Shown here: piece after piece, positions 1 to 64,000 of the stretch
Numbering within the stretch: position 1 is the stretch's first letter
How the letters are laid out: every line of letters begins with the position of its first letter
The notes under the pieces: generated by a model
What the model was told of the DNA's origin: nothing
Databases searched by the model: none
The model's input: only the letters and a program-made list of their open reading frames with translations
Position numbers and translations under genes: made by a program
NCBI GenBank assembly: GCA_963663385.2
Contig: CAXXXD010000002.1
Coordinates: 1,408,001 to 1,472,000 of the forward strand
Source: Oceanispirochaeta sp.
Lineage (GTDB): Bacteria; Spirochaetota; Spirochaetia; DSM-2461
Direction: 5' to 3'
Length of the DNA stretch: 64,000 bases

Positions 1-944
1 ATAAGAGAGGAGGTAAAGGTTTTTGGGTTATAGAAATTCAGTTTCGCCAGACCTGAATCGATAACTGTTGTGATTCCGTCAATGGTAACCGAAGTTTCGG
101 CTATATTGGTGGATACGACAACCTTGGTTTTTCCAAAGGGAGTCCGGATGAAAATCCTTTCCTGTTCTTCCTTGCTCAAACGGCCGTACAGGGGTTGAAG
201 CAGGAGCTTCCGGCTTACCGAACAGGTGCTTAAGGCGGCAATCGTGTCTTTTATTATCTTTTCACCTGACAGAAAAACAAGAACGTCTCCCTTCCGGCGG
301 TCATTAACCACCCGTTCTACAATCTGTACAATTTTTTCTACCAGACGGTCCGGTTCTGCCATAACCGACGGGGGATCATATACCATGGCGACAGGAAATA
401 CAGGTGTTTCGATTGTCAGGACCGGTGCCTGATCAAAATACTGGGAAAATACTGCTGCATTAATGGTTGCCGAAGATATAATAACTTTGAAATCCGGCCG
501 TTCCGCCAGAATCCCTTTTAAAAGACCCAGAATAAAGTCAATGTTTAGGCTCCGTTCATGAGCTTCATCCACCATTATAACCTGATATTGCCGCAGCATG
601 GGGTCGTTCTTCATTTCCTGAAGCAGGGTTCCGTCGGTCATGACTTTCATATGGGTTTCAGGAACGGTTCTGTCTTCAAAGCGCATTTTATACCCTACAA
701 GTCCGGGTACTTTAGTGCCGATCTGTTTTGCTATATAATCGCAGACCGACAGGGTGGCGATACGGCGCGGCTGGGTCACTCCCACCATCCCCCGGGCCGT
801 ATACCCCGCTTCGTGAAGGATCAGGGGAATCTGGGTTGTTTTTCCCGAGCCTGTGGGGCTTTCCACGATAATAACCTGATTCTCTTCCAGGCACTTGAGT
901 ATTCGGTTCTTTTCTTTATATACAGGGAGTTCTTTGGGGTTCAC
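1..944 (-). CDS. hrpA: ATP-dependent DEAH-box RNA helicase (HrpA family), 3' end runs off the window
   Basis: Not in the ORF track. Hand translation from GTG at 944 gives MNPKELPVYKEKNRIL...VESPTGSGKTTQIP (Walker A), MVDEAHERSLNID (DEAH), SSAT and STNIAETSVTIDGI. Abuts the hisS stop. Confidence 0.9.
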   Translation of the reverse strand, partial: MNPKELPVYKEKNRILKCLEENQVIIVESPTGSGKTTQIPLILHEAGYTARGMVGVTQPRRIATLSVCDYIAKQIGTKVPGLVGYKMRFEDRTVPETHMKVMTDGTLLQEMKNDPMLRQYQVIMVDEAHERSLNIDFILGLLKGILAERPDFKVIISSATINAAVFSQYFDQAPVLTIETPVFPVAMVYDPPSVMAEPDRLVEKIVQIVERVVNDRRKGDVLVFLSGEKIIKDTIAALSTCSVSRKLLLQPLYGRLSKEEQERIFIRTPFGKTKVVVSTNIAETSVTIDGITTVIDSGLAKLNFYNPKTFTSSL

Positions 945-2249
945 TTACAGAAGTTCTCCTGCCTTTTTCAAGGCTTCCTCGAGGGTTAAGCCGTCAAAGT
1001 TTTCCCTCTTTGTCATATCTTTCAGGTTAACGGTACTCGCTTCTTTTTCCTTGCTGCCGCATATTATGGCAAGCGGGATGCTTTTGGCTTCGGCAAACTT
1101 GAACTGGGGACCGAACTTTTTTGTTTCATGGTACACTTCACAGCAGAAGCCAGCTTTGCGGAAGCTGTCTGCCATACTGTGGTAGTGTCCGATCAGGTCG
1201 GAGTCCATATTCAGGATGATTACCTGGGTTTTGCTTGCTTTGGCAGCGGAATGCCCCAGCTCTTCCAGACCCGCCATCAGACGGTCCAGCCCGATGGACG
1301 ATCCCACTCCCGGGAGGGATTCTTTTGTGTACAGCCCGGCCAGGTTGTTATAGCGTCCGCCGGAACAGACCGAACCGATACCGGGCAGATCATCCAGAAA
1401 GGTTTCGTAAACAATCCCGGTGTAGTAGTCCAGACCTCTCGTGATGGAGGGGTTCAGAACAAAAGCCTCTTCAATTCCCAGTTCACATATATAACCATAG
1501 ATGGCCCGGAGCCTTTCCGTGTCTTCCGCCGGACCTCCCGCCAGATTTTCCAGCTTTTCAAGAGTCGGGATGAATCCCTCCTCCTTCTGAATAAAATCCA
1601 GAATCTTTTCGGCTTTTTCCGCATCCGCCAGTTCTGTCAGAAGCCTGACAACTTCGTCTCTTCCTATCTTGGCCAGTTTATCAACGGTTCTGAGAATTTC
1701 AACATTCTGATCCTGAATCCCAAGGTAATCCAGAAAGCGGTTGAAAATACCCCGGTGGCTCAGGTGGATGGTGCAGTTCGGTACGTTAAGAGCGCTCAGG
1801 GAGCTTCGCATCATCATCAGGATCTCAAAATCAGCCGAAGCGCAGTCGGTTCCCACAATATCAAAATCGCACTGGGTAAATTCCCTGTAGCGTCCCCTCT
1901 GGGTATTTTCACCCCGCCATACTTTATTAATATGATAACGTTTAAAGGGGAGGTAAAGATCATTCCGGTTTTTAGCCATAAAACGGGCAAAGGGGATGGT
2001 CAGGTCAAAGCGGAGAGCGATGTCCCGTTTCCCGTTATCCTGAAAGCGGTACATCTGTTTGTCCGTTTCTCCGCTTCCTTTTCCCAGTAGTACTTCCGTA
2101 TATTCCAGGGCGGGCGTGTCTATAGGGACAAATCCGTAACTCTCAAAATTGTCCTCCAACAGGCGTATGACCCTTTTCCTTTCTATTTCTACAGCCGGGA
2201 GAAAGTCCCGGAATCCTTTTAAAACTTTTGGTTCTATAATCTTGCTCAT
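945..2249 (-). CDS. hisS: Histidine--tRNA ligase
   Basis: KGFRDFLP, LRFDLTIPFAR, RGENTQRGRYREFTQCDFD, RGLDYYTG, GGRYNNL, C-terminal anticodon-binding domain. Confidence 0.97.
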   Translation of the reverse strand: MSKIIEPKVLKGFRDFLPAVEIERKRVIRLLEDNFESYGFVPIDTPALEYTEVLLGKGSGETDKQMYRFQDNGKRDIALRFDLTIPFARFMAKNRNDLYLPFKRYHINKVWRGENTQRGRYREFTQCDFDIVGTDCASADFEILMMMRSSLSALNVPNCTIHLSHRGIFNRFLDYLGIQDQNVEILRTVDKLAKIGRDEVVRLLTELADAEKAEKILDFIQKEEGFIPTLEKLENLAGGPAEDTERLRAIYGYICELGIEEAFVLNPSITRGLDYYTGIVYETFLDDLPGIGSVCSGGRYNNLAGLYTKESLPGVGSSIGLDRLMAGLEELGHSAAKASKTQVIILNMDSDLIGHYHSMADSFRKAGFCCEVYHETKKFGPQFKFAEAKSIPLAIICGSKEKEASTVNLKDMTKRENFDGLTLEEALKKAGELL

Positions 2250-2295
2250 ACTCCGTATTCTGACGCTTCACCATTATAAAATCAAGGGTTTCGGA

Positions 2296-2742
2296 TTATT
2301 CTCCCTGTACCTGATAATAAAGTGTCCGGGTTCTATTCCCCGTGTCGCACTCTATAAGAACTACGTTCTGCCAGGGGCCAAGCTTTACCTCTCCGTCCAG
2401 AACCGGAATCGAAAGGGAGTGGTTCAGCAGGAGAGCCCGCAGGTGGCTGGAACCGTTATCATCGTGCCAGGTTTCATGGTGACAGTAAGGGGTCCCGTCA
2501 GCAAATCGTTCACCGTAAGGCAATCCAAGGGCTGAGGAGAACATATGATCCATATCGCTGTTCATAATTCCCGGTTCAGCCTCTGTTACCGCCAGCGCCG
2601 CTACGCATCCCGCTACGAAAACCATCACATACCCTTCCCGGATCCCGCTTTCGTCAACAGTTTCACGGATATGGTCATCCAGTATCACTTTTCCCATCCT
2701 GCCCTGCAGATGGTAGTCTCTTTTTTTTGTATATACAGCCAT
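2296..2742 (-). CDS. YjbQ/UPF0047 family protein
   Basis: HHETWHDDNGSSHLRA and LGPWQNVVLIECD motifs, 148 aa. Confidence 0.85.
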   Translation of the reverse strand: MAVYTKKRDYHLQGRMGKVILDDHIRETVDESGIREGYVMVFVAGCVAALAVTEAEPGIMNSDMDHMFSSALGLPYGERFADGTPYCHHETWHDDNGSSHLRALLLNHSLSIPVLDGEVKLGPWQNVVLIECDTGNRTRTLYYQVQGE

Positions 2743-2772
2743 AACGATAACCTACCAAACCTCCTGAAATTT

Positions 2773-2798
2773 AAAAAGACCGCCCCGGAAGGCGGTCT
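2773..2798 (-). terminator. Rho-independent terminator after ygeW
   Basis: AGACCGCC/GGCGGTCT stem followed by a T-run on the minus strand. Confidence 0.75.
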
Positions 2799-2819
2799 GG
2801 TCAAAACAATTCAGTTATT

Positions 2820-4016
2820 TCAGGAAATCCTTTCCTTGTTCTCCTTCAGAAGTTTCATCAGGGTTTCCGAGGGATTCCTGAATTTACTCATAAAAATCAT
2901 GGCAGCAATGATGTAGGGTTTGAAGCTGGCTTCCTTGTACAGGGGATCTCTGTAACGGTCAAATACGCTTGCCTCCACTTCGCCTTCCTTGCAGCTTACA
3001 CCGCTGATATCTGCGGGGAGACAGTGCATGTAGAGGGCCTTACCGTTTTTGGTGGTTTTCATCAGCTCTTCCGTACATTCCCAGTCTTTATGTTTGGCAT
3101 TCTGCGCCAGAAGTTCCTTTTCCAGAGCGGCAATTCCTTCATGATCCCCTTTACCGTAGAGGTCTGTCCGTTTTTCCATGGCGCTGAAGGGAGCCCAGCT
3201 TTTGGGGTATACAATATCCGCATCCTTGAAAGCCTCGGCCATGGAATTTGTTTTGGTAAAAGATCCGCCGCTGGATTCGCTGTTCTGTCTGGCCACTTCT
3301 TCCACTTCAGGCATTACTTCATAACCTTCAGGATGAGCCAGGGTGACATCCATACCGAAACGGGTCAGCAGACCGATAATTCCCTGTGGAACAGAAAGAG
3401 GTTTTCCATAGGAGGGCGAATAGGCCCAGGTCATGGCCACTTTTTTACCCTTGAGGTTTTCTATTCCGCCGAATTCATTAATCAGATGCAGCGCATCGGC
3501 CATGCTCTGTGTGGGATGGTCGATATCACACTGAAGGTTAACCAGTGTGGGGCGCTGTTCCAGAACACCATCCTGATGACCCTCTTTTACGGCTTTGGAC
3601 ACCTCCTGCATATAGGTATGACCCTTTCCGATGTACATATCGTCACGGATGCCGATAACATCTGCCATAAAGCTGATCATATTGGCTGTTTCACGAACGG
3701 TTTCGCCGTGGGCGACCTGGGATTTTCCTTCGTCCAGGTCCTGTACTTCCAGACCGAGCAGGTTACAGGCGCTGGCATAGCTGAATCGGGTCCTTGTTGA
3801 GTTATCCCGGAATAGAGATATTCCCAGTCCGCTGTCGAATACTTTCGGGGATATATTATTCTCTCTCATCCCCCTCAGAATTTCCGCAACTTCAAAAACA
3901 GCTGCAATTTCATCATCTGTTTTATCCCAGGTCAGGAAAAAATCATCAAGATACATATTTTCCGCTCTCAGGCAGGCCAGGTCCTTAATCCGTTCTTCAA
4001 TTCCCACTCTATCCAT
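2820..4016 (-). CDS. ygeW: Knotted carbamoyltransferase YgeW
   Basis: FRDNSTRTRFS, HPTQ, WAYSPSYGKPLSVPQG, YMHCLPAD. Confidence 0.93.
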   Translation of the reverse strand: MDRVGIEERIKDLACLRAENMYLDDFFLTWDKTDDEIAAVFEVAEILRGMRENNISPKVFDSGLGISLFRDNSTRTRFSYASACNLLGLEVQDLDEGKSQVAHGETVRETANMISFMADVIGIRDDMYIGKGHTYMQEVSKAVKEGHQDGVLEQRPTLVNLQCDIDHPTQSMADALHLINEFGGIENLKGKKVAMTWAYSPSYGKPLSVPQGIIGLLTRFGMDVTLAHPEGYEVMPEVEEVARQNSESSGGSFTKTNSMAEAFKDADIVYPKSWAPFSAMEKRTDLYGKGDHEGIAALEKELLAQNAKHKDWECTEELMKTTKNGKALYMHCLPADISGVSCKEGEVEASVFDRYRDPLYKEASFKPYIIAAMIFMSKFRNPSETLMKLLKENKERIS

Positions 4017-4043
4017 AATTTACTCTCCTCAATATAATACTAT

Positions 4044-4994
4044 TTATACTGTAATATGCGTTCCGCTGCCATTGGCAACAGCATCTTTGATGTTTTCGGG
4101 GCTGGTTATAATAACCTCTTTTCCCCCGTTTTCCAGGAATGTCATGGCTGCTTCCATTTTCGGAGACATACTGCCCGGTGCAAAATGACCGGCTTCCATA
4201 TAATCCCGGGCTTCTGCCAGACTTATATGCCTGAGTTCCTTCTGATCCGGCTTTCCGAAGTTGAGGCAGACGCTTTTTACCCCGGTAGAGATAATAAACA
4301 GGTCTGCTTTCAACATGCCCGCCATCAGACTGGTCGCCCTGTCTTTATCGATTACAGCATCAATTCCATTCAGGTTGCCCTGTTCATCTTCAATCACGGG
4401 GATCCCGCCGCCTCCACCCGCGATAACACAGAAATCTGCTTTCAAAAGGGCTTCAATAGCTTTTAATTCGATAATCTCTTTAGGTTTGGGAGAGGCAACC
4501 ATCCGTCGGAATCCTCTGCCGGCATCTTCTGTCAGAGTCCATTCCGGATGGGCTTCCTTAAGCATAATGCTCTCTTCTTCCGTGTAGAACTGTCCAATCG
4601 GTTTAGCCGGGTTGATAAAGGCATCATCATCCTTATCTACTTTTATTTGGGTCACAACAGTTGCCGCTGTCATACTAATATTCTTTTTGCGGAATTCATT
4701 ATCCAGAGCCTGTTGTAACTGATAACCGATAGCTCCCTGTGTATCCGCATCACAACTGACCAGGGGGACCGGATGCATATGGGCCACCTCTTCTGCTATT
4801 TCCGACCGTCTCAGAATGAAACCAACCTGAGGCCCGTTCCCGTGTGTTACAACAACCTGCCAGCCGGTCTCTACAAGATCGGCTATGTGTCTGGATGTTT
4901 CGCAGATTGCATTATACTGATCTTCCACACGCATATGCTCTTTATCCGAAATAAGGGAATTCCCTCCCACTGCGATTATAGCCAGTTTCTTCAT
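4044..4994 (-). CDS. arcC: Carbamate kinase
   Basis: AVGGNSL, THGNGPQVG, GGGGGIPV, DAVIDKD, PGSMSPK. Confidence 0.95.
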   Translation of the reverse strand: MKKLAIIAVGGNSLISDKEHMRVEDQYNAICETSRHIADLVETGWQVVVTHGNGPQVGFILRRSEIAEEVAHMHPVPLVSCDADTQGAIGYQLQQALDNEFRKKNISMTAATVVTQIKVDKDDDAFINPAKPIGQFYTEEESIMLKEAHPEWTLTEDAGRGFRRMVASPKPKEIIELKAIEALLKADFCVIAGGGGGIPVIEDEQGNLNGIDAVIDKDRATSLMAGMLKADLFIISTGVKSVCLNFGKPDQKELRHISLAEARDYMEAGHFAPGSMSPKMEAAMTFLENGGKEVIITSPENIKDAVANGSGTHITV

Positions 4995-5030
4995 TTTCCC
5001 ATCCTCTTAATATAATGGCTTATCCAGTAG

Positions 5031-5080
5031 ATTATAGATCCTATTCAAATTATTTTGCAAGCTTTATTAAAAAATTGTAA
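5031..5080. promoter_or_regulatory. arcC promoter (minus strand, TTGCAA-N18-TATAAT) overlapped by two 17-bp TTACAA-N5-TTGTAA-like boxes
   Basis: Boxes TTCAAATTATTTTGCAA (5044-5060) and TTATTAAAAAATTGTAA (5064-5080); -10 at 5031-5036. Confidence 0.6.
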
Positions 5081-5150
5081 GAAAATGGCCTGGTTTTTTG
5101 GCATAACTGATTTTTTCTGATATACTATCAGTGATTAGAAGGAGATCACT

Positions 5151-5780
5151 ATGGAAATACCCGGTCATCTGGAAACTTATATACCTGTCATTCAGGCGGT
5201 AGGAAGAACTCTGGGAATAGGAGAGGTACTTTTGTATGATCTTACCCAGAATCCGCCTGTAATCATAGCCAAAGAGGGGGGGATCACAGGGCGGAAAATC
5301 GGTACGCCTGCTACTCAGCTTTTGCAGGATATTATAAAGGGAATGCTGGAGCAGGATGAAACCATGCGGGTAAATTATGAATCTGTTACAAAATCAGGCA
5401 AACCCCTGAAGTCCACCACAGTTCTGCTCAGGAATGAAAGTGACGAACTACAGGGGGCCCTCAGTATTAATGTGGATATGAGTTCCATCAGCATCCTGCA
5501 GCATCTTATCAGTCAGATTTCCGGTAAAGAAAAAATTGATGAGTATGACGAGATGCCTCAGAATACACAGGAGTTCCTTAATGTCATGATCCGGAAGGGA
5601 ATTGAAAGCGTCGGTAAGCCTGTCTGTTATTTTGATAAAAAGGATAATCTTGAAGTGGTAAGATTTTTGAATTCCAATAACATATTTACGATCAAGGGAT
5701 CCACTGACTCCCTTGCGGGAGAATTGAATGTGTCCCGTTATACAATCTATAACTATATAGAAGAGGTTAAGAACAGCTGA
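5151..5780 (+). CDS. YheO-like PAS-HTH transcriptional regulator
   Basis: ITGRKIG.PAT, NYESVTKSGKPLKSTT, ALSINVD, C-terminal FTIKGS...LNVSRYTIYNYI; divergent from arcC. Confidence 0.9.
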   Translation: MEIPGHLETYIPVIQAVGRTLGIGEVLLYDLTQNPPVIIAKEGGITGRKIGTPATQLLQDIIKGMLEQDETMRVNYESVTKSGKPLKSTTVLLRNESDELQGALSINVDMSSISILQHLISQISGKEKIDEYDEMPQNTQEFLNVMIRKGIESVGKPVCYFDKKDNLEVVRFLNSNNIFTIKGSTDSLAGELNVSRYTIYNYIEEVKNS

Positions 5781-5831
5781 AAACCGTGTTCCACATTGTT
5801 TTTTTCTGTTTTCAGCGCCTATAATCAGAGT

Positions 5832-7190
5832 ATGTTCACTTACCTGGATGATACTGTTGAAATTATTGGTTCAGAACGGCCTCCTTTTTCAGATGACAGG
5901 ACCATACTCCCTTATTTTGATGAGATGCTTATAAAGGGAGGGATTTTCCCCTGGTTCTGGGATCTGAAATCAATGAAGTTCTTTATCCATAATTCCATTC
6001 TGGATAAAATAACAACTCCCGAAACTGTTTTCACGACCTTAAACAGATTTTTCGCTTTGAATATATTTAAGGATGATCAGGAAAAATTACTGAAGTCCCT
6101 GTTTCATTCCTATAGAATAAAGACTTTTCATCCTGTTAATTTCCGCATGTTTATTAACAGCAGGGAGTCTCTGCACTGGTTCCGAATGGAAGGTGCATTT
6201 AATTTTGAAGAGGACCGGCTGGTCAGCACTGTTGGTTACCTTGTCAACATTACCCAATACAGGAAGCTCCATCAGAGACTTTCTGATTCTACGGATTATT
6301 TCAAAACAATAACGGATATGATCCCGCTCCCTATTTTCTATAAGGACAGGAATCTGATCTACCGCTATCATAATAAGGCCTTTAATGAAGCGATGAATCT
6401 GCCTCCTGAAAAAATCAATGGCAAAACGGTGTATGATCTGGAACCCGGCTCCTTGAGTGAAATTTTCAATCAGGCTGACAGGGAACTGCTGGAAAATTCC
6501 AGTCTTCAGGTATATGAATCTACGGTCCGGTATGGTGATGGTTCCTTCAGGGATATTGTCTTTAGAAAAAATGTTATCTATACCGAAACCGGAGAGGTGG
6601 AAGGGATTGCCGGTATCATGACCGATGTGACCGAGACCCGCCGGATGGAAGTAAAAATGGCACGTATGGTTATGATGAAGGATATATCCCTTAAGACTAA
6701 TCAGGCGATTCTGGAAGGTTCAAGTCTGAATACAATCCTGAATCTTGTTATGGAGCAAATCAGAAAGATTGTTACCAGGGCTGATTGCGGTTCCATTCTT
6801 CTTCTGGATGAAGACAATATTCTGAATCTGGAGGTTTCCTTCGGGTACAGGAAAGAGGAGGCTGAAAACTTTTCCCTTCCCTTCAGGGAATCCTTTCTCT
6901 GGAATACAGGGATTTCCCCCGGAGAAGAACCGGTTATTATTCCCGATCTGTCAAAATTGGAAAAAATTGATAAATATCCTCCCATGCCGGAAACTGAGGA
7001 GAGAATTCCTGTTCAGTCAATCCTGAGCATTCCCATCTGCAGTAAGGACAGGGTGCTGGGGATTCTTTCTCTGGATAGTTATAAAAAAAATATTTTTAAT
7101 GAAGACGATCTGGAGATGATGCGCTATCTGAAGGAACATCTGCTGGTACTTCTGGATAATCAGCAGGCCTTTCAGAGGCTTCTGCAGTAG
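5832..7190 (+). CDS. PAS-PAS-GAF sensor protein with no output domain (probably a truncated diguanylate cyclase)
   Basis: PAS (IPLPIFYKD...HNKAF...GKTVYDL), GAF (SILSIPI...LGILSLDS...FNEDDL). Start moved to ATG 5832, 6 nt after TATAAT. GGDEF-start-like residues follow the TAG. Confidence 0.75.
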   Translation: MFTYLDDTVEIIGSERPPFSDDRTILPYFDEMLIKGGIFPWFWDLKSMKFFIHNSILDKITTPETVFTTLNRFFALNIFKDDQEKLLKSLFHSYRIKTFHPVNFRMFINSRESLHWFRMEGAFNFEEDRLVSTVGYLVNITQYRKLHQRLSDSTDYFKTITDMIPLPIFYKDRNLIYRYHNKAFNEAMNLPPEKINGKTVYDLEPGSLSEIFNQADRELLENSSLQVYESTVRYGDGSFRDIVFRKNVIYTETGEVEGIAGIMTDVTETRRMEVKMARMVMMKDISLKTNQAILEGSSLNTILNLVMEQIRKIVTRADCGSILLLDEDNILNLEVSFGYRKEEAENFSLPFRESFLWNTGISPGEEPVIIPDLSKLEKIDKYPPMPETEERIPVQSILSIPICSKDRVLGILSLDSYKKNIFNEDDLEMMRYLKEHLLVLLDNQQAFQRLLQ

Positions 7191-7336
7191 TCCCGTTTCG
7201 ACTCTCTGTCCGGTATGGCAACCAGGCATTATTTTGAAGCCGTAAAAAAAACTGCTGATTTAAATTCCCTGTTTGTAATCTTCTCTCCCTGCTACTAATC
7301 TTTATATTGCATGAATGACTGTAAATGGAAGGTGAC

Positions 7337-8410
7337 ATGATGAGTATCATTACAAGACATCCCGAGAACCCCTTGATTAAACCGGCTGATATCCCGCCTT
7401 CGACGGAAGGGTATAAAGTCCTGGGCGCCTTTAATCCGGCTGCAGCAGAATTCAACGGGGAAACCCTTTTGCTGTTGCGGGTAGCGGAAAGCTGTATTAA
7501 GGAAGAAGGGTATATCTCAGTGCCCTATTACTGTTTTGGCGAATCCGGGGCCAGTCCTGCCATATTGAAGGTTCGGGAGGATGACCCTGATGTGACATTG
7601 AAGGATTCCAGGGGTGTTCTCTATAAGGGCATCGATTATCTGTCCACCCTCTCCCACCTTCGTCTGGCCCGCAGCCGGGATGGTATACACTTTACTGTAG
7701 ATGATAAACCTTTTATTTTTCCGACATTGGAGAGCGAAACGTTCGGCGTGGAAGATGCCAGGATATCCAGAATGGGAGAGGAATACTGGATTAATTATAC
7801 GGGAGTTTCCCGGGACGGGTTCTGTACTATGCTGGCTGTAACAGAAGATTTTGTTCATATTGAGAAAAAAGGGATCATCTTTCCGCCAATGAACAAAGAT
7901 GTTGCTTTGTTTGACATGCCCTGCAACGGGAAATACTACTGTCTGCACAGGCCGAATAACGAAGGATTCGGTCGTTCATCAATATGGATAGGCAGTTCTC
8001 CGGATCGTCTTCACTGGGGAAATCATAAATGCCTCCTCCGGCCAATGGAAAACCGTTTTGAACGGATGAAAATAGGAGGCGGCGCACCTCCTTACCTGAC
8101 TGACGAGGGGTGGCTGACAATCTATCACGGAAAGGGAGAAGGACAGCGTTATACCCTCAATACGCTTCTTCTGGACAGGGATAATCCGGAAATCATTCTG
8201 GGCCGGGGGAAGATGCCTCTTCTGGAACCGGAAGAGCCCTATGAAACCGTGGGGTTCTTCGGCAATGTGGTATTTACCAACGGATTGATTGTAAAAGAGG
8301 GGATCCAGGGGCGAACTGCCTGGATCTACTATGGGGCCAGTGATGATTCAGCCTGTCTTGCTACTGCCCGGCTGGATGATCTGGTCGACCACGCTCTCGG
8401 AAAAATATAA
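7337..8410 (+). CDS. GH130 glycoside phosphorylase, beta-1,2-mannoside phosphorylase-like
   Basis: ENPLIKPAD...GAFNP, LLLLRVAE, YLSTLSHLRLARSRDG, GVEDAR, NKDV, LHRP, YHG, YYGASD. Confidence 0.85.
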   Translation: MMSIITRHPENPLIKPADIPPSTEGYKVLGAFNPAAAEFNGETLLLLRVAESCIKEEGYISVPYYCFGESGASPAILKVREDDPDVTLKDSRGVLYKGIDYLSTLSHLRLARSRDGIHFTVDDKPFIFPTLESETFGVEDARISRMGEEYWINYTGVSRDGFCTMLAVTEDFVHIEKKGIIFPPMNKDVALFDMPCNGKYYCLHRPNNEGFGRSSIWIGSSPDRLHWGNHKCLLRPMENRFERMKIGGGAPPYLTDEGWLTIYHGKGEGQRYTLNTLLLDRDNPEIILGRGKMPLLEPEEPYETVGFFGNVVFTNGLIVKEGIQGRTAWIYYGASDDSACLATARLDDLVDHALGKI

Positions 8411-8420
8411 GGACATACTG

Positions 8421-9578
8421 ATGCGAATAGCCATGATATCGACTTATCCCCCAATAGAATGCGGGATTGCAACATATTCTGAAAACCTTTGCCAGGCCTT
8501 TCATAAAGAAGAGGATGAAATTGTCGTGATCAGTCAGCACGGTGCCCATGGACCGGATGTATTTCCTGTCTATAATGCGGCAGATGATAATATCGCTGCG
8601 GAAATTTTCAATATGCTGAGTAAGCTGACTCCGGATATTGTCCATATTCAGCATGAATTCGGTCTTTACGGAGAACAGCATGGTATTCAGGTCAATGAGT
8701 TGATACTGCGTCTTCGTATGGCCGATCTGCCTGTGGCAGTTACTCTCCATACGGTACGGAATCCCATGCCCCGGGAGGATCAGATTGTCCTTAAAAATAT
8801 TGTACAGGACAGTTCGGTGGTTATTGTGCATGAGCGTCTGCAGAAGGATATCCTGGAGGAAGTCTTTGGTAATCCCGGAAATATCAGGGTTATTCCTCAT
8901 GGTGTCCGGGATATCAAACCTGTGCCGGGAGCCCGCAGGCTGCTGGGAGTGGAAAGGTATAAAACAGCCCTGCTGGCTGGATATTACAGGCCGACCAAAC
9001 GGTTTGAACGGGTTGTTGATCTCTGGCCGGAAGTGGTAAAACGCTGCCCGGACGCACTTCTTGTACTGGCAGGTAAAATGCGGAATATCAGCTATTCCGA
9101 TTATTACCGGACATTAATGAGAAAAGTAGAGGAGTCCCCTGTACGGGACAGCATACTTGTACTGCGGGGGCAGTTTCCCCAGCATACCTTCGATACGATT
9201 ATCTCCGGGGCTGACTGTATGCTCCTCCCCTATGAAGCGGGAGCCCAGAGTGGCATTCTCTCCAATGCGGCAGCCTTTGGAGTTCCTGTTGTTACCTCAG
9301 ATCTGGATAGTTTCGAACAGTGGACCAGAGAGAGCGGGGGCGGGCTCGCGGCTCATTCGGACGAGGAGTATATCGATTATATCTGTCAGGTTCTGGACGA
9401 TCACAGTCTGCAGAAAAAACTGAAGAGGAATATGAAGGAGTATATCAGGCCTATGCTCTGGGAGGCGGTTTCGCTGAAGCACCACGAGGTGTATGAAGAG
9501 ATTGCCCGAAACCCGAATGTCTCTTCCCGTTATTTTTATGTTCCGGAGACCCGGGAACAAAGCCATCTTCATTTTTAA
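8421..9578 (+). CDS. GT4 family glycosyltransferase
   Basis: Start at MRIAMISTYPPIECGIATY after an AAGGA RBS; HIQHEFGLYG, TLHTV, IPHG, LLPY...QSGIL. Confidence 0.9.
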   Translation: MRIAMISTYPPIECGIATYSENLCQAFHKEEDEIVVISQHGAHGPDVFPVYNAADDNIAAEIFNMLSKLTPDIVHIQHEFGLYGEQHGIQVNELILRLRMADLPVAVTLHTVRNPMPREDQIVLKNIVQDSSVVIVHERLQKDILEEVFGNPGNIRVIPHGVRDIKPVPGARRLLGVERYKTALLAGYYRPTKRFERVVDLWPEVVKRCPDALLVLAGKMRNISYSDYYRTLMRKVEESPVRDSILVLRGQFPQHTFDTIISGADCMLLPYEAGAQSGILSNAAAFGVPVVTSDLDSFEQWTRESGGGLAAHSDEEYIDYICQVLDDHSLQKKLKRNMKEYIRPMLWEAVSLKHHEVYEEIARNPNVSSRYFYVPETREQSHLHF

Positions 9579-9588
9579 ACGGCAGAGA

Positions 9589-11028
9589 TTAAGCTCTTAA
9601 CAACTCCTCAAGCAGTTCCTTCAGTTCCACCCGGGCGAAGTTCGAGAAACTGTCGGACATGGCGTAAGGGATAACCAGCCATCCGTTATGGATAAGGGAA
9701 CCGCAGCTGTAGAGTACATTGGGAACATACCCGCTCCTTTCCTCTTCGTTGGGCGTCATTAGAGGTTTTTTCAGGGATCCGATAACCTTTGTGGGATCCT
9801 TAAGATCCAGCAGTATGGCCCCCAGGTAGTAGGTCCGGACCGGACCTACCCCATGGGTCAGGACGAGCCAGCCCTCAGCTGTTTTCATGGGAGATCCGCA
9901 GTTGCCAAGCTGAATCAGTTCCCAGTCTTCATGGGGTATTGCTATAAGGGAAGGGTTCTCCCACATCTTGATATTATCCGAGAATACCACGTAGATATTC
10001 TCATTATCCAGACGGGAAAGCATGGCATATCTGCCGCCGATTTTTTCCGGAAAGATAGCCATTCCCTTGTTTTTGGCCGCATCCCCATGGAGGGAGGATA
10101 CTGTAAAATGGATAAAATCCCGTGTTTCGATCAACTGGGGGATTATGGCGCTGCCGTTAAATGCGGTATAGGTGGCATAATACAGGCAGTGCCTTTCCTC
10201 AGGATCTTCGAAGCAGACAAAACGGGCATCCTCCAGCCCTTTCTTTTCACTCTTGGATACGGGAAAGATGACTCTGCTTGAAATGTCCGTTTTGGAATGA
10301 AAGGCCATGGAATAATTTGAACTGGCCAGCAGATTCATGGTATCAATGATTTTTGCTTTGCCCCGGTCTTTGCTGTTCTCTTCGTAATTCTGAATAGCTT
10401 CATCCAGTTCTTCCCGGGAAAAGTGGGCTATCAGTTCATTCAATATGGGTGCGGCTTTTTCTGTCAGTCCTGCTTCATCCAGGGAGAGCAGGAACTCGTC
10501 TTTGCTGTAGAGGGTGGACTTGCGGATGGTTGCCTGCTCAATGAGACATTTATTTTCCTCTATGGTTATACTTCCGTCTGCGTGGACGATACCAGGGCGG
10601 AACACAATGGAGGAAATGTGTCCTTCTCCTACAGCACGGAAACTGACTATGACCCTAAGCTCATCCTTTTCTATTCCGCTTTGAACGGGGTGGGGGACAA
10701 TGGAAGGATTAAACAGGGCGGCTGATTCCACACTGTACTCCATGGTGAAATAGGAACCTATCAGAAGTTTCTGATTCAGAGTCGTCTCCTGTTTGATATA
10801 ATGACTGACTGTGTTGTAATTATCCTTGAAGATCCTCTCTATATCACGGTGACGGTTTTTAAAACGTTCAAATACTTCATCAAGAAGTTGCTCCGTCTCC
10901 TTTTTATCTTTTTCGAGGAGCCGCTCTATGATACGCCTTTCCCTGTCCGGATTATCAATAGTGAAGTATTTCGCAATGACCCGGCGGTAATTGGGAGATA
11001 ACTTCTCATTAGATCGAATAACATTCAT
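9589..11028 (-). CDS. GH130-related protein with N-terminal extension
   Basis: EYSVESAALFNPSIVPHP, RAVGEGHISS, GLEDARF, NKGMAIFP, QLGNCGSP, GYVPNVLYSCG. Confidence 0.85.
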   Translation of the reverse strand: MNVIRSNEKLSPNYRRVIAKYFTIDNPDRERRIIERLLEKDKKETEQLLDEVFERFKNRHRDIERIFKDNYNTVSHYIKQETTLNQKLLIGSYFTMEYSVESAALFNPSIVPHPVQSGIEKDELRVIVSFRAVGEGHISSIVFRPGIVHADGSITIEENKCLIEQATIRKSTLYSKDEFLLSLDEAGLTEKAAPILNELIAHFSREELDEAIQNYEENSKDRGKAKIIDTMNLLASSNYSMAFHSKTDISSRVIFPVSKSEKKGLEDARFVCFEDPEERHCLYYATYTAFNGSAIIPQLIETRDFIHFTVSSLHGDAAKNKGMAIFPEKIGGRYAMLSRLDNENIYVVFSDNIKMWENPSLIAIPHEDWELIQLGNCGSPMKTAEGWLVLTHGVGPVRTYYLGAILLDLKDPTKVIGSLKKPLMTPNEEERSGYVPNVLYSCGSLIHNGWLVIPYAMSDSFSNFARVELKELLEELLRA

Positions 11029-11113
11029 AACTCAATTATATTTCATCTTTGTATGATTTGAAAAAAAAAGATGCTTTATACCCAGTTAAAATGACCCGAA
11101 TACTTCCGGCAAT

Positions 11114-11156
11114 TTGACAGACCGTAAAATGATTTCTATAATTGCACACGTTTGCA
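11114..11156 (+). promoter_or_regulatory. Consensus sigma70 promoter plus LacI-type operator
   Basis: TTGACA (11114-11119)-N17-TATAAT (11137-11142), followed directly by the palindrome TGCACACGTTTGCA (11143-11156). Confidence 0.8.
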
Positions 11157-11178
11157 GCGATTTGTCTGAGGAGGAACC

Positions 11179-12219
11179 ATGAGAACGGGACGTTCTCTTA
11201 CTATCAAGGATATTGCCGAGCTGGCAGGAGTCAGCCATTCCACCGTATCCAGGGCCCTGAATAACAGTTCCCTGGTTAATGAGAACACACGATTGAAAAT
11301 CCAGAAGATTGCCCGGGAGAGGAACTTCGCCTTTAATGCCAGCGCCCGAAGCCTGAGCAGAAGGGAAACCGGGGTTATCGGTGTTATATACATGACGGGG
11401 CTGGATGTTTTTGGAGCATCTCTGTATGCCGCACAGTTGTTTCAGGAATTGCGGCACTGCCTTGAACGCTATCAGCTTGATCCCATACTTCTGGAAGCGT
11501 ATGATCCGGTAAGCGGGCAGAGCAATATCAGGCGTCTTTTGATTCAGAATAAAGTGGATGCCTTTCTGCTGATTCACTCCTATATACGGGAAGAGGATTA
11601 CAGACAGCTGGAAGAGAGCGGTTTGCCGGTGGTTCAACTTCATGCTGTCGGACGGAATCCTTCCCGGAATAATCTGGATTTTTTCATTACTGATAATGTT
11701 CTGGGTGGAAAACTGGCGGCTGCACACCTTATAGAGAGGGGCTGCCGGCGGATACTCACTCTGACTGTAAGAGAAGAAAATGACAGTAACCGGGAGTTCG
11801 AGAGGCGGACACAGGGGTTCCTTCAGGGAGTGAAAGAGAGTCCGTTATCTGTTCTTTCAGAAGTAAGAACGCTTCAAAGCTGTTCTTATAGGGAGTGTTA
11901 CGCATTTATTAAGGAACATAAAGCTTTGATAGAACAAACGGATGGACTGTTTCTTCAGGCTGATATCCTTGCTTTCGCTGCCGTTTCGGCCCTGAATGAG
12001 ATAGGCATTCCGGTTCCGGGAAGCATAAGGCTGATCGGCTATGATGATACGGCAGCGTGTCTGATGACAGAGCCCGAAATTACCACGATCCATCAGCCTA
12101 AGGAAGAACTCTGCCGGCAGGCCTGCGAACACCTCTTCAGAAAAATGAAAGGGAAAGGTGAGGAAGATTCCAAACAGGTTCGACTGGAACCCTATGTGAT
12201 TCAGCGGGGATCCTCCTGA
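11179..12219 (+). CDS. LacI family transcriptional regulator
   Basis: LTIKDIAELAGVSHSTVSRALN HTH, IGYDD, TTIHQP. Confidence 0.95.
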   Translation: MRTGRSLTIKDIAELAGVSHSTVSRALNNSSLVNENTRLKIQKIARERNFAFNASARSLSRRETGVIGVIYMTGLDVFGASLYAAQLFQELRHCLERYQLDPILLEAYDPVSGQSNIRRLLIQNKVDAFLLIHSYIREEDYRQLEESGLPVVQLHAVGRNPSRNNLDFFITDNVLGGKLAAAHLIERGCRRILTLTVREENDSNREFERRTQGFLQGVKESPLSVLSEVRTLQSCSYRECYAFIKEHKALIEQTDGLFLQADILAFAAVSALNEIGIPVPGSIRLIGYDDTAACLMTEPEITTIHQPKEELCRQACEHLFRKMKGKGEEDSKQVRLEPYVIQRGSS

Positions 12220-12244
12220 ATGACTACACTAGAGACTTGTTATG

Positions 12245-12283
12245 ATAACCGAATAGACGGGGCAGACCCGTCTATTCGGTTAT
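12245..12283. terminator. Hairpin between convergent genes, probably a bidirectional terminator
   Basis: Perfect 17-bp stem ATAACCGAATAGACGGG/CCCGTCTATTCGGTTAT with a 5-nt loop. Confidence 0.75.
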
Positions 12284-12291
12284 TACAGAAT

Positions 12292-13392
12292 TTATCCCTT
12301 GACCGAACCGGCCATAAGGCCCCGGACAAAGAATCTCTGGAGGCTGAAGAATACAGCCAGAGGCAGGATCATACTCATAAAGGCTCCTGATGTTAACAGA
12401 TGCCAATCCTGACCCTTTTCACCAACCATGGCAGCCAGGGCGCTTGTAACAACCCTGTTTTTATCTCCCAGAAAAACAAGTGCTACCAGGTAGTCATTCC
12501 ATACCCAGAGGAACTGGAAGATGGCAAAGCTGGCCAGCGCCGGTATGGAGAGGGGCAGTACAAGCCTGACAAAAGTCGTAAAGGGCGTTGCCCCGTCCAG
12601 GTAGGCGGACTCGAAAATATCCCGGGGCAGGTTGCTGATATAGTTATACAGCAGATAAACCGCCAGGGGCAGACCGAACCCCGTGTGAGCCAGCCACATA
12701 CAGACAAAGGTGCCCGTAATACCCCATCGGGTAAAGTCCCGGAGAATGGGAATCAGGGCAATCTGAAGGGGAACAACCAGAAGGGCCACTATCATGATAA
12801 ACAGGGGTTTCCGTCCGGGGAATTCCATCCAGGCAAAGGCATAGGCCGCAAAAGCCGCTATAAGGATGGGAATGATGGTGGCAGGGATACTGACGGCAAT
12901 GGAGTTTAATACGGCATCGGAAAAATTATTTCCCTGCCTGGAGATCGTATTGCCCTGAGCATCTGTAAACTCAACCGTACCGGCGGAAAGTACATCCCTA
13001 TAGTTCTGTAGGGTCAGATTGGCACCGAATCCAATCCATTTCTCTTCAAATGTTTCTATCTTGCGGGACCGTTTATTTCCATACCATTTAAAGGACCGGC
13101 CTTCTTCCATCAGAATCCCGTTACGCCATTCTTCAAAGCTGGCGGTATGCCCCTCAATTTCAATAGGGGCATTGGGATCCGTCTCTGCAGGGAGTTCGAA
13201 TTCACCTGTTTTTACCCAGTCCCTGTGGGGGAGTACGGACCACCATCCGGAAGCGTAGATATCGCTGGATTCTCTGAATGAAGTGACAAATACGCCCAGC
13301 GTGGGAATGGTCCAGACCAGTACGATAAATATAAGTACTATTCCGACAGCTAAACGGGCGGGAGTAAATTTCTTTTCTTCTTTATGGCTCAT
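12292..13392 (-). CDS. Carbohydrate ABC transporter permease (AglG-like)
   Basis: EAA-type motif ESAYLDGA, FQFLWVWND, RFFVRGLMAGSVKG. Confidence 0.92.
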   Translation of the reverse strand: MSHKEEKKFTPARLAVGIVLIFIVLVWTIPTLGVFVTSFRESSDIYASGWWSVLPHRDWVKTGEFELPAETDPNAPIEIEGHTASFEEWRNGILMEEGRSFKWYGNKRSRKIETFEEKWIGFGANLTLQNYRDVLSAGTVEFTDAQGNTISRQGNNFSDAVLNSIAVSIPATIIPILIAAFAAYAFAWMEFPGRKPLFIMIVALLVVPLQIALIPILRDFTRWGITGTFVCMWLAHTGFGLPLAVYLLYNYISNLPRDIFESAYLDGATPFTTFVRLVLPLSIPALASFAIFQFLWVWNDYLVALVFLGDKNRVVTSALAAMVGEKGQDWHLLTSGAFMSMILPLAVFFSLQRFFVRGLMAGSVKG

Positions 13393-14471
13393 TTCAGCAC
13401 CTTCCTTCCCCGGAATTCTTTCAGATTGTAAGCCAGGACCGGAATAATAACGATCAGAAGGATTACAGCAATGGCCGAAGCCTGGCCGGAATGCCCGTAG
13501 GTAAACTGTCTGAGGTAAAACTCGTTGGCAATAACATTGGTTCCGAAGTTCCCTCCGGTCATTACACGTACAATATCAAACAGTTTGAGGCTGAATATCA
13601 GAATAGTAGTGGTAACCGTAACAATTGTAGGCATTATGGAAGGGATTGTTATTCTGAAAAAGATAATAAAGGCATTCGCTCCGTCAACACGGGCAGCTTC
13701 ATTGATCTCCTCGGGAATGGCTTTTATGGCAGATGACAGGATAACCATGGCATACCCGGTCTGAAGCCATACCATTATGGCAATTAAAAAGAAGTTATTC
13801 CAGAAAGGCATCAGGAGCCAGGCCTGAGCATCACCGCCAAGGGCTGTCACAATGGCATTGAGAAGGCCGATTTCCGTAACGTTTACTCCCTCTCCTTTAT
13901 AGGCGTAAACAAACTTCCATATTACACCTGCTCCGACAAAGGAGATGGCCATAGGCATGAATATAAGTGATTTAAACAGCTTTTCCTGTCTGGACTTGTC
14001 GGCCAGAACGGCAATAATGATCCCCAGGGATACGCAGAAAAAGGTTCCGAATATCATCCATAACAGGTTGTTTCGAAAGCTCTCCAGCATAATGGGGTCT
14101 GAAAAAGCAAATATGTAGTTATCGAGGAAAACGAACTCCTGTCCGTTGGCTCCCATAAAGCTTAAATGGAGGGATCTCAGGGTCGGTACGACCAGAGCCC
14201 ATACAAGAATGATTACCGCAGGTCCCGCAAAGACTACGGCTACTGCAATGGATCGAATTTTATGAGGCATCGACTGGGCAATGCTGTTCATTACATAAAA
14301 AAGCAGGGCTACAGATCCCAGTCCCCAGATAACGGCGAACAGGGTCATAAGAACTTTATTGTTCTGCATATTCTGCAGAAGGAAAAAGCCTCCGATCAAA
14401 ACAAACAGAGTCACTATTATCTCTGCTATCAGTACGACAGGCTTCCACCTGGATTGGACAATCCGGCCCAT
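13389..14471 (-). CDS. Carbohydrate ABC transporter permease (AglF-like)
   Basis: FMPMAISFVGAGVIWKFVY, EAARVDGA. Start placed at MGRIVQ after an AGGAG RBS. Confidence 0.9.
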   Translation of the reverse strand: MGRIVQSRWKPVVLIAEIIVTLFVLIGGFFLLQNMQNNKVLMTLFAVIWGLGSVALLFYVMNSIAQSMPHKIRSIAVAVVFAGPAVIILVWALVVPTLRSLHLSFMGANGQEFVFLDNYIFAFSDPIMLESFRNNLLWMIFGTFFCVSLGIIIAVLADKSRQEKLFKSLIFMPMAISFVGAGVIWKFVYAYKGEGVNVTEIGLLNAIVTALGGDAQAWLLMPFWNNFFLIAIMVWLQTGYAMVILSSAIKAIPEEINEAARVDGANAFIIFFRITIPSIMPTIVTVTTTILIFSLKLFDIVRVMTGGNFGTNVIANEFYLRQFTYGHSGQASAIAVILLIVIIPVLAYNLKEFRGRKVLK

Positions 14472-14533
14472 GTTTTTCTCCTTTTTATGGTACTTGTGAA
14501 TTAAGAGCTGATACAGATATCCGGCTGATGTTT

Positions 14534-14628
14534 CCTTATCCCTGCCCTTTCTCCTGAATAGGAGAAGGGGATCAGTACCCTCTCCTCCGATCTGAGTTAA
14601 CTCAACAGGAGGAGAGGGCTGGGAGGGA
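14534..14628. repeat. REP-like double-hairpin element between the binding-protein and permease genes
   Basis: Two GC-rich hairpins (14545-14569, 14578-14618) inside outer complementary arms; related copy at 41591-41663. Confidence 0.6.
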
Positions 14629-14676
14629 GCAGGAAAACCCAGGATACTGCAGTCTATAGCTCCCAAATTAAAGGAA

Positions 14677-16008
14677 TTACTCAGGCCAGGAAGAATCGAT
14701 GGCTTTCAGAGATTCGTCCAGAGATTTTGCCCCGGAAACATAGGCGGTCATTTCCTTCCAGAAGGATCCGGCTCCAACGGCACCGGGCATCAGGTCTGAA
14801 CCGTCAAAACGGACGCTTGTAGCATTCTGGATAATTTCCGCAACTTTTCTGTCTACATCATTTGTATACCAGCTCAGCTGTGAGTCCTTATGGGGAGAGA
14901 TGGCTCCGCCCGCTTTAACCCAGCCTTCTACAGAAGCGCCGGTAGCAAAATGCTGCATTACCATTCTGACTTCGGGTCTGTCGTTGAACATGGCATAAAT
15001 ATCGCCTGCAACCAGAACGGGGCGTCCCAGAGAAGGATCTACAGAAGGCAGGTAGAAAAAGTCATAGTCTGTTCCGGCAACCAGGTTGTCCGGAAAGAAG
15101 GATGTAATGAAGTTTCCCTGTTTGTGCAGCCAGGCTTTGGGGGGATTCTCGAACATTACCTTGGGCGCGTCTCCGAAACTGGTTGTGGCAATTCCCGTGC
15201 GTCCGCCGTATACCATACCGTCTGCAAACCAGATATCAGTCATGGCTTTTATGGCTTTTCTAACCTCCGGTGAGTCGAACTTCAGTTCACCGGCAACCCA
15301 CTTGTCGTAGTTTTCAAGGCTGGTTGTTCTAAGCATCATCTCTTCGATCCAGTCTGTTGCGGCCCAGCCGGTTGCGGCACCGGATTCGATCCCTACTGCC
15401 CAGGGGCTGTCGCCATCGGATAGAATCGTGTTCTGCAGAGCCACCAGTTCCTCCCAGGTTTCGGGAACTTTGTAACCGGCTGCATCAAATTCTTTCTTGT
15501 TGTACCATACAAGGGATTTTCCATTTACACGGCCCCAGATCCCGGCCATGATATCTCCGCCGGGAGATGCCATAGTGGCCATGTCGAGCCAGCTCTGGAT
15601 ATAGTTGGATTTGACTTTTGACATATCCAGGACTTTGTTAAGGTCGACAACATACCCTTTTGCTACAAAGTTTTTCAGTAAACCGGGCTGGGGAAAGTCC
15701 ACGATATCGGGGGGATTCCCGCCTTCTACGCTGATTCCGATGGAAGCTTCAAATTCCTTGGAACCTTCATACTGAATATCAATGCCGGTCATCTCTTCAA
15801 AGGGTTTGATGGACTCTTCGAATTTAATGGCATCATTGTCTGTAAAAGGACCGGCCATTGTAACAACTTTTCCTCTTACATCAGCGTAGGGATCGTCTGC
15901 TGCGGGGGCAGCTTTTTCCTCAACAACGGTTTCTTTTTTACTGCAGCCTGTAAAAAAGAATGTACCGATCAGCAATACTGAAATTGCTGCCAATAGTGAT
16001 TTTTTCAT
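14677..16008 (-). CDS. Carbohydrate ABC substrate-binding lipoprotein (AglE-like)
   Basis: Signal peptide with lipobox FFFTGC; GNPPDIVDFPQPG, KSLVWY, GIESGAATGW, RFDGSDLMPGAVG. Start at MKKSLL. Confidence 0.9.
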   Translation of the reverse strand: MKKSLLAAISVLLIGTFFFTGCSKKETVVEEKAAPAADDPYADVRGKVVTMAGPFTDNDAIKFEESIKPFEEMTGIDIQYEGSKEFEASIGISVEGGNPPDIVDFPQPGLLKNFVAKGYVVDLNKVLDMSKVKSNYIQSWLDMATMASPGGDIMAGIWGRVNGKSLVWYNKKEFDAAGYKVPETWEELVALQNTILSDGDSPWAVGIESGAATGWAATDWIEEMMLRTTSLENYDKWVAGELKFDSPEVRKAIKAMTDIWFADGMVYGGRTGIATTSFGDAPKVMFENPPKAWLHKQGNFITSFFPDNLVAGTDYDFFYLPSVDPSLGRPVLVAGDIYAMFNDRPEVRMVMQHFATGASVEGWVKAGGAISPHKDSQLSWYTNDVDRKVAEIIQNATSVRFDGSDLMPGAVGAGSFWKEMTAYVSGAKSLDESLKAIDSSWPE

Positions 16009-16056
16009 AAATATACTCCTTTCCTGAACGGCCGCGGGGACCGCAGAATCCAAAAG

Positions 16057-17070
16057 TTAGGTGGTGCCTCTCTCTACGAGGCCGACTTGAAGGTTTATTT
16101 TCTGAATAGCACTGCTCTCTCCTGCCATCCCTTCAAGGAGAAGACCCGCGGCTATCCGTCCGGAATCTTCCAGATGCTGGGAAATGGTAGACAGTTCTAT
16201 CCAGTCAGCAGCTTCAATATCATCAAAACCCAATACGGCCAGTTCTTCAGGAATCCGGATCCCTCTTTCCCTGGCCGCTTTTATAATGCCTATGGCCTGG
16301 ACATCAGACATGGCGAAAATAGCCCTTGGGCAGGTGTTCTTGTCAAGATATTCACTGAACACTCTTAAAGCATCAGACACTATGGTGTTGGATTCAAGAA
16401 CCATTGTATTTTTTATATCTTTTTTATGCTCGGACAGTTTGTCCTTGAAACCTTTCAGCCTGGCATCAGAGGGGTGGCAGCTGTAGGAGAGGGAGTGGTT
16501 GATATCTCCCATAAAAGCACAGGGCAGATAATTCTTTTTCAGGAAAAGTTCAGCCGCAATCTGACCGCCTCTGTAGTCATCTGCCAAAACCCTCGAATAG
16601 TTATCATCATCCGATTCAACCATAACCACATTCAGTCCTGATGCTTTCAGTGTCCTGTGCTGTTCCGCCGTAAGGTTTACAGACATCAGAATCAATCCGT
16701 CGATTCGTCTTGTGAAGGGTACGGAAGTCAGGTACTCATCCAGTTGATCAGCACCTTCGATGGTGTAAATGATCACTTCAAAATTATTCTGTCTGAGTGG
16801 GGATATGACTCCCTCAAGGCGCTCAACAAAGGAAGGCGCCGGAAAAAAAGGTGTCAGAACACCAACACGCCCAACTGACCGGCTTGCACGGCTTCCGGTA
16901 TTGCCCTGCGGGATGTAGTCCAGCTCCTCCATTGCCAGAGAAATAGCCCTTCCCGTGGATTCCTTAACGCTTTCCGCATTATTCAGATACCGGGAAACAG
17001 TAGTAATGCTAACTCCGGCATGAGATGCTACATCATATATTGTTGATCTATTCCCGTTTGCTTTTTTCAA
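16057..17070 (-). CDS. LacI family transcriptional regulator
   Basis: STIYDVASHAGVSITTVSRYLN HTH, LGFDD, LSTISQ. Confidence 0.95.
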   Translation of the reverse strand: MKKANGNRSTIYDVASHAGVSITTVSRYLNNAESVKESTGRAISLAMEELDYIPQGNTGSRASRSVGRVGVLTPFFPAPSFVERLEGVISPLRQNNFEVIIYTIEGADQLDEYLTSVPFTRRIDGLILMSVNLTAEQHRTLKASGLNVVMVESDDDNYSRVLADDYRGGQIAAELFLKKNYLPCAFMGDINHSLSYSCHPSDARLKGFKDKLSEHKKDIKNTMVLESNTIVSDALRVFSEYLDKNTCPRAIFAMSDVQAIGIIKAARERGIRIPEELAVLGFDDIEAADWIELSTISQHLEDSGRIAAGLLLEGMAGESSAIQKINLQVGLVERGTT

Positions 17071-17094
17071 TTATTCACCAATGTTAATCAAAAT

Positions 17095-17110
17095 ATGAAA
17101 GAGCTTTCAT
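17095..17110. promoter_or_regulatory. LacI-type operator O1
   Basis: Near-perfect palindrome ATGAAAGAGCTTTCAT, 25 nt upstream of the lacI start. Confidence 0.65.
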
Positions 17111-17237
17111 TGGTATATCATAAGTCTTTTATTCAAATTCTGTCAATGAAATTGTTTCTCAAATGATTGTAACGGGATTTTTTCTGAAGTTTTTCGGGTT
17201 TTAAGCAGTTTTTTTATCCATAAACAGTGTTAATTAT

Positions 17238-17251
17238 TGAAAGATCTTTCA
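17238..17251. promoter_or_regulatory. LacI-type operator O2
   Basis: Perfect palindrome TGAAAGATCTTTCA, 13/14 identical to the O1 core. Confidence 0.6.
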
Positions 17252-17265
17252 TGAGGGGTCATAAT

Positions 17266-17291
17266 AAAAGGCTCCCCATCAGGAGAGCCTT
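17266..17291 (-). terminator. Rho-independent terminator after ygeY
   Basis: Minus strand AAGGCTCTCC-TGAT-GGGGAGCCTT followed by TTATT. Confidence 0.7.
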
Positions 17292-17311
17292 AATTATAAA
17301 TCGGAAAAATC

Positions 17312-18517
17312 TTATTTCAGTTTATAGGGGAGCATGGCATAAAATGCCGCACAGATTTCAAGGTCATCAATCCGGCACTTTTCATTGGGAGCATGGGCTT
17401 CTTTTTCATCTCCCGGACCGAATCCGATCATGGGAATCTTATGGCGGCCGCAGATGGCGACACCGTTTGTAGAGAAGGTCCACTTATCCACAACCGGATC
17501 CTTTCCGTAAAGGTCGTTATAGGCTGCAACCCCGCTTTCTACAAGTTCATGGTTCCTCTCTATTTTCCATGTGGGGAAATAGAGTTCCTGTGAATAATCC
17601 GTATTCTTCCAGCCTCTTTTTTCATAATCGGGCATGGTTACGGATTCAGGCTCCTCTCCCAGTGCTTCGGTGATGTATTTTTTAACCTGACGGATTGCCA
17701 GGTCCGCATCCTCACCCCAGGTAAGCCGACGGTCAAGGTAGAGCATCGCCTGATCGGGAACAGCACACTGGGAAGGGCCGCTGACTTTCATTTCAGAAAC
17801 AACAATCGTTCCTTTCCCAAGGAATCTATCATCATCGGGCTGAAGATCTGCGTTAAGTTTTTCCATGGCAAGAGCCGCTTTGGCTGCCTTGTATGCGGCA
17901 CTGTCCCCTCTTTCAGGGGCGGAACCATGGCTGGAAATTCCCTTGATTTTAACAACCATTTCCATCCTTCCGCGATGTCCTCTGTAAAGCTGGCAGCTGG
18001 TGGGTTCTGTAGAAACAGCGAAATCGGGAACCAGTTTCTCTTCTTCGATCAGGTATTTCCAGCACATGCCGTCACAGTCTTCCTCCATAACAGTGAAAGT
18101 AAAGTAAACAGAGTATTCTCCATCATACCCAAGGTCCTTGAGGATACGTCCCGCTGTAATCATGGAGGCGGCGCCGCCTTCCTGGTCGGATGTTCCCCGT
18201 CCCCAGACGTAGGTTTCGTCAATCTCTCCGGAAAAGGGATCCTTTTCCCAGTTGTCAGGGTTTCCGACAGTAACCGTATCGATATGGGCATCAAAGGCAA
18301 TTTTTTTCGGTCCGTTTCCGATACGGGCTACAACACTGCCCAAACCGTCAATCCTTACTTCATCAAAACCGGCTTCCTCGCAGAGTTCTACAATTTTCCG
18401 GCAGACATTCTCTTCTTCCCCGCTGTAGGAAGGAATTTTAACCATTTGGGAAAGTACATCTGCTGCGTACTGCTTGTATTCAGCTGCTTTCTCTCTAATC
18501 TGTTTCTCTATAGACAT
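17312..18517 (-). CDS. ygeY: YgeY family M20 metallohydrolase
   Basis: FDAHIDTV, GRGTSDQEGG, TVMEEDCDG, YRGHRGRME, WTFSTNGV, AHAPNE. Confidence 0.92.
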   Translation of the reverse strand: MSIEKQIREKAAEYKQYAADVLSQMVKIPSYSGEEENVCRKIVELCEEAGFDEVRIDGLGSVVARIGNGPKKIAFDAHIDTVTVGNPDNWEKDPFSGEIDETYVWGRGTSDQEGGAASMITAGRILKDLGYDGEYSVYFTFTVMEEDCDGMCWKYLIEEEKLVPDFAVSTEPTSCQLYRGHRGRMEMVVKIKGISSHGSAPERGDSAAYKAAKAALAMEKLNADLQPDDDRFLGKGTIVVSEMKVSGPSQCAVPDQAMLYLDRRLTWGEDADLAIRQVKKYITEALGEEPESVTMPDYEKRGWKNTDYSQELYFPTWKIERNHELVESGVAAYNDLYGKDPVVDKWTFSTNGVAICGRHKIPMIGFGPGDEKEAHAPNEKCRIDDLEICAAFYAMLPYKLK

Positions 18518-18578
18518 AGTTTTTTCTCCTTAGGATTATACCCTTTTACCGGGGCAATCCTGTATTTTTAGACAATTA

Positions 18579-19907
18579 TTAATCCGAAAGATTATCCATA
18601 CATTTCCAGAGACGGGCGGCCTGTTCCCGGGCCTCCTCGTAAATTCCTGCTGTTTCAAAGGGAAACTCACGATCTTTCAATACGACATTTCCGTTAATCA
18701 CAACAGATCTGACTGATGTGGCAGACTGTCCGAACGCAATATGACCGGCAATGTTTTCGGCACGCAGGGGGGTTGGGGCGTTATAGTCCGATACGACCAG
18801 ATCCGCCTTGAACCCTTTTTCAATTTTCCCGAAACGGTCTTCGAAATTCCTTTCCAGAAGGGTATTCCCGCTGTGGAGGAACTGCATCAGATCGCCCGGC
18901 CAGAGCGGTCCGCCGGCATCTCTGTGTTTGAAGAAGGCAAATTTGAATTCTTCCCACATATCCGTACCGATCCCGTCTGTTCCGAAGGCTACATTTTTAA
19001 CATCACTCAAATGACTTTGAACACCCACATTGTTATTCATATTGGAACGGAAGTTTACAACCAGAAAGCTGTTCCTTTCATTCAGGATCTGCCTGTCCCT
19101 GTCGGACAGGTATAATCCATGGGCGATCAGAGCTTTACTGTTCATCAAACCCATATCATCCAGCCGCTCCAGAAGATCTTTTCCGTAGAAGTGGTGCGAC
19201 CAGGATGCGTCGTATTTATCTTCCGCCACATGGATATGAAATCCTCTACCCGTCTGTTCTACCGCTTCAGCCAGCTGCTTCAGTCCCCGGTCGGGAATAG
19301 TGAAAGGCGCATGGCCGCCGATATGTGCTTCAAAAAGACCGGACCAGCTGCCATTCGCTTTCTCTTCGTCAATCTCACGGGCAAAACGGATATTTTCGGC
19401 AATCCCCGATTCCATCTCTTCTATGCTGTTGCGATCGGATGTTTCAAAACAGGTCATACCCCGCAGTCCCACCTGTTCAAAGCTCTCTTTCAGTACGCTG
19501 AGAGAGCCGTCAATAAAGGACGGGGACGCATGGTGATCAATTACCGAGGTTGTTCCGTTGCGGACGGCGTCAAGGCAGCATATCAGTCCGCTGCTCTTCA
19601 GACTGTCCCTGTCCAGAGCCCTGTCCAGTCTCCACCAGAGATTCTTCAGGGTGGAGATAAAATCGGGAGAAGGTTTGATATCCGCCATGATTCCCCGGGC
19701 CAGACCGGAATAGAAGTGGTTGTGGCTGCAGACAAGCCCGGGATGGACAATCGCCCCTTTTACATCCCAGACTTCATCCGCATTCATACCGTCCGCCGCT
19801 CCGGGACCGGCAGCCACAATCAGATCTTTGTCAACAACAATATCCCAGCCGTTGTGAACTTCGGCAGGCTGAAAATTTACAACAGTAGCATTTTTAATTA
19901 TCAGCAT
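18579..19907 (-). CDS. ssnA: Aminohydrolase SsnA
   Basis: CSHNHFYSGLARG, LKNLWWRLDRAL, DHHASP, HAPFT, HIHVAE, SNMNNNVG, GTDGIG. Start at MLIIKNA after AGGAGG. Confidence 0.9.
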   Translation of the reverse strand: MLIIKNATVVNFQPAEVHNGWDIVVDKDLIVAAGPGAADGMNADEVWDVKGAIVHPGLVCSHNHFYSGLARGIMADIKPSPDFISTLKNLWWRLDRALDRDSLKSSGLICCLDAVRNGTTSVIDHHASPSFIDGSLSVLKESFEQVGLRGMTCFETSDRNSIEEMESGIAENIRFAREIDEEKANGSWSGLFEAHIGGHAPFTIPDRGLKQLAEAVEQTGRGFHIHVAEDKYDASWSHHFYGKDLLERLDDMGLMNSKALIAHGLYLSDRDRQILNERNSFLVVNFRSNMNNNVGVQSHLSDVKNVAFGTDGIGTDMWEEFKFAFFKHRDAGGPLWPGDLMQFLHSGNTLLERNFEDRFGKIEKGFKADLVVSDYNAPTPLRAENIAGHIAFGQSATSVRSVVINGNVVLKDREFPFETAGIYEEAREQAARLWKCMDNLSD

Positions 19908-19920
19908 GGAATTCCTCCTG

Positions 19921-22900
19921 TTACTTGTCAACACTGCCTGTGTACCAGGGGTACTCGGTCAGTACTTTACTGATAACGGCAGCCGTTTTAACACCTTCTG
20001 TTCCATCCGGAACAGGTCCTGTCAGTTTTCCCTTGCTCCAGTTTAGGTTGAACACTTTACCGCTCAGACGAAGCAGCACATCCTCGCCATTCACAAAAAA
20101 TCCCCTGTTTTCACTGTTTTCAAAATCCTCTTTCAGACTGAATACAGTAATTTTGTCTTTGTAGGGTCTTCCCTCCCAGGGGCAGAAACGGGCACAGTTG
20201 CCGCATTCGTTGCAGTAGGCATCCACATGGAGAATCTGGGTCTCCTGATTAAAAACATCCTTTCCCGTCTGTATAACGACATTGGCCCGGTTGGGGCAGA
20301 CATCGACGCATTTATTGCAGATTGTACTGCACTGCAGGCAGCGGGAGGCTTCCTCTTTTGCCCAGGCTGCAAAATCATCCCGAAGGTTAGAGCCGGAAGC
20401 CTTTATCACACTTTTTCTGGACCTGAGGTCACGGGTCTCTTCGTCGGATAATTTTTCTGTCTCCGCCGGGGGGAGTGTTACTCCTTTTTCGCCCAGAATG
20501 TGGTTCACAGCTTTGCGGGCGCTTCCCATGGCTCCTACGATTGACAGGGGTCCGGTCAGGGCGTCTCCGCAAATGTATACGCCGGGCAGTTCGGTTTCGT
20601 TGGTTTCGGAATTGACATCAACCCATTTACCGGGAACAGGGAGTCCCATTGTCTTCAGAGCATCCCTGTCAACTGTTTCTCCGATTGCGGTAATCAGGGT
20701 ATCAACGGGGAACTCTTCCACTTCCTCGGTGGCTACAGGCCGCCTGCGGCCGGATTCATCCGCTTCGCCCAGGGTCATAACGGTGCAGCTCATTTTGCCG
20801 TTTCCGGTAAATTCGGCTGGATTCCTTAAAAAATAGAAACTGATTCCTTCCGCAAGGGCATCGTAATACTCTTCTCTGTCGGCAGGCATTTCGTTCAGGG
20901 TCCTTCTGTAGATAACCCGAACCTCTTTTACCCCCGGCAGCCTCTTTGCGGAGCGCGCGCTGTCCATGGCTGTGTTTCCGCCGCCGACAACGGCTACGTA
21001 CTCTCCGATATCCGTTTTTTCAGGCCGGGTTCTGAAGGCATTCAGGAAGTCCAGCGATGTCATTACATTGCCGCCGGGCAGGTTCAGTTTATTATCCTTT
21101 TCCGCTCCAATTCCGATGATAACCTTATCAAAACCTTTTTTCTTAAGGTTTTCAACAGTCGCATCTTTTACACCAAAGCGAAAATTTACGCCGTGGGCGC
21201 GGATAAACTCCAGGTCTTTCTCAATTTCCTCTGCGGGCATTCTGAAAGAGGGGAGAACATGGCTGATAACCCCGCCGGGTTTCTCTTCTTTTTCAAAGAC
21301 CGTGACCTGTGCTCCTCCGCGGCGGAGAAAATAGGCAGCCGCCAGACCGGCGGGGCCGGCTCCGATAACCGCAACATTTACAGCCGTGTCCGAGGAGGGG
21401 GAGCTGAACGCTTCGATATACTCCCTCCATCCCTGTTGAGCCGCGATTTTTTTCATATCCCGAATCTTAACGGAACCTTCGTAATCAAGACGGGTACAGT
21501 TGTACTGGCATTTATGATCGCAGATCCAGCCCGTAATAAAGGGGAGGGGGTTTTTATTGTAGATTACATCAAGAGCCTCTGCATAGCGGCCCTGTCCGAC
21601 CAGTCTCAGGTATTCCGGAACATCCTGATGAATGGCGCAGGCCGTTTGACAGGGAGCAACCGCACAGTCGTAAAGGGGCAGAGCCTCTCCGGTGCTGATT
21701 ACATCAATCCCCCGCCACTCTTTTTTGTATTCCGGGGCATTCAGCGCCTTGTGGACCAGTTTTTCCAGGGCGTCAATATCGATTCCCTTTCTGTTCCAGT
21801 CCGCAATATTTCCGGCTTTTTCAATTGCCCTGGACATCCGTCCGTATCCGCCGGGTTTCAGCATATCCGTTGCCATGGTGACCGGCCGGATGCCTGCTGC
21901 AAGGAGGTCCTCCATATTCAGGGAGCTGGCGCCGCCGGAAAAGGATATGGGCAGGTCTCCGTTAAACTCTTTGCTCAGTTTGAGGGCAACCTGAATGGAT
22001 ATGGGGAAGAGAGCTCTTCCGGACATATACATTTCCTCTCCGGGGAGAATATTTTTATTGTTCACCGAGCCCAGGGTATTGGTCAGTTTTACCCCAAAGG
22101 TTAATCCCTGTTCCGAAGCCAGTTTCCTGAGACGTTTCAGCATACTGACAGCATCTGGGTACTGCAGATCGTGATCAAAACTCTCCTGTTTCAGTCCCAC
22201 ATAGTCAAATCCCAGCTGATCCAGGGTAGATCTGACACCATTAAAGGTGAGCAGGGTCGGGTTCAGTTTGACAAAAGTGTGGATCTTTTTCTCTGTTAAG
22301 AGGTAAACCGCTATCTTTTCGATCTCATCCGGAGGACAGCCATGCATGGTGCTGAGTGTTACGGAGCGGCAGATCCGGGGGGAGATCCTGTCCGCCAGAG
22401 CTTTCAGGTTCTGTCTCTTTTCTTCCAGTCCGCTGCCTTTCAGGAAGTCCTTATCCTCAGCCAGTTTCTTCAGTTCCTCTCTGTAAGCGGAAAAGCGCTC
22501 TTCCCCGGAACTGTCGATCAGACGGCCTATAAACTCATCCATCCTGGGATTCTGAATCCCCTTCAGGTCATAGCCGACACTCATATTGAAAATAAACTGT
22601 TTGTCCCTATGATCTTCAAAAAGGGTCTCCGCCATATGACAGAGAAACCAGGCTTTCAGGTACTCGTCATAAGCCTTGTCCAGAGTGTATTCGGTAGACC
22701 ACTCGGTATTGAATCCTTCATCTTCCGCGTCAATACAGGGCTTTTCTATTTCCAGTGTATCCATGATCTGTACGGTTTTCAGTTCAAAGAACCTGGCGCC
22801 TGCCGCCCAGGACGTTACAATGTTCTGGGCAAGCTGGGTATGAGGACCCGCCGCCGGGCCGACAGGGGCGGCAGCGGATTCTCCAAACAGGTTCATGGGA

Positions 22901-23028
22901 TCATGGCTTTGTTTTTTCGGTCCCGACAGCTCCGGGGAGAAGCTGAAAATGCTTTTATTCAGGCTGTACTCCGAAAAAAATCTTTCAACCAGTTCGTTAA
23001 ACGGAACCGGTCTCATTAAATCGCTCAT
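19921..23028 (-). CDS. ygfK: YgfK-type FAD/Fe-S oxidoreductase (annotated as a putative selenate reductase subunit)
   Basis: GPAAGPHTQLAQN, YNTEWS-like FNTEWSTE, TLSTMHGCPPDEIE, GAGPAG, GGGNTAMD, CNKCVDVCPNRAN, CNECGNC. Confidence 0.93.
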   Translation of the reverse strand: MSDLMRPVPFNELVERFFSEYSLNKSIFSFSPELSGPKKQSHDPMNLFGESAAAPVGPAAGPHTQLAQNIVTSWAAGARFFELKTVQIMDTLEIEKPCIDAEDEGFNTEWSTEYTLDKAYDEYLKAWFLCHMAETLFEDHRDKQFIFNMSVGYDLKGIQNPRMDEFIGRLIDSSGEERFSAYREELKKLAEDKDFLKGSGLEEKRQNLKALADRISPRICRSVTLSTMHGCPPDEIEKIAVYLLTEKKIHTFVKLNPTLLTFNGVRSTLDQLGFDYVGLKQESFDHDLQYPDAVSMLKRLRKLASEQGLTFGVKLTNTLGSVNNKNILPGEEMYMSGRALFPISIQVALKLSKEFNGDLPISFSGGASSLNMEDLLAAGIRPVTMATDMLKPGGYGRMSRAIEKAGNIADWNRKGIDIDALEKLVHKALNAPEYKKEWRGIDVISTGEALPLYDCAVAPCQTACAIHQDVPEYLRLVGQGRYAEALDVIYNKNPLPFITGWICDHKCQYNCTRLDYEGSVKIRDMKKIAAQQGWREYIEAFSSPSSDTAVNVAVIGAGPAGLAAAYFLRRGGAQVTVFEKEEKPGGVISHVLPSFRMPAEEIEKDLEFIRAHGVNFRFGVKDATVENLKKKGFDKVIIGIGAEKDNKLNLPGGNVMTSLDFLNAFRTRPEKTDIGEYVAVVGGGNTAMDSARSAKRLPGVKEVRVIYRRTLNEMPADREEYYDALAEGISFYFLRNPAEFTGNGKMSCTVMTLGEADESGRRRPVATEEVEEFPVDTLITAIGETVDRDALKTMGLPVPGKWVDVNSETNETELPGVYICGDALTGPLSIVGAMGSARKAVNHILGEKGVTLPPAETEKLSDEETRDLRSRKSVIKASGSNLRDDFAAWAKEEASRCLQCSTICNKCVDVCPNRANVVIQTGKDVFNQETQILHVDAYCNECGNCARFCPWEGRPYKDKITVFSLKEDFENSENRGFFVNGEDVLLRLSGKVFNLNWSKGKLTGPVPDGTEGVKTAAVISKVLTEYPWYTGSVDK

Positions 23029-23042
23029 AATTCCCTCCTGTT

Positions 23043-24503
23043 TCAGGCTTTGTCTATCATTTCGTTGAATTCCGTGATGATTTCATCGATCTCTCCGGCC
23101 TGTTCCATTGTGCTGTTCCAGTAGTTGTCGTGGTCGTACCACTGTTCGTTCAGTTCGGACAGTTCCCGTTCCTGCTGTTCAATCCAGGTAAAGTATTTCA
23201 GGTTATGAACAGCCTTTTTATCGTAGTAGGTCAGTTCCTTGATATGATCGATAGTCTGTCCCATAAGGAGTTCCATGTCTCTTTCCGCATCTGCCTGGGT
23301 ATAGGCTCCTCTCTCATCCGCCAGTTCCTGAACACGGGATCCGTACAGTTCCATAGAGTCTGTCGCAATGGTTACAACGTAATCGGATTCGGTCAGTTCA
23401 TTGTATTTGGCGAACTTGATGGCAGCCAGAACATTAGCCACACCGGAGATACCCAGGAGGTCCAGGCTGTCTACCAGATCCGCAGAGACTCCAGCCGCTT
23501 TCAGGGTGTCCCGTCCGATTTTTTCGTTGAACATACGGATCAGTCTCATGGAGTGTTCATCATCGATCGCCGTGATGAAATCGGTGTCTTTACAGTCGTG
23601 TACCCAGGGAACATGTTTGTCTCCGATTCCTTCGATTCTGTGTCCGCCGAAACCGTTCTGGAGAAGGGTGGGGCACTGAAGGGCTTCAGCCACATTGATT
23701 TTCATCTGGGGGAATTTCTTCTTCAGGTAGTATCCGGCCGCCAGTGTTCCTCCGGATCCTGATGAAGAGATATAACCGGCCATTTTATCGCCCTCTTTCA
23801 TGTAATACCCCAGTGTTTCCTCTACGGCTGAACCGGTTACATTGTAGTGCCACAGGGGGTTGCCCATTTCATCAAACTGGTTAAAGATCCTCAGGTCCTG
23901 TCCGGACTTTCTCAGTTCCCAGCATTTGTCAAAAATCTCTTTGACATTGGATTCACAGCCAGGTGTGGCGATGACTTCGCCGGCTACTGTTTTCAGCCAT
24001 TCGAATCTCTCCTGGGACATCTCTTCGGGCAGGATGGCAATGGCTTCACAGGCCAGGAGAGAGGAAATATAGGCACCGCCGCGGCAGTAGTTACCTGTAG
24101 AGGGCCATACGGCTTTCGTCTTTTTGGGGTCGAACTGACCAGTTGTCAGTCGGGGTGCCAGACAACCGTAGGTTGCTCCTACTTTATGGGCACCCGTGGG
24201 AAACCATTTTCCGATGAGTACTATAATTTTTGCATTTGTTCCTGTCAGTTCCGGGGGCAGGACGATATGGTTTACTTTGCCAAACTGACCGCCTGACTCT
24301 TTAGGCTGGTTCTTCCATGTAATTCTGAAAAGGTTGACAGGATCGATATCCCAAAGACCGGTCTCGCTCAATTTCTTCTTGATATCTTCCGGTACAAGTT
24401 CAGGATTCTTCATCATTTCATAGGTGGGAAGTTTAATCCCTTTTTCCTTGCAGTAAGCCGCATTCTCTTTCTGTTTGTCCTTGTTAACTGTAAAATCAAT
24501 CAT
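23043..24503 (-). CDS. PLP-dependent fold-type II enzyme (beta-elimination family), function unknown
   Basis: FPTGAHKVG (PLP lysine), WPSTGNYCRGG, NQFDE, SGSGGT, HRIEGIGDKH. Confidence 0.8.
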   Translation of the reverse strand: MIDFTVNKDKQKENAAYCKEKGIKLPTYEMMKNPELVPEDIKKKLSETGLWDIDPVNLFRITWKNQPKESGGQFGKVNHIVLPPELTGTNAKIIVLIGKWFPTGAHKVGATYGCLAPRLTTGQFDPKKTKAVWPSTGNYCRGGAYISSLLACEAIAILPEEMSQERFEWLKTVAGEVIATPGCESNVKEIFDKCWELRKSGQDLRIFNQFDEMGNPLWHYNVTGSAVEETLGYYMKEGDKMAGYISSSGSGGTLAAGYYLKKKFPQMKINVAEALQCPTLLQNGFGGHRIEGIGDKHVPWVHDCKDTDFITAIDDEHSMRLIRMFNEKIGRDTLKAAGVSADLVDSLDLLGISGVANVLAAIKFAKYNELTESDYVVTIATDSMELYGSRVQELADERGAYTQADAERDMELLMGQTIDHIKELTYYDKKAVHNLKYFTWIEQQERELSELNEQWYDHDNYWNSTMEQAGEIDEIITEFNEMIDKA

Positions 24504-25696
24504 TCTTTTCCCCTTATCTCTTGAATGGTATTTATAGATTTTTCCGGCATATCAATTCCCTTAAGGGCTGTCGCCGTATCTTTAAGTCCGTTTCCCGTTG
24601 CCATTACAACAATCGTTTCATCTTTATTTATAGTATGGTGCATTTTTCGGAGACCTGCCCAGGCGGCTGCTCCGGCCGGTTCCGTGAACAGCCCCGCTGT
24701 GCGGGACAGGTGCGCCTGTGCTTCAATAATCTGTTCGTCCGTAACGGTAATTACCTCTCCGTCAAACTCCTGAAGGTATCTAAGCGCTGTATAGCCGTTC
24801 CGCGGGATATCTACGGAGATGGAATCTGCTACTGTTATACTGGTCTTGAAATCAAAGCTGCCATTTTTCCAGGCTCTGAACAAGGCGTTGCTCCCCTCAG
24901 CCTGAACCGCAGTGATTTTTGGCATCTTCTTGATCAGACCGTACTGAAGGAGGTCCTTGAATCCTTTATAGACGCCTCCCAGGATACACCCGTCACCGGT
25001 GGGTACAATAACCCTGTCAGGCGCTCTGTCTCCCAGTTCGCTGAACATATCCAGGGATACCGTCTTTTTTCCTTCCATGGTCATGGGATTCCAGGCTGTA
25101 TTTCTGTTCATCCCTCCGTATTCCCGGGAGTACTCCAGTGAAAGGTCGTATGCCTTGTCATAGTTTCCCGCAACCTTATAGAGTGTCGCTCCATAGTGCA
25201 GAGCCTGGATCAATTTGGCCGGAGGGGCTGTCTCCGGAAGGAACAGGACGATATCCTGCCCTGCCGCGGCTCCGATACCGGACATGGACGAGCCGGCATT
25301 TCCCGTTGAGGCCAGGACAATGGTGTTAATGCCGCACTGTCTGGCATAGGCAGAAACAAGAACTGAAGCCCGGTCTTTAAAAGAGCCTGTTGGATTACAG
25401 CCGTCATTCATAATAAACAGACCGGGGAGATTCATCTCCTCCCTCACTCCGGGAGGCTGCCACATTTCTCCTTTTACCCGTGGGAGGGCGGGAAAGTATT
25501 CAACAGGAACAGGAAGCATGCTGAGGGATAGAATCCCGGATGAAGGCAGAGACCCTGTTAATCTTACCTCCAGCACCCCGCGAAGGGGTTCATCTGCTTT
25601 CTGATTCTTCCGGCAGTCCGGACATGTCGTCAGTTTCGGGTCCAGATCGAAATAAGCCCCGCATTCGCTGCATTGGTATTTGAAATTCATTCGCAA
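24500..25696 (-). CDS. Threonine synthase-like PLP enzyme with N-terminal zinc ribbon
   Basis: CSEC...CPDC, NPTGSFKDR, ASTGNAG, EGKKT, PTGDG, EPAGA, TGNGLKD. Confidence 0.85.
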   Translation of the reverse strand: MRMNFKYQCSECGAYFDLDPKLTTCPDCRKNQKADEPLRGVLEVRLTGSLPSSGILSLSMLPVPVEYFPALPRVKGEMWQPPGVREEMNLPGLFIMNDGCNPTGSFKDRASVLVSAYARQCGINTIVLASTGNAGSSMSGIGAAAGQDIVLFLPETAPPAKLIQALHYGATLYKVAGNYDKAYDLSLEYSREYGGMNRNTAWNPMTMEGKKTVSLDMFSELGDRAPDRVIVPTGDGCILGGVYKGFKDLLQYGLIKKMPKITAVQAEGSNALFRAWKNGSFDFKTSITVADSISVDIPRNGYTALRYLQEFDGEVITVTDEQIIEAQAHLSRTAGLFTEPAGAAAWAGLRKMHHTINKDETIVVMATGNGLKDTATALKGIDMPEKSINTIQEIRGKE

Positions 25697-25786
25697 TCCT
25701 TTTCCTGATTAACTGTTCAGTTGAACCAAGGAACATGAAGTTGTATCAACTATTGTAACAGGTTACAGCCAGATGAAAAGCTTTAT

Positions 25787-25823
25787 TACTAATTTTTTTG
25801 TAAAATTTACAATTATTTTGTAA
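25787..25823. promoter_or_regulatory. Tandem TTACAA-N5-TTGTAA boxes upstream of the thrC-like...ygeY operon
   Basis: TACTAATTTTTTTGTAA (25787-25803) and TTACAATTATTTTGTAA (25807-25823), 20-bp period as at 5044-5080. Confidence 0.6.
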
Positions 25824-25909
25824 GTGGGGGAGTGCATTTACCTATAATTTCCCAAAGGATGAGTTGTTTTTTTCTTTACAATTCAGAGCCTTTTAAGAAT
25901 AATAGGCAC

Positions 25910-25978
25910 AGGCGCCCTCCTGTTTTGTGTTCTTTCTTTGCAGCGGTTGTTAACCGGTGTAAAGAAGGGGGCGCCTTT
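25910..25978 (+). ncRNA. Candidate structured small RNA
   Basis: Ends pair (AGGCGCCC/GGGCGCCT); internal stem TTCTTTGCA-CGGTT/AACCG-TGTAAAGAA; upstream TTTACA-N17-AATAAT. Confidence 0.4.
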
Positions 25979-26080
25979 GGACTTGAAGAATTGCTTTAAA
26001 AGTATATAGTATATGTGATGAGTAAAAGAATTATGTTAAACTCAAAGATTGATGCTTTTCAAATGGATAGATAATACCGC

Positions 26081-27238
26081 ATGTTGATTCGTTATGGTAA
26101 AAATGAAAAAGGCCGTCTGATACGACAGGCCAAAGTATATACATTAAAAGAACACGGTATCAGCCGCAAACAGCTGGATCCGGATGCTTTAAAAGTGACT
26201 GAGCGTTTGAGAAATGCCGGATATCAGGCATATATTGTCGGAGGCGCCGTAAGGGATCTCCTTATAGACAAAGCTCCTAAAGACTATGATATTGCCACTG
26301 ATGCCTATCCTTCAAGGGTCAGGAAGATTTTTCGCAATTCACGGATTATAGGAAAACGTTTCCGTCTGGTTCATGTCTATTTCCCGGGGAATAAAATCCT
26401 TGAAGTAGCAACCTTCCGTTCCCTGGACGGAAAAGATGGGCAGAATATCTACGGTTCGATAGATGAAGACGCCAAAAGAAGGGATTTTACTCTGAATGCC
26501 CTCTATTATTCTCCCAGAGAAGAACAGATAATTGATTATCATGACGGTGTGAAGGATATCCGCAGAAACCGCCTGAAAAGTGTCATACCCCTGAATACTA
26601 CTTTTGTGGAAGATCCTGTCAGGATGCTCAGGGCTGTTAAATACTCTATATCGACGGGTTCCAGAATTCCCTATCCACTGAAGAAAGCCATTAAAAAACA
26701 CTCCTCTCTTCTTGGGGATGTCTCGGTATCACGGATGACAGAGGAAATCTTTAAAATACTGCAATCCTCCTGTGCCGCACCGATTTTTCAAAGCTGCCGG
26801 GATCTTCTGCTGTTCGAATACCTCCTTCCGGGAATTCAGAAAGAATTCGACAGACCGGGAACAGGGCGATCCTTTACCAGACGTTTTTTCCAGGATATGG
26901 AAAGGCTTGATGAGTACGCACGCCGGGAGGGGGAGAATAAAACCAGGAGCCGTATGCTTCAGTATCTAACTCAGGCATGGCTTGAAGAAACCGGCGCCCT
27001 CCAGGCAGGAACCGAGAGTGTTTTTATGGATGTCGTCACTGATGTGAAGAACTGCCTGAAGCCTATGATCGCACCCAACCGGGAAGTGATGGATGCGGTA
27101 AAGCATATCTTTAAAAAGAATAACTGGAAGATTCCCCGTCGCAGACCGTCATACAGAGGAAGCGGAGTCAAGAAGGGATGGTCAGGCAAATCACCTAAAA
27201 AGAGCCTTCCCCAAAAAGCGGATCCTCTTAAAGTCTGA
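26081..27238 (+). CDS. pcnB: Poly(A) polymerase (PcnB)
   Basis: VGGAVRDL, DYDIAT, PAP-type signature IIGKRFRLVHV, RRDFTLNAL, EDPVRMLRA. Confidence 0.9.
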   Translation: MLIRYGKNEKGRLIRQAKVYTLKEHGISRKQLDPDALKVTERLRNAGYQAYIVGGAVRDLLIDKAPKDYDIATDAYPSRVRKIFRNSRIIGKRFRLVHVYFPGNKILEVATFRSLDGKDGQNIYGSIDEDAKRRDFTLNALYYSPREEQIIDYHDGVKDIRRNRLKSVIPLNTTFVEDPVRMLRAVKYSISTGSRIPYPLKKAIKKHSSLLGDVSVSRMTEEIFKILQSSCAAPIFQSCRDLLLFEYLLPGIQKEFDRPGTGRSFTRRFFQDMERLDEYARREGENKTRSRMLQYLTQAWLEETGALQAGTESVFMDVVTDVKNCLKPMIAPNREVMDAVKHIFKKNNWKIPRRRPSYRGSGVKKGWSGKSPKKSLPQKADPLKV

Positions 27239-27275
27239 CGATAGACTGCTGTTATCCTTTCAGATTGTATGGCAA

Positions 27276-28190
27276 TCAGTTCAGGGGTTTCTTTCGTTTG
27301 GATATCTTTGAAATCTCAATATCCACTTCATCAATTATAATACCGGTAAAACGTTCGATCTTGTCGAGGACGTAAGCCTGGAGTTCATGGAGCTGGCTTC
27401 CCAGCTGGCTGCCGTATCCTGCCTCAACATAAATTCGAATTTTGTAACCACGTCTGTCCCGTTTTACGGTGATCTTCATGATTTTTATTTCACTGTCGTA
27501 TTCATCGATGCAGTGAAGGATCATCTGGGACAGGGCGGCTTCTGAAATCTTGACGCTTCCTTTCTGATTCTGATTATGAAAGTGCGGGGTAACGACGGCT
27601 TTTTCAAAAATCTGAGTTTCTTTTCTGAAGCCGAAACCTTTTCTGAACAGTATTTTGATTGAGTCCGAAAGAATATGGGAATAATCCTGTTTTACCTCTA
27701 TGCTCGGAACAGGAATTATATGTTTGCCTTCTGTATAACGGGAGTGAATGGCTTTATCGATCTCTTCGCGGCTGGCTATATCCTCAATCCGGATGATCCT
27801 GGTTATGGGAGGGAGGTTAAGCCTTTCAGTCATTTTCTTTACCATCCTGTCGGATGTGCCTATAAGAAGAATTTTCTTGAGCCGGGACTTTCTGATGGCA
27901 TCTCTCACTTCCATTCTGTGTTCGGGGTTGTCAAAGAGAGCTGTTTTTATAGCTCCCATATAAAGTTTTTCCTTTTTGGCAGATCTTCCCGCTATAATAC
28001 GGTTGTCATGAATTAATAGACCGTCATCTATTATATAAGGTATGTTGTATTTCTCTGCCAGCAGCTTGGCCCTGAAGCTCTTTCCTGTACCGCTTTTACC
28101 AATCAGAGCATATACCTTGATTCCCATAATTGTCCCTTTTACCGAAGTAAAGAACTGCTGTAGTTTGTCAACTGGAACATTATTACTCAT
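27276..28190 (-). CDS. P-loop NTPase fused to an Asp23/Gls24-like C-terminal domain (start uncertain)
   Basis: GKSGTGKS, IIDDGLLI, GKHIIPVP; C-terminal GSVKISE...IERFTGIIIDEVDIEI. Confidence 0.75.
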   Translation of the reverse strand: MSNNVPVDKLQQFFTSVKGTIMGIKVYALIGKSGTGKSFRAKLLAEKYNIPYIIDDGLLIHDNRIIAGRSAKKEKLYMGAIKTALFDNPEHRMEVRDAIRKSRLKKILLIGTSDRMVKKMTERLNLPPITRIIRIEDIASREEIDKAIHSRYTEGKHIIPVPSIEVKQDYSHILSDSIKILFRKGFGFRKETQIFEKAVVTPHFHNQNQKGSVKISEAALSQMILHCIDEYDSEIKIMKITVKRDRRGYKIRIYVEAGYGSQLGSQLHELQAYVLDKIERFTGIIIDEVDIEISKISKRKKPLN

Positions 28191-28321
28191 ATAATGTAAA
28201 ATATAATCAATAGAGCCCTTCTGGTACAGTGTTTTCTTGCTTTCAATTCTTGACAAATCCCCCCTATAAACGGAAAATTATCCCCAATGGTTCGGACAGC
28301 TGCTCTAAGGGATGACAAATA

Positions 28322-29851
28322 ATGACAAGGATAAGAAATCTCTCTTCTTTCGGGGAGCTAAAAAGGTTTTCAATCCTTGCTTTTACAGTATTGGCCCTTC
28401 TAGGCGGAACCATCCTTTTAAATCAGTCAGTCAGTGGCCGGTACTGGTCTTCCTGGTACCCTCTTTATATTCCTGAATCTGAAATCAGTCCTTCTCTCAT
28501 TTCCCGGATATCCGAAGTAAGCGGTGGGAATTTTCTTTACTACGGTAATGCGGAGTTTTACTATAACGGTTTTAACGGCATGAATTCTGCAAGTGTGACA
28601 GAACTGGAGGCGGGTGATAAGCTGCTGCAGAACGATCCAAGGTTTGATCCCTTTATGCGGGAGGGGGGTAAATACTTTAAAGACGGTATATATCGAATCT
28701 TCTATTTACCTGTTTCTTTATCTCCGTTAGAATACCGGTATAAATTGAGATCCTACTGGAATAATGCCTGGATTTTCCCGGACGGGAAGTGGGATAAAAC
28801 TCTGATGTGGACGGCGATTGTATTTTCGCTTATTGCCCTCATTCATTCGAGGGGTAAGCTATTAGCTTTCCTTATGCTGGTTCTATATGCGGGTTTTGCT
28901 GTTGCATCGGGAAATGAGAGTGTTATCCTGCCCGGTATGGTAACACTCTTTTTAATGAACCATTACGGAAAAGCAGGTCCTTACAGTCTCTTCCTGGCTC
29001 TTCTGGTTCCCTTTCCGGGGATCATTGCCATGGCAGGCGGAATGATAAGTCTGGTAGACTGCAGTGCTTTTCTGATAATATACTTCTTCAGCCTTACCCT
29101 GAAAGGGGGAGGGAGGAAACACTCCTGGAGGAGATATAACAGACAGAAGAGGGATGGACTTCTGACGGCCGGGAAAGATCACGATCTGTTTGTCCCCGTA
29201 CCATTAGGCAGCAGGAAAGGGGCTGTCCCTTCTTCTTCTGTAAAAGGGGGGCTGGATCTGATTCCGGTTATATTGCAGACTTCCCTGCTTGCTCTTGCGG
29301 TTCTCTTTTTTGTTACGGGAGAAAAAGTCCTGCCGGTTTCGGTTCCTTCTCCTGTGATGACTCCGGAGAGTGACTGGTCCTGGGGCAGTTTCAGCCGGAC
29401 TGAGCGTTCTGCCGAACTGCCCGGAACGATCGAAATGCTGATGCATAGAGCATACCAGGAATCCTTTCCTTATGGGGGAACCTGGAGCGTCCCCGGCAGG
29501 GGTGATAGTATTTCTCTGCCCGTATATAAGATGGATGATGGGCAGATCCGTTCAAGTCAGAAAATTATAAGGGTGTTTGATGAAGAATGGCTTAAGGCGT
29601 TTCTTCAGGATATGCCCTATGAGGGTCCCGGGTTGCTTTTCAGTACCGAACCGGGGCCGGTTAAAGTAGAAATGACATCGGTTGTTCCCGGATTCCCTGC
29701 CTGGCAGGGTGTCTGTGCGCAGGCGGTTTTTATATTAATTGGATTAATACTGTGTCTGATGAACCTTTCCGGAATGTCCGGTAAAGGGACTGAGGATTTC
29801 AGGATGAGGAATCATTTACTAGTACTTAGGAGGAAACAACAGGCAGCATGA
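28322..29851 (+). CDS. Hypothetical multi-pass membrane protein, first gene of the rnf operon
   Basis: 509-aa ORF with several hydrophobic segments; ATGA overlap with rnfC. Confidence 0.75.
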   Translation: MTRIRNLSSFGELKRFSILAFTVLALLGGTILLNQSVSGRYWSSWYPLYIPESEISPSLISRISEVSGGNFLYYGNAEFYYNGFNGMNSASVTELEAGDKLLQNDPRFDPFMREGGKYFKDGIYRIFYLPVSLSPLEYRYKLRSYWNNAWIFPDGKWDKTLMWTAIVFSLIALIHSRGKLLAFLMLVLYAGFAVASGNESVILPGMVTLFLMNHYGKAGPYSLFLALLVPFPGIIAMAGGMISLVDCSAFLIIYFFSLTLKGGGRKHSWRRYNRQKRDGLLTAGKDHDLFVPVPLGSRKGAVPSSSVKGGLDLIPVILQTSLLALAVLFFVTGEKVLPVSVPSPVMTPESDWSWGSFSRTERSAELPGTIEMLMHRAYQESFPYGGTWSVPGRGDSISLPVYKMDDGQIRSSQKIIRVFDEEWLKAFLQDMPYEGPGLLFSTEPGPVKVEMTSVVPGFPAWQGVCAQAVFILIGLILCLMNLSGMSGKGTEDFRMRNHLLVLRRKQQAA

Positions 29852-31188
29852 AGCGTTTTAATACGTTCCCCAAAGGGGGAATTCACCCAAGGGACTGTAA
29901 GGAAGCAAGCTGTGAAAAGGCCATACAGAATGCCAGTATGTCCAGTACAGCCGTCATTCCGCTTTCCCAGCATATCGGAGCACCATCCGAATGTCTGGTG
30001 AAAAAGGGTGATACAGTCGAAGAGGGTCAGCTTTTGGGCCGGTCCGGCGGATTCGTATCCGCGAATATTCACTCCCCCGTCCCGGGAGAAGTAAAAGAGA
30101 TCAGGAATATCTATCTGCCCAACGGGATTTCCACTCCCGCCGTTGTAATTGAAATCCAGGGAGAATTCTCCCGTCTGGGTAAAGAGGTTACACCGGTTTC
30201 CTGGGAGAGCATGAGCACGGAAGAACTGACCGCGAAAATTGCCGAAATGGGAATTGTCGGACAGGGGGGAGCTACCTTCCCCACCCATGTAAAACTTGCT
30301 CTTCCCAAAGGGAAAACCTGTGAGGTGTTCATTGTCAATGCGGTGGAGTGTGAACCTTATCTTACCTCGGATCACCGTGTCATGATGGAAAAGGGTGAAG
30401 AGGTCCTTGAAGGAATCCGCATAATCCAGAAAATCCTCAATCCTGTCCGTACGGTTATTGGCATCGAATCAAACAAAATGGATGCGGTAGAGCATTTAAG
30501 TTCTCTTATTCGAGAGTCCGGTCTGGATATGGAAGTAATGCCTCTTCAGGTGAAATACCCTCAGGGTGCGGAAAAGAACCTTATAAAGGCTGTAACAGGA
30601 CGGGAAGTCCCATCGGGAAAACTTCCCCTTGAAGTTGGTGTTATCAATGCCAATGTGGGAACCTGTCTCTCCGTTTTTGAAGCGGTTGTTCTGAACAAAC
30701 CTGTTATTGAAAGAGTCGTTACCGTATCAGGGGGCGCCGTTAAAAATCCTTCCAACCTGAAAGCCAGAGTCGGAACCTCCTTCAGAACCCTGATAGAAGA
30801 CTGCGGAGGATTCTCAGAGGAGCCTGTAAAGATCATAGCCGGCGGTCCCATGATGGGATTTACCGTTTATGATCTGGATACGCCTGTTACAAAGGGAACC
30901 AGTGGAATCCTGGCTCTTACGGCTAAAGAGATCAAAGCGGCCAGGCCGACTGCCTGTCTCTCCTGCGGACGCTGTATCTCAGCCTGTCCCATGGGACTGA
31001 ACCCGACCAGACTGTTCAAACTGATTGACTACAATATGAATGATGAATCGGCGGAAGCCGGTCTTATGGACTGTGTGGAATGCGGCTCCTGCGCTTATAT
31101 GTGTCCAGCTCATATTCCTCTTGTACAGGGATTCCGGAAAGGGAAGAAAATCTTGCGGAAACAATCCATGAAGAAGGCGGGAAAATGA
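29848..31188 (+). CDS. rnfC: Rnf electron transport complex subunit C
   Basis: LSQHIGAP, GQGGATFPTHVK, NAVECEPYLTSD, KYPQGAEK, GGPMMG, two 4Fe-4S motifs. Confidence 0.96.
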   Translation: MKRFNTFPKGGIHPRDCKEASCEKAIQNASMSSTAVIPLSQHIGAPSECLVKKGDTVEEGQLLGRSGGFVSANIHSPVPGEVKEIRNIYLPNGISTPAVVIEIQGEFSRLGKEVTPVSWESMSTEELTAKIAEMGIVGQGGATFPTHVKLALPKGKTCEVFIVNAVECEPYLTSDHRVMMEKGEEVLEGIRIIQKILNPVRTVIGIESNKMDAVEHLSSLIRESGLDMEVMPLQVKYPQGAEKNLIKAVTGREVPSGKLPLEVGVINANVGTCLSVFEAVVLNKPVIERVVTVSGGAVKNPSNLKARVGTSFRTLIEDCGGFSEEPVKIIAGGPMMGFTVYDLDTPVTKGTSGILALTAKEIKAARPTACLSCGRCISACPMGLNPTRLFKLIDYNMNDESAEAGLMDCVECGSCAYMCPAHIPLVQGFRKGKKILRKQSMKKAGK

Positions 31189-32210
31189 AAGATAAACTGA
31201 CTGTTACTAGTTCTCCCCAGTTTCATCACCCCCAATCTACCAGCAGTATTATGTGGACTGTTTCACTCTGCCTGCTGCCTGCGGGGTTATGGGGATTTTA
31301 TATTTTCGGGTTAAGAGCCATTATCGTAACCCTGGCAGCCATTGCTGCAGCCGTCGGAACAGAAGCGGTTCTGGGGCTGATCAATAAAGAGAATACTATT
31401 ACCGACGGAAGTGCTTTCCTTACGGGACTGCTGATTGGTTTCAATATGCCTCCAGCCGTTCCCATCTATGTAGTTGTGATTGCATCCGTTTTTGCCATAG
31501 CTGTTGTCAAATGGACCTTTGGAGGTCTTGGAGCAAACTGGATGAACCCTGCCCTGGCCGGAAGAGTTTTTGTATTTTTTTCCTGGACCAGCGGTATGAC
31601 CAACTGGACCCTGCCGCACTCGGGCACAATCGATGCGGTATCAGGGCCAACCCCTCTAGGATCTCTGAAAACCGGCCTTGCAGGAATTAATGAAACCATC
31701 CGGGGGCCAATGGATCTACTGTCTGCCGAAGGTGTTCCTGTAACATATCTGGATCTTTTTCTGGGGCGTATTCCCGGTTGTATAGGTGAAGTATCGGCTC
31801 TGCTGCTGATAGCGGGGGGGCTGTATCTTATTATCCGGAAAATTGTCAACTGGGAAATTGTTGTATCCTATCTGGGCAGTTTTGCCCTTCTGGTATGGGT
31901 ATTCGGCGGTTTCCGCTATGGAGCCGGTTTTTTCAGCGGAGATGTCCTGTTTCACCTCTTTTCCGGTGGGTTGATGCTGGGAGCTCTTTTTATGGCTACA
32001 GATATGGTAACATCACCCCTCACACCAAAAGGGATGGTTGTATATGGAATCGGCTGCGGTTTTATGACCTATCTTCTGCGATTTTTCGGTTCTGTCCCTG
32101 AAGGAGTATCTCTGGCCATTATTTTCATGAATATTTTCGTTCCCATGATCAACAGAGCCTTCCAGCCTGAAAAATTCGGTCTGGTTCCTAAAGAAAAGGA
32201 GGCGGAATAG
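31185..32210 (+). CDS. rnfD: Rnf subunit D
   Basis: Start MKDKLTVTSSP; FGGLGANWMNPALAGR, FMN site SGPTPL, GCIGEVS, FMATDMVTSP. Confidence 0.95.
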   Translation: MKDKLTVTSSPQFHHPQSTSSIMWTVSLCLLPAGLWGFYIFGLRAIIVTLAAIAAAVGTEAVLGLINKENTITDGSAFLTGLLIGFNMPPAVPIYVVVIASVFAIAVVKWTFGGLGANWMNPALAGRVFVFFSWTSGMTNWTLPHSGTIDAVSGPTPLGSLKTGLAGINETIRGPMDLLSAEGVPVTYLDLFLGRIPGCIGEVSALLLIAGGLYLIIRKIVNWEIVVSYLGSFALLVWVFGGFRYGAGFFSGDVLFHLFSGGLMLGALFMATDMVTSPLTPKGMVVYGIGCGFMTYLLRFFGSVPEGVSLAIIFMNIFVPMINRAFQPEKFGLVPKEKEAE

Positions 32211-32749
32211 TGACTTATACTATGGAAAAAGCAGGAAAACTGGCTTTGATCTGTGCTGTTTCGGCTCTTCTGCTGGGAATCATCAACAGCATGACCGAAC
32301 CGGTTATTGCTGCCAGAAAAAAAATTGAGCTTCAGAATGCCCTTATTTCCCTTATTGAAGAGGGAACTCCCGGAGCTGTGGAAGCTGTCGGCGAAGGGCG
32401 TGTCAACTCCCGGTATCCGATTGAAGGCCCCGGCGGCTGGATCCTGGATATGACCGGAAAAGGCTATGGCGGCGAGATGAAGATTCTGGCTTCCTTTCGT
32501 CCTGACGGTTCTGTAATTGATGTGGTGCTGATGGATAATGCCGAAACCCCCGGTCTGGGGAAAAAGGCGGAAAAGTCCGAATACATGTCAAAATTCCGGA
32601 ATACCGGTGGCGCTGAAGCTGTACCCGTATCGAAAGATATGGTTGATGAATCCCCCGATACAATTACGGGTGCGACAATTACCTTTTCGGGTATAGCAAA
32701 CGCAGTCAGCGAGGGATCCGATTATGTTAAAACTCTGGGAGATAAATAA
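32210..32749 (+). CDS. rnfG: Rnf subunit G
   Basis: GYGG, ETPGLG, FMN-binding DTITGATIT. Confidence 0.93.
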   Translation: MTYTMEKAGKLALICAVSALLLGIINSMTEPVIAARKKIELQNALISLIEEGTPGAVEAVGEGRVNSRYPIEGPGGWILDMTGKGYGGEMKILASFRPDGSVIDVVLMDNAETPGLGKKAEKSEYMSKFRNTGGAEAVPVSKDMVDESPDTITGATITFSGIANAVSEGSDYVKTLGDK

Positions 32750-33373
32750 ATGAGTGAATTTACCAAAGGATTTATCCGGGAAAATCCCATATTTATCCTG
32801 ATGCTGGGGCTCTGTCCCTCTCTGGCTGTTTCAACCCAGGTTGTCAATGCCCTGGGAATGAGCGCCGGAACCATATTTGTATTGGTAGGATCCAATATTA
32901 TGGTATCCCTTCTGAAGAATTTCATTCCCGATGAAATTCATATACCTGCCTATATTGTTATTATTGCCACCTTTGTTACCCTGGTGGATCTGCTGATGCA
33001 GGCCTATGCGCCGGCCCTTTCCAAAAGCCTCGGTGTTTTTGTACAGCTGATTGTTGTTAACTGTATTATCCTGGGCCGGGCGGAAGCTTTTGCCAGTAAA
33101 AATAATGTAAAAGATTCCATAACTGATGCTCTGAGTATGGGGCTGGGATTCTTTTTCGGCCTGACCATGATTGCTCTTATCCGTGAAGTTCTGGGTGCCG
33201 GGACTATTACACTCTTCCCCATGGGAAGTTTTGACGGTGTTATCGAGATCCCCGGGCTGGCAGCAGCTCCTGTAAGGATCATATCTCTTTCGGCAGGTGC
33301 CCTGTTTGTGGTGGGATACCTTAAAGCCATGTTCAACTGGCTGAGTACCAAACCCGGTAAGGAGGCCGCCTGA
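32750..33373 (+). CDS. rnfE: Rnf subunit E
   Basis: LGLCPSLAVS, LIVVNCIILGRAEAFA. Confidence 0.95.
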   Translation: MSEFTKGFIRENPIFILMLGLCPSLAVSTQVVNALGMSAGTIFVLVGSNIMVSLLKNFIPDEIHIPAYIVIIATFVTLVDLLMQAYAPALSKSLGVFVQLIVVNCIILGRAEAFASKNNVKDSITDALSMGLGFFFGLTMIALIREVLGAGTITLFPMGSFDGVIEIPGLAAAPVRIISLSAGALFVVGYLKAMFNWLSTKPGKEAA

Positions 33374-33963
33374 TGACCTATTTGGGAATTGTAATAACCT
33401 ATGTATTTATCAGTAACCTGATACTGGCCCAGTTTCTTGGCCTCTGTCCTTTTATCGGTGTTTCCAAAAATGTTGAATCTGCTGTTGGAATGGGGTTTGC
33501 CGTAACGTTTGTTATGTCTATTGCTTCTCTGGTAACCTGGGCGCTGTATCATCTGATACTGCTTCCCCTTGGACTGATCTATCTGCAGACTATTGTTTTT
33601 ATCCTGACGATTGCTTCTCTTGTTCAGCTGGTGGAAATGGTTGTTCAGAAATACTCCCCCATTCTGTATAAGGCTCTGGGGATCTACCTGCCCCTGATTA
33701 CAACCAACTGTGCCGTAATGGGTATTGCCCTGATCAATATCAACAGCGGCTACAATGTTCTTGAAAGCTTTACAGCCGGTTTCTCTGCGGGTCTTGGTTT
33801 TCTTCTGGCAATTGTTCTGATGTCCGCCATCCGGGTTCAGATGGAAACGGAAAATGTTCCCCGCTACCTTAAAGGCGCTCCCATTGCTTTTATCAGCGGC
33901 GGCTTGATGGCTATGGCATTTATGGCCTTTGATAAAGCTCTGCTTAATAATCTGATAGGATAG
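33373..33963 (+). CDS. rnfA: Rnf subunit A
   Basis: QFLGLCPFIGVSK, LPLITTNCAVMG. Confidence 0.95.
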   Translation: MTYLGIVITYVFISNLILAQFLGLCPFIGVSKNVESAVGMGFAVTFVMSIASLVTWALYHLILLPLGLIYLQTIVFILTIASLVQLVEMVVQKYSPILYKALGIYLPLITTNCAVMGIALININSGYNVLESFTAGFSAGLGFLLAIVLMSAIRVQMETENVPRYLKGAPIAFISGGLMAMAFMAFDKALLNNLIG

Positions 33964-33970
33964 GAAACTG

Positions 33971-34825
33971 ATGGAAGAAGTAATGAGAATATTCTGGGGA
34001 TTCCTGTCCACCGTCCTTTTCGGAGGATTGCTGGGTTTGGGACTGGCTGTTGCCTCCCGGAAACTGAAAGTAGAAAAAGATGAAACCGTCGAGGCTCTGG
34101 ACGGGGCCATGCCCGGTCTGAACTGCGGTTCCTGCGGCTATGCCGGCTGTTCCGGATATGCCGAGGCTCTGGCAGAGGGCAGGGACGAGGATATTACCAG
34201 GTGTAAACCCGGGGGAGCTGATACTCTGGCTGCCATCGGTAAAATACTGGGAATCGAGGTTGATGCCAATGCCGTGCGTATGGTTGCCTGCGTTCACTGT
34301 ATCGGAACCAACGATAAAGCAACCCGCAGCTTTGAGTACGATGGCCTGACAGATTGTAATGCCGCGTCCATCCTCTTTGGAGGGAATAAGGATTGTAAAT
34401 ACGGATGCCTTGGCCTGGGAAGCTGTATTGATGTATGTCCTGCCAATGCCATTCGCAAAACAGGGGATGGTCTGGTGGAAGTAAACCCGGACCTCTGTAT
34501 TTCATGTGGCAAGTGTGTAGACATCTGTCCCACAGGTGTCATGAGGATGATTCCCGAGGATGCAGACTTTATTGTAGCCTGTAATTCCAGGGATAAAGGG
34601 AAAGATACAAAAGCAAATTGCAGTGTCGGATGCATCGCCTGCAGGATATGTGAGAAAAAATTTCCGGAAGCCGGGTATAAAGTGCAGGATAATTTGTCTA
34701 TAATGCAGTATGATAATAGGGGACCCGGAAGAGCAGATGCCGCGCAGAAATGCCCGGCCAAATGTATAATCCCCTATAATGTCGACAAATCGAAAGAGAT
34801 GACAGAGGTCGAAGAGACCGACTGA
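33971..34825 (+). CDS. rnfB: Rnf subunit B
   Basis: PGLNCGSCGYAGC, CKYGCLGLGSC, CISCGKCVDICP, CIACRICEK. Confidence 0.95.
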   Translation: MEEVMRIFWGFLSTVLFGGLLGLGLAVASRKLKVEKDETVEALDGAMPGLNCGSCGYAGCSGYAEALAEGRDEDITRCKPGGADTLAAIGKILGIEVDANAVRMVACVHCIGTNDKATRSFEYDGLTDCNAASILFGGNKDCKYGCLGLGSCIDVCPANAIRKTGDGLVEVNPDLCISCGKCVDICPTGVMRMIPEDADFIVACNSRDKGKDTKANCSVGCIACRICEKKFPEAGYKVQDNLSIMQYDNRGPGRADAAQKCPAKCIIPYNVDKSKEMTEVEETD

Positions 34826-34839
34826 CTTTTTAGAACTAA

Positions 34840-36837
34840 ATGAATAAGATAAAGCTGGTATTCGGAACATACAATACACAACCTCTCGGCCTTCAGGAGC
34901 ATCTCTACGAAGAGGCCTATCAGAAAGCCTATAAACCTTTTGTAACGGCTGTGTATAATTTCCCGGAGCTGGCTTTGTCTCTCCACTACTCAGGGCCTCT
35001 TCTATCCTGGCTGGAAAAGAGGCATCCTGAATTTATAACGGTACTCCGGGAGATGGTGGACCGGAAACAGGTGGAAATTCTGGGCGGCAGCTATTTTGAG
35101 CCGACCCTGCCCCTGATTCCTTCATCCGACAGGGTCGGGCAGATTGAGATGATGACTACCTATCTGCGGAAAACTTTCGGAAGAAGATCCAGGGGATTCT
35201 GGATTTCCGGCAATATCTGGGAGAATCAGCTTGCCTATACTCTTAAAAGCTGCGGTATGGAGTACCTTTTTCTGGATGAGAGAATCTTTCGTGATGCAGG
35301 CGTGCGGGAAAACAGATTGTTTGATGTTGTTCTCACGGAAGATCAGGGAAAAACCCTGGAGGTATTTCCTCTCTGTTATAGAATCTGTCAGCAGATGTTT
35401 CTGTGTTCTCCTTCGGAAGTTTTTGATCAGCTTAAGGAGCTGACCTCCTCCGCATGCAATTCTCCGATTGTATCTATTATGCTTCCGGGAGAATCCCTCT
35501 CTCAGGAAAAATCAAGAACAGCTGTATCCTGTCAGACCGCATGGCTGGAAGAGTTCTTCACTCTTCTTATCAGAAACAGAAATTGGATCACCACAGAACT
35601 GCCGGGCAGAATTCTCCGGGATGAGTCTGTTTCGGAAAGGCGGTATTTCCCTACCACATCCTATAATAGATTAATGGAGTGGCGGGAAGACTGTCATGGT
35701 GAGATCGGGAGTGATACCAGGCATTTCAGGCATTTTCTGACCAATTACAGGGAGAGCAATCTTCTTTATTCCAAAATGATGTACACCCAGGTTCTTGTTA
35801 ATCAGGTTCGGGGTGACAAATACAGAAAAAAGTCTGCCAGGGAAGAACTCTGGAAAGGGCAGAACCATAATCCTTACTGGCATGGACCGGACAGGGGGCT
35901 GTATAACATTCAGCTCAGGCACAATGCTTACCGTTTTCTGATTGAAGCCGAAAAGATAACCCGAGAAAAAGGGATATTCATTCCTGCCTTAATGCCCCTT
36001 GATTTTGATATGGACGGGAGTATTGAATACCTCTATCAGGGGTATACTCTCAATGCTTATACCCATGTCAAAGGCGGTTCACTTTTTGAGCTTGACTACC
36101 TGCCTTCCAGTTGGAACTATCTGAATACCCTTTCCCGCTATCAGGATTTCAGTAATCCCAAAGCTGCGGAAATCAGGGACTCCTATTCCAGAAAGGCCTT
36201 TCTGGATCACTTTTTTGAAGACGTTGATCTATCTTCTTTTATGGAAAATAAATACAAGGAAGTCGGGGATTTCCTTAACGGTGTTTATGATGTTCTGAAT
36301 CATAACAGGGAAAAACAGGTTCTTGTTCTGGGAAGGACGGGATCTGTCAGTCAGAAAGGACGAAAGACCCCTCTGCATATCAAAAAGCAGTATGATTTTA
36401 AACGCAATAGTGTAGAGCTTCAGTATGAAATCAGTAACAGGGGCTATGAAAAATGCCACTACTATTTCGGCAGTGAACTGAACCTCGCTCTTCCGGCGCC
36501 GGAAACATACGAATCCCGTTTCTGTTATATGAATTCAATGGATGAGTTTCTGGATTTTGACGGGGAACCGGTAGAGCTGAAACAGCTGAAGATTCTCCAG
36601 ATTCAGGATCTTATGAATAATACAACCATACAGGTGGATTACTCTCTGTCTCCCGATAAATTCTGGAGCTTTCCCCTGATGACCCCCTATGTATACCCCG
36701 GAACGGATTCAGAGGAATCCCTTTATCAGGGAACCACATTCCTGCCTCAATGGGAGATTACCCTTTTTCCCGGTGAGTCCTGGATACTGGATATAAGCCT
36801 GAAGATAGGGAAGAGCAAAGGAAAGGCCTTCGCCTGA
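34840..36837 (+). CDS. GH57 alpha-amylase/4-alpha-glucanotransferase-like protein, probably non-catalytic
   Basis: LHYSGPLL, EILGGSYFEP, YRESNLLYSKM, YWHG..GLY...LR, GGSLFELD. Usual catalytic Glu/Asp positions appear substituted. Confidence 0.85.
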   Translation: MNKIKLVFGTYNTQPLGLQEHLYEEAYQKAYKPFVTAVYNFPELALSLHYSGPLLSWLEKRHPEFITVLREMVDRKQVEILGGSYFEPTLPLIPSSDRVGQIEMMTTYLRKTFGRRSRGFWISGNIWENQLAYTLKSCGMEYLFLDERIFRDAGVRENRLFDVVLTEDQGKTLEVFPLCYRICQQMFLCSPSEVFDQLKELTSSACNSPIVSIMLPGESLSQEKSRTAVSCQTAWLEEFFTLLIRNRNWITTELPGRILRDESVSERRYFPTTSYNRLMEWREDCHGEIGSDTRHFRHFLTNYRESNLLYSKMMYTQVLVNQVRGDKYRKKSAREELWKGQNHNPYWHGPDRGLYNIQLRHNAYRFLIEAEKITREKGIFIPALMPLDFDMDGSIEYLYQGYTLNAYTHVKGGSLFELDYLPSSWNYLNTLSRYQDFSNPKAAEIRDSYSRKAFLDHFFEDVDLSSFMENKYKEVGDFLNGVYDVLNHNREKQVLVLGRTGSVSQKGRKTPLHIKKQYDFKRNSVELQYEISNRGYEKCHYYFGSELNLALPAPETYESRFCYMNSMDEFLDFDGEPVELKQLKILQIQDLMNNTTIQVDYSLSPDKFWSFPLMTPYVYPGTDSEESLYQGTTFLPQWEITLFPGESWILDISLKIGKSKGKAFA

Positions 36838-37023
36838 ACTCATCTTTTTTTCAGCATCTTCGTTAGTCAAAAGCCTGGTCACAGCCTTCGGTTGTTGCTC
36901 TGGTCATTCCGCTGCGCTGCATTGCTCGAGTGTGCGACCGACTCGGCCATGCCGCCGGGCTCATTTACTGAAGTAAACTTCGCATTTTCCGGTCTCAATC
37001 CTGAAAAAAATATTTCGTTCAGG
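36833..37023. mobile_element. MITE-like element with imperfect terminal inverted repeats
   Basis: Left CCTGAAC-tcatc-TTTTTTTCAG; right (reverse complement) CCTGAAC-gaaata-TTTTTTTCAG; non-coding, hairpin-rich interior. Confidence 0.5.
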
Positions 37024-37045
37024 AAATAAGGTTATTTCATGAGAT

Positions 37046-37073
37046 CCCTGAGTGAAGTCGAAGGGTCGAAGGG
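37046..37073. repeat. REP-like short palindrome with an 8-bp tandem duplication
   Basis: CCCTGAGTGAAGTCGAAGGG + TCGAAGGG; degenerate inverse copy at 41497-41516 (14/20). Confidence 0.45.
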
Positions 37074-38345
37074 TCAGAATTCCACCCGTTCTTTTCTGGC
37101 TTGCAGCTGCTTTAATTTGAATATGTTGTAAATCCATTCATTGGATTCGCTATAGTATAGTTCTCTGGCTGTCAGAAAATCCATAAAGGCATATTCAAAT
37201 TCATTCCGGAAATAGAGAGCCTCGCCTCTGTAGTAGTGCAGTCTGGCCAGAATCTCCCTATCGTATACCTTATTAAGCTCCCGGTCTGTTCTGGTTATGA
37301 CAGATTCCCAATCCTGGTTTTCCAGAAGGAGAGGAATCCCTTCCAGAGCGGAATGGAGCGGTTCAACCCTGTCGGCATCCAGAACCTCAACTTCTTTCCA
37401 TTCAATATCCCTTACGGATTTTCCGAAATTCAGAGCTGCCAGTTTCAAAGCTGTATCGCCGCTCAGTTCAACAGGTGCATCAGGAAGCGCCGGACCGGGC
37501 AGGGGTTTGCCCTGTTCTATATCACTGCTGATATTTAAAACCGGGAGTGGTATATGGCGGGAGGGAAACTGGAAACTATGGGCCTCCGCCGGGCTCCACT
37601 CATCCAGGGGAATGATCACAGGTTCAAGGGTTACGCTGCCTTCATAAAGAATCTCTTCACTTCCCGCCTCGAAGAGATCCTTGTCCACAAGGGCATAATA
37701 AAAGGGGATTCCCGGGACAACCGTATCTTTCCACTGGAGTTTCCCGCCGCTGAGAGTCGCAACACGTGCTGCTTTCAGAAGGTCTTCCCTATTCCGGGGG
37801 TACTCTACACTTCGGAACAGGAGAACCGGCCGGTCCATTCTGGATGACAGGGCGCTGATCTGCATATCCTGAATATCTGGATTCACTTTCAAATCGGAAA
37901 TATAGGTGGTTCTTTCTTCTTCCACAGCATGAAGTACAGCGCCGACCGGTTCCATATTCATGTTTCTATAAGGAATAAAAACATCAAAAAGCCGGTCTCC
38001 TTCCTGAACCAGCACAAGAAAATACCACTCATCCCCGTTGCCCGGTTCAAACAGATACTGCTCCTCTCCGGTAGCAAGGGTCTCAAGCAGAGTCGCATCG
38101 TTCAGACTCTCTTTATTATTGAAAGGCTGGTCCGAATAGTAGATCTTATATACAGGAGAATCCAGATTTCTGGCATCCTTCCAGCTAAGGAGGATTGAAG
38201 CCCCTTTTGTTTCCGCTCTGAAGCGGCTGGCAAAAGGAGCAAATATCTCTTCCCGGCCTTCCTCAACTCCGGTCTGGGAGGATACCGGGATTAATGAAGA
38301 GAGACTTAATAGGAGGATGACGTGCAGGATTATCTTTTTATTCAT
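37074..38345 (-). CDS. Hypothetical exported protein with C-terminal TPR-like segment
   Basis: Signal-peptide-like MNKKIILHVILLLSLS; ARLHYYRGEALYF near the C-terminus. Confidence 0.7.
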   Translation of the reverse strand: MNKKIILHVILLLSLSSLIPVSSQTGVEEGREEIFAPFASRFRAETKGASILLSWKDARNLDSPVYKIYYSDQPFNNKESLNDATLLETLATGEEQYLFEPGNGDEWYFLVLVQEGDRLFDVFIPYRNMNMEPVGAVLHAVEEERTTYISDLKVNPDIQDMQISALSSRMDRPVLLFRSVEYPRNREDLLKAARVATLSGGKLQWKDTVVPGIPFYYALVDKDLFEAGSEEILYEGSVTLEPVIIPLDEWSPAEAHSFQFPSRHIPLPVLNISSDIEQGKPLPGPALPDAPVELSGDTALKLAALNFGKSVRDIEWKEVEVLDADRVEPLHSALEGIPLLLENQDWESVITRTDRELNKVYDREILARLHYYRGEALYFRNEFEYAFMDFLTARELYYSESNEWIYNIFKLKQLQARKERVEF

Positions 38346-38447
38346 AGTTGAACTCATTTATATTTTCGGCAGACAGGGTGGTAAACAGGACAAAAAAAGG
38401 AAATCTCTCCGTTGACCCCTCATTATGACGGAGGGTATGATGAATAC

Positions 38448-39662
38448 ATGAAATTCGGACAACGCGGCCTTGATGCCTATAAAGCGCAATCCAAACCCCA
38501 AAGGGATAGGACGGACGGAAATCCTGATGAAAATACGGCATTGAAAGCTCTTATCAAAGAGGATCGGAAGGGAGAGAGTGCCTTTGATCCTCCCGGGCTG
38601 ATTAAAACTGCCGGTGTCTCTGCGGATCGCGTAGGGCTTTCATCCTCCCTGAAACAGGCTCCTCCCCCGAAAGAATCACCTGCAGGTATTCGCAAGGCCG
38701 CCCGCTTTCTTCTGCTTCTGGGAAAAGAGGAAGCCGGAAATGTTCTGCGTAATATGACCGAAAGCGAGATTGAACAGATAACCGGAGAAATCGCCAGTAT
38801 TAAATCCGTTACTCTTGATGAAGCAAAACTGGTTCTTGAGGATTTCGGCTATAATATAGAGCCTCATACTGTTCGGGGCGGGATCAATATGGCCCGTGAT
38901 ATTCTCAGCAGAGCTTTCGGTAAAGAGAAGGGCGAGCAGTATATCCGTACAGCCTGCCCTGAAATCCTGCCGCATCCCTTTTCATTTATGAACGATCTGT
39001 CCCTGCCTCAACTGCTGCAGATTCTGAAGGATGAGCAGGTTGAGAGCCTGTCGGTCATTCTCTCCTTTATGGACGCGGAAAAGGTTTCTGCCTATATAAA
39101 GACTCTGGATCTGGCAAAGCAGGTAAGTCTTGTAAAACGGATGGCTCATATGCAGCAGGTTCACCCTGATGTCATTGCCAATATGGAGGGGGTGCTTCAG
39201 GAGCGTGTTCATGGTATTGCCAGAACGGAGGAGGTAGATATTGACGGCCCGGCCCGGTTGACAGAAATCCTGCGGTATATGAACAGGCAGGATGAAACGA
39301 CTATTCTGAGGGAGATTGAGGATAATAACCCGGATATCAGCCGTCAGATAAAGGAAAATCTGATGACCATGGAAAGTATCTTTCAACTGCGCCCCCGGGA
39401 CCTGCAGAATCTTCTCCTGGAGACAGCCAATGAGACGATTGTTCTGCTTCTCAAGGACAAGGAGAAACGTATCTGTGAACAGATCCTTTCTCACCTCTCC
39501 GCCCAGCGGCGTTTCCTGATTGAGGAAGAAAGGATAATTGCTCCTCTGGTACCACGGAAAGATGTTCAGAATGTCACCAGGGAGTTTCTGGAGATGATTC
39601 GTGTCAGGCAGGAGGAAGGGCGTTATATCCTTTTGGGTGAAGAGGATGAATATTTACTCTGA
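38448..39662 (+). CDS. fliG: Flagellar motor switch FliG paralogue with N-terminal extension
   Basis: GIRKAARFLLLLG, GGINMARDILSRAFG, PFSF, FliG middle and C-terminal layout; start uncertain (38412 or 38448). Confidence 0.8.
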   Translation: MKFGQRGLDAYKAQSKPQRDRTDGNPDENTALKALIKEDRKGESAFDPPGLIKTAGVSADRVGLSSSLKQAPPPKESPAGIRKAARFLLLLGKEEAGNVLRNMTESEIEQITGEIASIKSVTLDEAKLVLEDFGYNIEPHTVRGGINMARDILSRAFGKEKGEQYIRTACPEILPHPFSFMNDLSLPQLLQILKDEQVESLSVILSFMDAEKVSAYIKTLDLAKQVSLVKRMAHMQQVHPDVIANMEGVLQERVHGIARTEEVDIDGPARLTEILRYMNRQDETTILREIEDNNPDISRQIKENLMTMESIFQLRPRDLQNLLLETANETIVLLLKDKEKRICEQILSHLSAQRRFLIEEERIIAPLVPRKDVQNVTREFLEMIRVRQEEGRYILLGEEDEYLL

Positions 39663-39702
39663 CTCTTGTCAATCCTCCGCGTGATATTATATTATTGCGT
39701 CT

Positions 39703-41490
39703 ATGACAGCTAACGAACTAAGAAAGAAATATATCGATTTTTTTGTTTCAAGAAATCATGCGGAAATATCCGGACAGTCTCTGATTCCTGAGAATGATCC
39801 GACTGTATTGTTTACCACTGCCGGAATGCACCCACTGGTTCCCTATCTTCAGGGACAGCCTCACCCTGCCGGTAAGCGTTTGACCAACTATCAGAAATGT
39901 ATCCGGACCGGTGATATTGAAGCAGTAGGGGATCCCTCGCATCTGACATTTTTTGAAATGCTGGGTAACTGGTCTCTGGGGGATTACTTTAAAGAAGAAG
40001 CGCTGAACATGAGTTATGAGTTCCTGACTTCACCGGATTACCTGGGGCTGGATAAGGACCGCTTGTCAGTTACGGTTTTTGCCGGTGATGATGATGTCCC
40101 CCGGGATGAAGAAGCAGCCGGTATCTGGCGAAAGCTGGGTATGCCTGAAGACCGCATCTACTTCCTTCCCCGCGAAGATAACTGGTGGGGGCCCGCCGGA
40201 AAAACCGGCCCCTGCGGTCCTGACAGTGAGATGTTCTATGATACAGGAAAGGAATCCTGCGGCGACGACTGTAAACCGGGATGTCACTGTGGCAAATACT
40301 TCGAAATCTGGAATGATGTATTTATGCAGTATAACAAGCAGGAAGACGGTTCCTATATTCCCCTGGATGCACCCTGTGTTGATACGGGGATGGGGATCGA
40401 ACGAACCGCCACAATGCTTCAGGGAAAAAAATCAGTTTACCAGACCGAACTGTTTCAGCCTATTATTGCCGCCCTGGAAGAACTGACAGGTCTTACGTAC
40501 GGAGAATCCGAGGAGAAGGATATTTCCATCCGTATTATCAGTGACCATATAAAATCAGCGACCATGATTATCGGGGATCCCAGAGGGGCTAAACCTTCCA
40601 ACCTGGGACAGGGGTATATCCTCCGCCGGCTTATACGGAGGGCTGTCCGCCACGGTAAAAAACTGGGGATACAGGATAATTTCCTGGCTGGAATCAGCAG
40701 GGTTGTCATCGGTATGTACAGTTCTATATACGAAGATTTGAAGACTAAAGAGGATATGATACTTCTTGAACTGACTCTGGAAGAGAAGCAGTTCAATACC
40801 ACATTGAAGAAGGGGGAACATGAGTTCGAAAAAATACTCCCCAATCTGATGAGGAATCCCAAAAAGATTATCCCCGGTCGTCTGGCATTCAAATTGTACG
40901 ATACCTACGGTTTCCCTGTTGAGCTGACAGAAGAGCTGGCCGCGGAGAACGGTATGACCGTTGACCGTGACGGATTTGACGAAGCCTTTAAAAAGCACCA
41001 GGAAGCCTCCAAAAAAGGTGCTGACAAGATATTCAAGGGCGGGCTGGCTGATCATTCCGAGATGACCACCCGTTACCATACGGCAACTCACCTGCTTCAC
41101 GAAGCTCTTATGCGTGTTCTGGGTGATCACGTAGAACAGAAGGGGAGTAACATTACCGAAGATCGCCTGCGTTTTGACTTCTCTCATCCCGAAAAGATGA
41201 CAGCGGAGCAACTGGCTGAAGTACAGGAAATCGTTAATGCGGAGATTAAAAAAGCCCATCCTGTTTCTGTCAGGAACATGACTGTAGAGGAGGCAAAAGG
41301 TCTGGGAGCCAGGGCTCTTTTCTCTTCCAAGTATGGTGAACAGGTTAAGGTTTACTTTATTGGAGATTTTTCAATTGAAGTCTGCGGCGGTCCTCATGTG
41401 GAAAACACCTCCGAGCTGGGTGAGTTTGTTATTAAAAAAGAACAGTCCTCTTCCAGAGGTGTACGAAGAATTAAGGCAATCCTTAAATAG
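39703..41490 (+). CDS. alaS: Alanine--tRNA ligase, short form without C-Ala domain
   Basis: DPTVLFTTAGM, HLTFFEMLGNWS.GDYFK, GPCGPDSE, DTGMGIER, HTATHLLH, CGGPHV, ends GVRRIKAILK at 595 aa. Confidence 0.97.
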   Translation: MTANELRKKYIDFFVSRNHAEISGQSLIPENDPTVLFTTAGMHPLVPYLQGQPHPAGKRLTNYQKCIRTGDIEAVGDPSHLTFFEMLGNWSLGDYFKEEALNMSYEFLTSPDYLGLDKDRLSVTVFAGDDDVPRDEEAAGIWRKLGMPEDRIYFLPREDNWWGPAGKTGPCGPDSEMFYDTGKESCGDDCKPGCHCGKYFEIWNDVFMQYNKQEDGSYIPLDAPCVDTGMGIERTATMLQGKKSVYQTELFQPIIAALEELTGLTYGESEEKDISIRIISDHIKSATMIIGDPRGAKPSNLGQGYILRRLIRRAVRHGKKLGIQDNFLAGISRVVIGMYSSIYEDLKTKEDMILLELTLEEKQFNTTLKKGEHEFEKILPNLMRNPKKIIPGRLAFKLYDTYGFPVELTEELAAENGMTVDRDGFDEAFKKHQEASKKGADKIFKGGLADHSEMTTRYHTATHLLHEALMRVLGDHVEQKGSNITEDRLRFDFSHPEKMTAEQLAEVQEIVNAEIKKAHPVSVRNMTVEEAKGLGARALFSSKYGEQVKVYFIGDFSIEVCGGPHVENTSELGEFVIKKEQSSSRGVRRIKAILK

Positions 41491-41531
41491 GTAATCCCCT
41501 TCGGCTCCGCGTGGGGCAGTATTTCTATAGT

Positions 41532-41585
41532 AAAAAAGGCTGAAACCGAAGATTGTTAATCTATCGGGTTCAGCCTTTCTTTTTT
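41532..41585. terminator. Bidirectional terminator between alaS and the TPR gene
   Basis: AAAAAAGGCTGAA...TTCAGCCTTTCTTTTTT. Confidence 0.75.
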
Positions 41586-41590
41586 ATAGG

Positions 41591-41663
41591 CCTCTCCCAG
41601 CCCCTCCAAAGGAGGGGCTGCAATCTTTCAGCCGCATCTCCCCTCCGGGGAGACTGAGAGAGG
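41591..41663. repeat. REP-like double-hairpin element
   Basis: CCTCTCCCAG [CCCCTCC-aaa-GGAGGGG]...[TCTCCCC-tcc-GGGGAGA] CTGAGAGAGG. Confidence 0.6.
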
Positions 41664-41670
41664 TTAGGTT

Positions 41671-42816
41671 TCAGAGCTTCTCTTTAAGCTCCATGACCTT
41701 GTCGATAATCTTGTTGTTTCGGATGCCGAGTTTTAAAAACTGTGAAAGGATTTCAACCGCCTCTTCAATATCGCCTGTCTGCTCAAAACATTCAGCCGCT
41801 TCGATATAGAGTCTGTAGTTTCTGGGGTCGTTACTGATCAGATCCTTCAAGGATGTTATAGCATCCTGATAGTTGCCTTTCTCCTTATTGATCATGGCCA
41901 GTCCAAGTATGGCATAGGTATCGAATTCAATGTTGAGGGCCTGCTTGTAGTAATTTTCCGCCTGATCATCATTTCCCATATTTCTATAGGCATCTCCGGC
42001 GCGGGTCAGTATAACCTTGTTTTTCTTATCCAGATTCAGGATTCTGTTCCAGTATACCAGAGATTGGTCCTGCATATTCATACCGCGGTAACAATCGGCC
42101 AATCCAAAGAGGGCGTAGAAGTTATTGGGCTGCTGTTTCAGGGCATCCTTGAAAAAGGGCACTCCCTTGTCAAACGTTTTAAGTTTTCTATGACAATTCC
42201 CAAGAGATGTCAGTACCCGGATATCTACATGGCCCCGGTTGATATCAAGCATCATCTCCCAGTATTTAAGGGCTTCATTGTAATCCTTGAAATCGTAGTA
42301 CAGGTGTCCCAACCCTATGATGGCATAGGAGTTGTTTTTCTCCATGGAAAGAACTTTCTGATACAAACTGTAAGACTTATCAAAATTCCGGACCTTCCTG
42401 TAGGCATCAGCAATCCGGGTAAGGACGGTAATATTTCTGTCGTCGTGAAGCAGATACTCTTCCCAGATATCAATGGCTCTGTTGTACTGGTTAAGGGCTT
42501 TGTAGCAGTCGGCTAATCCAAAAAGGGCATAGTTGTTACCGGGGTGGGACCCGAGGCATTTCTGATAATAGGTGATTGATTCCCTGAAATTCCTCTCCTT
42601 CCGGTAACAGTCCCCTAAACCTACAAGGGCATAGTTATTTTGGTCATCCAATTCCAGAATACGGTGGAATGACTGTTTGGCCCGTTCAGTCAGGTTTTCC
42701 TTAAGGAGCTGATACCCCCTTTTGGATAGTTCAGAAATTTCATTTAAAGAATCTTGCGAAGGCTCTTCAGGCAAACTTTTCGTTAACTCATCGATATTTA
42801 AATTTTCTTTCAACAT
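41671..42816 (-). CDS. Tetratricopeptide repeat protein
   Basis: Repeated ~34-aa units (NNYALVGLGDCY, NNYALFGLADCY, NFYALFGLADCY). Confidence 0.9.
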   Translation of the reverse strand: MLKENLNIDELTKSLPEEPSQDSLNEISELSKRGYQLLKENLTERAKQSFHRILELDDQNNYALVGLGDCYRKERNFRESITYYQKCLGSHPGNNYALFGLADCYKALNQYNRAIDIWEEYLLHDDRNITVLTRIADAYRKVRNFDKSYSLYQKVLSMEKNNSYAIIGLGHLYYDFKDYNEALKYWEMMLDINRGHVDIRVLTSLGNCHRKLKTFDKGVPFFKDALKQQPNNFYALFGLADCYRGMNMQDQSLVYWNRILNLDKKNKVILTRAGDAYRNMGNDDQAENYYKQALNIEFDTYAILGLAMINKEKGNYQDAITSLKDLISNDPRNYRLYIEAAECFEQTGDIEEAVEILSQFLKLGIRNNKIIDKVMELKEKL

Positions 42817-42843
42817 TTATAAAATCCTTTTCTAATAAGTTCA

Positions 42844-43176
42844 TTAATTATCAGAAAGCCAGCTTCTTATAACTTGAGCCATCCGGGCTATAAGAAATTC
42901 TGCTTTCTGGGGAGCAGGGGCCGCCTTGTACATCTGAAGTGCTTCAAGAGGACGGTTATGATTATAATAATAATCACCTACTCTAATCATACCGTCGGTA
43001 TAGCCGATGGTAACGAAGATTTTACCGGCAGTTTCAACATCCCCTTCATTAAAAAGCTGATTCCCCTTGCGAAGAAGTTTCACTTTTCTTTCCGGAGTCA
43101 GAGATCTGTTGCCGGATACCGGAACTTTGATGAACCCTTCTTCAGGCATCAGGTCCAGGATTTCTCTCCGATTCAT
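42844..43176 (-). CDS. Hypothetical protein
   Basis: 110-aa ORF preceded by TTGAAA-N17-TATAAT, co-oriented with the TPR gene. Confidence 0.75.
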   Translation of the reverse strand: MNRREILDLMPEEGFIKVPVSGNRSLTPERKVKLLRKGNQLFNEGDVETAGKIFVTIGYTDGMIRVGDYYYNHNRPLEALQMYKAAPAPQKAEFLIARMAQVIRSWLSDN

Positions 43177-43258
43177 AAATTTCCCTTATTATTATAGGAT
43201 TAAAATTTTCACTTTTCAATAAAAAATGAACAAAACATATTCTTCTAACAACGATTCC

Positions 43259-43837
43259 CTATATTACACCTTTTGTAGACATTTTTTCACTGTTTTCCCC
43301 TGCAGGAGTATATGCAGTAAAAAGAGCTCTTCCGAGAGATTTGAAAAGAGCTTCTGCCATATGGTGGCTATTGTTTCCGTAACGGCAGTGGGCATGAATA
43401 TTAAGCCCGCCCCTGTTAGCCAGAGCCTGAAGGAATTCCTGTATCAGGAAAAAATCAAAGTTTCCGGCGCTTTCCTGGGGCCAGTCTGCCTGCAGAACAA
43501 GGTAGGGCCGGCGGCAGACATCAATAACTGTTTCAGAAAGAGCATCATCCATGGGAATAACCGAGTGGCCGTAGCGTTTTACAGCCCCGGTTTTTTCAAA
43601 TGTTTTCATCAGAGCATCTCCAAGAACCAGTCCCGTATCTTCAATAAGATGATGGGGGTCTACCTCCAGGTCGCCCCGTGCCTCTATCTTGAGAGTAAAA
43701 CCCCCATGAAAAGCCATGGCGTTAAGCATGTGATCAAAGAAGGGCAGGCCGGTGTTGATGTCTGCTTCCGGACCTTTATGCATATCCAGTTCAAGGCGGA
43801 TTACTGTTTCTTTTGTTTCTCTGTTGACTACAATCAT
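43259..43837 (-). CDS. hisB: Imidazoleglycerol-phosphate dehydratase
   Basis: RETKET, FFDHML, GDLEVDPHHLIED, PMDD, NSHHMAEALFK, STKG. Confidence 0.96.
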   Translation of the reverse strand: MIVVNRETKETVIRLELDMHKGPEADINTGLPFFDHMLNAMAFHGGFTLKIEARGDLEVDPHHLIEDTGLVLGDALMKTFEKTGAVKRYGHSVIPMDDALSETVIDVCRRPYLVLQADWPQESAGNFDFFLIQEFLQALANRGGLNIHAHCRYGNNSHHMAEALFKSLGRALFTAYTPAGENSEKMSTKGVI

Positions 43838-43841
43838 CCCG

Positions 43842-44459
43842 TCAGTCCTCTTTTATCTGTTCAATGAATTTGTTGATCTGTTCGTAATGCACTTTGTAGT
43901 AGGCCGGATTGGCAATAAGGTATACCTTTATCTCGTGGAGTTTCTGAATAACTTCCAGGTTATTGGCTTTCAGGGTGCTTCCCGTTTCCACCAGGTCCAC
44001 AATACAGGGCGCCAGACCGAGCACCGGTGCCAGTTCCACACTCCCGTTCAGTTTTATAATCTTTACAGGGATGCCCTGCTTGTGAAAATATTTTCTGGTC
44101 ATTTCCGTATAGCTGGTGGCAATGGTCAAAGGGCTGTCGGCTTCTTCAAAACTGAAACCCTTCTTTCCGGCCAGACTGAGATTTGTTCCTCCGAAAGAGA
44201 AGGGAAGCAGTTTGTGAAACTGCTGACCCGATTCAAAGATGACATCTTCCCCGCAGATTCCCAATCCGGCTATTCCATGATTCACATAGGTAGGAAGATC
44301 ATGGTTCTTTACCAGGTATATTTTCAGGTTTTCCTCTTTGTCATAGGCTACGAGTTTTCTCTTTTCCACTTCAAAGAATATACCCTTTGATTCAAAGTGT
44401 TTTTGTACTGTATCAAAAAGTCTGCCCTTGGGCAGGGCTATGGTTAATGGTTCTGCCAT
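43842..44459 (-). CDS. hisG: ATP phosphoribosyltransferase, short form
   Basis: TIALPKGRL, LNGSVELAP, IVDLVETGSTLKANNL; 205 aa. Confidence 0.95.
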   Translation of the reverse strand: MAEPLTIALPKGRLFDTVQKHFESKGIFFEVEKRKLVAYDKEENLKIYLVKNHDLPTYVNHGIAGLGICGEDVIFESGQQFHKLLPFSFGGTNLSLAGKKGFSFEEADSPLTIATSYTEMTRKYFHKQGIPVKIIKLNGSVELAPVLGLAPCIVDLVETGSTLKANNLEVIQKLHEIKVYLIANPAYYKVHYEQINKFIEQIKED

Positions 44460-44462
44460 GGT

Positions 44463-45560
44463 TTATCTCTCCTGTTTTTCTCTTCGGGCCGACGCTTTTC
44501 TGTAGCGTTCCGCCGCACTCAGCTGATCCGTATCTGCTCCATGGAGGGCTTCCAGTCTACCCGTGTCCAAACGGCTGAGTTTTTCCATTTTTCTCAGGAA
44601 AAGAGAAAACCCGATGGAAGAGGCAGGTGTATTCCCTGTATAGCCGAAGTTTTCAAGCATGCCGTCATAACGGCCCCCTGAAGCGAGGGATGTGCCGCAT
44701 CCGTCCGTATAGGCACTGAATACGATGCCTGAGTAGTAGGGCAGGTTTCCGGTTTCGGAGAGATCAATACGGAATATATCCCCGAAAACACCCAGAGCTT
44801 CCCAGCCCCTGTGAATCTGATCAAGGTAATCCAGAGCTCCGTTCAGAGCTCCATCCAGCAGGGTCTGCCACAACGGAAGCTTCCGGGCAAACTCTTCTCC
44901 TGTACCGATAAAAAGGAGAAGTTCTGTCAGTTTCTCCGCATCTTCCTTTTTGTAGACTGTCTGCAGAATCTGTCTGATGGAATACAGTTCCCTGGTTTGA
45001 AGTCTTTTATTCAGACTGATGCTGTCTTCTTTGGAAAGGGGACTTGATATCGCTTGAAACAGAGGGGTTGAGCCTATATGAATCCGGCTTTGGGGCAGTT
45101 TAAAAGATTCAAGTATTTCGGCCAGCAGAAAGATCATCTCAAGATCTCCCTCTTTTCCGGGACAGCCGATAAGTTCGCATCCTGTCTGGAAATATTCATG
45201 CCTGTTTATATCTTCATGGTCCTGATACCGGAGAATCGAATCCGCATAATAGACTCTGACGGGCATCTCCTCTTCCGAAAGGGTCATACCCATCTGTCTG
45301 GCCAGAAACAGTGTAATATCCGAACGCAGCATCATAAGTTCGCCGTCCCGGTCTATCAGCTTATATGTCTGCTCTTCAAGACGTTTATCCAGAAGAGGTC
45401 TGTAGTTGTCGTAGTAGTCAAATACAGGTGTCTGCACAGGGAGATATCCCCAGCTTTCCGTGAGGTCTTCCATATGCCGGAGAATCTTTTTATGTCTGTA
45501 TGTATCTTCCAGATAGAGTGATTCTGTTCCGTGAGGCAGCCTCAGCAGATTCTTTTTCAT
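44463..45560 (-). CDS. hisZ: ATP phosphoribosyltransferase regulatory subunit
   Basis: HisRS-like fold (LRSDIT, QTGCELIG, YYSGIVF, GGRYD), directly upstream of short hisG. Confidence 0.93.
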   Translation of the reverse strand: MKKNLLRLPHGTESLYLEDTYRHKKILRHMEDLTESWGYLPVQTPVFDYYDNYRPLLDKRLEEQTYKLIDRDGELMMLRSDITLFLARQMGMTLSEEEMPVRVYYADSILRYQDHEDINRHEYFQTGCELIGCPGKEGDLEMIFLLAEILESFKLPQSRIHIGSTPLFQAISSPLSKEDSISLNKRLQTRELYSIRQILQTVYKKEDAEKLTELLLFIGTGEEFARKLPLWQTLLDGALNGALDYLDQIHRGWEALGVFGDIFRIDLSETGNLPYYSGIVFSAYTDGCGTSLASGGRYDGMLENFGYTGNTPASSIGFSLFLRKMEKLSRLDTGRLEALHGADTDQLSAAERYRKASARREKQER

Positions 45561-45656
45561 TTACATGCTCCCTAATAATATGCAGGCAGTATAGTATATT
45601 TATACAGCAGATTCAACGGAGGACGTCCTTCCAGGGCGCTTCGGCAAATTGTTTCC

Positions 45657-47318
45657 TTATCGCTTCCCGTTTACATACGAAACAATTCCCCTGATGATCC
45701 TGTCTGCATCATTCTGTCTGAGATCTTCATTGCGTATCGCCCAGGAGTTATTGGGGTAGGCCAGATTCCTGGTCTCAATCAGAACGGAGGCTCCGGCGGG
45801 ATTGCTGTTCAGAATCCGTAGCTCCTGGCTGTGCGAACAGGACCCCATTCCCAGGTAATCCGTCATAAAATCGGCCAGTTTATGTGACTCTTTTCCTTCT
45901 TCATCGGGGTGGTAGAGGATGATAGTCCCCTCTCCGGCGTAGGGTTGGTTGTCCGCATGTATGCTGATAAAAAGGGTTTTCTCCCGGGGCGCCGATTCCA
46001 GAAATTTCTGTACAAGTTCCACTCTCCGGTTCAGACCGTACTGACCGCCGACAGGCCAGCAGTCAGACCGGTTTTTCTTATTCATCAGTGAATCATTCCA
46101 GACTTCATTCTTTTCATTGACAAAGGTCAGGGAGGCGTCAGGGGACTGCCTTATTGTCTGATTGGGGCTTATTACTGTTAAAAATACCTCGGCCCCGTAG
46201 CGTTTCAGGTCCTTGTATACCCGTAAGGCTATATCATAACAGTATTCATCCTCAACCACATAAACCTTGTTTCCCCGGCCATCCTGACTTTCCACGATAG
46301 CGCCCGGATCGAGGCCGCCATGCCCGGGGTCCAGTACGATTCGATACCCGTTCAGATCGGTTCCCAGGGGCTGGAGGGAATCAATGGCCTGGTTGAAATC
46401 ATTCAGCAGCTGTGAGGCTTTCTCATAGTTTTTCCAGGGGCTTTCCAGGTCTTCCTCAGAATATCCCCGGCTGGGCTGATACCTGCTGTCGGTAGGACGT
46501 GAGTAATAGAGGGGAGGTTCGAAACTGAGAGCGGCAAGTTTGACAGGGGGGGGGATAACAGGTTTCTCTTTTATAATTCCTTCTGTTTTTACGGAAAATT
46601 CATCCGGTTCGGCGAGATCCTTCAGAACCGTTTCGTAAAGTTGTATTTCCTGACCTCTATAAAGAATCTCACTCTCCAGATTATTCCATTTTTTCAGTGT
46701 TTCCATGGTGATGTTGTACCGGGACGAGATATTCCACAGAGAGTCCCCCTCTTCAACAGTGATGATCTGGGGACGGGGATCTGTCAGTTCCAGAATCTGT
46801 CCAATCCTCAGTTCATTGTTTTTCAGATTGTTGATCTGTTTAAGGCGGCTTACGGATATGTCATACTTCAGGGATATCCAGGATAGGGTATCTCCCGCCT
46901 CGACAGTTATGGTTTCTCCCTCTTCGGGCGGCCGCACAAGTTCCAGTTCCATCCCGGCTATCAGGGCGGATGGGTCCAGTCTGTTGAGGCTGGCCAGTCG
47001 GGTGAGTTCAATCCCTGTCCTTACGGCAATACCGGACAGAGTGTCCCCCGGCCGGACAATATATTTATCCTTGTTGTCCAGGGGAATGGTCAACTCCTCT
47101 CCTGTCCGGATCAGATCCCTGTTCAGGTTATTCGCTTCTTTGAGTGACTGGATACTGATGTCGTACTGCAGGGAGAGGGAGTAGAGTGTCTCGTCGGTTT
47201 TAACAATATGAATTCTGTCGCCGGCAAAAAGCACGAAAGGGATTATCCCGGATAAAAAAAGGAATATCAGGGTATAAACCAGTACAATCTGACAGGCAAT
47301 CTTCTTCAATGAGTGCAT
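45657..47318 (-). CDS. N-acetylmuramoyl-L-alanine amidase with four LysM domains
   Basis: Four LysM repeats; Amidase_3 motifs LDPGHGG.DPGA, E, ISIHAD, VLIE. Confidence 0.9.
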   Translation of the reverse strand: MHSLKKIACQIVLVYTLIFLFLSGIIPFVLFAGDRIHIVKTDETLYSLSLQYDISIQSLKEANNLNRDLIRTGEELTIPLDNKDKYIVRPGDTLSGIAVRTGIELTRLASLNRLDPSALIAGMELELVRPPEEGETITVEAGDTLSWISLKYDISVSRLKQINNLKNNELRIGQILELTDPRPQIITVEEGDSLWNISSRYNITMETLKKWNNLESEILYRGQEIQLYETVLKDLAEPDEFSVKTEGIIKEKPVIPPPVKLAALSFEPPLYYSRPTDSRYQPSRGYSEEDLESPWKNYEKASQLLNDFNQAIDSLQPLGTDLNGYRIVLDPGHGGLDPGAIVESQDGRGNKVYVVEDEYCYDIALRVYKDLKRYGAEVFLTVISPNQTIRQSPDASLTFVNEKNEVWNDSLMNKKNRSDCWPVGGQYGLNRRVELVQKFLESAPREKTLFISIHADNQPYAGEGTIILYHPDEEGKESHKLADFMTDYLGMGSCSHSQELRILNSNPAGASVLIETRNLAYPNNSWAIRNEDLRQNDADRIIRGIVSYVNGKR

Positions 47319-47375
47319 ATTTTTTTATCGCCCGAATTTGAATACCGGTTAAGGGAAAGTTACAGGATATTTCCT

Positions 47376-47906
47376 TTAATCCCGTGTGTAGAAGATCAGT
47401 TCCGAGCGGCCGTATTTTCTCAGGTCGTACCGGCGGAGGCTGCCGATATTCTCCGGGTAACTTTCTTCTCCGGGGTAATGCATGGTCAGGGTTCCTCCTG
47501 CCTTCAGGACTTCAGCCTTTTCGGCCATCTCCAGAATTTCCAGTTTTTCACCCATAGGGAAGGGCGGATCCAGATGAACAAAATCATAACTTTCGGTACA
47601 GTTTTTCAGAAATCTTTGAACAGGCTGTAAAAAAAGTCTGATTTCGGTCTCGACCCATGAGATATTTTCTTCAATGGTTTTTTTCTTTATAAAGTCCTTT
47701 TCAACAAGATGAACCGGTTCGGCTCCTCTTGAAGCGGCTTCGATTCCAACAGCTCCGGATCCGGAGAACAGATCAAGATAGGAGAGTCCTTCCATGGGGC
47801 CCAGTATGGAAAACATGGACACCCGCATGCGGTCCATGGCAGGTCGGATTACTCCCTTCGGGCATTTTATAATACGGCCGTTGTAAAGGCCTCCTGTTAC
47901 TCTCAT
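47376..47906 (-). CDS. rsmD: 16S rRNA m2G966 methyltransferase
   Basis: MRVTGG, IRP, LDLFSGSG..GIEAASRGA, DPPF. Confidence 0.9.
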   Translation of the reverse strand: MRVTGGLYNGRIIKCPKGVIRPAMDRMRVSMFSILGPMEGLSYLDLFSGSGAVGIEAASRGAEPVHLVEKDFIKKKTIEENISWVETEIRLFLQPVQRFLKNCTESYDFVHLDPPFPMGEKLEILEMAEKAEVLKAGGTLTMHYPGEESYPENIGSLRRYDLRKYGRSELIFYTRD

Positions 47907-48020
47907 TGTATCTCCTTACTTTTATCCAGATCTTTTTCTTTAACGGGATTTTCGCTGCGCCCAATTCCCTGCCGCTTCAGATAAGTTTCGTGACCCGGAT
48001 GCTTCGCATCTCACCAGAAA

Positions 48021-50087
48021 TTATCCTGATATCAAGTTTTCGCTGAAGGGCGGGGCGGTCTGCCATAAAACCTTCAGTATGCTGTTGTCAGGACTGGTCA
48101 ATTCCGGATCGTCTATCAGAAGATTACGGACATCCTCTCTGGCTTCTAAAAGGACTTCCGAATCTTCGACAAGATCGGCAATCTTCAGTTTCATATAACC
48201 GGACTGCCTTATACCGGCTATTTCACCGGGGCCTCTGATTTTCAGATCCTCTTCGGCAATGACAAATCCATCTGTTGATTCCAGTATAATCTTGAGGCGC
48301 TGTTTTCCGTCATCGGTCAGTTTGTTCCCGTAGATAAGGAAGGCATAGGACTGTTCGTTTCCCCGGCCGACCCGTCCCCGCAGCTGATGGAGGGCGCTTA
48401 ATCCGAAGCGTTCCGCGTGTTCAACCACCATCATTGTAGCATTGGGAACATCCACCCCTACTTCCACTACGCTTGTTGCAACAAGGATATGCAGGTCTCC
48501 CCTTGTAAAGGCCCCCATTGTTCTGTCTTTTTCATCTTCCTCTATACGGGAGTGTATCAGGCCGAGTTTTTTATGGGGGAAGGCTTTTTTCAGATCTTCA
48601 TACATGGATACGGCATCTTTCAGATCAAGTTTTTCCGACTGTTCGATAAGTGGATAGACAAAGTAGGCCTGCCGGCCCTTTTCCAGCTCCCTGCTGACAA
48701 AATTATAAACCTTCTGTTCATTTCCCTCCCGGGTAAGGTGGGTTTCCACGGGCTTACGTCCGGCAGGCATGGTTTTTATTGTTGAGACATCAAGGTCTCC
48801 GAAAGCGGTCATAGCCAGGGTTCGGGGAATGGGGGTAGCTGTCATATACAGAAGATCAGGCCGCTCTCCCTTGGAGGCAAGAGCCTGTCTCTGAGCAACT
48901 CCGAAACGGTGCTGTTCATCAATCACAGCCAATCCCAGATCCTTGAACTCCACATCCTCTGTAAAAAGGGCATGGGTTCCTATAAGGAAGTCGATATTCC
49001 CCTCCTTCAATTCTCTTAAAAGGATTTTCCTGCCTTCGCTTTGTATACCTCCCGAGAGGAAGGCTATGCGGATGCCCATTTTTTCCAGAAAACGAATGGC
49101 ATTTTCGGCATGCTGCCTGGCCAGGAGTTCCGTGGGAGCCATCATGGCAGCCTGTTTACCGCATTCTATTATGTTTAAAACAGAGAGAAAGGCTACAAGG
49201 GTTTTTCCGGATCCTACATCTCCCTGTATAAGACGGTTCATGGGACGGGCCGAACTCAAATCCCCGAATATTTCATCCAGGACCCGATTCTGATCGGCTG
49301 TGAGTTTAAAGGGGAGGGATTCCTTTGCTTCCTGTTCAAGCCTGCGTCTGGATATAACGGTTCTGTCTTTCTGTTCTTTCCGGATTTTCAGAGCGTTCAT
49401 CCCGACGGCTATCTGCAGGTGAAACAGCTCTTCGTAGATCAGGCAGGACCGGGCTTTTTCGGCTTCTTCCGGATTCCGGGGCTGATGAATCCAGGTCAGA
49501 GCTGTTTTTCTGTCCGGAAATCCGTAGCGGTTTTTTAGAGACTCGGGGAGTTCTTCAGACAAGCCGGGGGTATACTCCTTGAGAGCCTGAGTTACTGCTT
49601 TACGCAGAACTTTCTGATTGAGAGTCCCTCCCAGGGGGTATACAGGCAGAAGGGAACCGAATTTTTCCGGCTGTTTCGAATAAGGTTCAAACTCGAAAGA
49701 AGCGCACTGCCACTCTCCGAAACGGTGCTGAAAGTGACCATAAAGGTAGATACGGGAATCCGGGAGAAGCTTATCCGCCAGGAAATTTCTGCCGTAGCAG
49801 AGCAGCGATCCCTGTGTTCCCCCGTCATCTTCAATCAGAATCTTCAGGGTCATTTTGCCCTTCCAGTGAAAACTCTCCCTGCCGATCACGACAGCTTCTG
49901 TATTAACCGGGGATACTCCGGCTGCCTCTCTGATGGTCCGGGGGGTCTGATGATCTTCGTAGCGGACCGGGTAATGAGCCAGAAGCTGACCGATTGTCAG
50001 AATCCCCAGTCCGGAGAGAGATTTGTGATGGCCCGGTCCTATACCCTTCAGTCTGTTGACCGGCTGCTGCAGCTCTCCCTGAAACAT
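48021..50087 (-). CDS. recG: ATP-dependent DNA helicase RecG
   Basis: MNRLIQGDVGSGKT, DEQHRFG, TATPIPRT, RFGLSALHQLRGRVGRG. Confidence 0.97.
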   Translation of the reverse strand: MFQGELQQPVNRLKGIGPGHHKSLSGLGILTIGQLLAHYPVRYEDHQTPRTIREAAGVSPVNTEAVVIGRESFHWKGKMTLKILIEDDGGTQGSLLCYGRNFLADKLLPDSRIYLYGHFQHRFGEWQCASFEFEPYSKQPEKFGSLLPVYPLGGTLNQKVLRKAVTQALKEYTPGLSEELPESLKNRYGFPDRKTALTWIHQPRNPEEAEKARSCLIYEELFHLQIAVGMNALKIRKEQKDRTVISRRRLEQEAKESLPFKLTADQNRVLDEIFGDLSSARPMNRLIQGDVGSGKTLVAFLSVLNIIECGKQAAMMAPTELLARQHAENAIRFLEKMGIRIAFLSGGIQSEGRKILLRELKEGNIDFLIGTHALFTEDVEFKDLGLAVIDEQHRFGVAQRQALASKGERPDLLYMTATPIPRTLAMTAFGDLDVSTIKTMPAGRKPVETHLTREGNEQKVYNFVSRELEKGRQAYFVYPLIEQSEKLDLKDAVSMYEDLKKAFPHKKLGLIHSRIEEDEKDRTMGAFTRGDLHILVATSVVEVGVDVPNATMMVVEHAERFGLSALHQLRGRVGRGNEQSYAFLIYGNKLTDDGKQRLKIILESTDGFVIAEEDLKIRGPGEIAGIRQSGYMKLKIADLVEDSEVLLEAREDVRNLLIDDPELTSPDNSILKVLWQTAPPFSENLISG

Positions 50088-50094
50088 TTCTGCT

Positions 50095-50682
50095 TTAGAG
50101 ACTCATTAAATAGGATAAAAGGAAAGTCACAGCGAATGCTATCGCTACCCTGGCGGCCAGAAGAACCAGAGCTGAAACAGCCAGTGCAACAGAGAACTTT
50201 GTGTTTTTTGTGGTAAACATACCCAGTATGCGGGAAACCACCTTGTAAAGCAGGTTGTCCAGCTGAAAAAGCAGCTGATGGGACCAGCCGGAAAAAAATA
50301 TAACGGTTATCAGCCTGAATATCATCAGGATGATCAGGGCATCTGCAAAAAAGGAGATAAAACTCCAGATACTCCGGATCAGGTAGGCGATTACCATCCA
50401 GACCGTAAGCTGTCCTGTTATGGCAAAGGATGTAAAAATCTGGGAAAGAAGACCCAGAATAGCTATGGCTATTACCGGAGAAAAATCCAGGAACCCGAAA
50501 TGAAGCCAGGAAATATTCCTGAACCTGTCCAGATAGGGATCGGTTACTTTAATCAGCAGATCTACGCCTTTGCCGTTCAGACGTCCCTGAAACCAGGATA
50601 GGAGCACTCTGAAAATAATCAGAAGCATGTATATGGATACAACGGCAGAAAGAAATTGAAATACAGTTTGAAGCGGGGTCAT
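50095..50682 (-). CDS. YggT family membrane protein
   Basis: RVLLSWF...VTDPYL, LDFSPVIA. Confidence 0.85.
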   Translation of the reverse strand: MTPLQTVFQFLSAVVSIYMLLIIFRVLLSWFQGRLNGKGVDLLIKVTDPYLDRFRNISWLHFGFLDFSPVIAIAILGLLSQIFTSFAITGQLTVWMVIAYLIRSIWSFISFFADALIILMIFRLITVIFFSGWSHQLLFQLDNLLYKVVSRILGMFTTKNTKFSVALAVSALVLLAARVAIAFAVTFLLSYLMSL

Positions 50683-50755
50683 AGGCCCTCCTGTCAGTTT
50701 TATATTTATAAAGATAATCAGTAAAAAGTTCTTCAGGCAAGTAAAAGGAGTGTTT

Positions 50756-53700
50756 TTACTCCTTCCAGACTGATTTTACAATAGGGGATTCCCCGATTTC
50801 CTGCAAGCAGGAGGGGGTGGAAGCAATGGAAATCTGTCCTGAGACCTTGATTACCACCTGACCCTGAGGACGGGGCAGATGGAGAAAAACCGTACTGTTT
50901 CCATTATTATCCTGCAGGAATGCCCTGAAATCGATCAGTTCTTCCTGGTTGTACTCCTTCTCCACCATCTCTATATGGACCTCGCTTTGGGCGATTTCCT
51001 TCATCTCTTCGGGTATGTATACCTCTTTAACTTTAAAACTCGGTTCGCTGCGGGACATATCAACCTGTCCGGAGAATCCCAGAACCCTGTCATTTTCCAG
51101 CAAATGACCGTATTGTTCATACACTTTGGAGAACAGGACAATATCGATGGAACCTTTAAAGCCTTCAACCGTGCCAAAGGCCATTTTTGTTCCCTTTTTG
51201 GTCATGGTCTGACGGATTCCCTTGATCATTCCCAGTATGGTGTAATCCTTGTCCGAAGCGGCTCTGCCGGGGTTATCCAGTCTGAGATTGGTGCACTTTC
51301 TCCAGAAGTATTCGTAATCATCAAGTGGGTGACCGGAAAAGTAGAACCCCAGGTTATCCTTTTCTATCTGAAGGATCTCTTTTGACTCCCAGGGCTCCTG
51401 TTCTTCAATATGAAGTTCGGGGGTGATCTCCTCTTCAAAGTCCCCGAAGAGGGATGCCTGCCCGTACATGGTCCGTTCTTTCTGGTTATTCACAAATTCC
51501 AGGATACGGTCCAGATTGTGCAGCAGGGTAGCTCTGTTCCAGGACTCGTACTTGTCAAACAGCCCGGACTGGATGCTCACTTCCACTACCTTCCGGTTGA
51601 CACAACGGAGATCAACCCTTTCCAGCATATCCTGAAGAGACTTGAAAAGGCCGTTTTCATCCCTCTCCCTTATTATCTCATCAACCGCCGCGGACCCCAT
51701 TCCCTTGATCCCGATCAGACCGTAGAATACTTTTCCATCCACAACGGTAAAGTATTTCTCTGAGTAGTTGATATCGGGAGGAAGAATCTCAATCCCCTCC
51801 TTACGGGCCTGCTCCATATAGTTTGTCATCTGGTTGGTGTCATTGATTTCATTGGTCAGGTTGGCCGCCCAGAACTCGGCGGGATGGTTGGCCTTGCAGT
51901 AGGCGGTTTTATAGGCGACGACAGAATAGGCCGCCGCATGAGATTTGTTGAAACCATAACCGGCAAATGGTTCGAGCATGTCAAAGATCCCCGAAGCATG
52001 TTCTTCCGAGTGACCGATCTCCCTGGCCCCCGCAATAAACTCTATCTTCATTTTTGCCATGTCTTTGACTTTTTTCTTACCCATGGCCCGGCGCAGGATA
52101 TCCGCTTTACCAAGGGAGAATCCGCCTATTATCTGGGCAACCTTCATTACCTGTTCCTGGTAGACAATTACCCCGTAGGTGGGCGTCAGGAGCTCTGTCA
52201 AAGAAGGGTCGGGGAATTTGATAGAGGCCGGATTTTTCTTCCCCTCAATGTACTGGGGGATAAACTGCATGGGCCCCGGGCGATAGAGGGCATTCAGGGC
52301 AATCAGGTCTTCGATGTTGCCGGGTTTGGCCCGGCGCAGGATATCCTGCATTCCCGAAGATTCAAACTGGAATACGGCCGTACTCAATCCTTCGCTGAGC
52401 ATCCGGAAGGTTTTTTCATCTTCATCGGATACGGTGTTTACATTAAAATCGGGATCCAGTTTCCTGACCAGCCCTTCAATGTTTTTAAGAAGAGTCAGGG
52501 TTTTCAGACCCAGAAAGTCCATCTTAACCAGACCGCAGGGTTCTATGATATCCATGGTGAATTCAGAGGTGATATCACCGGTCTTCTGATCCTTGTAGAG
52601 GGGGACGTAATCGGTCAGGATGGAGTTTCCGATGACCTTTCCGCAGGCATGGGTGGAGATATGCCGGTTCATCCCCTCCAGTACCTGGGCTACATCAAAA
52701 AGGTCTTTGTAGGCACCGCCCCTGTCGTAGAACTCTTTCAGTTTAGGTTCGATTTCCAGAGCCACCGCCGTATTGATCTTTCGTCCGTCCGGCGCTTTCC
52801 CTTCCGGGATCAGTTTGGTAATGGCATTGGACTCTCCGAAAGGAATATCCAGAACCCGTGCCACATCTTTCAGAACCGCCTTGGTTTTAAGGGTTCCGAA
52901 GGTACAGATCCCGCCCACCTGGTCATGACCGTATTTGCGGTTGACGTATTCTATAACTTCGCCCCGTCTTTCGAAGCAGAAGTCGATATCAAAGTCCGGC
53001 ATGGAGACTCGTTCGGGGTTGAGGAATCTCTCAAAAAGCAGATCGTATTTCAGAGGATCAATATCCGTGATCCCCATGGCATAGGCAATAATGGATCCCG
53101 CTCCGGAACCGCGTCCCGGTCCTACGGGGATATCATTCAGTCTGGCCCAGTGAATAAAATCCCATACAATAAGGAAGTATCCCTCAAAGCCCATCCCCAG
53201 CAGAATATCCAGTTCGTACTCGACCCGTTTGGTAATCTCATCAGTTACTTTGGAATAGCGGTTCTTTATCCCCTCCCATGTTATATGCTTCAGGTACTCG
53301 GCCTGAGTTTTGAAGTCCGTGGGGATTACGTATTCAGGGAGGATGGGACCGGGCTGGGGAATGGTGAGGTTACATTTCTCGGCCAGGCGGACCGTATTTT
53401 CAAGAGCACCGGGAACATGTCCCAGCAGTTCCTGCATCTGCTCGGCAGTTTTGAAATAAAGTTCCTCTTCATCCATTTTGAAGCGCTTTTCATCGCTCAG
53501 TTTTTTTCCGGTTCCTATACAGACCAGTATATCCTGGGCACGGGCATGCTCCTTTTTCAGGTAATGGATATCGTTTGTGGCAATAATGGGGATACCCGTT
53601 TCATCATGGAGCTTGATGATCCCCTCAATAATGGTCTTTTCCTCGGGGATGCCGTGATCCATGACCTCCAGGTAGAAATTGCCTTCTCCAAACAGACTGT

Positions 53701-54220
53701 TATAGTACAGGGCCTTCTCTTTGGCTTTATCGTACTCTCCCGCCACAAGGTAACGGGGTATCTCGCCGGCCATACAGGCGGTGGAACAGATCAGCCCTTC
53801 ATTGTATTTTTCAAGCAGCTCATCGTCTATCCGGGGACGGTAGTAATACCCTTCCGTATATCCCTTGGAAACAAGTCTCATCAGATTCCGGTAACCCTCT
53901 TCGTTCCTGCAGTAGAGTACCAGGTGAAAGTTCTTGTAGCCGGTGGACTGTTTCTCGTAGCGGGAAGTGGGGGAGACATAAACCTCACAGCCTACAACAG
54001 GGTTAATCCCGGCAGCATGACAGGCCTGTTCAAAGCGGAGGGCACCGAAAAGGTTGCCGTGATCAGTCAGTCCCAGGTGTTTCATCCCCATCTCCTGGGC
54101 CATCTCTATGTATTTGGGAATACGGGCGGCACCGTCCAGGAGTGAATAATCCGAGTGGTTGTGAAGATGAACAAATTCCAATTTAACTCCCCTTGGTTTT
54201 ATTGCTGTAAAAATTTCCAT
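50756..54220 (-). CDS. dnaE: DNA polymerase III alpha subunit
   Basis: HLHNHSDYSLLDG PHP domain, GPGRGSGAGS, PDFDIDF, KMDFLGL, GYGFNKSH; no intein seen. Confidence 0.97.
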   Translation of the reverse strand: MEIFTAIKPRGVKLEFVHLHNHSDYSLLDGAARIPKYIEMAQEMGMKHLGLTDHGNLFGALRFEQACHAAGINPVVGCEVYVSPTSRYEKQSTGYKNFHLVLYCRNEEGYRNLMRLVSKGYTEGYYYRPRIDDELLEKYNEGLICSTACMAGEIPRYLVAGEYDKAKEKALYYNSLFGEGNFYLEVMDHGIPEEKTIIEGIIKLHDETGIPIIATNDIHYLKKEHARAQDILVCIGTGKKLSDEKRFKMDEEELYFKTAEQMQELLGHVPGALENTVRLAEKCNLTIPQPGPILPEYVIPTDFKTQAEYLKHITWEGIKNRYSKVTDEITKRVEYELDILLGMGFEGYFLIVWDFIHWARLNDIPVGPGRGSGAGSIIAYAMGITDIDPLKYDLLFERFLNPERVSMPDFDIDFCFERRGEVIEYVNRKYGHDQVGGICTFGTLKTKAVLKDVARVLDIPFGESNAITKLIPEGKAPDGRKINTAVALEIEPKLKEFYDRGGAYKDLFDVAQVLEGMNRHISTHACGKVIGNSILTDYVPLYKDQKTGDITSEFTMDIIEPCGLVKMDFLGLKTLTLLKNIEGLVRKLDPDFNVNTVSDEDEKTFRMLSEGLSTAVFQFESSGMQDILRRAKPGNIEDLIALNALYRPGPMQFIPQYIEGKKNPASIKFPDPSLTELLTPTYGVIVYQEQVMKVAQIIGGFSLGKADILRRAMGKKKVKDMAKMKIEFIAGAREIGHSEEHASGIFDMLEPFAGYGFNKSHAAAYSVVAYKTAYCKANHPAEFWAANLTNEINDTNQMTNYMEQARKEGIEILPPDINYSEKYFTVVDGKVFYGLIGIKGMGSAAVDEIIRERDENGLFKSLQDMLERVDLRCVNRKVVEVSIQSGLFDKYESWNRATLLHNLDRILEFVNNQKERTMYGQASLFGDFEEEITPELHIEEQEPWESKEILQIEKDNLGFYFSGHPLDDYEYFWRKCTNLRLDNPGRAASDKDYTILGMIKGIRQTMTKKGTKMAFGTVEGFKGSIDIVLFSKVYEQYGHLLENDRVLGFSGQVDMSRSEPSFKVKEVYIPEEMKEIAQSEVHIEMVEKEYNQEELIDFRAFLQDNNGNSTVFLHLPRPQGQVVIKVSGQISIASTPSCLQEIGESPIVKSVWKE

Positions 54221-54296
54221 CCAGCGAAATCAGAGGACCAGTATAATCCTTCCCTCGGGTTTTTTAAACAGGGGGCGGGGAAAATCAGTGAACTTT

Positions 54297-55178
54297 TCAG
54301 CTCCCGAACGGGCTTTTAGGCGGGTCTGCCAGAGATTCCAGAAGCTGCCGGAACAGGTTGCGGATAAGATAGGTTTCATAAGGATTCTCACTGGGAGGAT
54401 AGTAATGTTCCAGATTTCCCATCAGCTGATCAGAATCTTTATGATTAAGGGGAAAACGCCGGCCCAGCAGGTTGGCTTCCAGATCCCTGTTCCGCATAAT
54501 GAGCTTTCCTCCATTGGTAAAAGCAAGGCGGATATCTGAAAGAATCCCTTTTTCCATGGAAGCCAGGCAGTTTACAGTAAGATAAAAATCGTTGCGGATA
54601 TTTATTTTACGATGGAATGTAAAATTTCCCAGGTAATAGGGGATGCGTACTCTGGTCAGCATTTCCCCTTCCCCCAGGTTGATCTCTCCCTCCGGTGTCA
54701 GCATATTACCAAGGGGTATCCAGCGTGATTTCATGGACATCTTCTCTTTCCGCCTCGGCCTTACATGGCGCAGTTCGATCCGTGAATCAAGCAGCTGCAG
54801 TACCGGAAAAAGGTCCATCCTGCGTTCGGGAATGCAGAGATTGCCTCCCAGTGTGGCGCAGTTCCGGATGGGGTTGGGACCCATTTGGCAGAGAGTATCC
54901 TGCAGAAGAGGTGACCGGAAAATATAGGAAGCTTCTATCATCCTGTTGATCGTCACACAGCAGCCGGCTTCGGCGTAGCGGTCGGTTCTGGATATCTTCT
55001 TCAGTTCTTCCAGCTGAGAGAGGGATAGAACCGAGTTATGAATACCCTCCCTGTTTAAAGTGTGGTTAAGGAGGTTGGTCCCCCCTGCCATAAGCAGGGC
55101 CCCCGGGTTTTTCCGGTATAGACTGAGAAGGTCCATAATATTTTGAGGAATACTGATATGGTAGGGAGGCTGTTTCAT
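54297..55178 (-). CDS. Xanthine dehydrogenase family FAD-binding (medium) subunit
   Basis: AGGTNL and IRNCATLGGNLC motifs. Confidence 0.85.
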   Translation of the reverse strand: MKQPPYHISIPQNIMDLLSLYRKNPGALLMAGGTNLLNHTLNREGIHNSVLSLSQLEELKKISRTDRYAEAGCCVTINRMIEASYIFRSPLLQDTLCQMGPNPIRNCATLGGNLCIPERRMDLFPVLQLLDSRIELRHVRPRRKEKMSMKSRWIPLGNMLTPEGEINLGEGEMLTRVRIPYYLGNFTFHRKINIRNDFYLTVNCLASMEKGILSDIRLAFTNGGKLIMRNRDLEANLLGRRFPLNHKDSDQLMGNLEHYYPPSENPYETYLIRNLFRQLLESLADPPKSPFGS

Positions 55179-55651
55179 CTGCTCAGTCTCCTCTGTCTGA
55201 TTCGGGCGGAAGTGAGAATCCCTTCTTTAAGGGTTTCATAGGGGGTACAGTTACATTTCACGGTAGTCAGGATCTCATTGATATGCTTTTCTTCGGGTCG
55301 GATAAACTTGTCCAGCAGTACACCGGTAGTCAGAGTTCTTGCGGGGGCACAATAGTCGCATAGATGTACCCCGGCCTGTTTGAAACCTTCAACAATATCG
55401 TTGAATTCTTCAGTTTCGGCATAGCCTTCAATGGTTTGTACGGATTTTCCTTTTATCTGAAAGACCGGAACCATGCAGGAGTAAACCAGTTCTCCTTCCA
55501 GAACCACCGAACACAAACCGCAGAATCCCTTCTCACAGGCCGATCTGAGTCCTGTGAGACTAAAATCTTCCCGCAGTACATCCGACAGCCTTTTATAGGC
55601 TGGTACCTCTATGGATGTCTCCTGACCGTTCAGTTCAAATTCTATCAGCAT
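55175..55651 (-). CDS. Xanthine dehydrogenase family [2Fe-2S] (small) subunit
   Basis: CEKGFCGLC...SC and LCDYC...CNC; TIEG. Confidence 0.9.
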   Translation of the reverse strand: MLIEFELNGQETSIEVPAYKRLSDVLREDFSLTGLRSACEKGFCGLCSVVLEGELVYSCMVPVFQIKGKSVQTIEGYAETEEFNDIVEGFKQAGVHLCDYCAPARTLTTGVLLDKFIRPEEKHINEILTTVKCNCTPYETLKEGILTSARIRQRRLSR

Positions 55652-57699
55652 CAGCCTGTCTCCTCTTGAAGGAGCTCGGCAGAATCGAGAGGAAGGGATT
55701 TTACAGTTTGTCCCGATGCCAGAGAAACAGCCTGAGCAAAGGCGGCGGGTATCGCTCCAAGGATTAATCCTTCCAATCCTCCAATCCTGGCATTTCTGCC
55801 CTCTATTTCAAGAAAATCAATATGAAGTTTCGGGAACACTGTCGGCCTGATGGCCTGCTTCTTCAGGCACTGGCATAGAGCCAGCCGGACTTCCGCTTCA
55901 ATAAATGAGCGGGCGGAAGTCCTGTCAAGCAAAAGCCCGCAATGGATGGAGATCCAAATACGGGGAACATGGATCTCCATAGTTGCCGTTTCCAGTTGAA
56001 CTTCTACCACCACGGCTGCCCATGAAGGAGCCGAGAAGGGAACCCCTATCATAATTTTCTCGTCCCAGTCAGATTTGGTCCTTCTTCGGTATGACCCCGT
56101 TTCTGTAATGGGAAGAGCTTCACGAAAACGCTTTTTCTGAATCAGATCACAGCTCTGGTCGATCAGTTTCGTCAGGATCGTACTGCTCCGTGAAAGGGTT
56201 GAAGGGCCTGTGAAAAGCTGTTCATCCGCTATATCCATGACAAAACTAATCTGCTCTTCCTCGATGGATAGTCTGTCGGCCACTCTTTTTGTCCAGACCG
56301 CCAGAAGGGCCGGCGTGGCGGGCACTCCGTTTATTATAATTCCCAGATCCCCTTCTTTTCCCAGGGTCGCGGAGACACTGGCCGCTGTCAGTACCTTTTC
56401 TCTGGAGAGGAATTCATTCCCCTGAAAGCAGGTTGCCAGGCCCACACCGTTATATGCGGTAGGCAGGAGATCCAGCTTTGTGCTGTTTAAACGGACCTGT
56501 CTGCCTGCAGCATGTTTCCTTGTATAATCGGATTCACGGCACAGGCTGTCTATCATGACGCCCAGGGGGAGATTCTGCCTGACCGGACCAGAAGTGGGGA
56601 GGAGGTTCCCTTTCTGCACCATATTCTGTTTTCTCCAGTCTGCCGGATCGATACCCGACTCCTCGGCCAGGTGATTGGCAAACATTTCCATTCCGAAGAA
56701 TCCCTGGGGCAGACCCCAGCCGGTCATGGGAAACCAGGGGGGGGTGTTACTGAGATAGGCATACCCGTCAATCTGGATATTCCGGCACTGATAGTAGGAG
56801 GCTGAGGATACGCATAACCGGGAAAGAACCTCGGTTGTAAAGCAGCCGAAGGCTCCTGCATCAATCTGGAAATCCGCCTTCAATGCGGTTAAACGCCCGT
56901 GGGAATCTATTCCCGCTTTATACCGGATCTTCAGTTCCCGGGGAATAAAGGGGTGGTTTTCCTGTTCATCCATAAGACGGATCGGCTGACGAAGGATGGA
57001 CGCCGCTGCAACCGTAAGGGCTGCCGGAACAGCACTCTGCCAGAGGTGGGTGTCCCAGCTTCTGCCTGCCGTATTAAAGCGAAGTTCAACCTGTTTTCGG
57101 CTGATATTGGCTGCCAGGGCGCAGAACTTTCTGATAATAGACGGCCATTGTGTATGCAGGTGGAGAATATATTTTCCCCCCTCTTTTGTACAGAAAATCC
57201 CCATGCGCGGGTAGCTTGGAATTTCCGGCATTACAAGATTGTATTCACCTTCCATAATCCGGTCGGCTTTAATCATCCCCCGGTCAATATCCCCTTTCCG
57301 TATTTTACGGTATCCCGCAGAAAAGCGGGGATCCTTTATGGCGGAAGGCGGAAAAGAGGGGATTCGGCGAATCCGACAGTGAATCTCCCTGCTGATCCTG
57401 GTAAGTGAGTCCTGGTCAGGTCCGCATAAAATACCGACTGGCTGTCCCGGATAGAGAATCCTGTCTTCGGCCAGAAGGGGAATGGCGCAGTCCGGGAGGG
57501 GCATGAGATTTTTACCCGGCAGATCACCGGCCCTCATAAAAAGCATGTCATCGGTCAGTTTCGGTATCTCTATGCTTTCCAGGAGCCCCTGGGAGTAGGG
57601 AGCCCGTATCAGTATGGCATGGGCCATTTTTTTATTTGTCAGGTCCTCGGGGAACCGGATCTGTCCGGCCAGGCGGTTACGGAATTTCACTTCATCCAC
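55651..57699 (-). CDS. Xanthine dehydrogenase family large subunit, degenerate Moco motifs
   Basis: Hammerhead N-terminus (GQIRFPED, IRAPY, DLPGKN, YPGQPV), GIDPADWR, STLSR, VEVQLETAT; 682 aa. Confidence 0.8.
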   Translation of the reverse strand: MDEVKFRNRLAGQIRFPEDLTNKKMAHAILIRAPYSQGLLESIEIPKLTDDMLFMRAGDLPGKNLMPLPDCAIPLLAEDRILYPGQPVGILCGPDQDSLTRISREIHCRIRRIPSFPPSAIKDPRFSAGYRKIRKGDIDRGMIKADRIMEGEYNLVMPEIPSYPRMGIFCTKEGGKYILHLHTQWPSIIRKFCALAANISRKQVELRFNTAGRSWDTHLWQSAVPAALTVAAASILRQPIRLMDEQENHPFIPRELKIRYKAGIDSHGRLTALKADFQIDAGAFGCFTTEVLSRLCVSSASYYQCRNIQIDGYAYLSNTPPWFPMTGWGLPQGFFGMEMFANHLAEESGIDPADWRKQNMVQKGNLLPTSGPVRQNLPLGVMIDSLCRESDYTRKHAAGRQVRLNSTKLDLLPTAYNGVGLATCFQGNEFLSREKVLTAASVSATLGKEGDLGIIINGVPATPALLAVWTKRVADRLSIEEEQISFVMDIADEQLFTGPSTLSRSSTILTKLIDQSCDLIQKKRFREALPITETGSYRRRTKSDWDEKIMIGVPFSAPSWAAVVVEVQLETATMEIHVPRIWISIHCGLLLDRTSARSFIEAEVRLALCQCLKKQAIRPTVFPKLHIDFLEIEGRNARIGGLEGLILGAIPAAFAQAVSLASGQTVKSLPLDSAELLQEETG

Positions 57700-58894
57700 T
57701 GCTGACGCACTCCTTAATCCGGTAACGGCTGCCTATTTTCTGAACCGAATCTGTCACACGGTATAACTGATCCATTGTCATATCCGGAAAGAGGGGAAGG
57801 CTGATAACTCTCCTGAAGCTGTCCGCGGCAAAGGGGAAATCCTCCTCTGTGAAGCCGTATCGGTTCTTGTAGTAGCTCATCATATGCAGGGGTTTGTAGT
57901 GGACGGAAGTCCCGATACCCTCATTCTGAAGTTCTTCGATAAAGCGGTTCCGTGATATGCCGAGTTTCTCTGTCCGGATTTTTATCCAGAACAGATGCCA
58001 GGCATGTTCATCCTTCCAGGAGGGGAGTTCAATAAAATCCAGCTCTCCCAGAGCAGCAAGATAGGCTTTCACCAGCCGCTGTCTCCTCTCCATCATATCT
58101 TCCGCCCGTCCAAGCTGGATTCTTCCGATTGCAGCAGCCAGGTCGGTCATATTGTATTTGAATCCGGGAGCCACAACATCATACTCCCAGGCTGCCTTAT
58201 TCGAGGTGTAACGATCCCAGGCAGCCCTGTCAATGCCGTGAAGGCGCATAATTTCCATCCGTCTGGCCAACTCCGGATGAGAGACTGCTATCATACCTCC
58301 TTCTCCGGTCGTTATGGTTTTATTGGCGTAGAATGAGTAGACTCCCGCATCTGTGTAGGTCCCGACAAAACCCTGTTCCGTCCAGACAGGAAAACAGTGG
58401 GCGGCATCTTCGACCAGAAACAGATCATTCTGCCGGGCCAGATCGTGCAGGTCTTTCAGAAATTGGGGATCCCCCCCAATGTGAACGGGCAGGATCCCTT
58501 TAATACTCCGTTTCTTCTCTCTGAGTTTTCTGATGGCATCCTCTGTTTTTTCCGGATCCATATTCATCCCGCGGGGACCCATGTCCACAAACCATGGATC
58601 GGCGCCGCAGTACCGGACAACTTCCGCTGTCGCCGTAAAAGTATATGTGGGAAGGAGAACGGTATCTCCCGGACCGACTCCCATGGCTTCCATGGCAAGG
58701 TGAAGACCGGCGGTTGCGGAATTCACAGCCAGTGTATGAGCCGCCCCCGAGAAATCGGCAAACTCCTTCTCAAAAGCAAGGGTTTCTTTTCCTGTTGTGA
58801 GCCATCCGCTGCGCAGCACGCGCAGTACAGCTTCTTCTTCCTCTTTCCCGATTGACGGGCGTGAGAAGGGGATAAAATCAGTATTCCGGTTCAT
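57692..58894 (-). CDS. DegT/DnrJ/EryC1/StrS nucleotide-sugar aminotransferase
   Basis: SGWLTTG, NSATAGLH, EDAAH, SFYANKTITTGEGG, GFKYNMTD. Confidence 0.93.
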   Translation of the reverse strand: MNRNTDFIPFSRPSIGKEEEEAVLRVLRSGWLTTGKETLAFEKEFADFSGAAHTLAVNSATAGLHLAMEAMGVGPGDTVLLPTYTFTATAEVVRYCGADPWFVDMGPRGMNMDPEKTEDAIRKLREKKRSIKGILPVHIGGDPQFLKDLHDLARQNDLFLVEDAAHCFPVWTEQGFVGTYTDAGVYSFYANKTITTGEGGMIAVSHPELARRMEIMRLHGIDRAAWDRYTSNKAAWEYDVVAPGFKYNMTDLAAAIGRIQLGRAEDMMERRQRLVKAYLAALGELDFIELPSWKDEHAWHLFWIKIRTEKLGISRNRFIEELQNEGIGTSVHYKPLHMMSYYKNRYGFTEEDFPFAADSFRRVISLPLFPDMTMDQLYRVTDSVQKIGSRYRIKECVSSG

Positions 58895-60350
58895 TTTCTG
58901 GTACCTGCATGGAGGGAAAATATTCCTGAAGGATAGTTCTCAGGCTGTGACGGTTTCGATAAAGTCCGGGATTTTCCGGATCAAAAAAGCAGATGGAGGA
59001 AACTTTTTCTGCAATCACAGAAGCAGGCACTGCGCCGGCATCCGGTTTTACTTTAAAAATCCTGGCATACTCTGTCTGTACGGGGTCTTCGAGTTCATTC
59101 CATAACTTCTCAATTATCTTCTCACCGGGGCGCATTCCTATAAACTGTATGGGTATATCCGATTCCCTGTAACCATAGAACCGTATCATCTGCCTGGCCA
59201 GGTCCAGGATTTTTATGGGTTCTCCCATGTCCAGAATATAAAGCCCGCCGTTGTGTCCGACTCCTCCGGCTTTAAGAACCAGGGAGGAAGCTTCCGGGAT
59301 GGTCATAAAGTAGCGGGTTGTATCGGGATGGGTAACTGTCACAGGCCCCCCTGTGAGAATCTGCTCTTTGAAGAGGGGGATGATGCTCCCTCTGGAGCCC
59401 AGCACATTCCCGAAACGCACTACCATAAAATCCAGGCCCTTTTTCCTCTTCTCCAGAACAAGCATCTCTGCCAGCCTTTTGGTCACACCGTAAACGCAGG
59501 AGGGGTTTACCGCCTTATCGGTCGAAATCAGAACAAGCCGCGGCACTCCAACCTCTTCGGCTGCACGGATCAGATTCAGGGTACCGAAAACATTGTTTTT
59601 TACAGCTTCCACCGGATTCACTTCCATCATGGGTACATGTTTATGAGCGGCACAATGAAAAATAACATCCGCTTTCAGGCGTTTCAGAATAAAATCCATG
59701 TAGTTACGGTCCTGCAGATCCCCTATTACAGGCACGACAGTCGCTCTCTCTCCAACGCCACCTTCCTGCAGGAGGCGCAGTTCCTTTTCAATCCGGTAGA
59801 TGCTGTTTTCTCCATGTCCCAGCAGGTACAGGCGTTCCGCACCGCCCGACAGGAGCTGACGGGCCAGTTCGCTGCCGATGCTTCCTCCCGCGCCTGTAAT
59901 CAGGACTCTTTTCCCTCGCAGGTAGGAGAGGCTTTCAAACAGATCAATCGAGACGGGAGTGCGGCCCAGAAGGTCCTCAGGGTTTATATCACGGGCCTGA
60001 ATAAGATGGGCATGACCGTTTACAATCTGTGAAATGTTGGGGAGTATCCGGATGCGTGTAAACTCTGCCTTGCTCAGTGTGCTGTATATTTTTGACAGCT
60101 CTTCCCGGGTTGCTGTCGGGATGGCTATGATGGCTTCGTCTGCCGGAGTGGTCGTCAAAATCCTTGTAAAAGCATTGATAGGTCCCAAAACAGGAATCCC
60201 ATTGATTTCCGTTCCTATCTTTTCCGGGTTATCATCGAGGAAGGCCACCACTTCGCCGGCTGTTTTTCTGCTGTTTATCTCTTCTGCAATATTGGTTCCG
60301 GCAAATCCGGCGCCAATTATAAATATTCTGGTCTTTTTCTTTGTACTCAC
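58878..60350 (-). CDS. UDP-GlcNAc 4,6-dehydratase-like (CapD/PglF family), no N-terminal membrane domain
   Basis: GAGFAG CoA-binding-like domain, TGAGGSIGSEL, HCAAHKHVP, ISTDKAVNP, RFGNVLGSRGS, RPGEK. Confidence 0.92.
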   Translation of the reverse strand: MSTKKKTRIFIIGAGFAGTNIAEEINSRKTAGEVVAFLDDNPEKIGTEINGIPVLGPINAFTRILTTTPADEAIIAIPTATREELSKIYSTLSKAEFTRIRILPNISQIVNGHAHLIQARDINPEDLLGRTPVSIDLFESLSYLRGKRVLITGAGGSIGSELARQLLSGGAERLYLLGHGENSIYRIEKELRLLQEGGVGERATVVPVIGDLQDRNYMDFILKRLKADVIFHCAAHKHVPMMEVNPVEAVKNNVFGTLNLIRAAEEVGVPRLVLISTDKAVNPSCVYGVTKRLAEMLVLEKRKKGLDFMVVRFGNVLGSRGSIIPLFKEQILTGGPVTVTHPDTTRYFMTIPEASSLVLKAGGVGHNGGLYILDMGEPIKILDLARQMIRFYGYRESDIPIQFIGMRPGEKIIEKLWNELEDPVQTEYARIFKVKPDAGAVPASVIAEKVSSICFFDPENPGLYRNRHSLRTILQEYFPSMQVPENEPEY

Positions 60351-60522
60351 CAAATCAGAATAGCATAGCCCGATTGATTAGTTAATAGAAAACTGCCATT
60401 TTAAAGGCGGGGACGATTTCTTGTATAAAACACTTCTAAATCCTGAAATTACGCCGATAATATGAAAAACCTCTTATGGTCTTTAGAGAACCTGACAGAA
60501 GAGAAGGATAACGGGAGACAGA

Positions 60523-60978
60523 ATGAGAAAGTATTTATCCGGAAAAATATTTCCAGCAGGAATACTGGCTGCATTACTGCTGATGACAGATTTGACAGCG
60601 CAGACAGCCATAGTGAATGCTCAGCCCCTGAGCCCTGCGGCGGAAGCTGCTGCAGACTATACAAAAGATGTGGAAACGGGACTGTTGGAATACCTCTTTG
60701 ATCTGGGGTATATCATTTTCAATCAATCTACAGCAGACTCAGCTCCCGTACTGGTTGAGCTGGGAAAAGAGACCGGAGCGGATATTGTTATAGACTGGTC
60801 CCAGAACTCCGAAGGCCTTGACGGCTCTCTTATTGACTGCCGGACAGGACAGACAATAAGGGCCGTCACAATTGATCAGAAGGTTTTTGAGGACATATAT
60901 AAAAATAATGATCATGAAATGTATTCCGCAATGGGATATCGTTTATGTGAAGAGATGATACCGGATGAATGGAATTAA
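60523..60978 (+). CDS. Hypothetical exported protein
   Basis: 151-aa ORF with GGGAG RBS and a signal-peptide-like N-terminus. Confidence 0.6.
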   Translation: MRKYLSGKIFPAGILAALLLMTDLTAQTAIVNAQPLSPAAEAAADYTKDVETGLLEYLFDLGYIIFNQSTADSAPVLVELGKETGADIVIDWSQNSEGLDGSLIDCRTGQTIRAVTIDQKVFEDIYKNNDHEMYSAMGYRLCEEMIPDEWN

Positions 60979-60994
60979 GGCAGGAGCTTCAAAA

Positions 60995-62131
60995 ATGATG
61001 GATTTTACGAAAAAACCGGGAAGAACGACTCTTATCGGATTATTACTGACTCTGGCGCTGGTCTGGTCTGTTACTGCCGAACCGGTCTGGTCCGGCAATG
61101 CATCTGTGGATAGTACGGAATTTATCAATTTTGTTGAGGATACTCCTCTGGCAGGAGCCTCAAGTTCATTCACCAGAAATACGGTTGTGGAAGTAACAAA
61201 TCCCCAGAACGGCAGAACTATTGAGGTGACAATAGTAAAAAGGGCTCCCAGACCGGGTGTCTTTCTCGTTTTGAGCGGGCAGGCCGGAGAGGCGCTGGAT
61301 TTTCCCGCTGATCAGGTCATCCCCGTTCAGGTCCGTGTCGTAACCGATAAGGAGGAGTCGGGTTATGACAGCCGTTTTGAAAGTACGGATCCCGATATCA
61401 ATCCTGCCGTTAATCTGCCTGCCAGCGAAGCCTCTGCCCTGGTACCCCCCGATCCGGAAGGGACTGTGGTGTCCGGCGATACAGAAGCCGGGCTCTCCCT
61501 GACTGAGGCGGCAGAAGATATTCCTGTGGATTCAGAGATAAGGGATCTCCCTCCCGAGACAGATTCCTTTCTGGATGAACCTGTTCCGGTACCCCTTCCA
61601 GCCGAACCGGAAGAGCTGCTTGCTCTGGCAGAGGAGACTCCCGATAAAGGAGATGTTCTGCCGGAGGAAACAGAAGAGTCTGTTCCGGAGGTTGAAGTAA
61701 CAGAAACTCCCGTTATAGACAGCGTGGCGGAAGTTCCCGCAGAGTTGATCCCGGAAAATCCGGATGAAGACAATGTCATCTACTTTCTGACACCCTCTGA
61801 TTTCAGACCTCCCGTTGCTCCTGTTGAAACAGCGGAGGAAGAAATTGTACCAGTCTATGTGGAAAGGGACGTTCTGGAAGATCAAATCGCGGATCAGTTG
61901 AAAAACGGATCTTCCTATATTCAGCTGGGAGCTTATACAAGTGCGGAAATTGTGTATTCCGAAATGGAGAGTATCGCATCCCGGTACCCCATGATTGTAT
62001 GGACTGACAAGGTGGATAAAGAAACCGTATACAAGCTTCTGATCGGTCCTCTGACCAGTGATGAAACCGGTGTTCTGGTTTACCGTTTTCGGGCCGGGGG
62101 ATACCCCGATCTTTTTCTGTACAAACCCTGA
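60995..62131 (+). CDS. Exported protein with RlpA-like N-terminal domain, acidic linker and SPOR domain
   Basis: TVVEVTNPQNGRTIEVTIV (double-psi barrel-like), E/P-rich linker, YIQLGAY...YKLLIGP. Confidence 0.8.
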   Translation: MMDFTKKPGRTTLIGLLLTLALVWSVTAEPVWSGNASVDSTEFINFVEDTPLAGASSSFTRNTVVEVTNPQNGRTIEVTIVKRAPRPGVFLVLSGQAGEALDFPADQVIPVQVRVVTDKEESGYDSRFESTDPDINPAVNLPASEASALVPPDPEGTVVSGDTEAGLSLTEAAEDIPVDSEIRDLPPETDSFLDEPVPVPLPAEPEELLALAEETPDKGDVLPEETEESVPEVEVTETPVIDSVAEVPAELIPENPDEDNVIYFLTPSDFRPPVAPVETAEEEIVPVYVERDVLEDQIADQLKNGSSYIQLGAYTSAEIVYSEMESIASRYPMIVWTDKVDKETVYKLLIGPLTSDETGVLVYRFRAGGYPDLFLYKP

Positions 62132-62304
62132 TATTTTTAATTCTGATTCTTTTTTTGCCCCGGATACTTTTCCGGGGTATAATTTTTATAACTTTTAAAA
62201 ACTTCTTTTTTTTGCCTATGGACAATAAAGGACTATAACGGACATAATAGGTCATAAAGTGATTGAAATTATTCCCGTCAGACGGGTTGTATAAAGAGGT
62301 TCCC

Positions 62305-62766
62305 ATGAAATTAAAGGATGTTGTATCAAAAGAGTGCTGCTTTCTTCTGAACGAAAGCAGGAAAACCGAAGTCTTGATCGAAATGATGGAGCGTATCCAT
62401 GCCGAGGGATTGGTAGCTGATCTTGATAATCTGAAAAAAGAGATTTTTTACCGGGAGCAGCTGATGAGCACGGGGATCGGTGTCGGTATAGGGCTCCCCC
62501 ATGTCCGCTTCAAAGGGGTAGACAAACCGTTAATAGCTGTGGGACTTAAAAAAAGCGGCATAACCGATTATGAAAGTATCGATAAGGAAGATGTTAGAAT
62601 CGTTATTATGATAATTGTGGGAGAATTTCAGCATAAGGAACATATCCGCCTCCTTTCGCAGGTTATGGAGAAACTCAAAGAGAAGGAAGATCGGGAAACT
62701 CTCATTCAGTCTGAAAACTCTGAAGAAATCTACAACTTCCTCACAGGAGAAAATGAAAATGACTGA
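62305..62766 (+). CDS. PTS IIA (fructose/Ntr-type) domain protein
   Basis: REQLMSTGIGVGIGLPH, HIRLLS. Confidence 0.9.
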   Translation: MKLKDVVSKECCFLLNESRKTEVLIEMMERIHAEGLVADLDNLKKEIFYREQLMSTGIGVGIGLPHVRFKGVDKPLIAVGLKKSGITDYESIDKEDVRIVIMIIVGEFQHKEHIRLLSQVMEKLKEKEDRETLIQSENSEEIYNFLTGENEND

Positions 62767-64000
62767 GATTCTGACAGGGCATATAAATATCATCCTGCTG
62801 CTCGGAGTTGTTCTTTCCCTGGGTACTCTGGGGGGGAGATTCTTTCAGTTTCTTAAAATCCCGCAGGTTGTGGGTTATATTGTTATTGGTATTATTCTGG
62901 GGCAATCCGGAATAAAAATGATCAATATCAATATTGTGGAAGATCTGAAATACTTCAGCTCCTTTGCTCTGGCTATCATCGGGTTTATGATAGGCGGGGA
63001 ATTGAAAATCAAGGTGCTGAAGAAATATGGCAAGCAGTTTGCCTGGATACTTTTTCTTGAGGCATTTGTCGCTTTCCTGGTTGTCTCCGTGCTTATCACA
63101 TTTGCCGCCATGTTCCTTTTTCATGATATAAAACTGGCTGTTTCTCTTGGTCTTCTTCTGGGAGCCATCTCCTCGGCAACCGCCCCGGCGGCAACTACCG
63201 ATGTTCTTTGGGAGAATAAAACCCGCGGCCCTCTTACCTCTACGGTACTGGGGCTTGTAGCCATGGATGACGGTGTGGCTCTGCTCCTTTTTGCAGTAGC
63301 TACGAGTGTAGCAGGTGCTCTTACAGGGGAAGTAACAGTCAGTCTCGGTATCAGCATTCTCAAACTGGTTTATGAAGTAGGTGTTGCCATACTGCTTGGT
63401 TCCTTCATGGGCTGGTCCCTGTCCAAACTCATCCGCGGCTATATAGAAGAGGATAAAATCCTGGTTTTCTCTATCGGGGCCATCCTTCTTATTATCGGTC
63501 TGACTCAGCTTCTGGAACTGGATATGATACTCTGTGCCATGTCCATGGGTTTTTTTATGTCAAACTTCTCTCCCAAAAGGAGTAAAGTCCTTTTTTCTCT
63601 GGTCGAGAAATTTGCGCCTCCCATCTATGTTCTGTTTTTTGTGCTGGTGGGAGCCAAACTGAATATATGGGCCATAACAGGTCTTGTAGCTGTGCTGGCT
63701 ATTCTTTTTCTGATAGGCCGGACCGGGGGAAAGTTTCTGGGTGCTTTTATGGGAGCCAAAATCTCCCATGCTCCCGACAGTGTGAGAAAATACCTTCCTT
63801 TCTGTCTTCTCAGTCAGGCAGGTGTGGCTGTCGGTCTGTCCATTGTGGCGGGACAGACATTTCAGGGGCCCCTGGGCAATATTATTGTTATGGTTGTTAC
63901 CACTTCCACCTTTATCGTACAGATCCTGGGACCTCCCTTTGTAAAATACGCTGTAAAACAGGCTGGAGAGATCGGTCTGAATATAACAGAGGATGATCTA
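62759..64000 (+). CDS. Cation:proton antiporter (CPA family), runs off the window
   Basis: Not in the ORF track. Hand translation gives MTEILTGHINIILLLG...KIPQVVGYIVIGIILG, IGFMIGGEL, ATAPAAT, VAMDDG, FFVLVGA, SQAGVAVGL. Confidence 0.9.
   Translation, partial: MTEILTGHINIILLLGVVLSLGTLGGRFFQFLKIPQVVGYIVIGIILGQSGIKMININIVEDLKYFSSFALAIIGFMIGGELKIKVLKKYGKQFAWILFLEAFVAFLVVSVLITFAAMFLFHDIKLAVSLGLLLGAISSATAPAATTDVLWENKTRGPLTSTVLGLVAMDDGVALLLFAVATSVAGALTGEVTVSLGISILKLVYEVGVAILLGSFMGWSLSKLIRGYIEEDKILVFSIGAILLIIGLTQLLELDMILCAMSMGFFMSNFSPKRSKVLFSLVEKFAPPIYVLFFVLVGAKLNIWAITGLVAVLAILFLIGRTGGKFLGAFMGAKISHAPDSVRKYLPFCLLSQAGVAVGLSIVAGQTFQGPLGNIIVMVVTTSTFIVQILGPPFVKYAVKQAGEIGLNITEDDL

Follow-up and report, generated by a model that had tools for sequence, protein, structure and literature searches.

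Among the closest described relatives of the gene trio reported here are the three-subunit molybdoenzymes of the xanthine dehydrogenase (XDH) family, such as PucD/E/C, XdhA/C/B, CoxL/S/M, 4-hydroxybenzoyl-CoA reductase, and XdhD-YgfM, with which it shares its folds and gene set, and of which the nearest trimers have their context in purine-degradation pathways (PMC12507026). In Borrelia burgdorferi, the BB0554-BB0555-BB0556 locus ('XdhACB', Phelan et al. 2023) was published as a putative molybdenum cofactor (Moco) enzyme producing urate (PMC9993122). Mutants in this trio are defective both in ticks and in mice and do not withstand peroxide, their phenotype is copied by allopurinol in an operon-dependent manner, and uric acid rescues them; however, uric acid was undetected and the activity unconfirmed by the authors (PMC9993122). 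In Treponema pallidum, TP0079-TP0081 carry the annotations hypothetical, 'quinoline 2-oxidoreductase', and XDH-like (PMC2386257 supplement, PMC4403809). A molybdoenzyme fold kept without its cofactor is represented by NuoG/Nqo3 of complex I (PMC10609526), which belongs to the bis-PGD family and differs from the trio in its fold family as well as in being part of a respiratory complex. Within the xanthine oxidase (XO) family, no Moco-less equivalent was found in the literature searched, nor was Moco loss in the Treponema/Borrelia trio reported there, subscription journals lying mostly outside its coverage.

The window, the whole stretch of 64,000 nucleotides of Oceanispirochaeta sp. DNA analysed here, carries the three intact, overlapping ORFs of the original prediction, all on the minus strand and with overlaps of 1 bp and 4 bp:

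55651..57699, minus strand: large subunit gene (682 aa; PF02738, PF20256; orthologue of BB0554 / TP0079)
55175..55651, minus strand: small subunit gene (158 aa; Fer2, Fer2_2; orthologue of BB0555 / TP0080)
54297..55178, minus strand: medium subunit gene (293 aa; FAD_binding_5; orthologue of BB0556 / TP0081)

The window is identical to contigs from two sequencing runs (0 differences, 0 gaps), which are possibly the source of the assembly. Three features of the XO family are present, namely the Mo-domain fold (PF02738, E 2.7e-36; PF20256, E 2.7e-11), two sets of [2Fe-2S] cysteines, and an FAD-binding medium subunit (PF00941, E 4.3e-28, with AGGT and RNxATLGGN). Nevertheless, the trio scores under the curated cut-offs of the named XDH equivalogs (TIGR02965, TIGR03196, NF043082, TIGR03194), and all NCBIfam scores are far under cut-off, the best for the large subunit being 100 bits versus 850. 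FAD_binding_5 clusters were the sole return of an ESM Atlas search, and a promoter scan gave chance level (17 vs 14.5). The structure-based comparison found homology to the XDH family intact at the structure level: the large-subunit model (pLDDT 94.1) matches 1fiq_C of bovine XO with a Foldseek TM of 0.84, and XO/XDH structures in general with 0.84-0.87, at a sequence identity to solved relatives of only 16-19%.

The FAD motifs AGGTNL and IRNCATLGGN are retained in the medium subunit and all eight [2Fe-2S] cysteines in the small subunit (39, 44, 47, 59, 98, 101, 133, 135), as had been predicted. In the same small subunit, LCDYC replaces QCGFC and CNC replaces CRC, and the column of the pterin-contacting Gln holds Leu97. 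For the large subunit, alignment bears out MTGWG for FRGFG, AEVRLA for GGxxQG, and GGLEG for KGxGE; GGGFGGK and GQG are altered too, but the aligned register differs from the TAGRSWD and PAT first read there. The aligned sites are the following:

57046..57066, minus strand: GRSWDTH (212-218) where GGxFGGK is expected
56713..56727, minus strand: MTGWG (325-329) where FRGFG is expected, the pterin-stacking Arg being gone
56308..56316, minus strand: TPA (462-464) where GQG is expected
55768..55782, minus strand: GGLEG (640-644) where KGxGE is expected, with Gly644 in the catalytic-Glu column

The loss of these motifs is not chance, since the window large subunit keeps 0/10 scored Moco/catalytic residues, versus 10/10 in 16/16 canonical controls. 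For the Moco-binding motifs (GGxFGGK, the RGFG Arg, GQG, and GQ..GG; bovine numbering), 0/9 large-subunit positions are kept, in addition to the Leu at the small-subunit Gln. Glu643, which is unconserved across the clade described below, lies one position ahead of the catalytic-Glu column, and a one-residue shift in the alignment could possibly place it there.

The same erosion extends over a Moco-less clade of 123 large subunits from 41 families of the host's class. In 115/123 of them, two or fewer of the ten residues are kept (maximum 5; window 0), Glu still occupies the catalytic column in 42/123, and the small-subunit Gln is kept in 1/124 members versus 16/16 canonical ones. The clade is single (support 1.0; SH-aLRT 100 on the small and medium subunits alone), includes partly eroded basal members (L105, L106, L119), and is derived from purine-degrading molybdoenzymes; its nearest canonical trimers, from spirochaetes (L035-L038, L139, L148), sit amid purine-degradation genes. 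The window trio differs from such trimers in lacking the Moco/catalytic residues, in having its own conserved residue set, and in its housekeeping-type neighbourhood. A medium-subunit profile, which could miss very eroded copies such as L178, found no match in f58 (0/3), f63 (0/3), f80 (0/2), two of three f83 genomes, and one f56 genome, and scored f82 at canonical level only.

The Borrelia burgdorferi trio is orthologous to that of the window, with the L-S-M order and equal sizes, and locus L068 matches bb_0554 of the PMC9993122 supplement in its opening residues and end coordinate. It differs in having lost the FAD motif, the Fe/S II motif, and the capD-degT link, all kept in the window, so that only the four Fe/S I cysteines are left. 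Compared by HHalign, large subunits of family f5 match that of the clade along 571 profile columns, with a probability of 98.9 and an E of 2.7e-17, and they share 12/32 clade-diagnostic versus 1/64 canonical-diagnostic positions. In both trees, f5 is nested within the Moco-less clade on a very long branch, the tree placing f5 with canonical sequences being unrejected (AU p 0.42); an f5 large-subunit model built from 8 sequences reached pLDDT 41 and was left unused.

The presence of the trio in genomes without moa/moeA, which would speak for Mo independence, was found in family f2, where the gene occurs in 40/40 genomes, MoaC in 0/40, and MoeA in 0/40. XdhC is over the cut-off in 3/40 of these genomes, and the trio is kept with moaC, moeA, and xdhC all absent in 37/40; in f5, MoaC and XdhC are each found in 0/12. 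Three genomes (G095, G238, G295) possess MoaC and MoeA, yet have lost the Moco motifs equally, and the loss is independent of host Moco status. In the 98% complete host genome (G000), MoaC, MoeA, MoCF_biosynth, and Mob_synth_C were not found, and an XdhC domain is encoded elsewhere. G000 and f32, however, have kept canonical XDH genes although they lack moaC/moeA; therefore, absent Moco synthesis is by itself no proof. Decay of the motif-intact paralogue of the host genome was considered and rejected, its split at C2:502154-504291 being an assembly error, as contigs of three runs carry one extra base.

These data bear on the published reading of BB0554-56 as a genuine Moco-dependent XDH, perhaps with a scavenged cofactor. 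The uric-acid rescue and the allopurinol phenocopy (PMC9993122) fit it, and the XdhC-containing gene and canonical XDH genes of G000, present without moa genes, suggest that scavenging may exist in spirochaetes. Nevertheless, with no Moco residue in the window copy, almost no canonical-diagnostic position in f5, and neither MoaC, XdhC, the FAD motif, nor Fe/S II in f5, this reading is very improbable; moreover, urate production went undetected (PMC9993122). Urate is also a general antioxidant.

The dN/dS, 0.02-0.19 in 14 computable pairs outside f5 and 0.07-0.34 in five f5 pairs, is far below 1 and indicates purifying selection across the clade, with comparable values for DegT (0.06-0.19). This refutes decay: a set of decaying pseudogenes would account for the low identity to solved relatives and for the extreme erosion of L178 (f83), but its probability is negligible given the intact frames, the Borrelia mutant phenotypes, and the retention of the trio in reduced genomes of 0.9-1.1 Mb, including those of pathogens. 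The original view of a repurposed, Mo-independent complex rather than a decaying one is thus strongly supported by the Moco-less hosts, the dN/dS values, and the structure-level homology.

That view had also proposed a flavo-iron-sulfur electron-transfer complex, which is plausible for the window copy but not as a family-wide function. Fe/S II links FAD to Fe/S I, and a Mo-free module could pass electrons from NAD(P)H through FAD, Fe/S II, and Fe/S I to an acceptor, either a partner or a small molecule, docked where the cofactor used to sit. The necessary sites are present in the window copy and in most members, with the cysteines of both Fe-S clusters in 99/124 members and the FAD motif in 109/121, and NuoG provides a Moco-less precedent from another family (PMC10609526). 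However, 26/122 loci, spread over 14 families, have a complete trio in which one or both Fe-S sites or the FAD motif have disappeared, which argues against electron transfer across the family. Fifteen loci lack Fe/S II and 11 lack Fe/S I, and the FAD motif is eroded in 14, a count that excludes two truncated ORFs. On a tree of the large subunit only, the minimum changes are 7 for Fe/S II, 6 for Fe/S I, and 6 for FAD; counting a loss of any kind gives 13, and these FAD and any-loss figures include two truncated-ORF artefacts. The wire is therefore dispensable, having been broken about a dozen times independently. L033 and L180 retain FAD and Fe/S I but not Fe/S II, and in f5 and L179, FAD is gone as well. 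In addition, several canonical medium-subunit residues near the flavin/NAD (D122, K191, and K199 columns) are unconserved in the clade. An electron-transfer module, the chief rival of the reading preferred below, is accordingly rather unlikely, and a sensing function would fit these sequences better. For any scaffold reading, it should be observed that most members keep FAD and both Fe-S sites, which would equally fit real electron transfer there.

Two clade-specific features of the large subunit are:

57142..57153, minus strand: TQWP (183-186) with the clade-specific Trp185 (Trp in 84% of genera outside f5, whereas 94% of canonical sequences have Cys)
56110..56136, minus strand: KKRFREALP (522-530), the clade-specific RFRxPLP loop

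Trp185 probably lies beside the vacated cofactor site. Most clade-specific residues belong to the medium subunit (R64, R67, Y68, E135, R137, W153, R176, R178, and P243), and their strand pattern suggests that they share one surface. Wire-broken loci other than L178 keep 4-5 of five such residues, compared with 0-3 in canonical subunits, although persistence is partly by construction, as the five were selected for conservation in the clade including f5.

The old substrate funnel might instead bind a purine (hypoxanthine, xanthine, or urate), leave it unconverted, and signal. The ancestor was found in purine-degradation clusters, the second Phe of FRGFG is often still aromatic (W328 in the window), and the effect of allopurinol on Borrelia is operon-dependent (PMC9993122); in fact, a purine-blind scaffold leaves that phenocopy and the uric acid rescue unexplained. 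However, a purine sensor is improbable, as the substrate-pocket motifs are highly variable in the clade and unrecognisable in f5, and the Moco-less loci whose neighbourhoods were listed in full have no purine genes next to them.

The trio closes a run of five overlapping genes, capD-degT-L-S-M, and is flanked by the following genes:

58878..60353, minus strand: CapD/PglF-like nucleotide-sugar 4,6-dehydratase (491 aa), first of the five-gene run
57692..58894, minus strand: DegT-family aminotransferase (400 aa), with a Lys-type motif SFYANK at 187, overlapping the large gene by 8 bp
50756..54220, minus strand: dnaE-like gene, as labelled from its sequence, 76 bp downstream of the trio

The dnaE-like gene adjoins the trio often (39/72 loci). 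DegT is directly upstream in 82/98 loci and this link is missing in 16/98, so that DegT is a common but not a constant neighbour, and an obligatory capD-degT linkage was rejected. A flagellar role was likewise rejected, since f65 and f70 carry Moco-less copies although FlaA occurs in 0/10 and 0/4 of their genomes, respectively. The annotated order of T. pallidum TP0077-TP0081 (cap5D, spsC, COG1529, COG2080, COG1319) equals the five-gene run (PMC2386257 supplement, PMC4403809), and this order, together with the family labels, places TP0079-81 in the Moco-less clade. ThiI, a T. pallidum two-hybrid partner of both TP0079 and TP0080, was set aside as noise, since the prey has 26 baits and TP0080 13 (PMC2386257 supplement).

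This arrangement raises the question of a reductase partner for a CapD/DegT amino-deoxysugar pathway, resembling the E1/E3 pair. That pair acts in 3,6-dideoxyhexose synthesis, and its E1-type dehydrase motif has His. The overlapping genes and frequent upstream DegT agree with such a partnership; yet the Lys found in DegT is that of an ordinary transaminase, and the trio stays where the capD-degT link is gone (f5, f59, f65, f69, f70, f95, f56, and part of f6), which makes it distinctly improbable.

As the Moco residues are absent and purifying selection nevertheless maintains the trio in many families of spirochaetes, the complex has likely been repurposed and is non-catalytic. Our tentative preference, held at somewhat less than even confidence, is a binding scaffold or regulator derived from XDH, in which the newly conserved surfaces would carry the function and the flavin and Fe-S clusters are predicted to give an optional redox input. 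That Borrelia mutants are sensitive to peroxide would fit the redox part only indirectly, because the Borrelia trio retains neither the FAD motif nor that of Fe/S II. A bolder version, conceivable though somewhat doubtful, is a core machine of the whole spirochaete class, an XO-fold pseudoenzyme whose new medium-subunit face would bind another copy, nucleic acid, or an envelope/replication partner, with the flavin/Fe-S clusters as a redox switch; XDH-type dimers linked into higher-order assemblies offer an example.

For molybdoenzyme biochemists, spirochaetes would provide a natural series that starts with the intact enzyme, passes by way of the partly eroded basal members, and ends in a cofactor-free scaffold. 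The Borrelia trio lacks the Moco site, the FAD motif, and a host Moco pathway and, therefore, urate production is an unlikely model for it, which turns its actual function into a concrete question open to experiment; calling this counterpart needed for infection a 'xanthine dehydrogenase' is likely wrong. The standing Treponema annotation and the published assignment of the Borrelia locus, which is required in ticks and mice, would be overturned, and the core-machine reading, if true, would establish the first Moco-free branch of the XO family and explain what truly underlies a Borrelia locus essential for infection.

The three open reading frames of the original prediction are genuine and uninterrupted; they lie on the minus strand of the window and encode a xanthine-dehydrogenase (XDH)-like trio:

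55651-57699, minus strand: large subunit (L), 682 aa, intact, matching PF02738/PF20256
55175-55651, minus strand: small subunit (S), 158 aa, intact, matching Fer2/Fer2_2
54297-55178, minus strand: medium subunit (M), 293 aa, intact, matching PF00941

The trio scores well below all curated XDH-type cut-offs, and contigs of two sequencing runs, possibly the assembly's own source, show zero differences from the stretch. The AlphaFold model of L (150 sequences; pLDDT 94.1) resembles xanthine oxidase/dehydrogenase structures (TM 0.81-0.87; identity 16-19%). The motif list from which loss of the molybdenum cofactor (Moco) had been proposed is right overall, with two registers to be corrected: the counterpart of GGGFGGK is GRSWDTH, and that of GQG is TPA. 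Ten Moco/catalytic positions, with their customary roles and bovine numbering, were scored against a canonical (motif-intact) protein of the host genome; the first two of the scored motifs are visible in an alignment of human XOR. The window L keeps 0/10, and canonical controls keep all ten in 16/16. Among loci taken from 300 phylum genomes, 250 class genomes and targeted sets, 115 of 123 full-length relatives keep at most two positions, with a maximum of five; the count leaves out duplicate loci from a single genome and the partial genes L063, L115 and L143. These 123 Moco-less large subunits span 41 families and 83 genera. Moreover, the small-subunit Gln is kept in 1/124 clade members versus 16/16 canonical proteins. 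Since canonical subunits are picked up by the profile as well, the class-wide match rate of 239/251 can only be taken as a maximum; in profile searches, the trio was not found in families f58, f63 and f80, and f82 gave canonical-level scores only. The early-branching loci L099, L105, L106, L112 and L119 retain the Moco motifs in part (e.g., MGQG, FRGAG, IQCGFC) and, judged from these residues, are probable intermediates of the loss.

In the host genome (98% complete), no match was found for MoaC, MoeA, MoCF_biosynth or Mob_synth_C. All 40 genomes of family f2 carry the large gene (Moco-less in each of the 25 read residue by residue), with MoaC in 0/40, MoeA in 0/40 and XdhC above the cut-off in 3/40, and in f5, the family holding the Borrelia trio BB0554-56, the counts are 0/12, 0/7 and 0/12, respectively. 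Genomes G095, G238 and G295 make Moco, yet their trio motifs are also lost. The host and family f32 carry motif-intact XDH genes despite having no moaC/moeA match and, therefore, the argument rests on residues and not on an absent pathway. The trio is almost certainly not a Moco-dependent enzyme.

The host genome encodes three XDH-type large subunits of the canonical kind, along with an XdhC-domain gene (contig positions C4:849382-852101, C2:531241-534941, C2:502154-505623 and C1:547590-552192), the latter surrounded by genes that we take to be selD/YqeB/YqeC-like. Family f32 repeats this pattern (XdhC 4/5, no MoaC/MoeA match among those listed), for which Moco scavenging or an assembly gap is possible. 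The canonical sister paralogue L170 (C2:502154-504291) is not a pseudogene: its split is an assembly error, one additional base being present at this site in the contigs of runs X1, X2 and X4. Three near-identical tandem 130-aa ORFs (C2:527884-529561) lie immediately upstream of an ssnA-like/XDH-type cluster.

Nei-Gojobori dN/dS was calculated for 21 pairs (14 non-f5, five f5, one saturated and one canonical control), seven of which have one genome in common. Values for L, S and M were 0.02-0.19 in the non-f5 pairs, 0.07-0.34 in the f5 pairs and 0.09-0.17 in the control, with a dS of at least 1.7 for the window's own pair. Decay, as a reading of the lost motifs, stands beside these ratios and the intact frames, and its probability is practically nil. 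Trees of L+S+M (101 rows) and S+M (42 rows), with an outgroup confined to 8-9 canonical spirochaete trimers, recover a single Moco-less clade with full support. Both canonical and Moco-less copies are present in several genomes, which thus points to an origin by duplication and divergence. The nearest canonical trimers sit among purine-degradation genes (identified by eye), and such clusters exist in Spirochaetota, according to the available text of PMC12507026; a purine-sensing role for the Moco-less trio is, nonetheless, rather improbable.

Both Fe-S cysteine sets are kept in 99/124 members and the FAD motif in 109/121, a retention that would suit Mo-free electron transfer along an FAD and Fe-S wire. 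In the 124-locus set, 15 loci have lost Fe/S II, 11 have lost Fe/S I and 16 show an eroded FAD motif; after removal of two of these 16, the truncated ORFs L081 and L129, the wire is broken in 26/122 loci of 14 families. The large-subunit-only tree requires 7 changes for Fe/S II, 6 for Fe/S I, 6 for FAD and 13 when any loss is counted; both artefacts are still included in the FAD and any-loss figures. Mo-free electron transfer is regarded as unlikely. Locus L178 (genome G385, family f83; capD-degT-L-S-M) has a 528-aa large subunit and an almost cysteine-free small subunit, and is predicted to be a fully cofactor-free form. Residues gained by the clade and absent from canonical enzymes are W185, W469, RFRxPLP 524-530 and Q660 in L and F64 in S; M gained R64, R67, Y68, E70, E135, R137, W153, R176, R178, W184 and LPL 242-244. 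The M set is retained in every broken-wire locus except L178, which is partly circular as it was picked for conservation, and its strand pattern suggests one exposed face.

L-S-M close a five-gene overlapping run whose other two members encode a CapD-like dehydratase and a DegT aminotransferase, and a dnaE-like gene lies 76 bp downstream. DegT is upstream in 82/98 loci and dnaE downstream in 39/72, thus neither link is obligatory, and a reductase serving CapD/DegT, suggested by the shared run, is decidedly improbable. A flagellar role is ruled out by trio carriers without FlaA. Many relatives conserve, opposite the operon, the divergent pair seen at 60523-62131 (plus strand), which encodes a hypothetical protein of 151 aa and an RlpA-like (DPBB) protein. 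In several relatives, a NusG-like gene, presumably LoaP-type, heads the operon (L114:2416-2952, L040:8989-9528, L180:12120-12641, L181:12732-13277), immediately preceding the large gene in L040; in the window, the interval between capD and the divergent gene contains no such gene.

In Borrelia, the available text of Phelan et al. (PMC9993122) takes bb_0554-56 (622/155/289 aa) to encode a putative XDH on which peroxide resistance and survival in ticks and mice depend, building on screens in PMC5333916 and PMC6516651 (available text). Urate rescue and allopurinol phenocopy give indirect support there, but uric acid was undetectable and XDH activity unconfirmed. Locus L068 is BB0554 as printed in the available supplement of that paper. 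The f5 trios score higher on clade than on canonical profiles, their large subunits align to the clade profile across 571 columns, and they share 12/32 clade-diagnostic versus 1/64 canonical-diagnostic positions; in trees, f5 is placed inside the Moco-less clade but on a long branch, and an AU test does not reject its placement with the canonical rows (p 0.42). In the f5 proteins, the FAD motifs and Fe/S II cysteines are gone, and CxxC...CxC alone is kept. A true XDH is very improbable. In T. pallidum, the annotation of TP0077-81 follows the window's gene order (available text of PMC2386257 and PMC4403809).

In the literature searched, which leaves most subscription papers and bioRxiv supplements outside, no report of cofactor loss in the trio was found. 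NuoG is a precedent for a Moco-less molybdoenzyme fold, like the window L, but belongs to the bis-PGD family (available text of PMC10609526). The reading tentatively preferred, at slightly under even chances, is a putative non-catalytic complex, in which L, S and M would assemble and contact a partner through newly conserved surfaces, and FAD and Fe-S, where present, may serve as structural and redox-input elements. The trio is a real, hitherto mis-annotated variant of the xanthine oxidase family.

What the first reader, a model, noticed from the sequence alone, without database searches (positions are those of the whole stretch)
54297..60350. Five-gene unit coupling nucleotide-sugar modification to the degenerate XDH-like complex
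Seen: capD/pglF-like dehydratase, DegT aminotransferase and the large, small and FAD subunits all overlap (17, 8, 1 and 4 bp), so they form one translationally coupled operon, with no glycosyltransferase, acetyltransferase or flippase nearby. Known: dehydratase plus aminotransferase make UDP-4-amino-4,6-dideoxy sugars, and some PLP/PMP enzymes of this fold perform sugar deoxygenation with a flavin/[2Fe-2S] reductase partner (E1/E3 of ascarylose synthesis). From memory, unverified, Treponema pallidum has a similar cap5D-spsC-xdh-like run. Inference: the Mo-less complex may be a redox partner or tailoring enzyme for an unusual sugar (flagellin or glycolipid glycan), i.e. an undescribed spirochaete pathway.
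Basis: partly seen in the sequence, partly recalled or inferred. Interest (0 to 1): 0.75.

Follow-up and report, generated by a model that had tools for sequence, protein, structure and literature searches.

The report
Sugar genes joined to molybdenum-less XDH-like complex
Five tightly packed spirochaete genes join two ordinary amino-sugar enzymes to a three-protein relative of xanthine dehydrogenase that seems to have lost its molybdenum site, an old gene partnership whose purpose is unknown.

Summary
Five minus-strand genes at 54297-60353 overlap by 17, 8, 1 and 4 bp. They encode a soluble PglF-type UDP-GlcNAc 4,6-dehydratase, an ArnB/PseC-like C4 aminotransferase with its PLP lysine, and XDH-like large (XL), [2Fe-2S] (XS) and FAD (XF) subunits.

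XL keeps the whole XDH fold (pLDDT 90.9; TM 0.80-0.87). It has lost 30 of 61 residues near-invariant in canonical enzymes, including the GGGFG loop, the FRGFG arginine, the GQG loop, the QIEG glutamine and the catalytic glutamate. XS keeps all 8 cysteines and XF its FAD motifs. All five genes are under purifying selection.

The five-gene order recurs in three deep spirochaete lineages (XL 24-29% identical). One clade of 16 loci has the trio without the sugar genes. Outside the window's clade, a LoaP-type antiterminator gene heads the unit in 19 of 19 loci.

A similarly organised trio in Borrelia (bb_0554-0556) is published as a putative xanthine dehydrogenase needed for ROS resistance and infection, with no enzyme activity shown.

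The E1/E3-style deoxygenation idea is not supported. Functional coupling of sugar genes and trio is plausible but unproven. It is a new variant of a known kind, of moderate to high interest.

The parts
58878..60353 (-). Soluble PglF/CapD-type UDP-GlcNAc 4,6-dehydratase (491 aa; start at TTG 60353 or GTG 60350), with an N-terminal Rossmann-like domain and no membrane segment.
   Evidence: Pfam Polysacc_synt_2 at 7e-110 plus CoA_binding_3/PglD_N at the N-terminus. The best solved relative is C. jejuni PglF/WlaL 5bjy (2.5e-80, 274 bits), and its 'ISTDKAV' stretch is kept. The PseB model scores 175.5, below its cut-off of 407.75. The highest 19-residue hydropathy is 1.32.
57692..58894 (-). DegT-family sugar-nucleotide C4 aminotransferase (400 aa). 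It overlaps the dehydratase by 17 bp.
   Evidence: Pfam DegT at 6.9e-114. PseC model 347 bits (cut-off 423.5), ArnB model 337 (cut-off 631), RfbH/E1 model 133. The best solved relative is ArnB 8sng (1.4e-83). Lys192 in SFYANKTITTGEGG is invariant in 7 of 7 orthologues.
55651..57699 (-). XL: XDH-family large subunit homologue (682 aa, GTG start, 8-bp overlap) with degenerate molybdenum-cofactor signature residues.
   Evidence: MoCoBD_1 125 bits and MoCoBD_2 44 bits. All XDH-type NCBIfam models score far below their cut-offs (best 100.6 against 849.5). AF2 model pLDDT 90.9, pTM 0.91. Foldseek TMq 0.80-0.87 to XO/XDH/AOR at 17-19% identity. 30 of 61 canonical near-invariant residues are changed.
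55175..55651 (-). XS: small subunit with two [2Fe-2S] sites (158 aa, 1-bp overlap).
   Evidence: Fer2_2 and Fer2. Best solved relative is the nicotinate dehydrogenase FeS subunit at 6.2e-25. All 8 cluster cysteines are present in 19 of 19 aligned orthologues.
54297..55178 (-). XF: FAD-binding subunit (293 aa, 4-bp overlap).
   Evidence: FAD_binding_5 at 4.3e-28. Best solved relative is 4zoh_B at 9.1e-13. The AGGT-type motif is present in 17 of 19 and T(L/I)GGNL in 19 of 19 orthologues.
60354..60522 (.). 169-bp intergenic region between the dehydratase gene and a divergent gene. It is the probable promoter region of the unit.
   Evidence: Sequence read. One sigma-70-like site on the minus strand at 60427-60398, but the region's count of such sites is not above shuffles. 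No Rfam match. No LoaP gene here, unlike the relatives.

Best explanation
The five genes are one conserved transcription unit. This is inferred from the overlaps and the synteny.

Sugar half (shown by homology only). Gene 1, a soluble PglF-type dehydratase, and gene 2, an ordinary PLP-lysine C4 aminotransferase, convert UDP-GlcNAc through the 4-keto-6-deoxy intermediate to a UDP-4-amino-4,6-dideoxy-HexNAc.

Trio (shown at the sequence and model level). Genes 3-5 encode a spirochaete-specific branch of the xanthine dehydrogenase family. The FAD site and both [2Fe-2S] sites are intact. The large subunit keeps the fold but has lost the residues that canonical members use to hold the molybdenum cofactor and to catalyse hydroxylation. 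It is therefore very probably not a xanthine dehydrogenase.

Proposed function (inferred). The trio is a flavin/iron-sulfur electron-transfer complex whose remodelled large subunit binds something other than Moco. It works in the same antiterminator-controlled envelope or flagellar glycan programme as the amino-sugar genes. Most likely it carries out a redox tailoring step on the amino-sugar nucleotide or on a product made from it.

History. The linkage is ancestral. One lineage later moved or lost the sugar genes while keeping the trio.
For: Operon anatomy:
- Overlaps of 17, 8, 1 and 4 bp. The junctions are equally tight in L001-L004, L021 and L023.

Sugar enzymes:
- The dehydratase is closest to PglF and the aminotransferase to ArnB/PseC, with an invariant lysine.

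Moco loss:
- In an alignment of the window protein, 10 clade members, 134 family representatives and 14 canonical proteins, the window protein keeps 31 of 61 canonical near-invariant residues. Mean retention is 0.49 in the family and 0.97 in canonical proteins.
- Counts as canonical / family / window clade: GGGFG second G 13/14, 8/134, 0/11; F 14/14, 10/134, 0/11; FRGFG Arg 14/14, 9/134, 0/11; QIEG Gln 14/14, 6/134, 0/11; catalytic Glu 14/14, 59/134, 0/11.
- The same substitutions appear in phmmer and profile alignments to human and R. capsulatus XDH.

Still a working protein:
- The fold is intact.
- dN/dS for XL is 0.07-0.11.
- 8 of 8 cysteines in 19 of 19 XS orthologues, and the FAD motifs are kept.

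Linkage:
- The five-gene order occurs in all three deep lineages of the XL tree. The 17 remaining loci form one clade (98/95). One change suffices in 100% of 200 bootstrap trees.
- The sugar genes are 48-59% identical across these lineages and the trio 24-32%.

LoaP:
- A LoaP-family gene (NF033641; L004 140.6 against cut-off 125) lies directly upstream of the unit in 19 of 19 loci outside the window clade that have upstream sequence. In those loci it precedes capD where capD is present and XL where it is not.
- LoaP genes are reported in Spirochaetota, next to secondary-metabolite or polysaccharide operons (PMC12691694, passages seen).
Against: - 16 of 23 testable XL loci, all in one clade, carry LoaP-XL-XS-XF with no dehydratase or aminotransferase in the fetched flanks.
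- The Borrelia trio of the same order and sizes gives an oxidative-stress and infectivity phenotype (PMC9993122). By my recollection only, Borrelia has no such sugar genes.
- No chemistry is known that needs a flavin/2x[2Fe-2S] module after a C4 transamination.
- Nothing here shows what, if anything, occupies the former Moco pocket.
- Moco loss is inferred from residues, not measured.
- This genome does carry markers of selenium-dependent molybdenum hydroxylase metabolism (ygeW, ygeY, ssnA, ygfK), so molybdenum cofactor is probably available in the cell.
- The loci were fished with two peptide patterns from the family, so they are not an unbiased sample.
- Spirochaete operons also mix unrelated genes. 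dnaE follows here, and an rsmI-like gene follows in the relatives.
Confidence: 0.4

Rival explanations
1. The trio is a self-contained spirochaete redox complex, for example one that protects against oxidative stress or balances cellular redox. It has no chemical link to the sugar genes. The adjacency is an inherited operon arrangement shared for expression only.
For: - The trio stands without sugar genes in 16 of 23 testable loci.
- The Borrelia bb_0554-0556 mutant is ROS-sensitive and cannot survive in ticks or mice (PMC9993122; abstract and sections 15 and 18 read).
- The trio evolves about twice as fast as the sugar genes.
- Unrelated housekeeping genes are packed next to it: dnaE here, and rsmI-like, ligA and mfd in the relatives.
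Against: - The five-gene order, with overlapping or near-abutting junctions, persists in three lineages whose XL proteins are only 24-29% identical.
- Where LoaP is present it heads the unit, and LoaP genes are reported next to biosynthetic operons.
- The sugar genes have no other pathway partner nearby.
- Sequence orthology of the Borrelia trio to this family was not tested here.
Confidence: 0.35
2. It is a genuine molybdenum-dependent xanthine (or other heterocycle or aldehyde) dehydrogenase, as proposed for Borrelia xdhACB. It is merely very divergent.
For: - Clear homology and full fold match to XDH/XO/AOR.
- The subunit set and gene order are those of bacterial XDHs.
- Uric acid and allopurinol effects are reported in Borrelia (PMC9993122, abstract and section 15 legend).
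- The window holds purine-fermentation-type genes elsewhere.
- 59 of 134 family representatives keep a Glu at the catalytic column, and a few members keep most signature residues.
Against: - The window clade has 0 of 11 sequences with the canonical residue at 8 of the 10 signature positions tabulated; the first glycine of the GGGFG loop is kept in 11 of 11 and one GQG glycine in 5 of 11. All 14 diverse canonical proteins keep them all, apart from one exception at the second glycine.
- All NCBIfam XDH-type models score at about one eighth of their cut-offs.
- The Borrelia authors state that they could not confirm the activity biochemically (section 18).
- The unit lies 30 kb from the ygeW/ygfK genes and is not linked to them.
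- Recollection only: Borrelia and T. pallidum lack Moco synthesis genes.
Confidence: 0.08
3. The DegT-fold enzyme is a PMP-dependent dehydrase, and the XDH-like S/F subunits act as its flavin/[2Fe-2S] reductase, as E3 does for E1 in 3,6-dideoxyhexose synthesis.
For: A DegT-fold enzyme is translationally coupled to a flavin/[2Fe-2S] module.
Against: - The catalytic lysine, which E1/ColD-type dehydrases replace (recalled), is invariant in 7 of 7 orthologues.
- The RfbH/E1 model scores 133 bits against 347 for PseC.
- The window protein has only three cysteines, and none of them is an invariant column among the 7 aligned orthologues.
- XF belongs to FAD_binding_5, not to the FNR family of E3.
Confidence: 0.03

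Closest known systems
Borrelia burgdorferi bb_0554-bb_0555-bb_0556 ('xdhACB', putative xanthine dehydrogenase; Phelan et al. 2023, PMC9993122)
   Same: Three co-transcribed genes in the same order and of nearly the same sizes: 622, 155 and 289 aa against 682, 158 and 293 aa here. The large subunit is only faintly Moco-domain-like (Phyre2 82% confidence over 12% coverage). There is an Fe-S subunit and an FAD subunit. It is in a spirochaete. Enzyme activity was not demonstrated.
   Different: No sugar genes are described beside it. It has a documented ROS and infectivity phenotype, while nothing is known for the window's unit.
Canonical molybdenum hydroxylases (R. capsulatus XdhAB, bovine XO/XDH, D. 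gigas AOR, CO dehydrogenase)
   Same: The fold of the large subunit (TMq 0.80-0.87), two [2Fe-2S] sites, an FAD subunit, and the L-S-F gene set.
   Different: The signature residues are replaced: GGGFG to GRSWD, the FRGFG Arg to Thr, GQG to T-P-A, the QIEG Gln to Phe, and the catalytic Glu to Gly. Identity is 17-19%. All curated XDH-type models score far below their cut-offs.
C. jejuni PglF/PglE and the PseB/PseC or ArnB steps (UDP-4-amino-4,6-dideoxy sugar synthesis)
   Same: A dehydratase closest to PglF with the TDK stretch, followed by a PLP-lysine C4 aminotransferase.
   Different: The dehydratase has no membrane domain. No acetyltransferase, hydrolase, NulO synthase or glycosyltransferase follows. 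Both proteins score below every curated equivalog cut-off, so the exact sugar is not assignable.
E1/E3 (AscC/AscD, RfbH) C-3 deoxygenation system
   Same: A DegT-fold enzyme next to a flavin/[2Fe-2S] protein set.
   Different: The lysine is kept, there is no E1 cluster motif, and the reductase is of a different family. This is a resemblance in parts list only.
LoaP-controlled biosynthetic operons (Bacillus velezensis dfn/mln; LoaP family reported in Spirochaetota, PMC12691694)
   Same: In 19 of 19 related loci outside the window's clade, a LoaP-family gene sits at the head of the unit.
   Different: The window and its three nearest relatives have no LoaP gene at the locus. No LoaP target in spirochaetes has been characterised, as far as the passages I saw say. 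The leader elements were not examined.

Membership tests
Xanthine dehydrogenase / molybdenum hydroxylase large subunit | Homologous MoCoBD_1 + MoCoBD_2 fold (with the a/b-hammerhead N-domain) | tested here: met
   Pfam MoCoBD_1 at 2.7e-36 and MoCoBD_2 at 2.7e-11. Family profile against R. capsulatus XDH B at 6.4e-82. AF2 pLDDT 90.9. Foldseek TMq 0.80-0.87 over about 710-765 alignment columns. The hammerhead Pfam model itself is not hit by the window protein, but it is hit in 52-68% of members of the nearest Atlas clusters.
Xanthine dehydrogenase / molybdenum hydroxylase large subunit | Moco-contact loops. Their role is recalled from XDH/AOR structures; their invariance is computed here. They are GGGFG(G/S)K, the Arg of FRGFG, the (M)GQG loop and the Gln of QIEG. 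| tested here: not met
   The window has GRSWD, Thr326, Thr462/Ala464 and Phe599. Canonical proteins keep these in 13-14 of 14, the window clade in 0 of 11 (5 of 11 for one Gly), and the family in 6-22 of 134. The same is seen.
Xanthine dehydrogenase / molybdenum hydroxylase large subunit | Catalytic glutamate near the C-terminus (GxGE) | tested here: not met
   The column is Glu in 14 of 14 canonical proteins, Gly in 11 of 11 of the window clade (a Glu sits one position earlier), and Glu in 59 and Asp in 28 of 134 family representatives.
Xanthine dehydrogenase / molybdenum hydroxylase large subunit | Bound molybdopterin cofactor and hydroxylase activity | not testable with these tools
   Needs metal and pterin analysis and enzyme assays on purified protein.
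XDH-family [2Fe-2S] small subunit | Two four-cysteine [2Fe-2S] motifs | tested here: met
   All 8 cysteines align with the nicotinate dehydrogenase and quinoline oxidoreductase small subunits. They are present in 19 of 19 orthologues. The NCBIfam pucE model scores 114.2, below its cut-off of 254.3.
XDH-family FAD subunit | FAD_binding_5 domain with the AGGT and T(L/I)GGN motifs (motif roles recalled) | tested here: met
   PF00941 at 4.3e-28. The motifs are present in the window protein and in 17 of 19 and 19 of 19 orthologues. The C-terminal CO_deh_flav_C Pfam model is not hit.
PglF/CapD-type UDP-GlcNAc 4,6-dehydratase | Polysacc_synt_2 SDR domain with the Thr-Asp-Lys catalytic stretch (role recalled from the PglF structures) | tested here: met
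   PF02719 at 7e-110. 274 bits to PglF 5bjy, with 'ISTDKAV' aligned to 'ISTDKAV'.
PglF/CapD-type UDP-GlcNAc 4,6-dehydratase | N-terminal membrane-spanning region of the full-length enzymes (recalled) | tested here: not met
   No segment reaches a hydropathy typical of a membrane helix (maximum 1.32 over 19 residues). The protein starts directly with the Rossmann-like domain.
PseC / ArnB / PglE sugar-nucleotide C4 aminotransferases | DegT fold with the PLP-binding lysine | tested here: met
   PF01041 at 6.9e-114. Lys192 is invariant in 7 of 7. ArnB 8sng at 1.4e-83.
PseC / ArnB / PglE sugar-nucleotide C4 aminotransferases | Score above a curated equivalog cut-off (assignment to one named enzyme) | tested here: not met
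   PseC 347 against 423.5, ArnB 337 against 631, LegC 226 against 420.
E1/E3 3-deoxygenation system | E1: the lysine is replaced and a [2Fe-2S] motif sits in the DegT-fold enzyme. E3: an FNR-type flavin/[2Fe-2S] reductase (features recalled). | tested here: not met
   The lysine is kept in 7 of 7. RfbH model 133 against cut-off 423. XF is FAD_binding_5.
Borrelia xdhACB-type spirochaete trio | Large, Fe-S and FAD genes in this order and of these sizes, co-transcribed | tested here: met
   Sizes and order come from PMC9993122 section 15, compared.
Borrelia xdhACB-type spirochaete trio | Sequence orthology to bb_0554-0556 | not tested
   No Borrelia sequence could be fetched.
LoaP-antiterminated operon | A LoaP-family NusG paralogue encoded at the operon | tested here: not met
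   No hit to the LoaP-like profile among ORFs of the window or of L001-L003. The feature is met in 19 of 19 other loci with upstream sequence.

The most novel reading that the evidence does not exclude
The spirochaete XdhACB-like complex is a cofactor-switched descendant of a molybdenum hydroxylase. It keeps the FAD and two [2Fe-2S] centres as an electron wire but uses the emptied pterin pocket to bind and redox-tailor a UDP-amino sugar, or a glycan precursor made from it. The unit capD-degT-XL-XS-XF, headed by loaP outside the window's own clade, would then be the ancestral form of an undescribed spirochaete glycan pathway. On that reading, the 'xanthine dehydrogenase' of Borrelia that is required for infection, and its T. 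pallidum counterpart, are misnamed.
Probability: 0.2. Interest if true: 0.85.

Novelty: new variant of a known kind. Interest (0 to 1): 0.6.

Why it matters
- This may be the first branch of the molybdenum hydroxylase superfamily that works without molybdenum. I know of no such case, which is recollection rather than a search result.
- The trio appears to be a core spirochaete module. The family profile finds at least 150 clusters at 50% identity scoring 431 bits or more.
- T. pallidum carries XDH-like genes at TPASS_0079 and TPASS_0081 (PMC5951579). In Borrelia a trio of the same build is needed for survival in ticks and mice (PMC9993122).
- If the large subunit cannot bind Moco, the published xanthine dehydrogenase assignment and its uric-acid model need re-examination.
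- The ancestral linkage to amino-sugar genes and to a LoaP antiterminator gives a concrete, testable lead to the real function. It also names a candidate target operon for LoaP in Spirochaetota.

Tried and rejected
- **Complex prediction.** XL residues 121-682 with the aminotransferase, both as alignments, gave 'no answer' (score 0.00, mark 0.32, after four queue-full refusals). This is no evidence either way.
- **Fused forms.** 14 long family representatives (731-919 aa) carry only XDH-family domains and no fused sugar or other domain.
- **Rfam.** No RNA family matched on 53900-60700.
- **Promoter/terminator scan.** Counts were not above shuffles.
- **Profile search for named relatives.** The search with alignment A2 returned the same close clade plus canonical XDHs and no Treponemataceae-type members.
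- **Single-sequence search with the L004 protein.** The family is large, with 529 hits at E<=1e-30, but no T. pallidum or Borrelia names appeared among the 120 listed.
- **Literature searches.**
  - TP0080 with Treponema found 0 papers.
  - 'Quinoline 2-oxidoreductase' with Treponema found 1 irrelevant paper.
  - 'NusG paralog' with spirochete found 0.
  - TP0077, TP0078, cap5D and spsC found 1 irrelevant paper.
  - Moco comparative genomics with Borrelia and Treponema found 2 irrelevant papers.
- **Papers not held.** Kurniyati 2017 on the T. denticola flagellin glycan, Goodson 2017 on LoaP, and Goodson & Winkler 2018.
- **A motif set aside.** The apparently invariant 'IQKKRFRE' motif of alignment A2 is not used as evidence, because the loci were fished with that very pattern. 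Only 26 of 149 representatives match the regular expression [IVL]Q[KR][KR]RF[RK] used as a loose form of it. A looser basic R-F-R...L-P motif is nevertheless conserved in the family.

Full report
**1. The observation**

One search lists five consecutive minus-strand ORFs:
- 58878-60353 (491 aa)
- 57692-58894 (400 aa)
- 55651-57699 (682 aa)
- 55175-55651 (158 aa)
- 54297-55178 (293 aa)

Pfam gives these assignments:
- Polysacc_synt_2 (7e-110) with an N-terminal CoA_binding_3/PglD_N-like domain
- DegT_DnrJ_EryC1 (6.9e-114)
- MoCoBD_1 (2.7e-36) plus MoCoBD_2 (2.7e-11)
- Fer2_2/Fer2
- FAD_binding_5 (4.3e-28)

The neighbours on the same strand are dnaE (76 bp downstream), a YGGT protein, recG, an RsmD-like protein, a LysM amidase and hisG/hisZ. 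On the other strand upstream lie a 151-aa and a 388-aa (RlpA-like) protein, both with signal-peptide-like N-termini, and a Na+/H+ exchanger. No glycosyltransferase, acetyltransferase or flippase lies near. The only glycosyltransferase in the window (GT4, 8331-9578) sits among GH130 and ABC-transporter genes about 45 kb away.

**2. The two sugar enzymes**

*Dehydratase.* Its closest solved relative is C. jejuni PglF (WlaL, 5bjy; 2.5e-80, 274 bits). The stretch 'ISTDKAV' is conserved. I recall that this stretch holds the PglF catalytic Thr-Asp-Lys. PseB, FnlA and CapE types score much lower. No segment is hydrophobic enough for a membrane helix, so this is a soluble version.

*Aminotransferase.* It is closest to ArnB (8sng, 1.4e-83). 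It scores 347 bits on the PseC model and 337 on the ArnB model, both below their curated cut-offs. Lys192, in SFYANKTITTGEGG, is invariant in 7 of 7 orthologues.

By homology the pair should turn UDP-GlcNAc into a UDP-4-amino-4,6-dideoxy-HexNAc. The stereochemistry cannot be assigned.

**3. The XDH-like trio**

*Homology and fold.* XL is unmistakably homologous to XDH-family large subunits:
- The family profile hits R. capsulatus XDH chain B at 6.4e-82.
- The AlphaFold2 model, built on 82 sequences, has pLDDT 90.9 and pTM 0.91.
- The model superposes on bovine, rat and human XO/XDH, on R. capsulatus XDH and on D. gigas AOR with TMq 0.80-0.87, at only 17-19% identity.

*Poor match to curated models.* Every curated XDH-type model scores far below its cut-off. 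The best is xdhB at 100.6 against 849.5.

*Loss of signature residues.* I aligned the window protein with 10 close clade members, 134 family representatives and 14 diverse canonical proteins (XDH-family and CO-dehydrogenase types by their source names).
- Of 61 columns that at least 13 of 14 canonical proteins share, the window protein keeps 31.
- Mean retention is 0.49 in the family, 0.52 in the window clade and 0.97 in the canonical set.
- The lost positions are the ones I recall as Moco contacts or catalytic residues:
  - GGGFG is GRSWD.
  - The Arg of FRGFG is Thr.
  - The GQG loop is T-P-A.
  - The Gln of QIEG is Phe.
  - The catalytic Glu column is Gly, with a Glu displaced by one position.
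- The same replacements appear independently in the pairwise alignment to human XDH and in the profile alignment to R. capsulatus XDH.

*Spread across the family.* Among the 134 family representatives, 52 keep none of eight key residues, 49 keep one and 22 keep two. Two representatives (P0246, P0259) look fully canonical. One (P0245) looks transitional. The branch therefore seems to descend from a real molybdoenzyme.

*The electron-transfer subunits are intact.* All 8 cluster cysteines of XS are present in 19 of 19 orthologues. The T(L/I)GGNL motif of XF is present in 19 of 19 and the AGGT-type motif in 17 of 19.

*Selection.* dN/dS is 0.04-0.15 for all five genes in the three less saturated pairs. 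None of the five is decaying.

*Conclusion.* This is a living flavin/iron-sulfur complex whose large subunit very probably no longer binds Moco. That is an inference from residues, not a measurement.

*A point against any 'no molybdenum available' argument.* The window itself carries ygeW, arcC, ygeY, ssnA and ygfK, all above their curated cut-offs. These are markers of selenium-dependent molybdenum hydroxylase and anaerobic purine metabolism.

**4. Distribution and synteny**

*Family size.*
- The window protein has 13 close relatives (54-91% identity). Scores then fall from 711 to 96 bits.
- A profile of distant members finds a large family. The best 150 clusters at 50% identity all score 431 bits or more.
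- A Treponemataceae member finds 529 proteins at E<=1e-30.
- Where sources give names, they are Rectinemataceae, Treponemataceae, Spirochaetaceae, Spirochaetales, Oceanispirochaeta and Treponema sp.. The nearest Atlas clusters are mostly Spirochaetota.

*Loci examined.* One scan of species-representative genomes returned 23 loci. It used two peptide patterns from the family, so this is a biased sample.

*Linkage state.* With the window there are 24 XL genes:
- 7 carry dehydratase-aminotransferase-XL-XS-XF with tight junctions: the window, L001, L002, L003, L004, L021 and L023.
- 16 have XL-XS-XF with no dehydratase or aminotransferase hit (E<=1e-5) anywhere in the fetched flanks.
- 1 (L019) has no upstream sequence.

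*Tree.* In a maximum-likelihood tree of XL with canonical outgroups:
- The linked loci fall in all three deep lineages: the window clade of 4, L021+L023, and L004.
- All 17 others form one clade (support 98/95) that is sister to L004.
- One change of state suffices in 100% of 200 bootstrap trees.
- Branches are long and amino-acid composition is heterogeneous, so the deep order is unresolved.
- The simplest reading is an ancestral five-gene unit and a single later loss or relocation of the sugar genes.

*Rates.* Between the window and L004, L021 and L023, identities are as follows:
- dehydratase 59, 52 and 51%
- aminotransferase 53, 48 and 48%
- XL 29, 25 and 24%
- XS and XF about 30-32%

**5. 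A new element: LoaP**

In the 19 loci outside the window's clade that have upstream sequence, 19 carry a NusG paralogue directly upstream of the unit. In those loci it precedes the dehydratase gene where that is present and XL where it is not.

It belongs to the LoaP family (NF033641). L004 scores 140.6 against a cut-off of 125. L007 scores 114.7 and L021 118.6, just below the cut-off, but each far above its own scores on the NusG, UpxY and RfaH models.

LoaP genes are reported to occur in Bacillota, Actinomycetota and Spirochaetota, near secondary-metabolite or polysaccharide operons (PMC12691694; abstract and passages seen).

In 16 loci an rsmI-like methyltransferase gene follows XF. The window and L001-L003 have neither gene. 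There dnaE follows instead.

**6. What is in print**

- *Borrelia.* Phelan et al. 2023 (PMC9993122; abstract and sections 15 and 18 read) describe bb_0554 (622 aa, faint Moco-domain prediction), bb_0555 (155 aa, Fe-S) and bb_0556 (289 aa, FAD).
  - They form one operon needed for ROS resistance and for survival in ticks and mice.
  - The authors propose the name xdhACB.
  - They state that they could not confirm the enzyme biochemically.
  - They remark that an Fe-S subunit is odd in a bacterium with little iron.
  - Order and sizes match the window's trio. Sequence orthology was not testable here.
- *T. pallidum.* A re-annotation table for strain SS14 lists TPASS_0079 as XDH Mo-binding-like and TPASS_0081 as XDH FAD-binding-like (PMC5951579, passage seen). 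Searches found nothing.
- *T. denticola.* Its flagellins carry an acylated Pse-type nonulosonic acid (PMC13439194, passages seen). The gene paper (Kurniyati 2017) is not held.
- *The five-gene unit and the LoaP link.* I found no paper that mentions either.

**7. Mechanism and rivals**

*Best reading (0.40).*
- It is one transcription unit.
- Genes 1-2 make the amino-sugar nucleotide.
- Genes 3-5 form a Moco-less flavin/[2Fe-2S] complex that acts in the same LoaP-type glycan programme, probably through a redox step on that sugar or its product.
- Shown: the anatomy, the residue loss, the intact electron-transfer sites, purifying selection, the ancient linkage, and the LoaP association in relatives.
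- Inferred: co-transcription, absence of Moco, and any action on a sugar.

*Main rival (0.35).* The trio is a stand-alone redox or oxidative-stress complex, and the linkage is for expression only. It is supported by the 16 trio-only loci and by the Borrelia phenotype.

*Genuine Mo-dependent XDH (0.08).* It is disfavoured by the residue data and by the lack of any demonstrated activity.

**8. Verdict**

The unit is real and ancient, and its XDH-like half is a distinct variant of a known superfamily. The published name for its likely Borrelia counterpart is doubtful. The coupling to sugar chemistry is a good but unproven lead.

Left unchecked:
- T. pallidum and Borrelia sequences
- whole-genome co-occurrence
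- Moco gene content
- the metagenome and viral collections, which were closed

Noticed in passing
window 2820-4994 and 17312-25696 (minus strand): YgeW carbamoyltransferase, carbamate kinase, YgeY hydrolase, SsnA aminohydrolase and YgfK all score above their curated NCBIfam cut-offs. Two PLP enzymes and a YheO-like regulator lie with them. This gene set is linked to selenium-dependent molybdenum hydroxylases and anaerobic purine/urate breakdown. No canonical XDH gene accompanies it inside the window.
   Followed up: partly
L004-L018 and L020-L023, directly upstream of the unit (e.g. L007 9436-9972, L004 6772-7320): A LoaP-family NusG paralogue heads the XDH-like unit in 19 of 19 loci outside the window clade. 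It is absent at the window's locus and in L001-L003. This could be a candidate LoaP target operon in Spirochaetota.
   Followed up: partly
L006-L008, L010-L013, L015-L023 (not L014), directly downstream of XF (e.g. L007 13342-14103): An rsmI-like (TIGR00096, below cut-off) TP_methylase gene follows XF, overlapping or abutting it, in 16 loci. In the window clade dnaE takes that place.
   Followed up: partly
proteins P0245, P0246, P0259 (family representatives): Two high-scoring representatives keep all canonical Moco and catalytic signature residues. One keeps most of them together with the family's basic R-x-R...L-P motif. These may be transitional forms between a real molybdoenzyme and the degenerate branch.
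   Followed up: no
window 29848-34825 (plus strand): A complete-looking Rnf-type complex: RnfC, D, G, E, A and B domains in order. It is a possible ferredoxin-linked electron source in this organism.
   Followed up: no
window 7325-17070: Two GH130 mannoside-phosphorylase-like genes, a GT4 glycosyltransferase, an ABC sugar transporter (binding protein plus two permeases) and a LacI regulator. This looks like a mannoside utilisation cluster unrelated to the finding.
   Followed up: no
window 60523-62131 (plus strand): Two divergently transcribed genes (151 aa with no family hit; 388 aa, weakly RlpA/DPBB-like) have signal-peptide-like N-termini. They are conserved beside the unit in L001-L003.
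   Followed up: partly
window 50756-54296: dnaE starts 76 bp after the XF stop on the same strand. There is no clear terminator between them, and only a weak promoter-like site at 54268-54240. It may be read through from the five-gene unit.
   Followed up: partly
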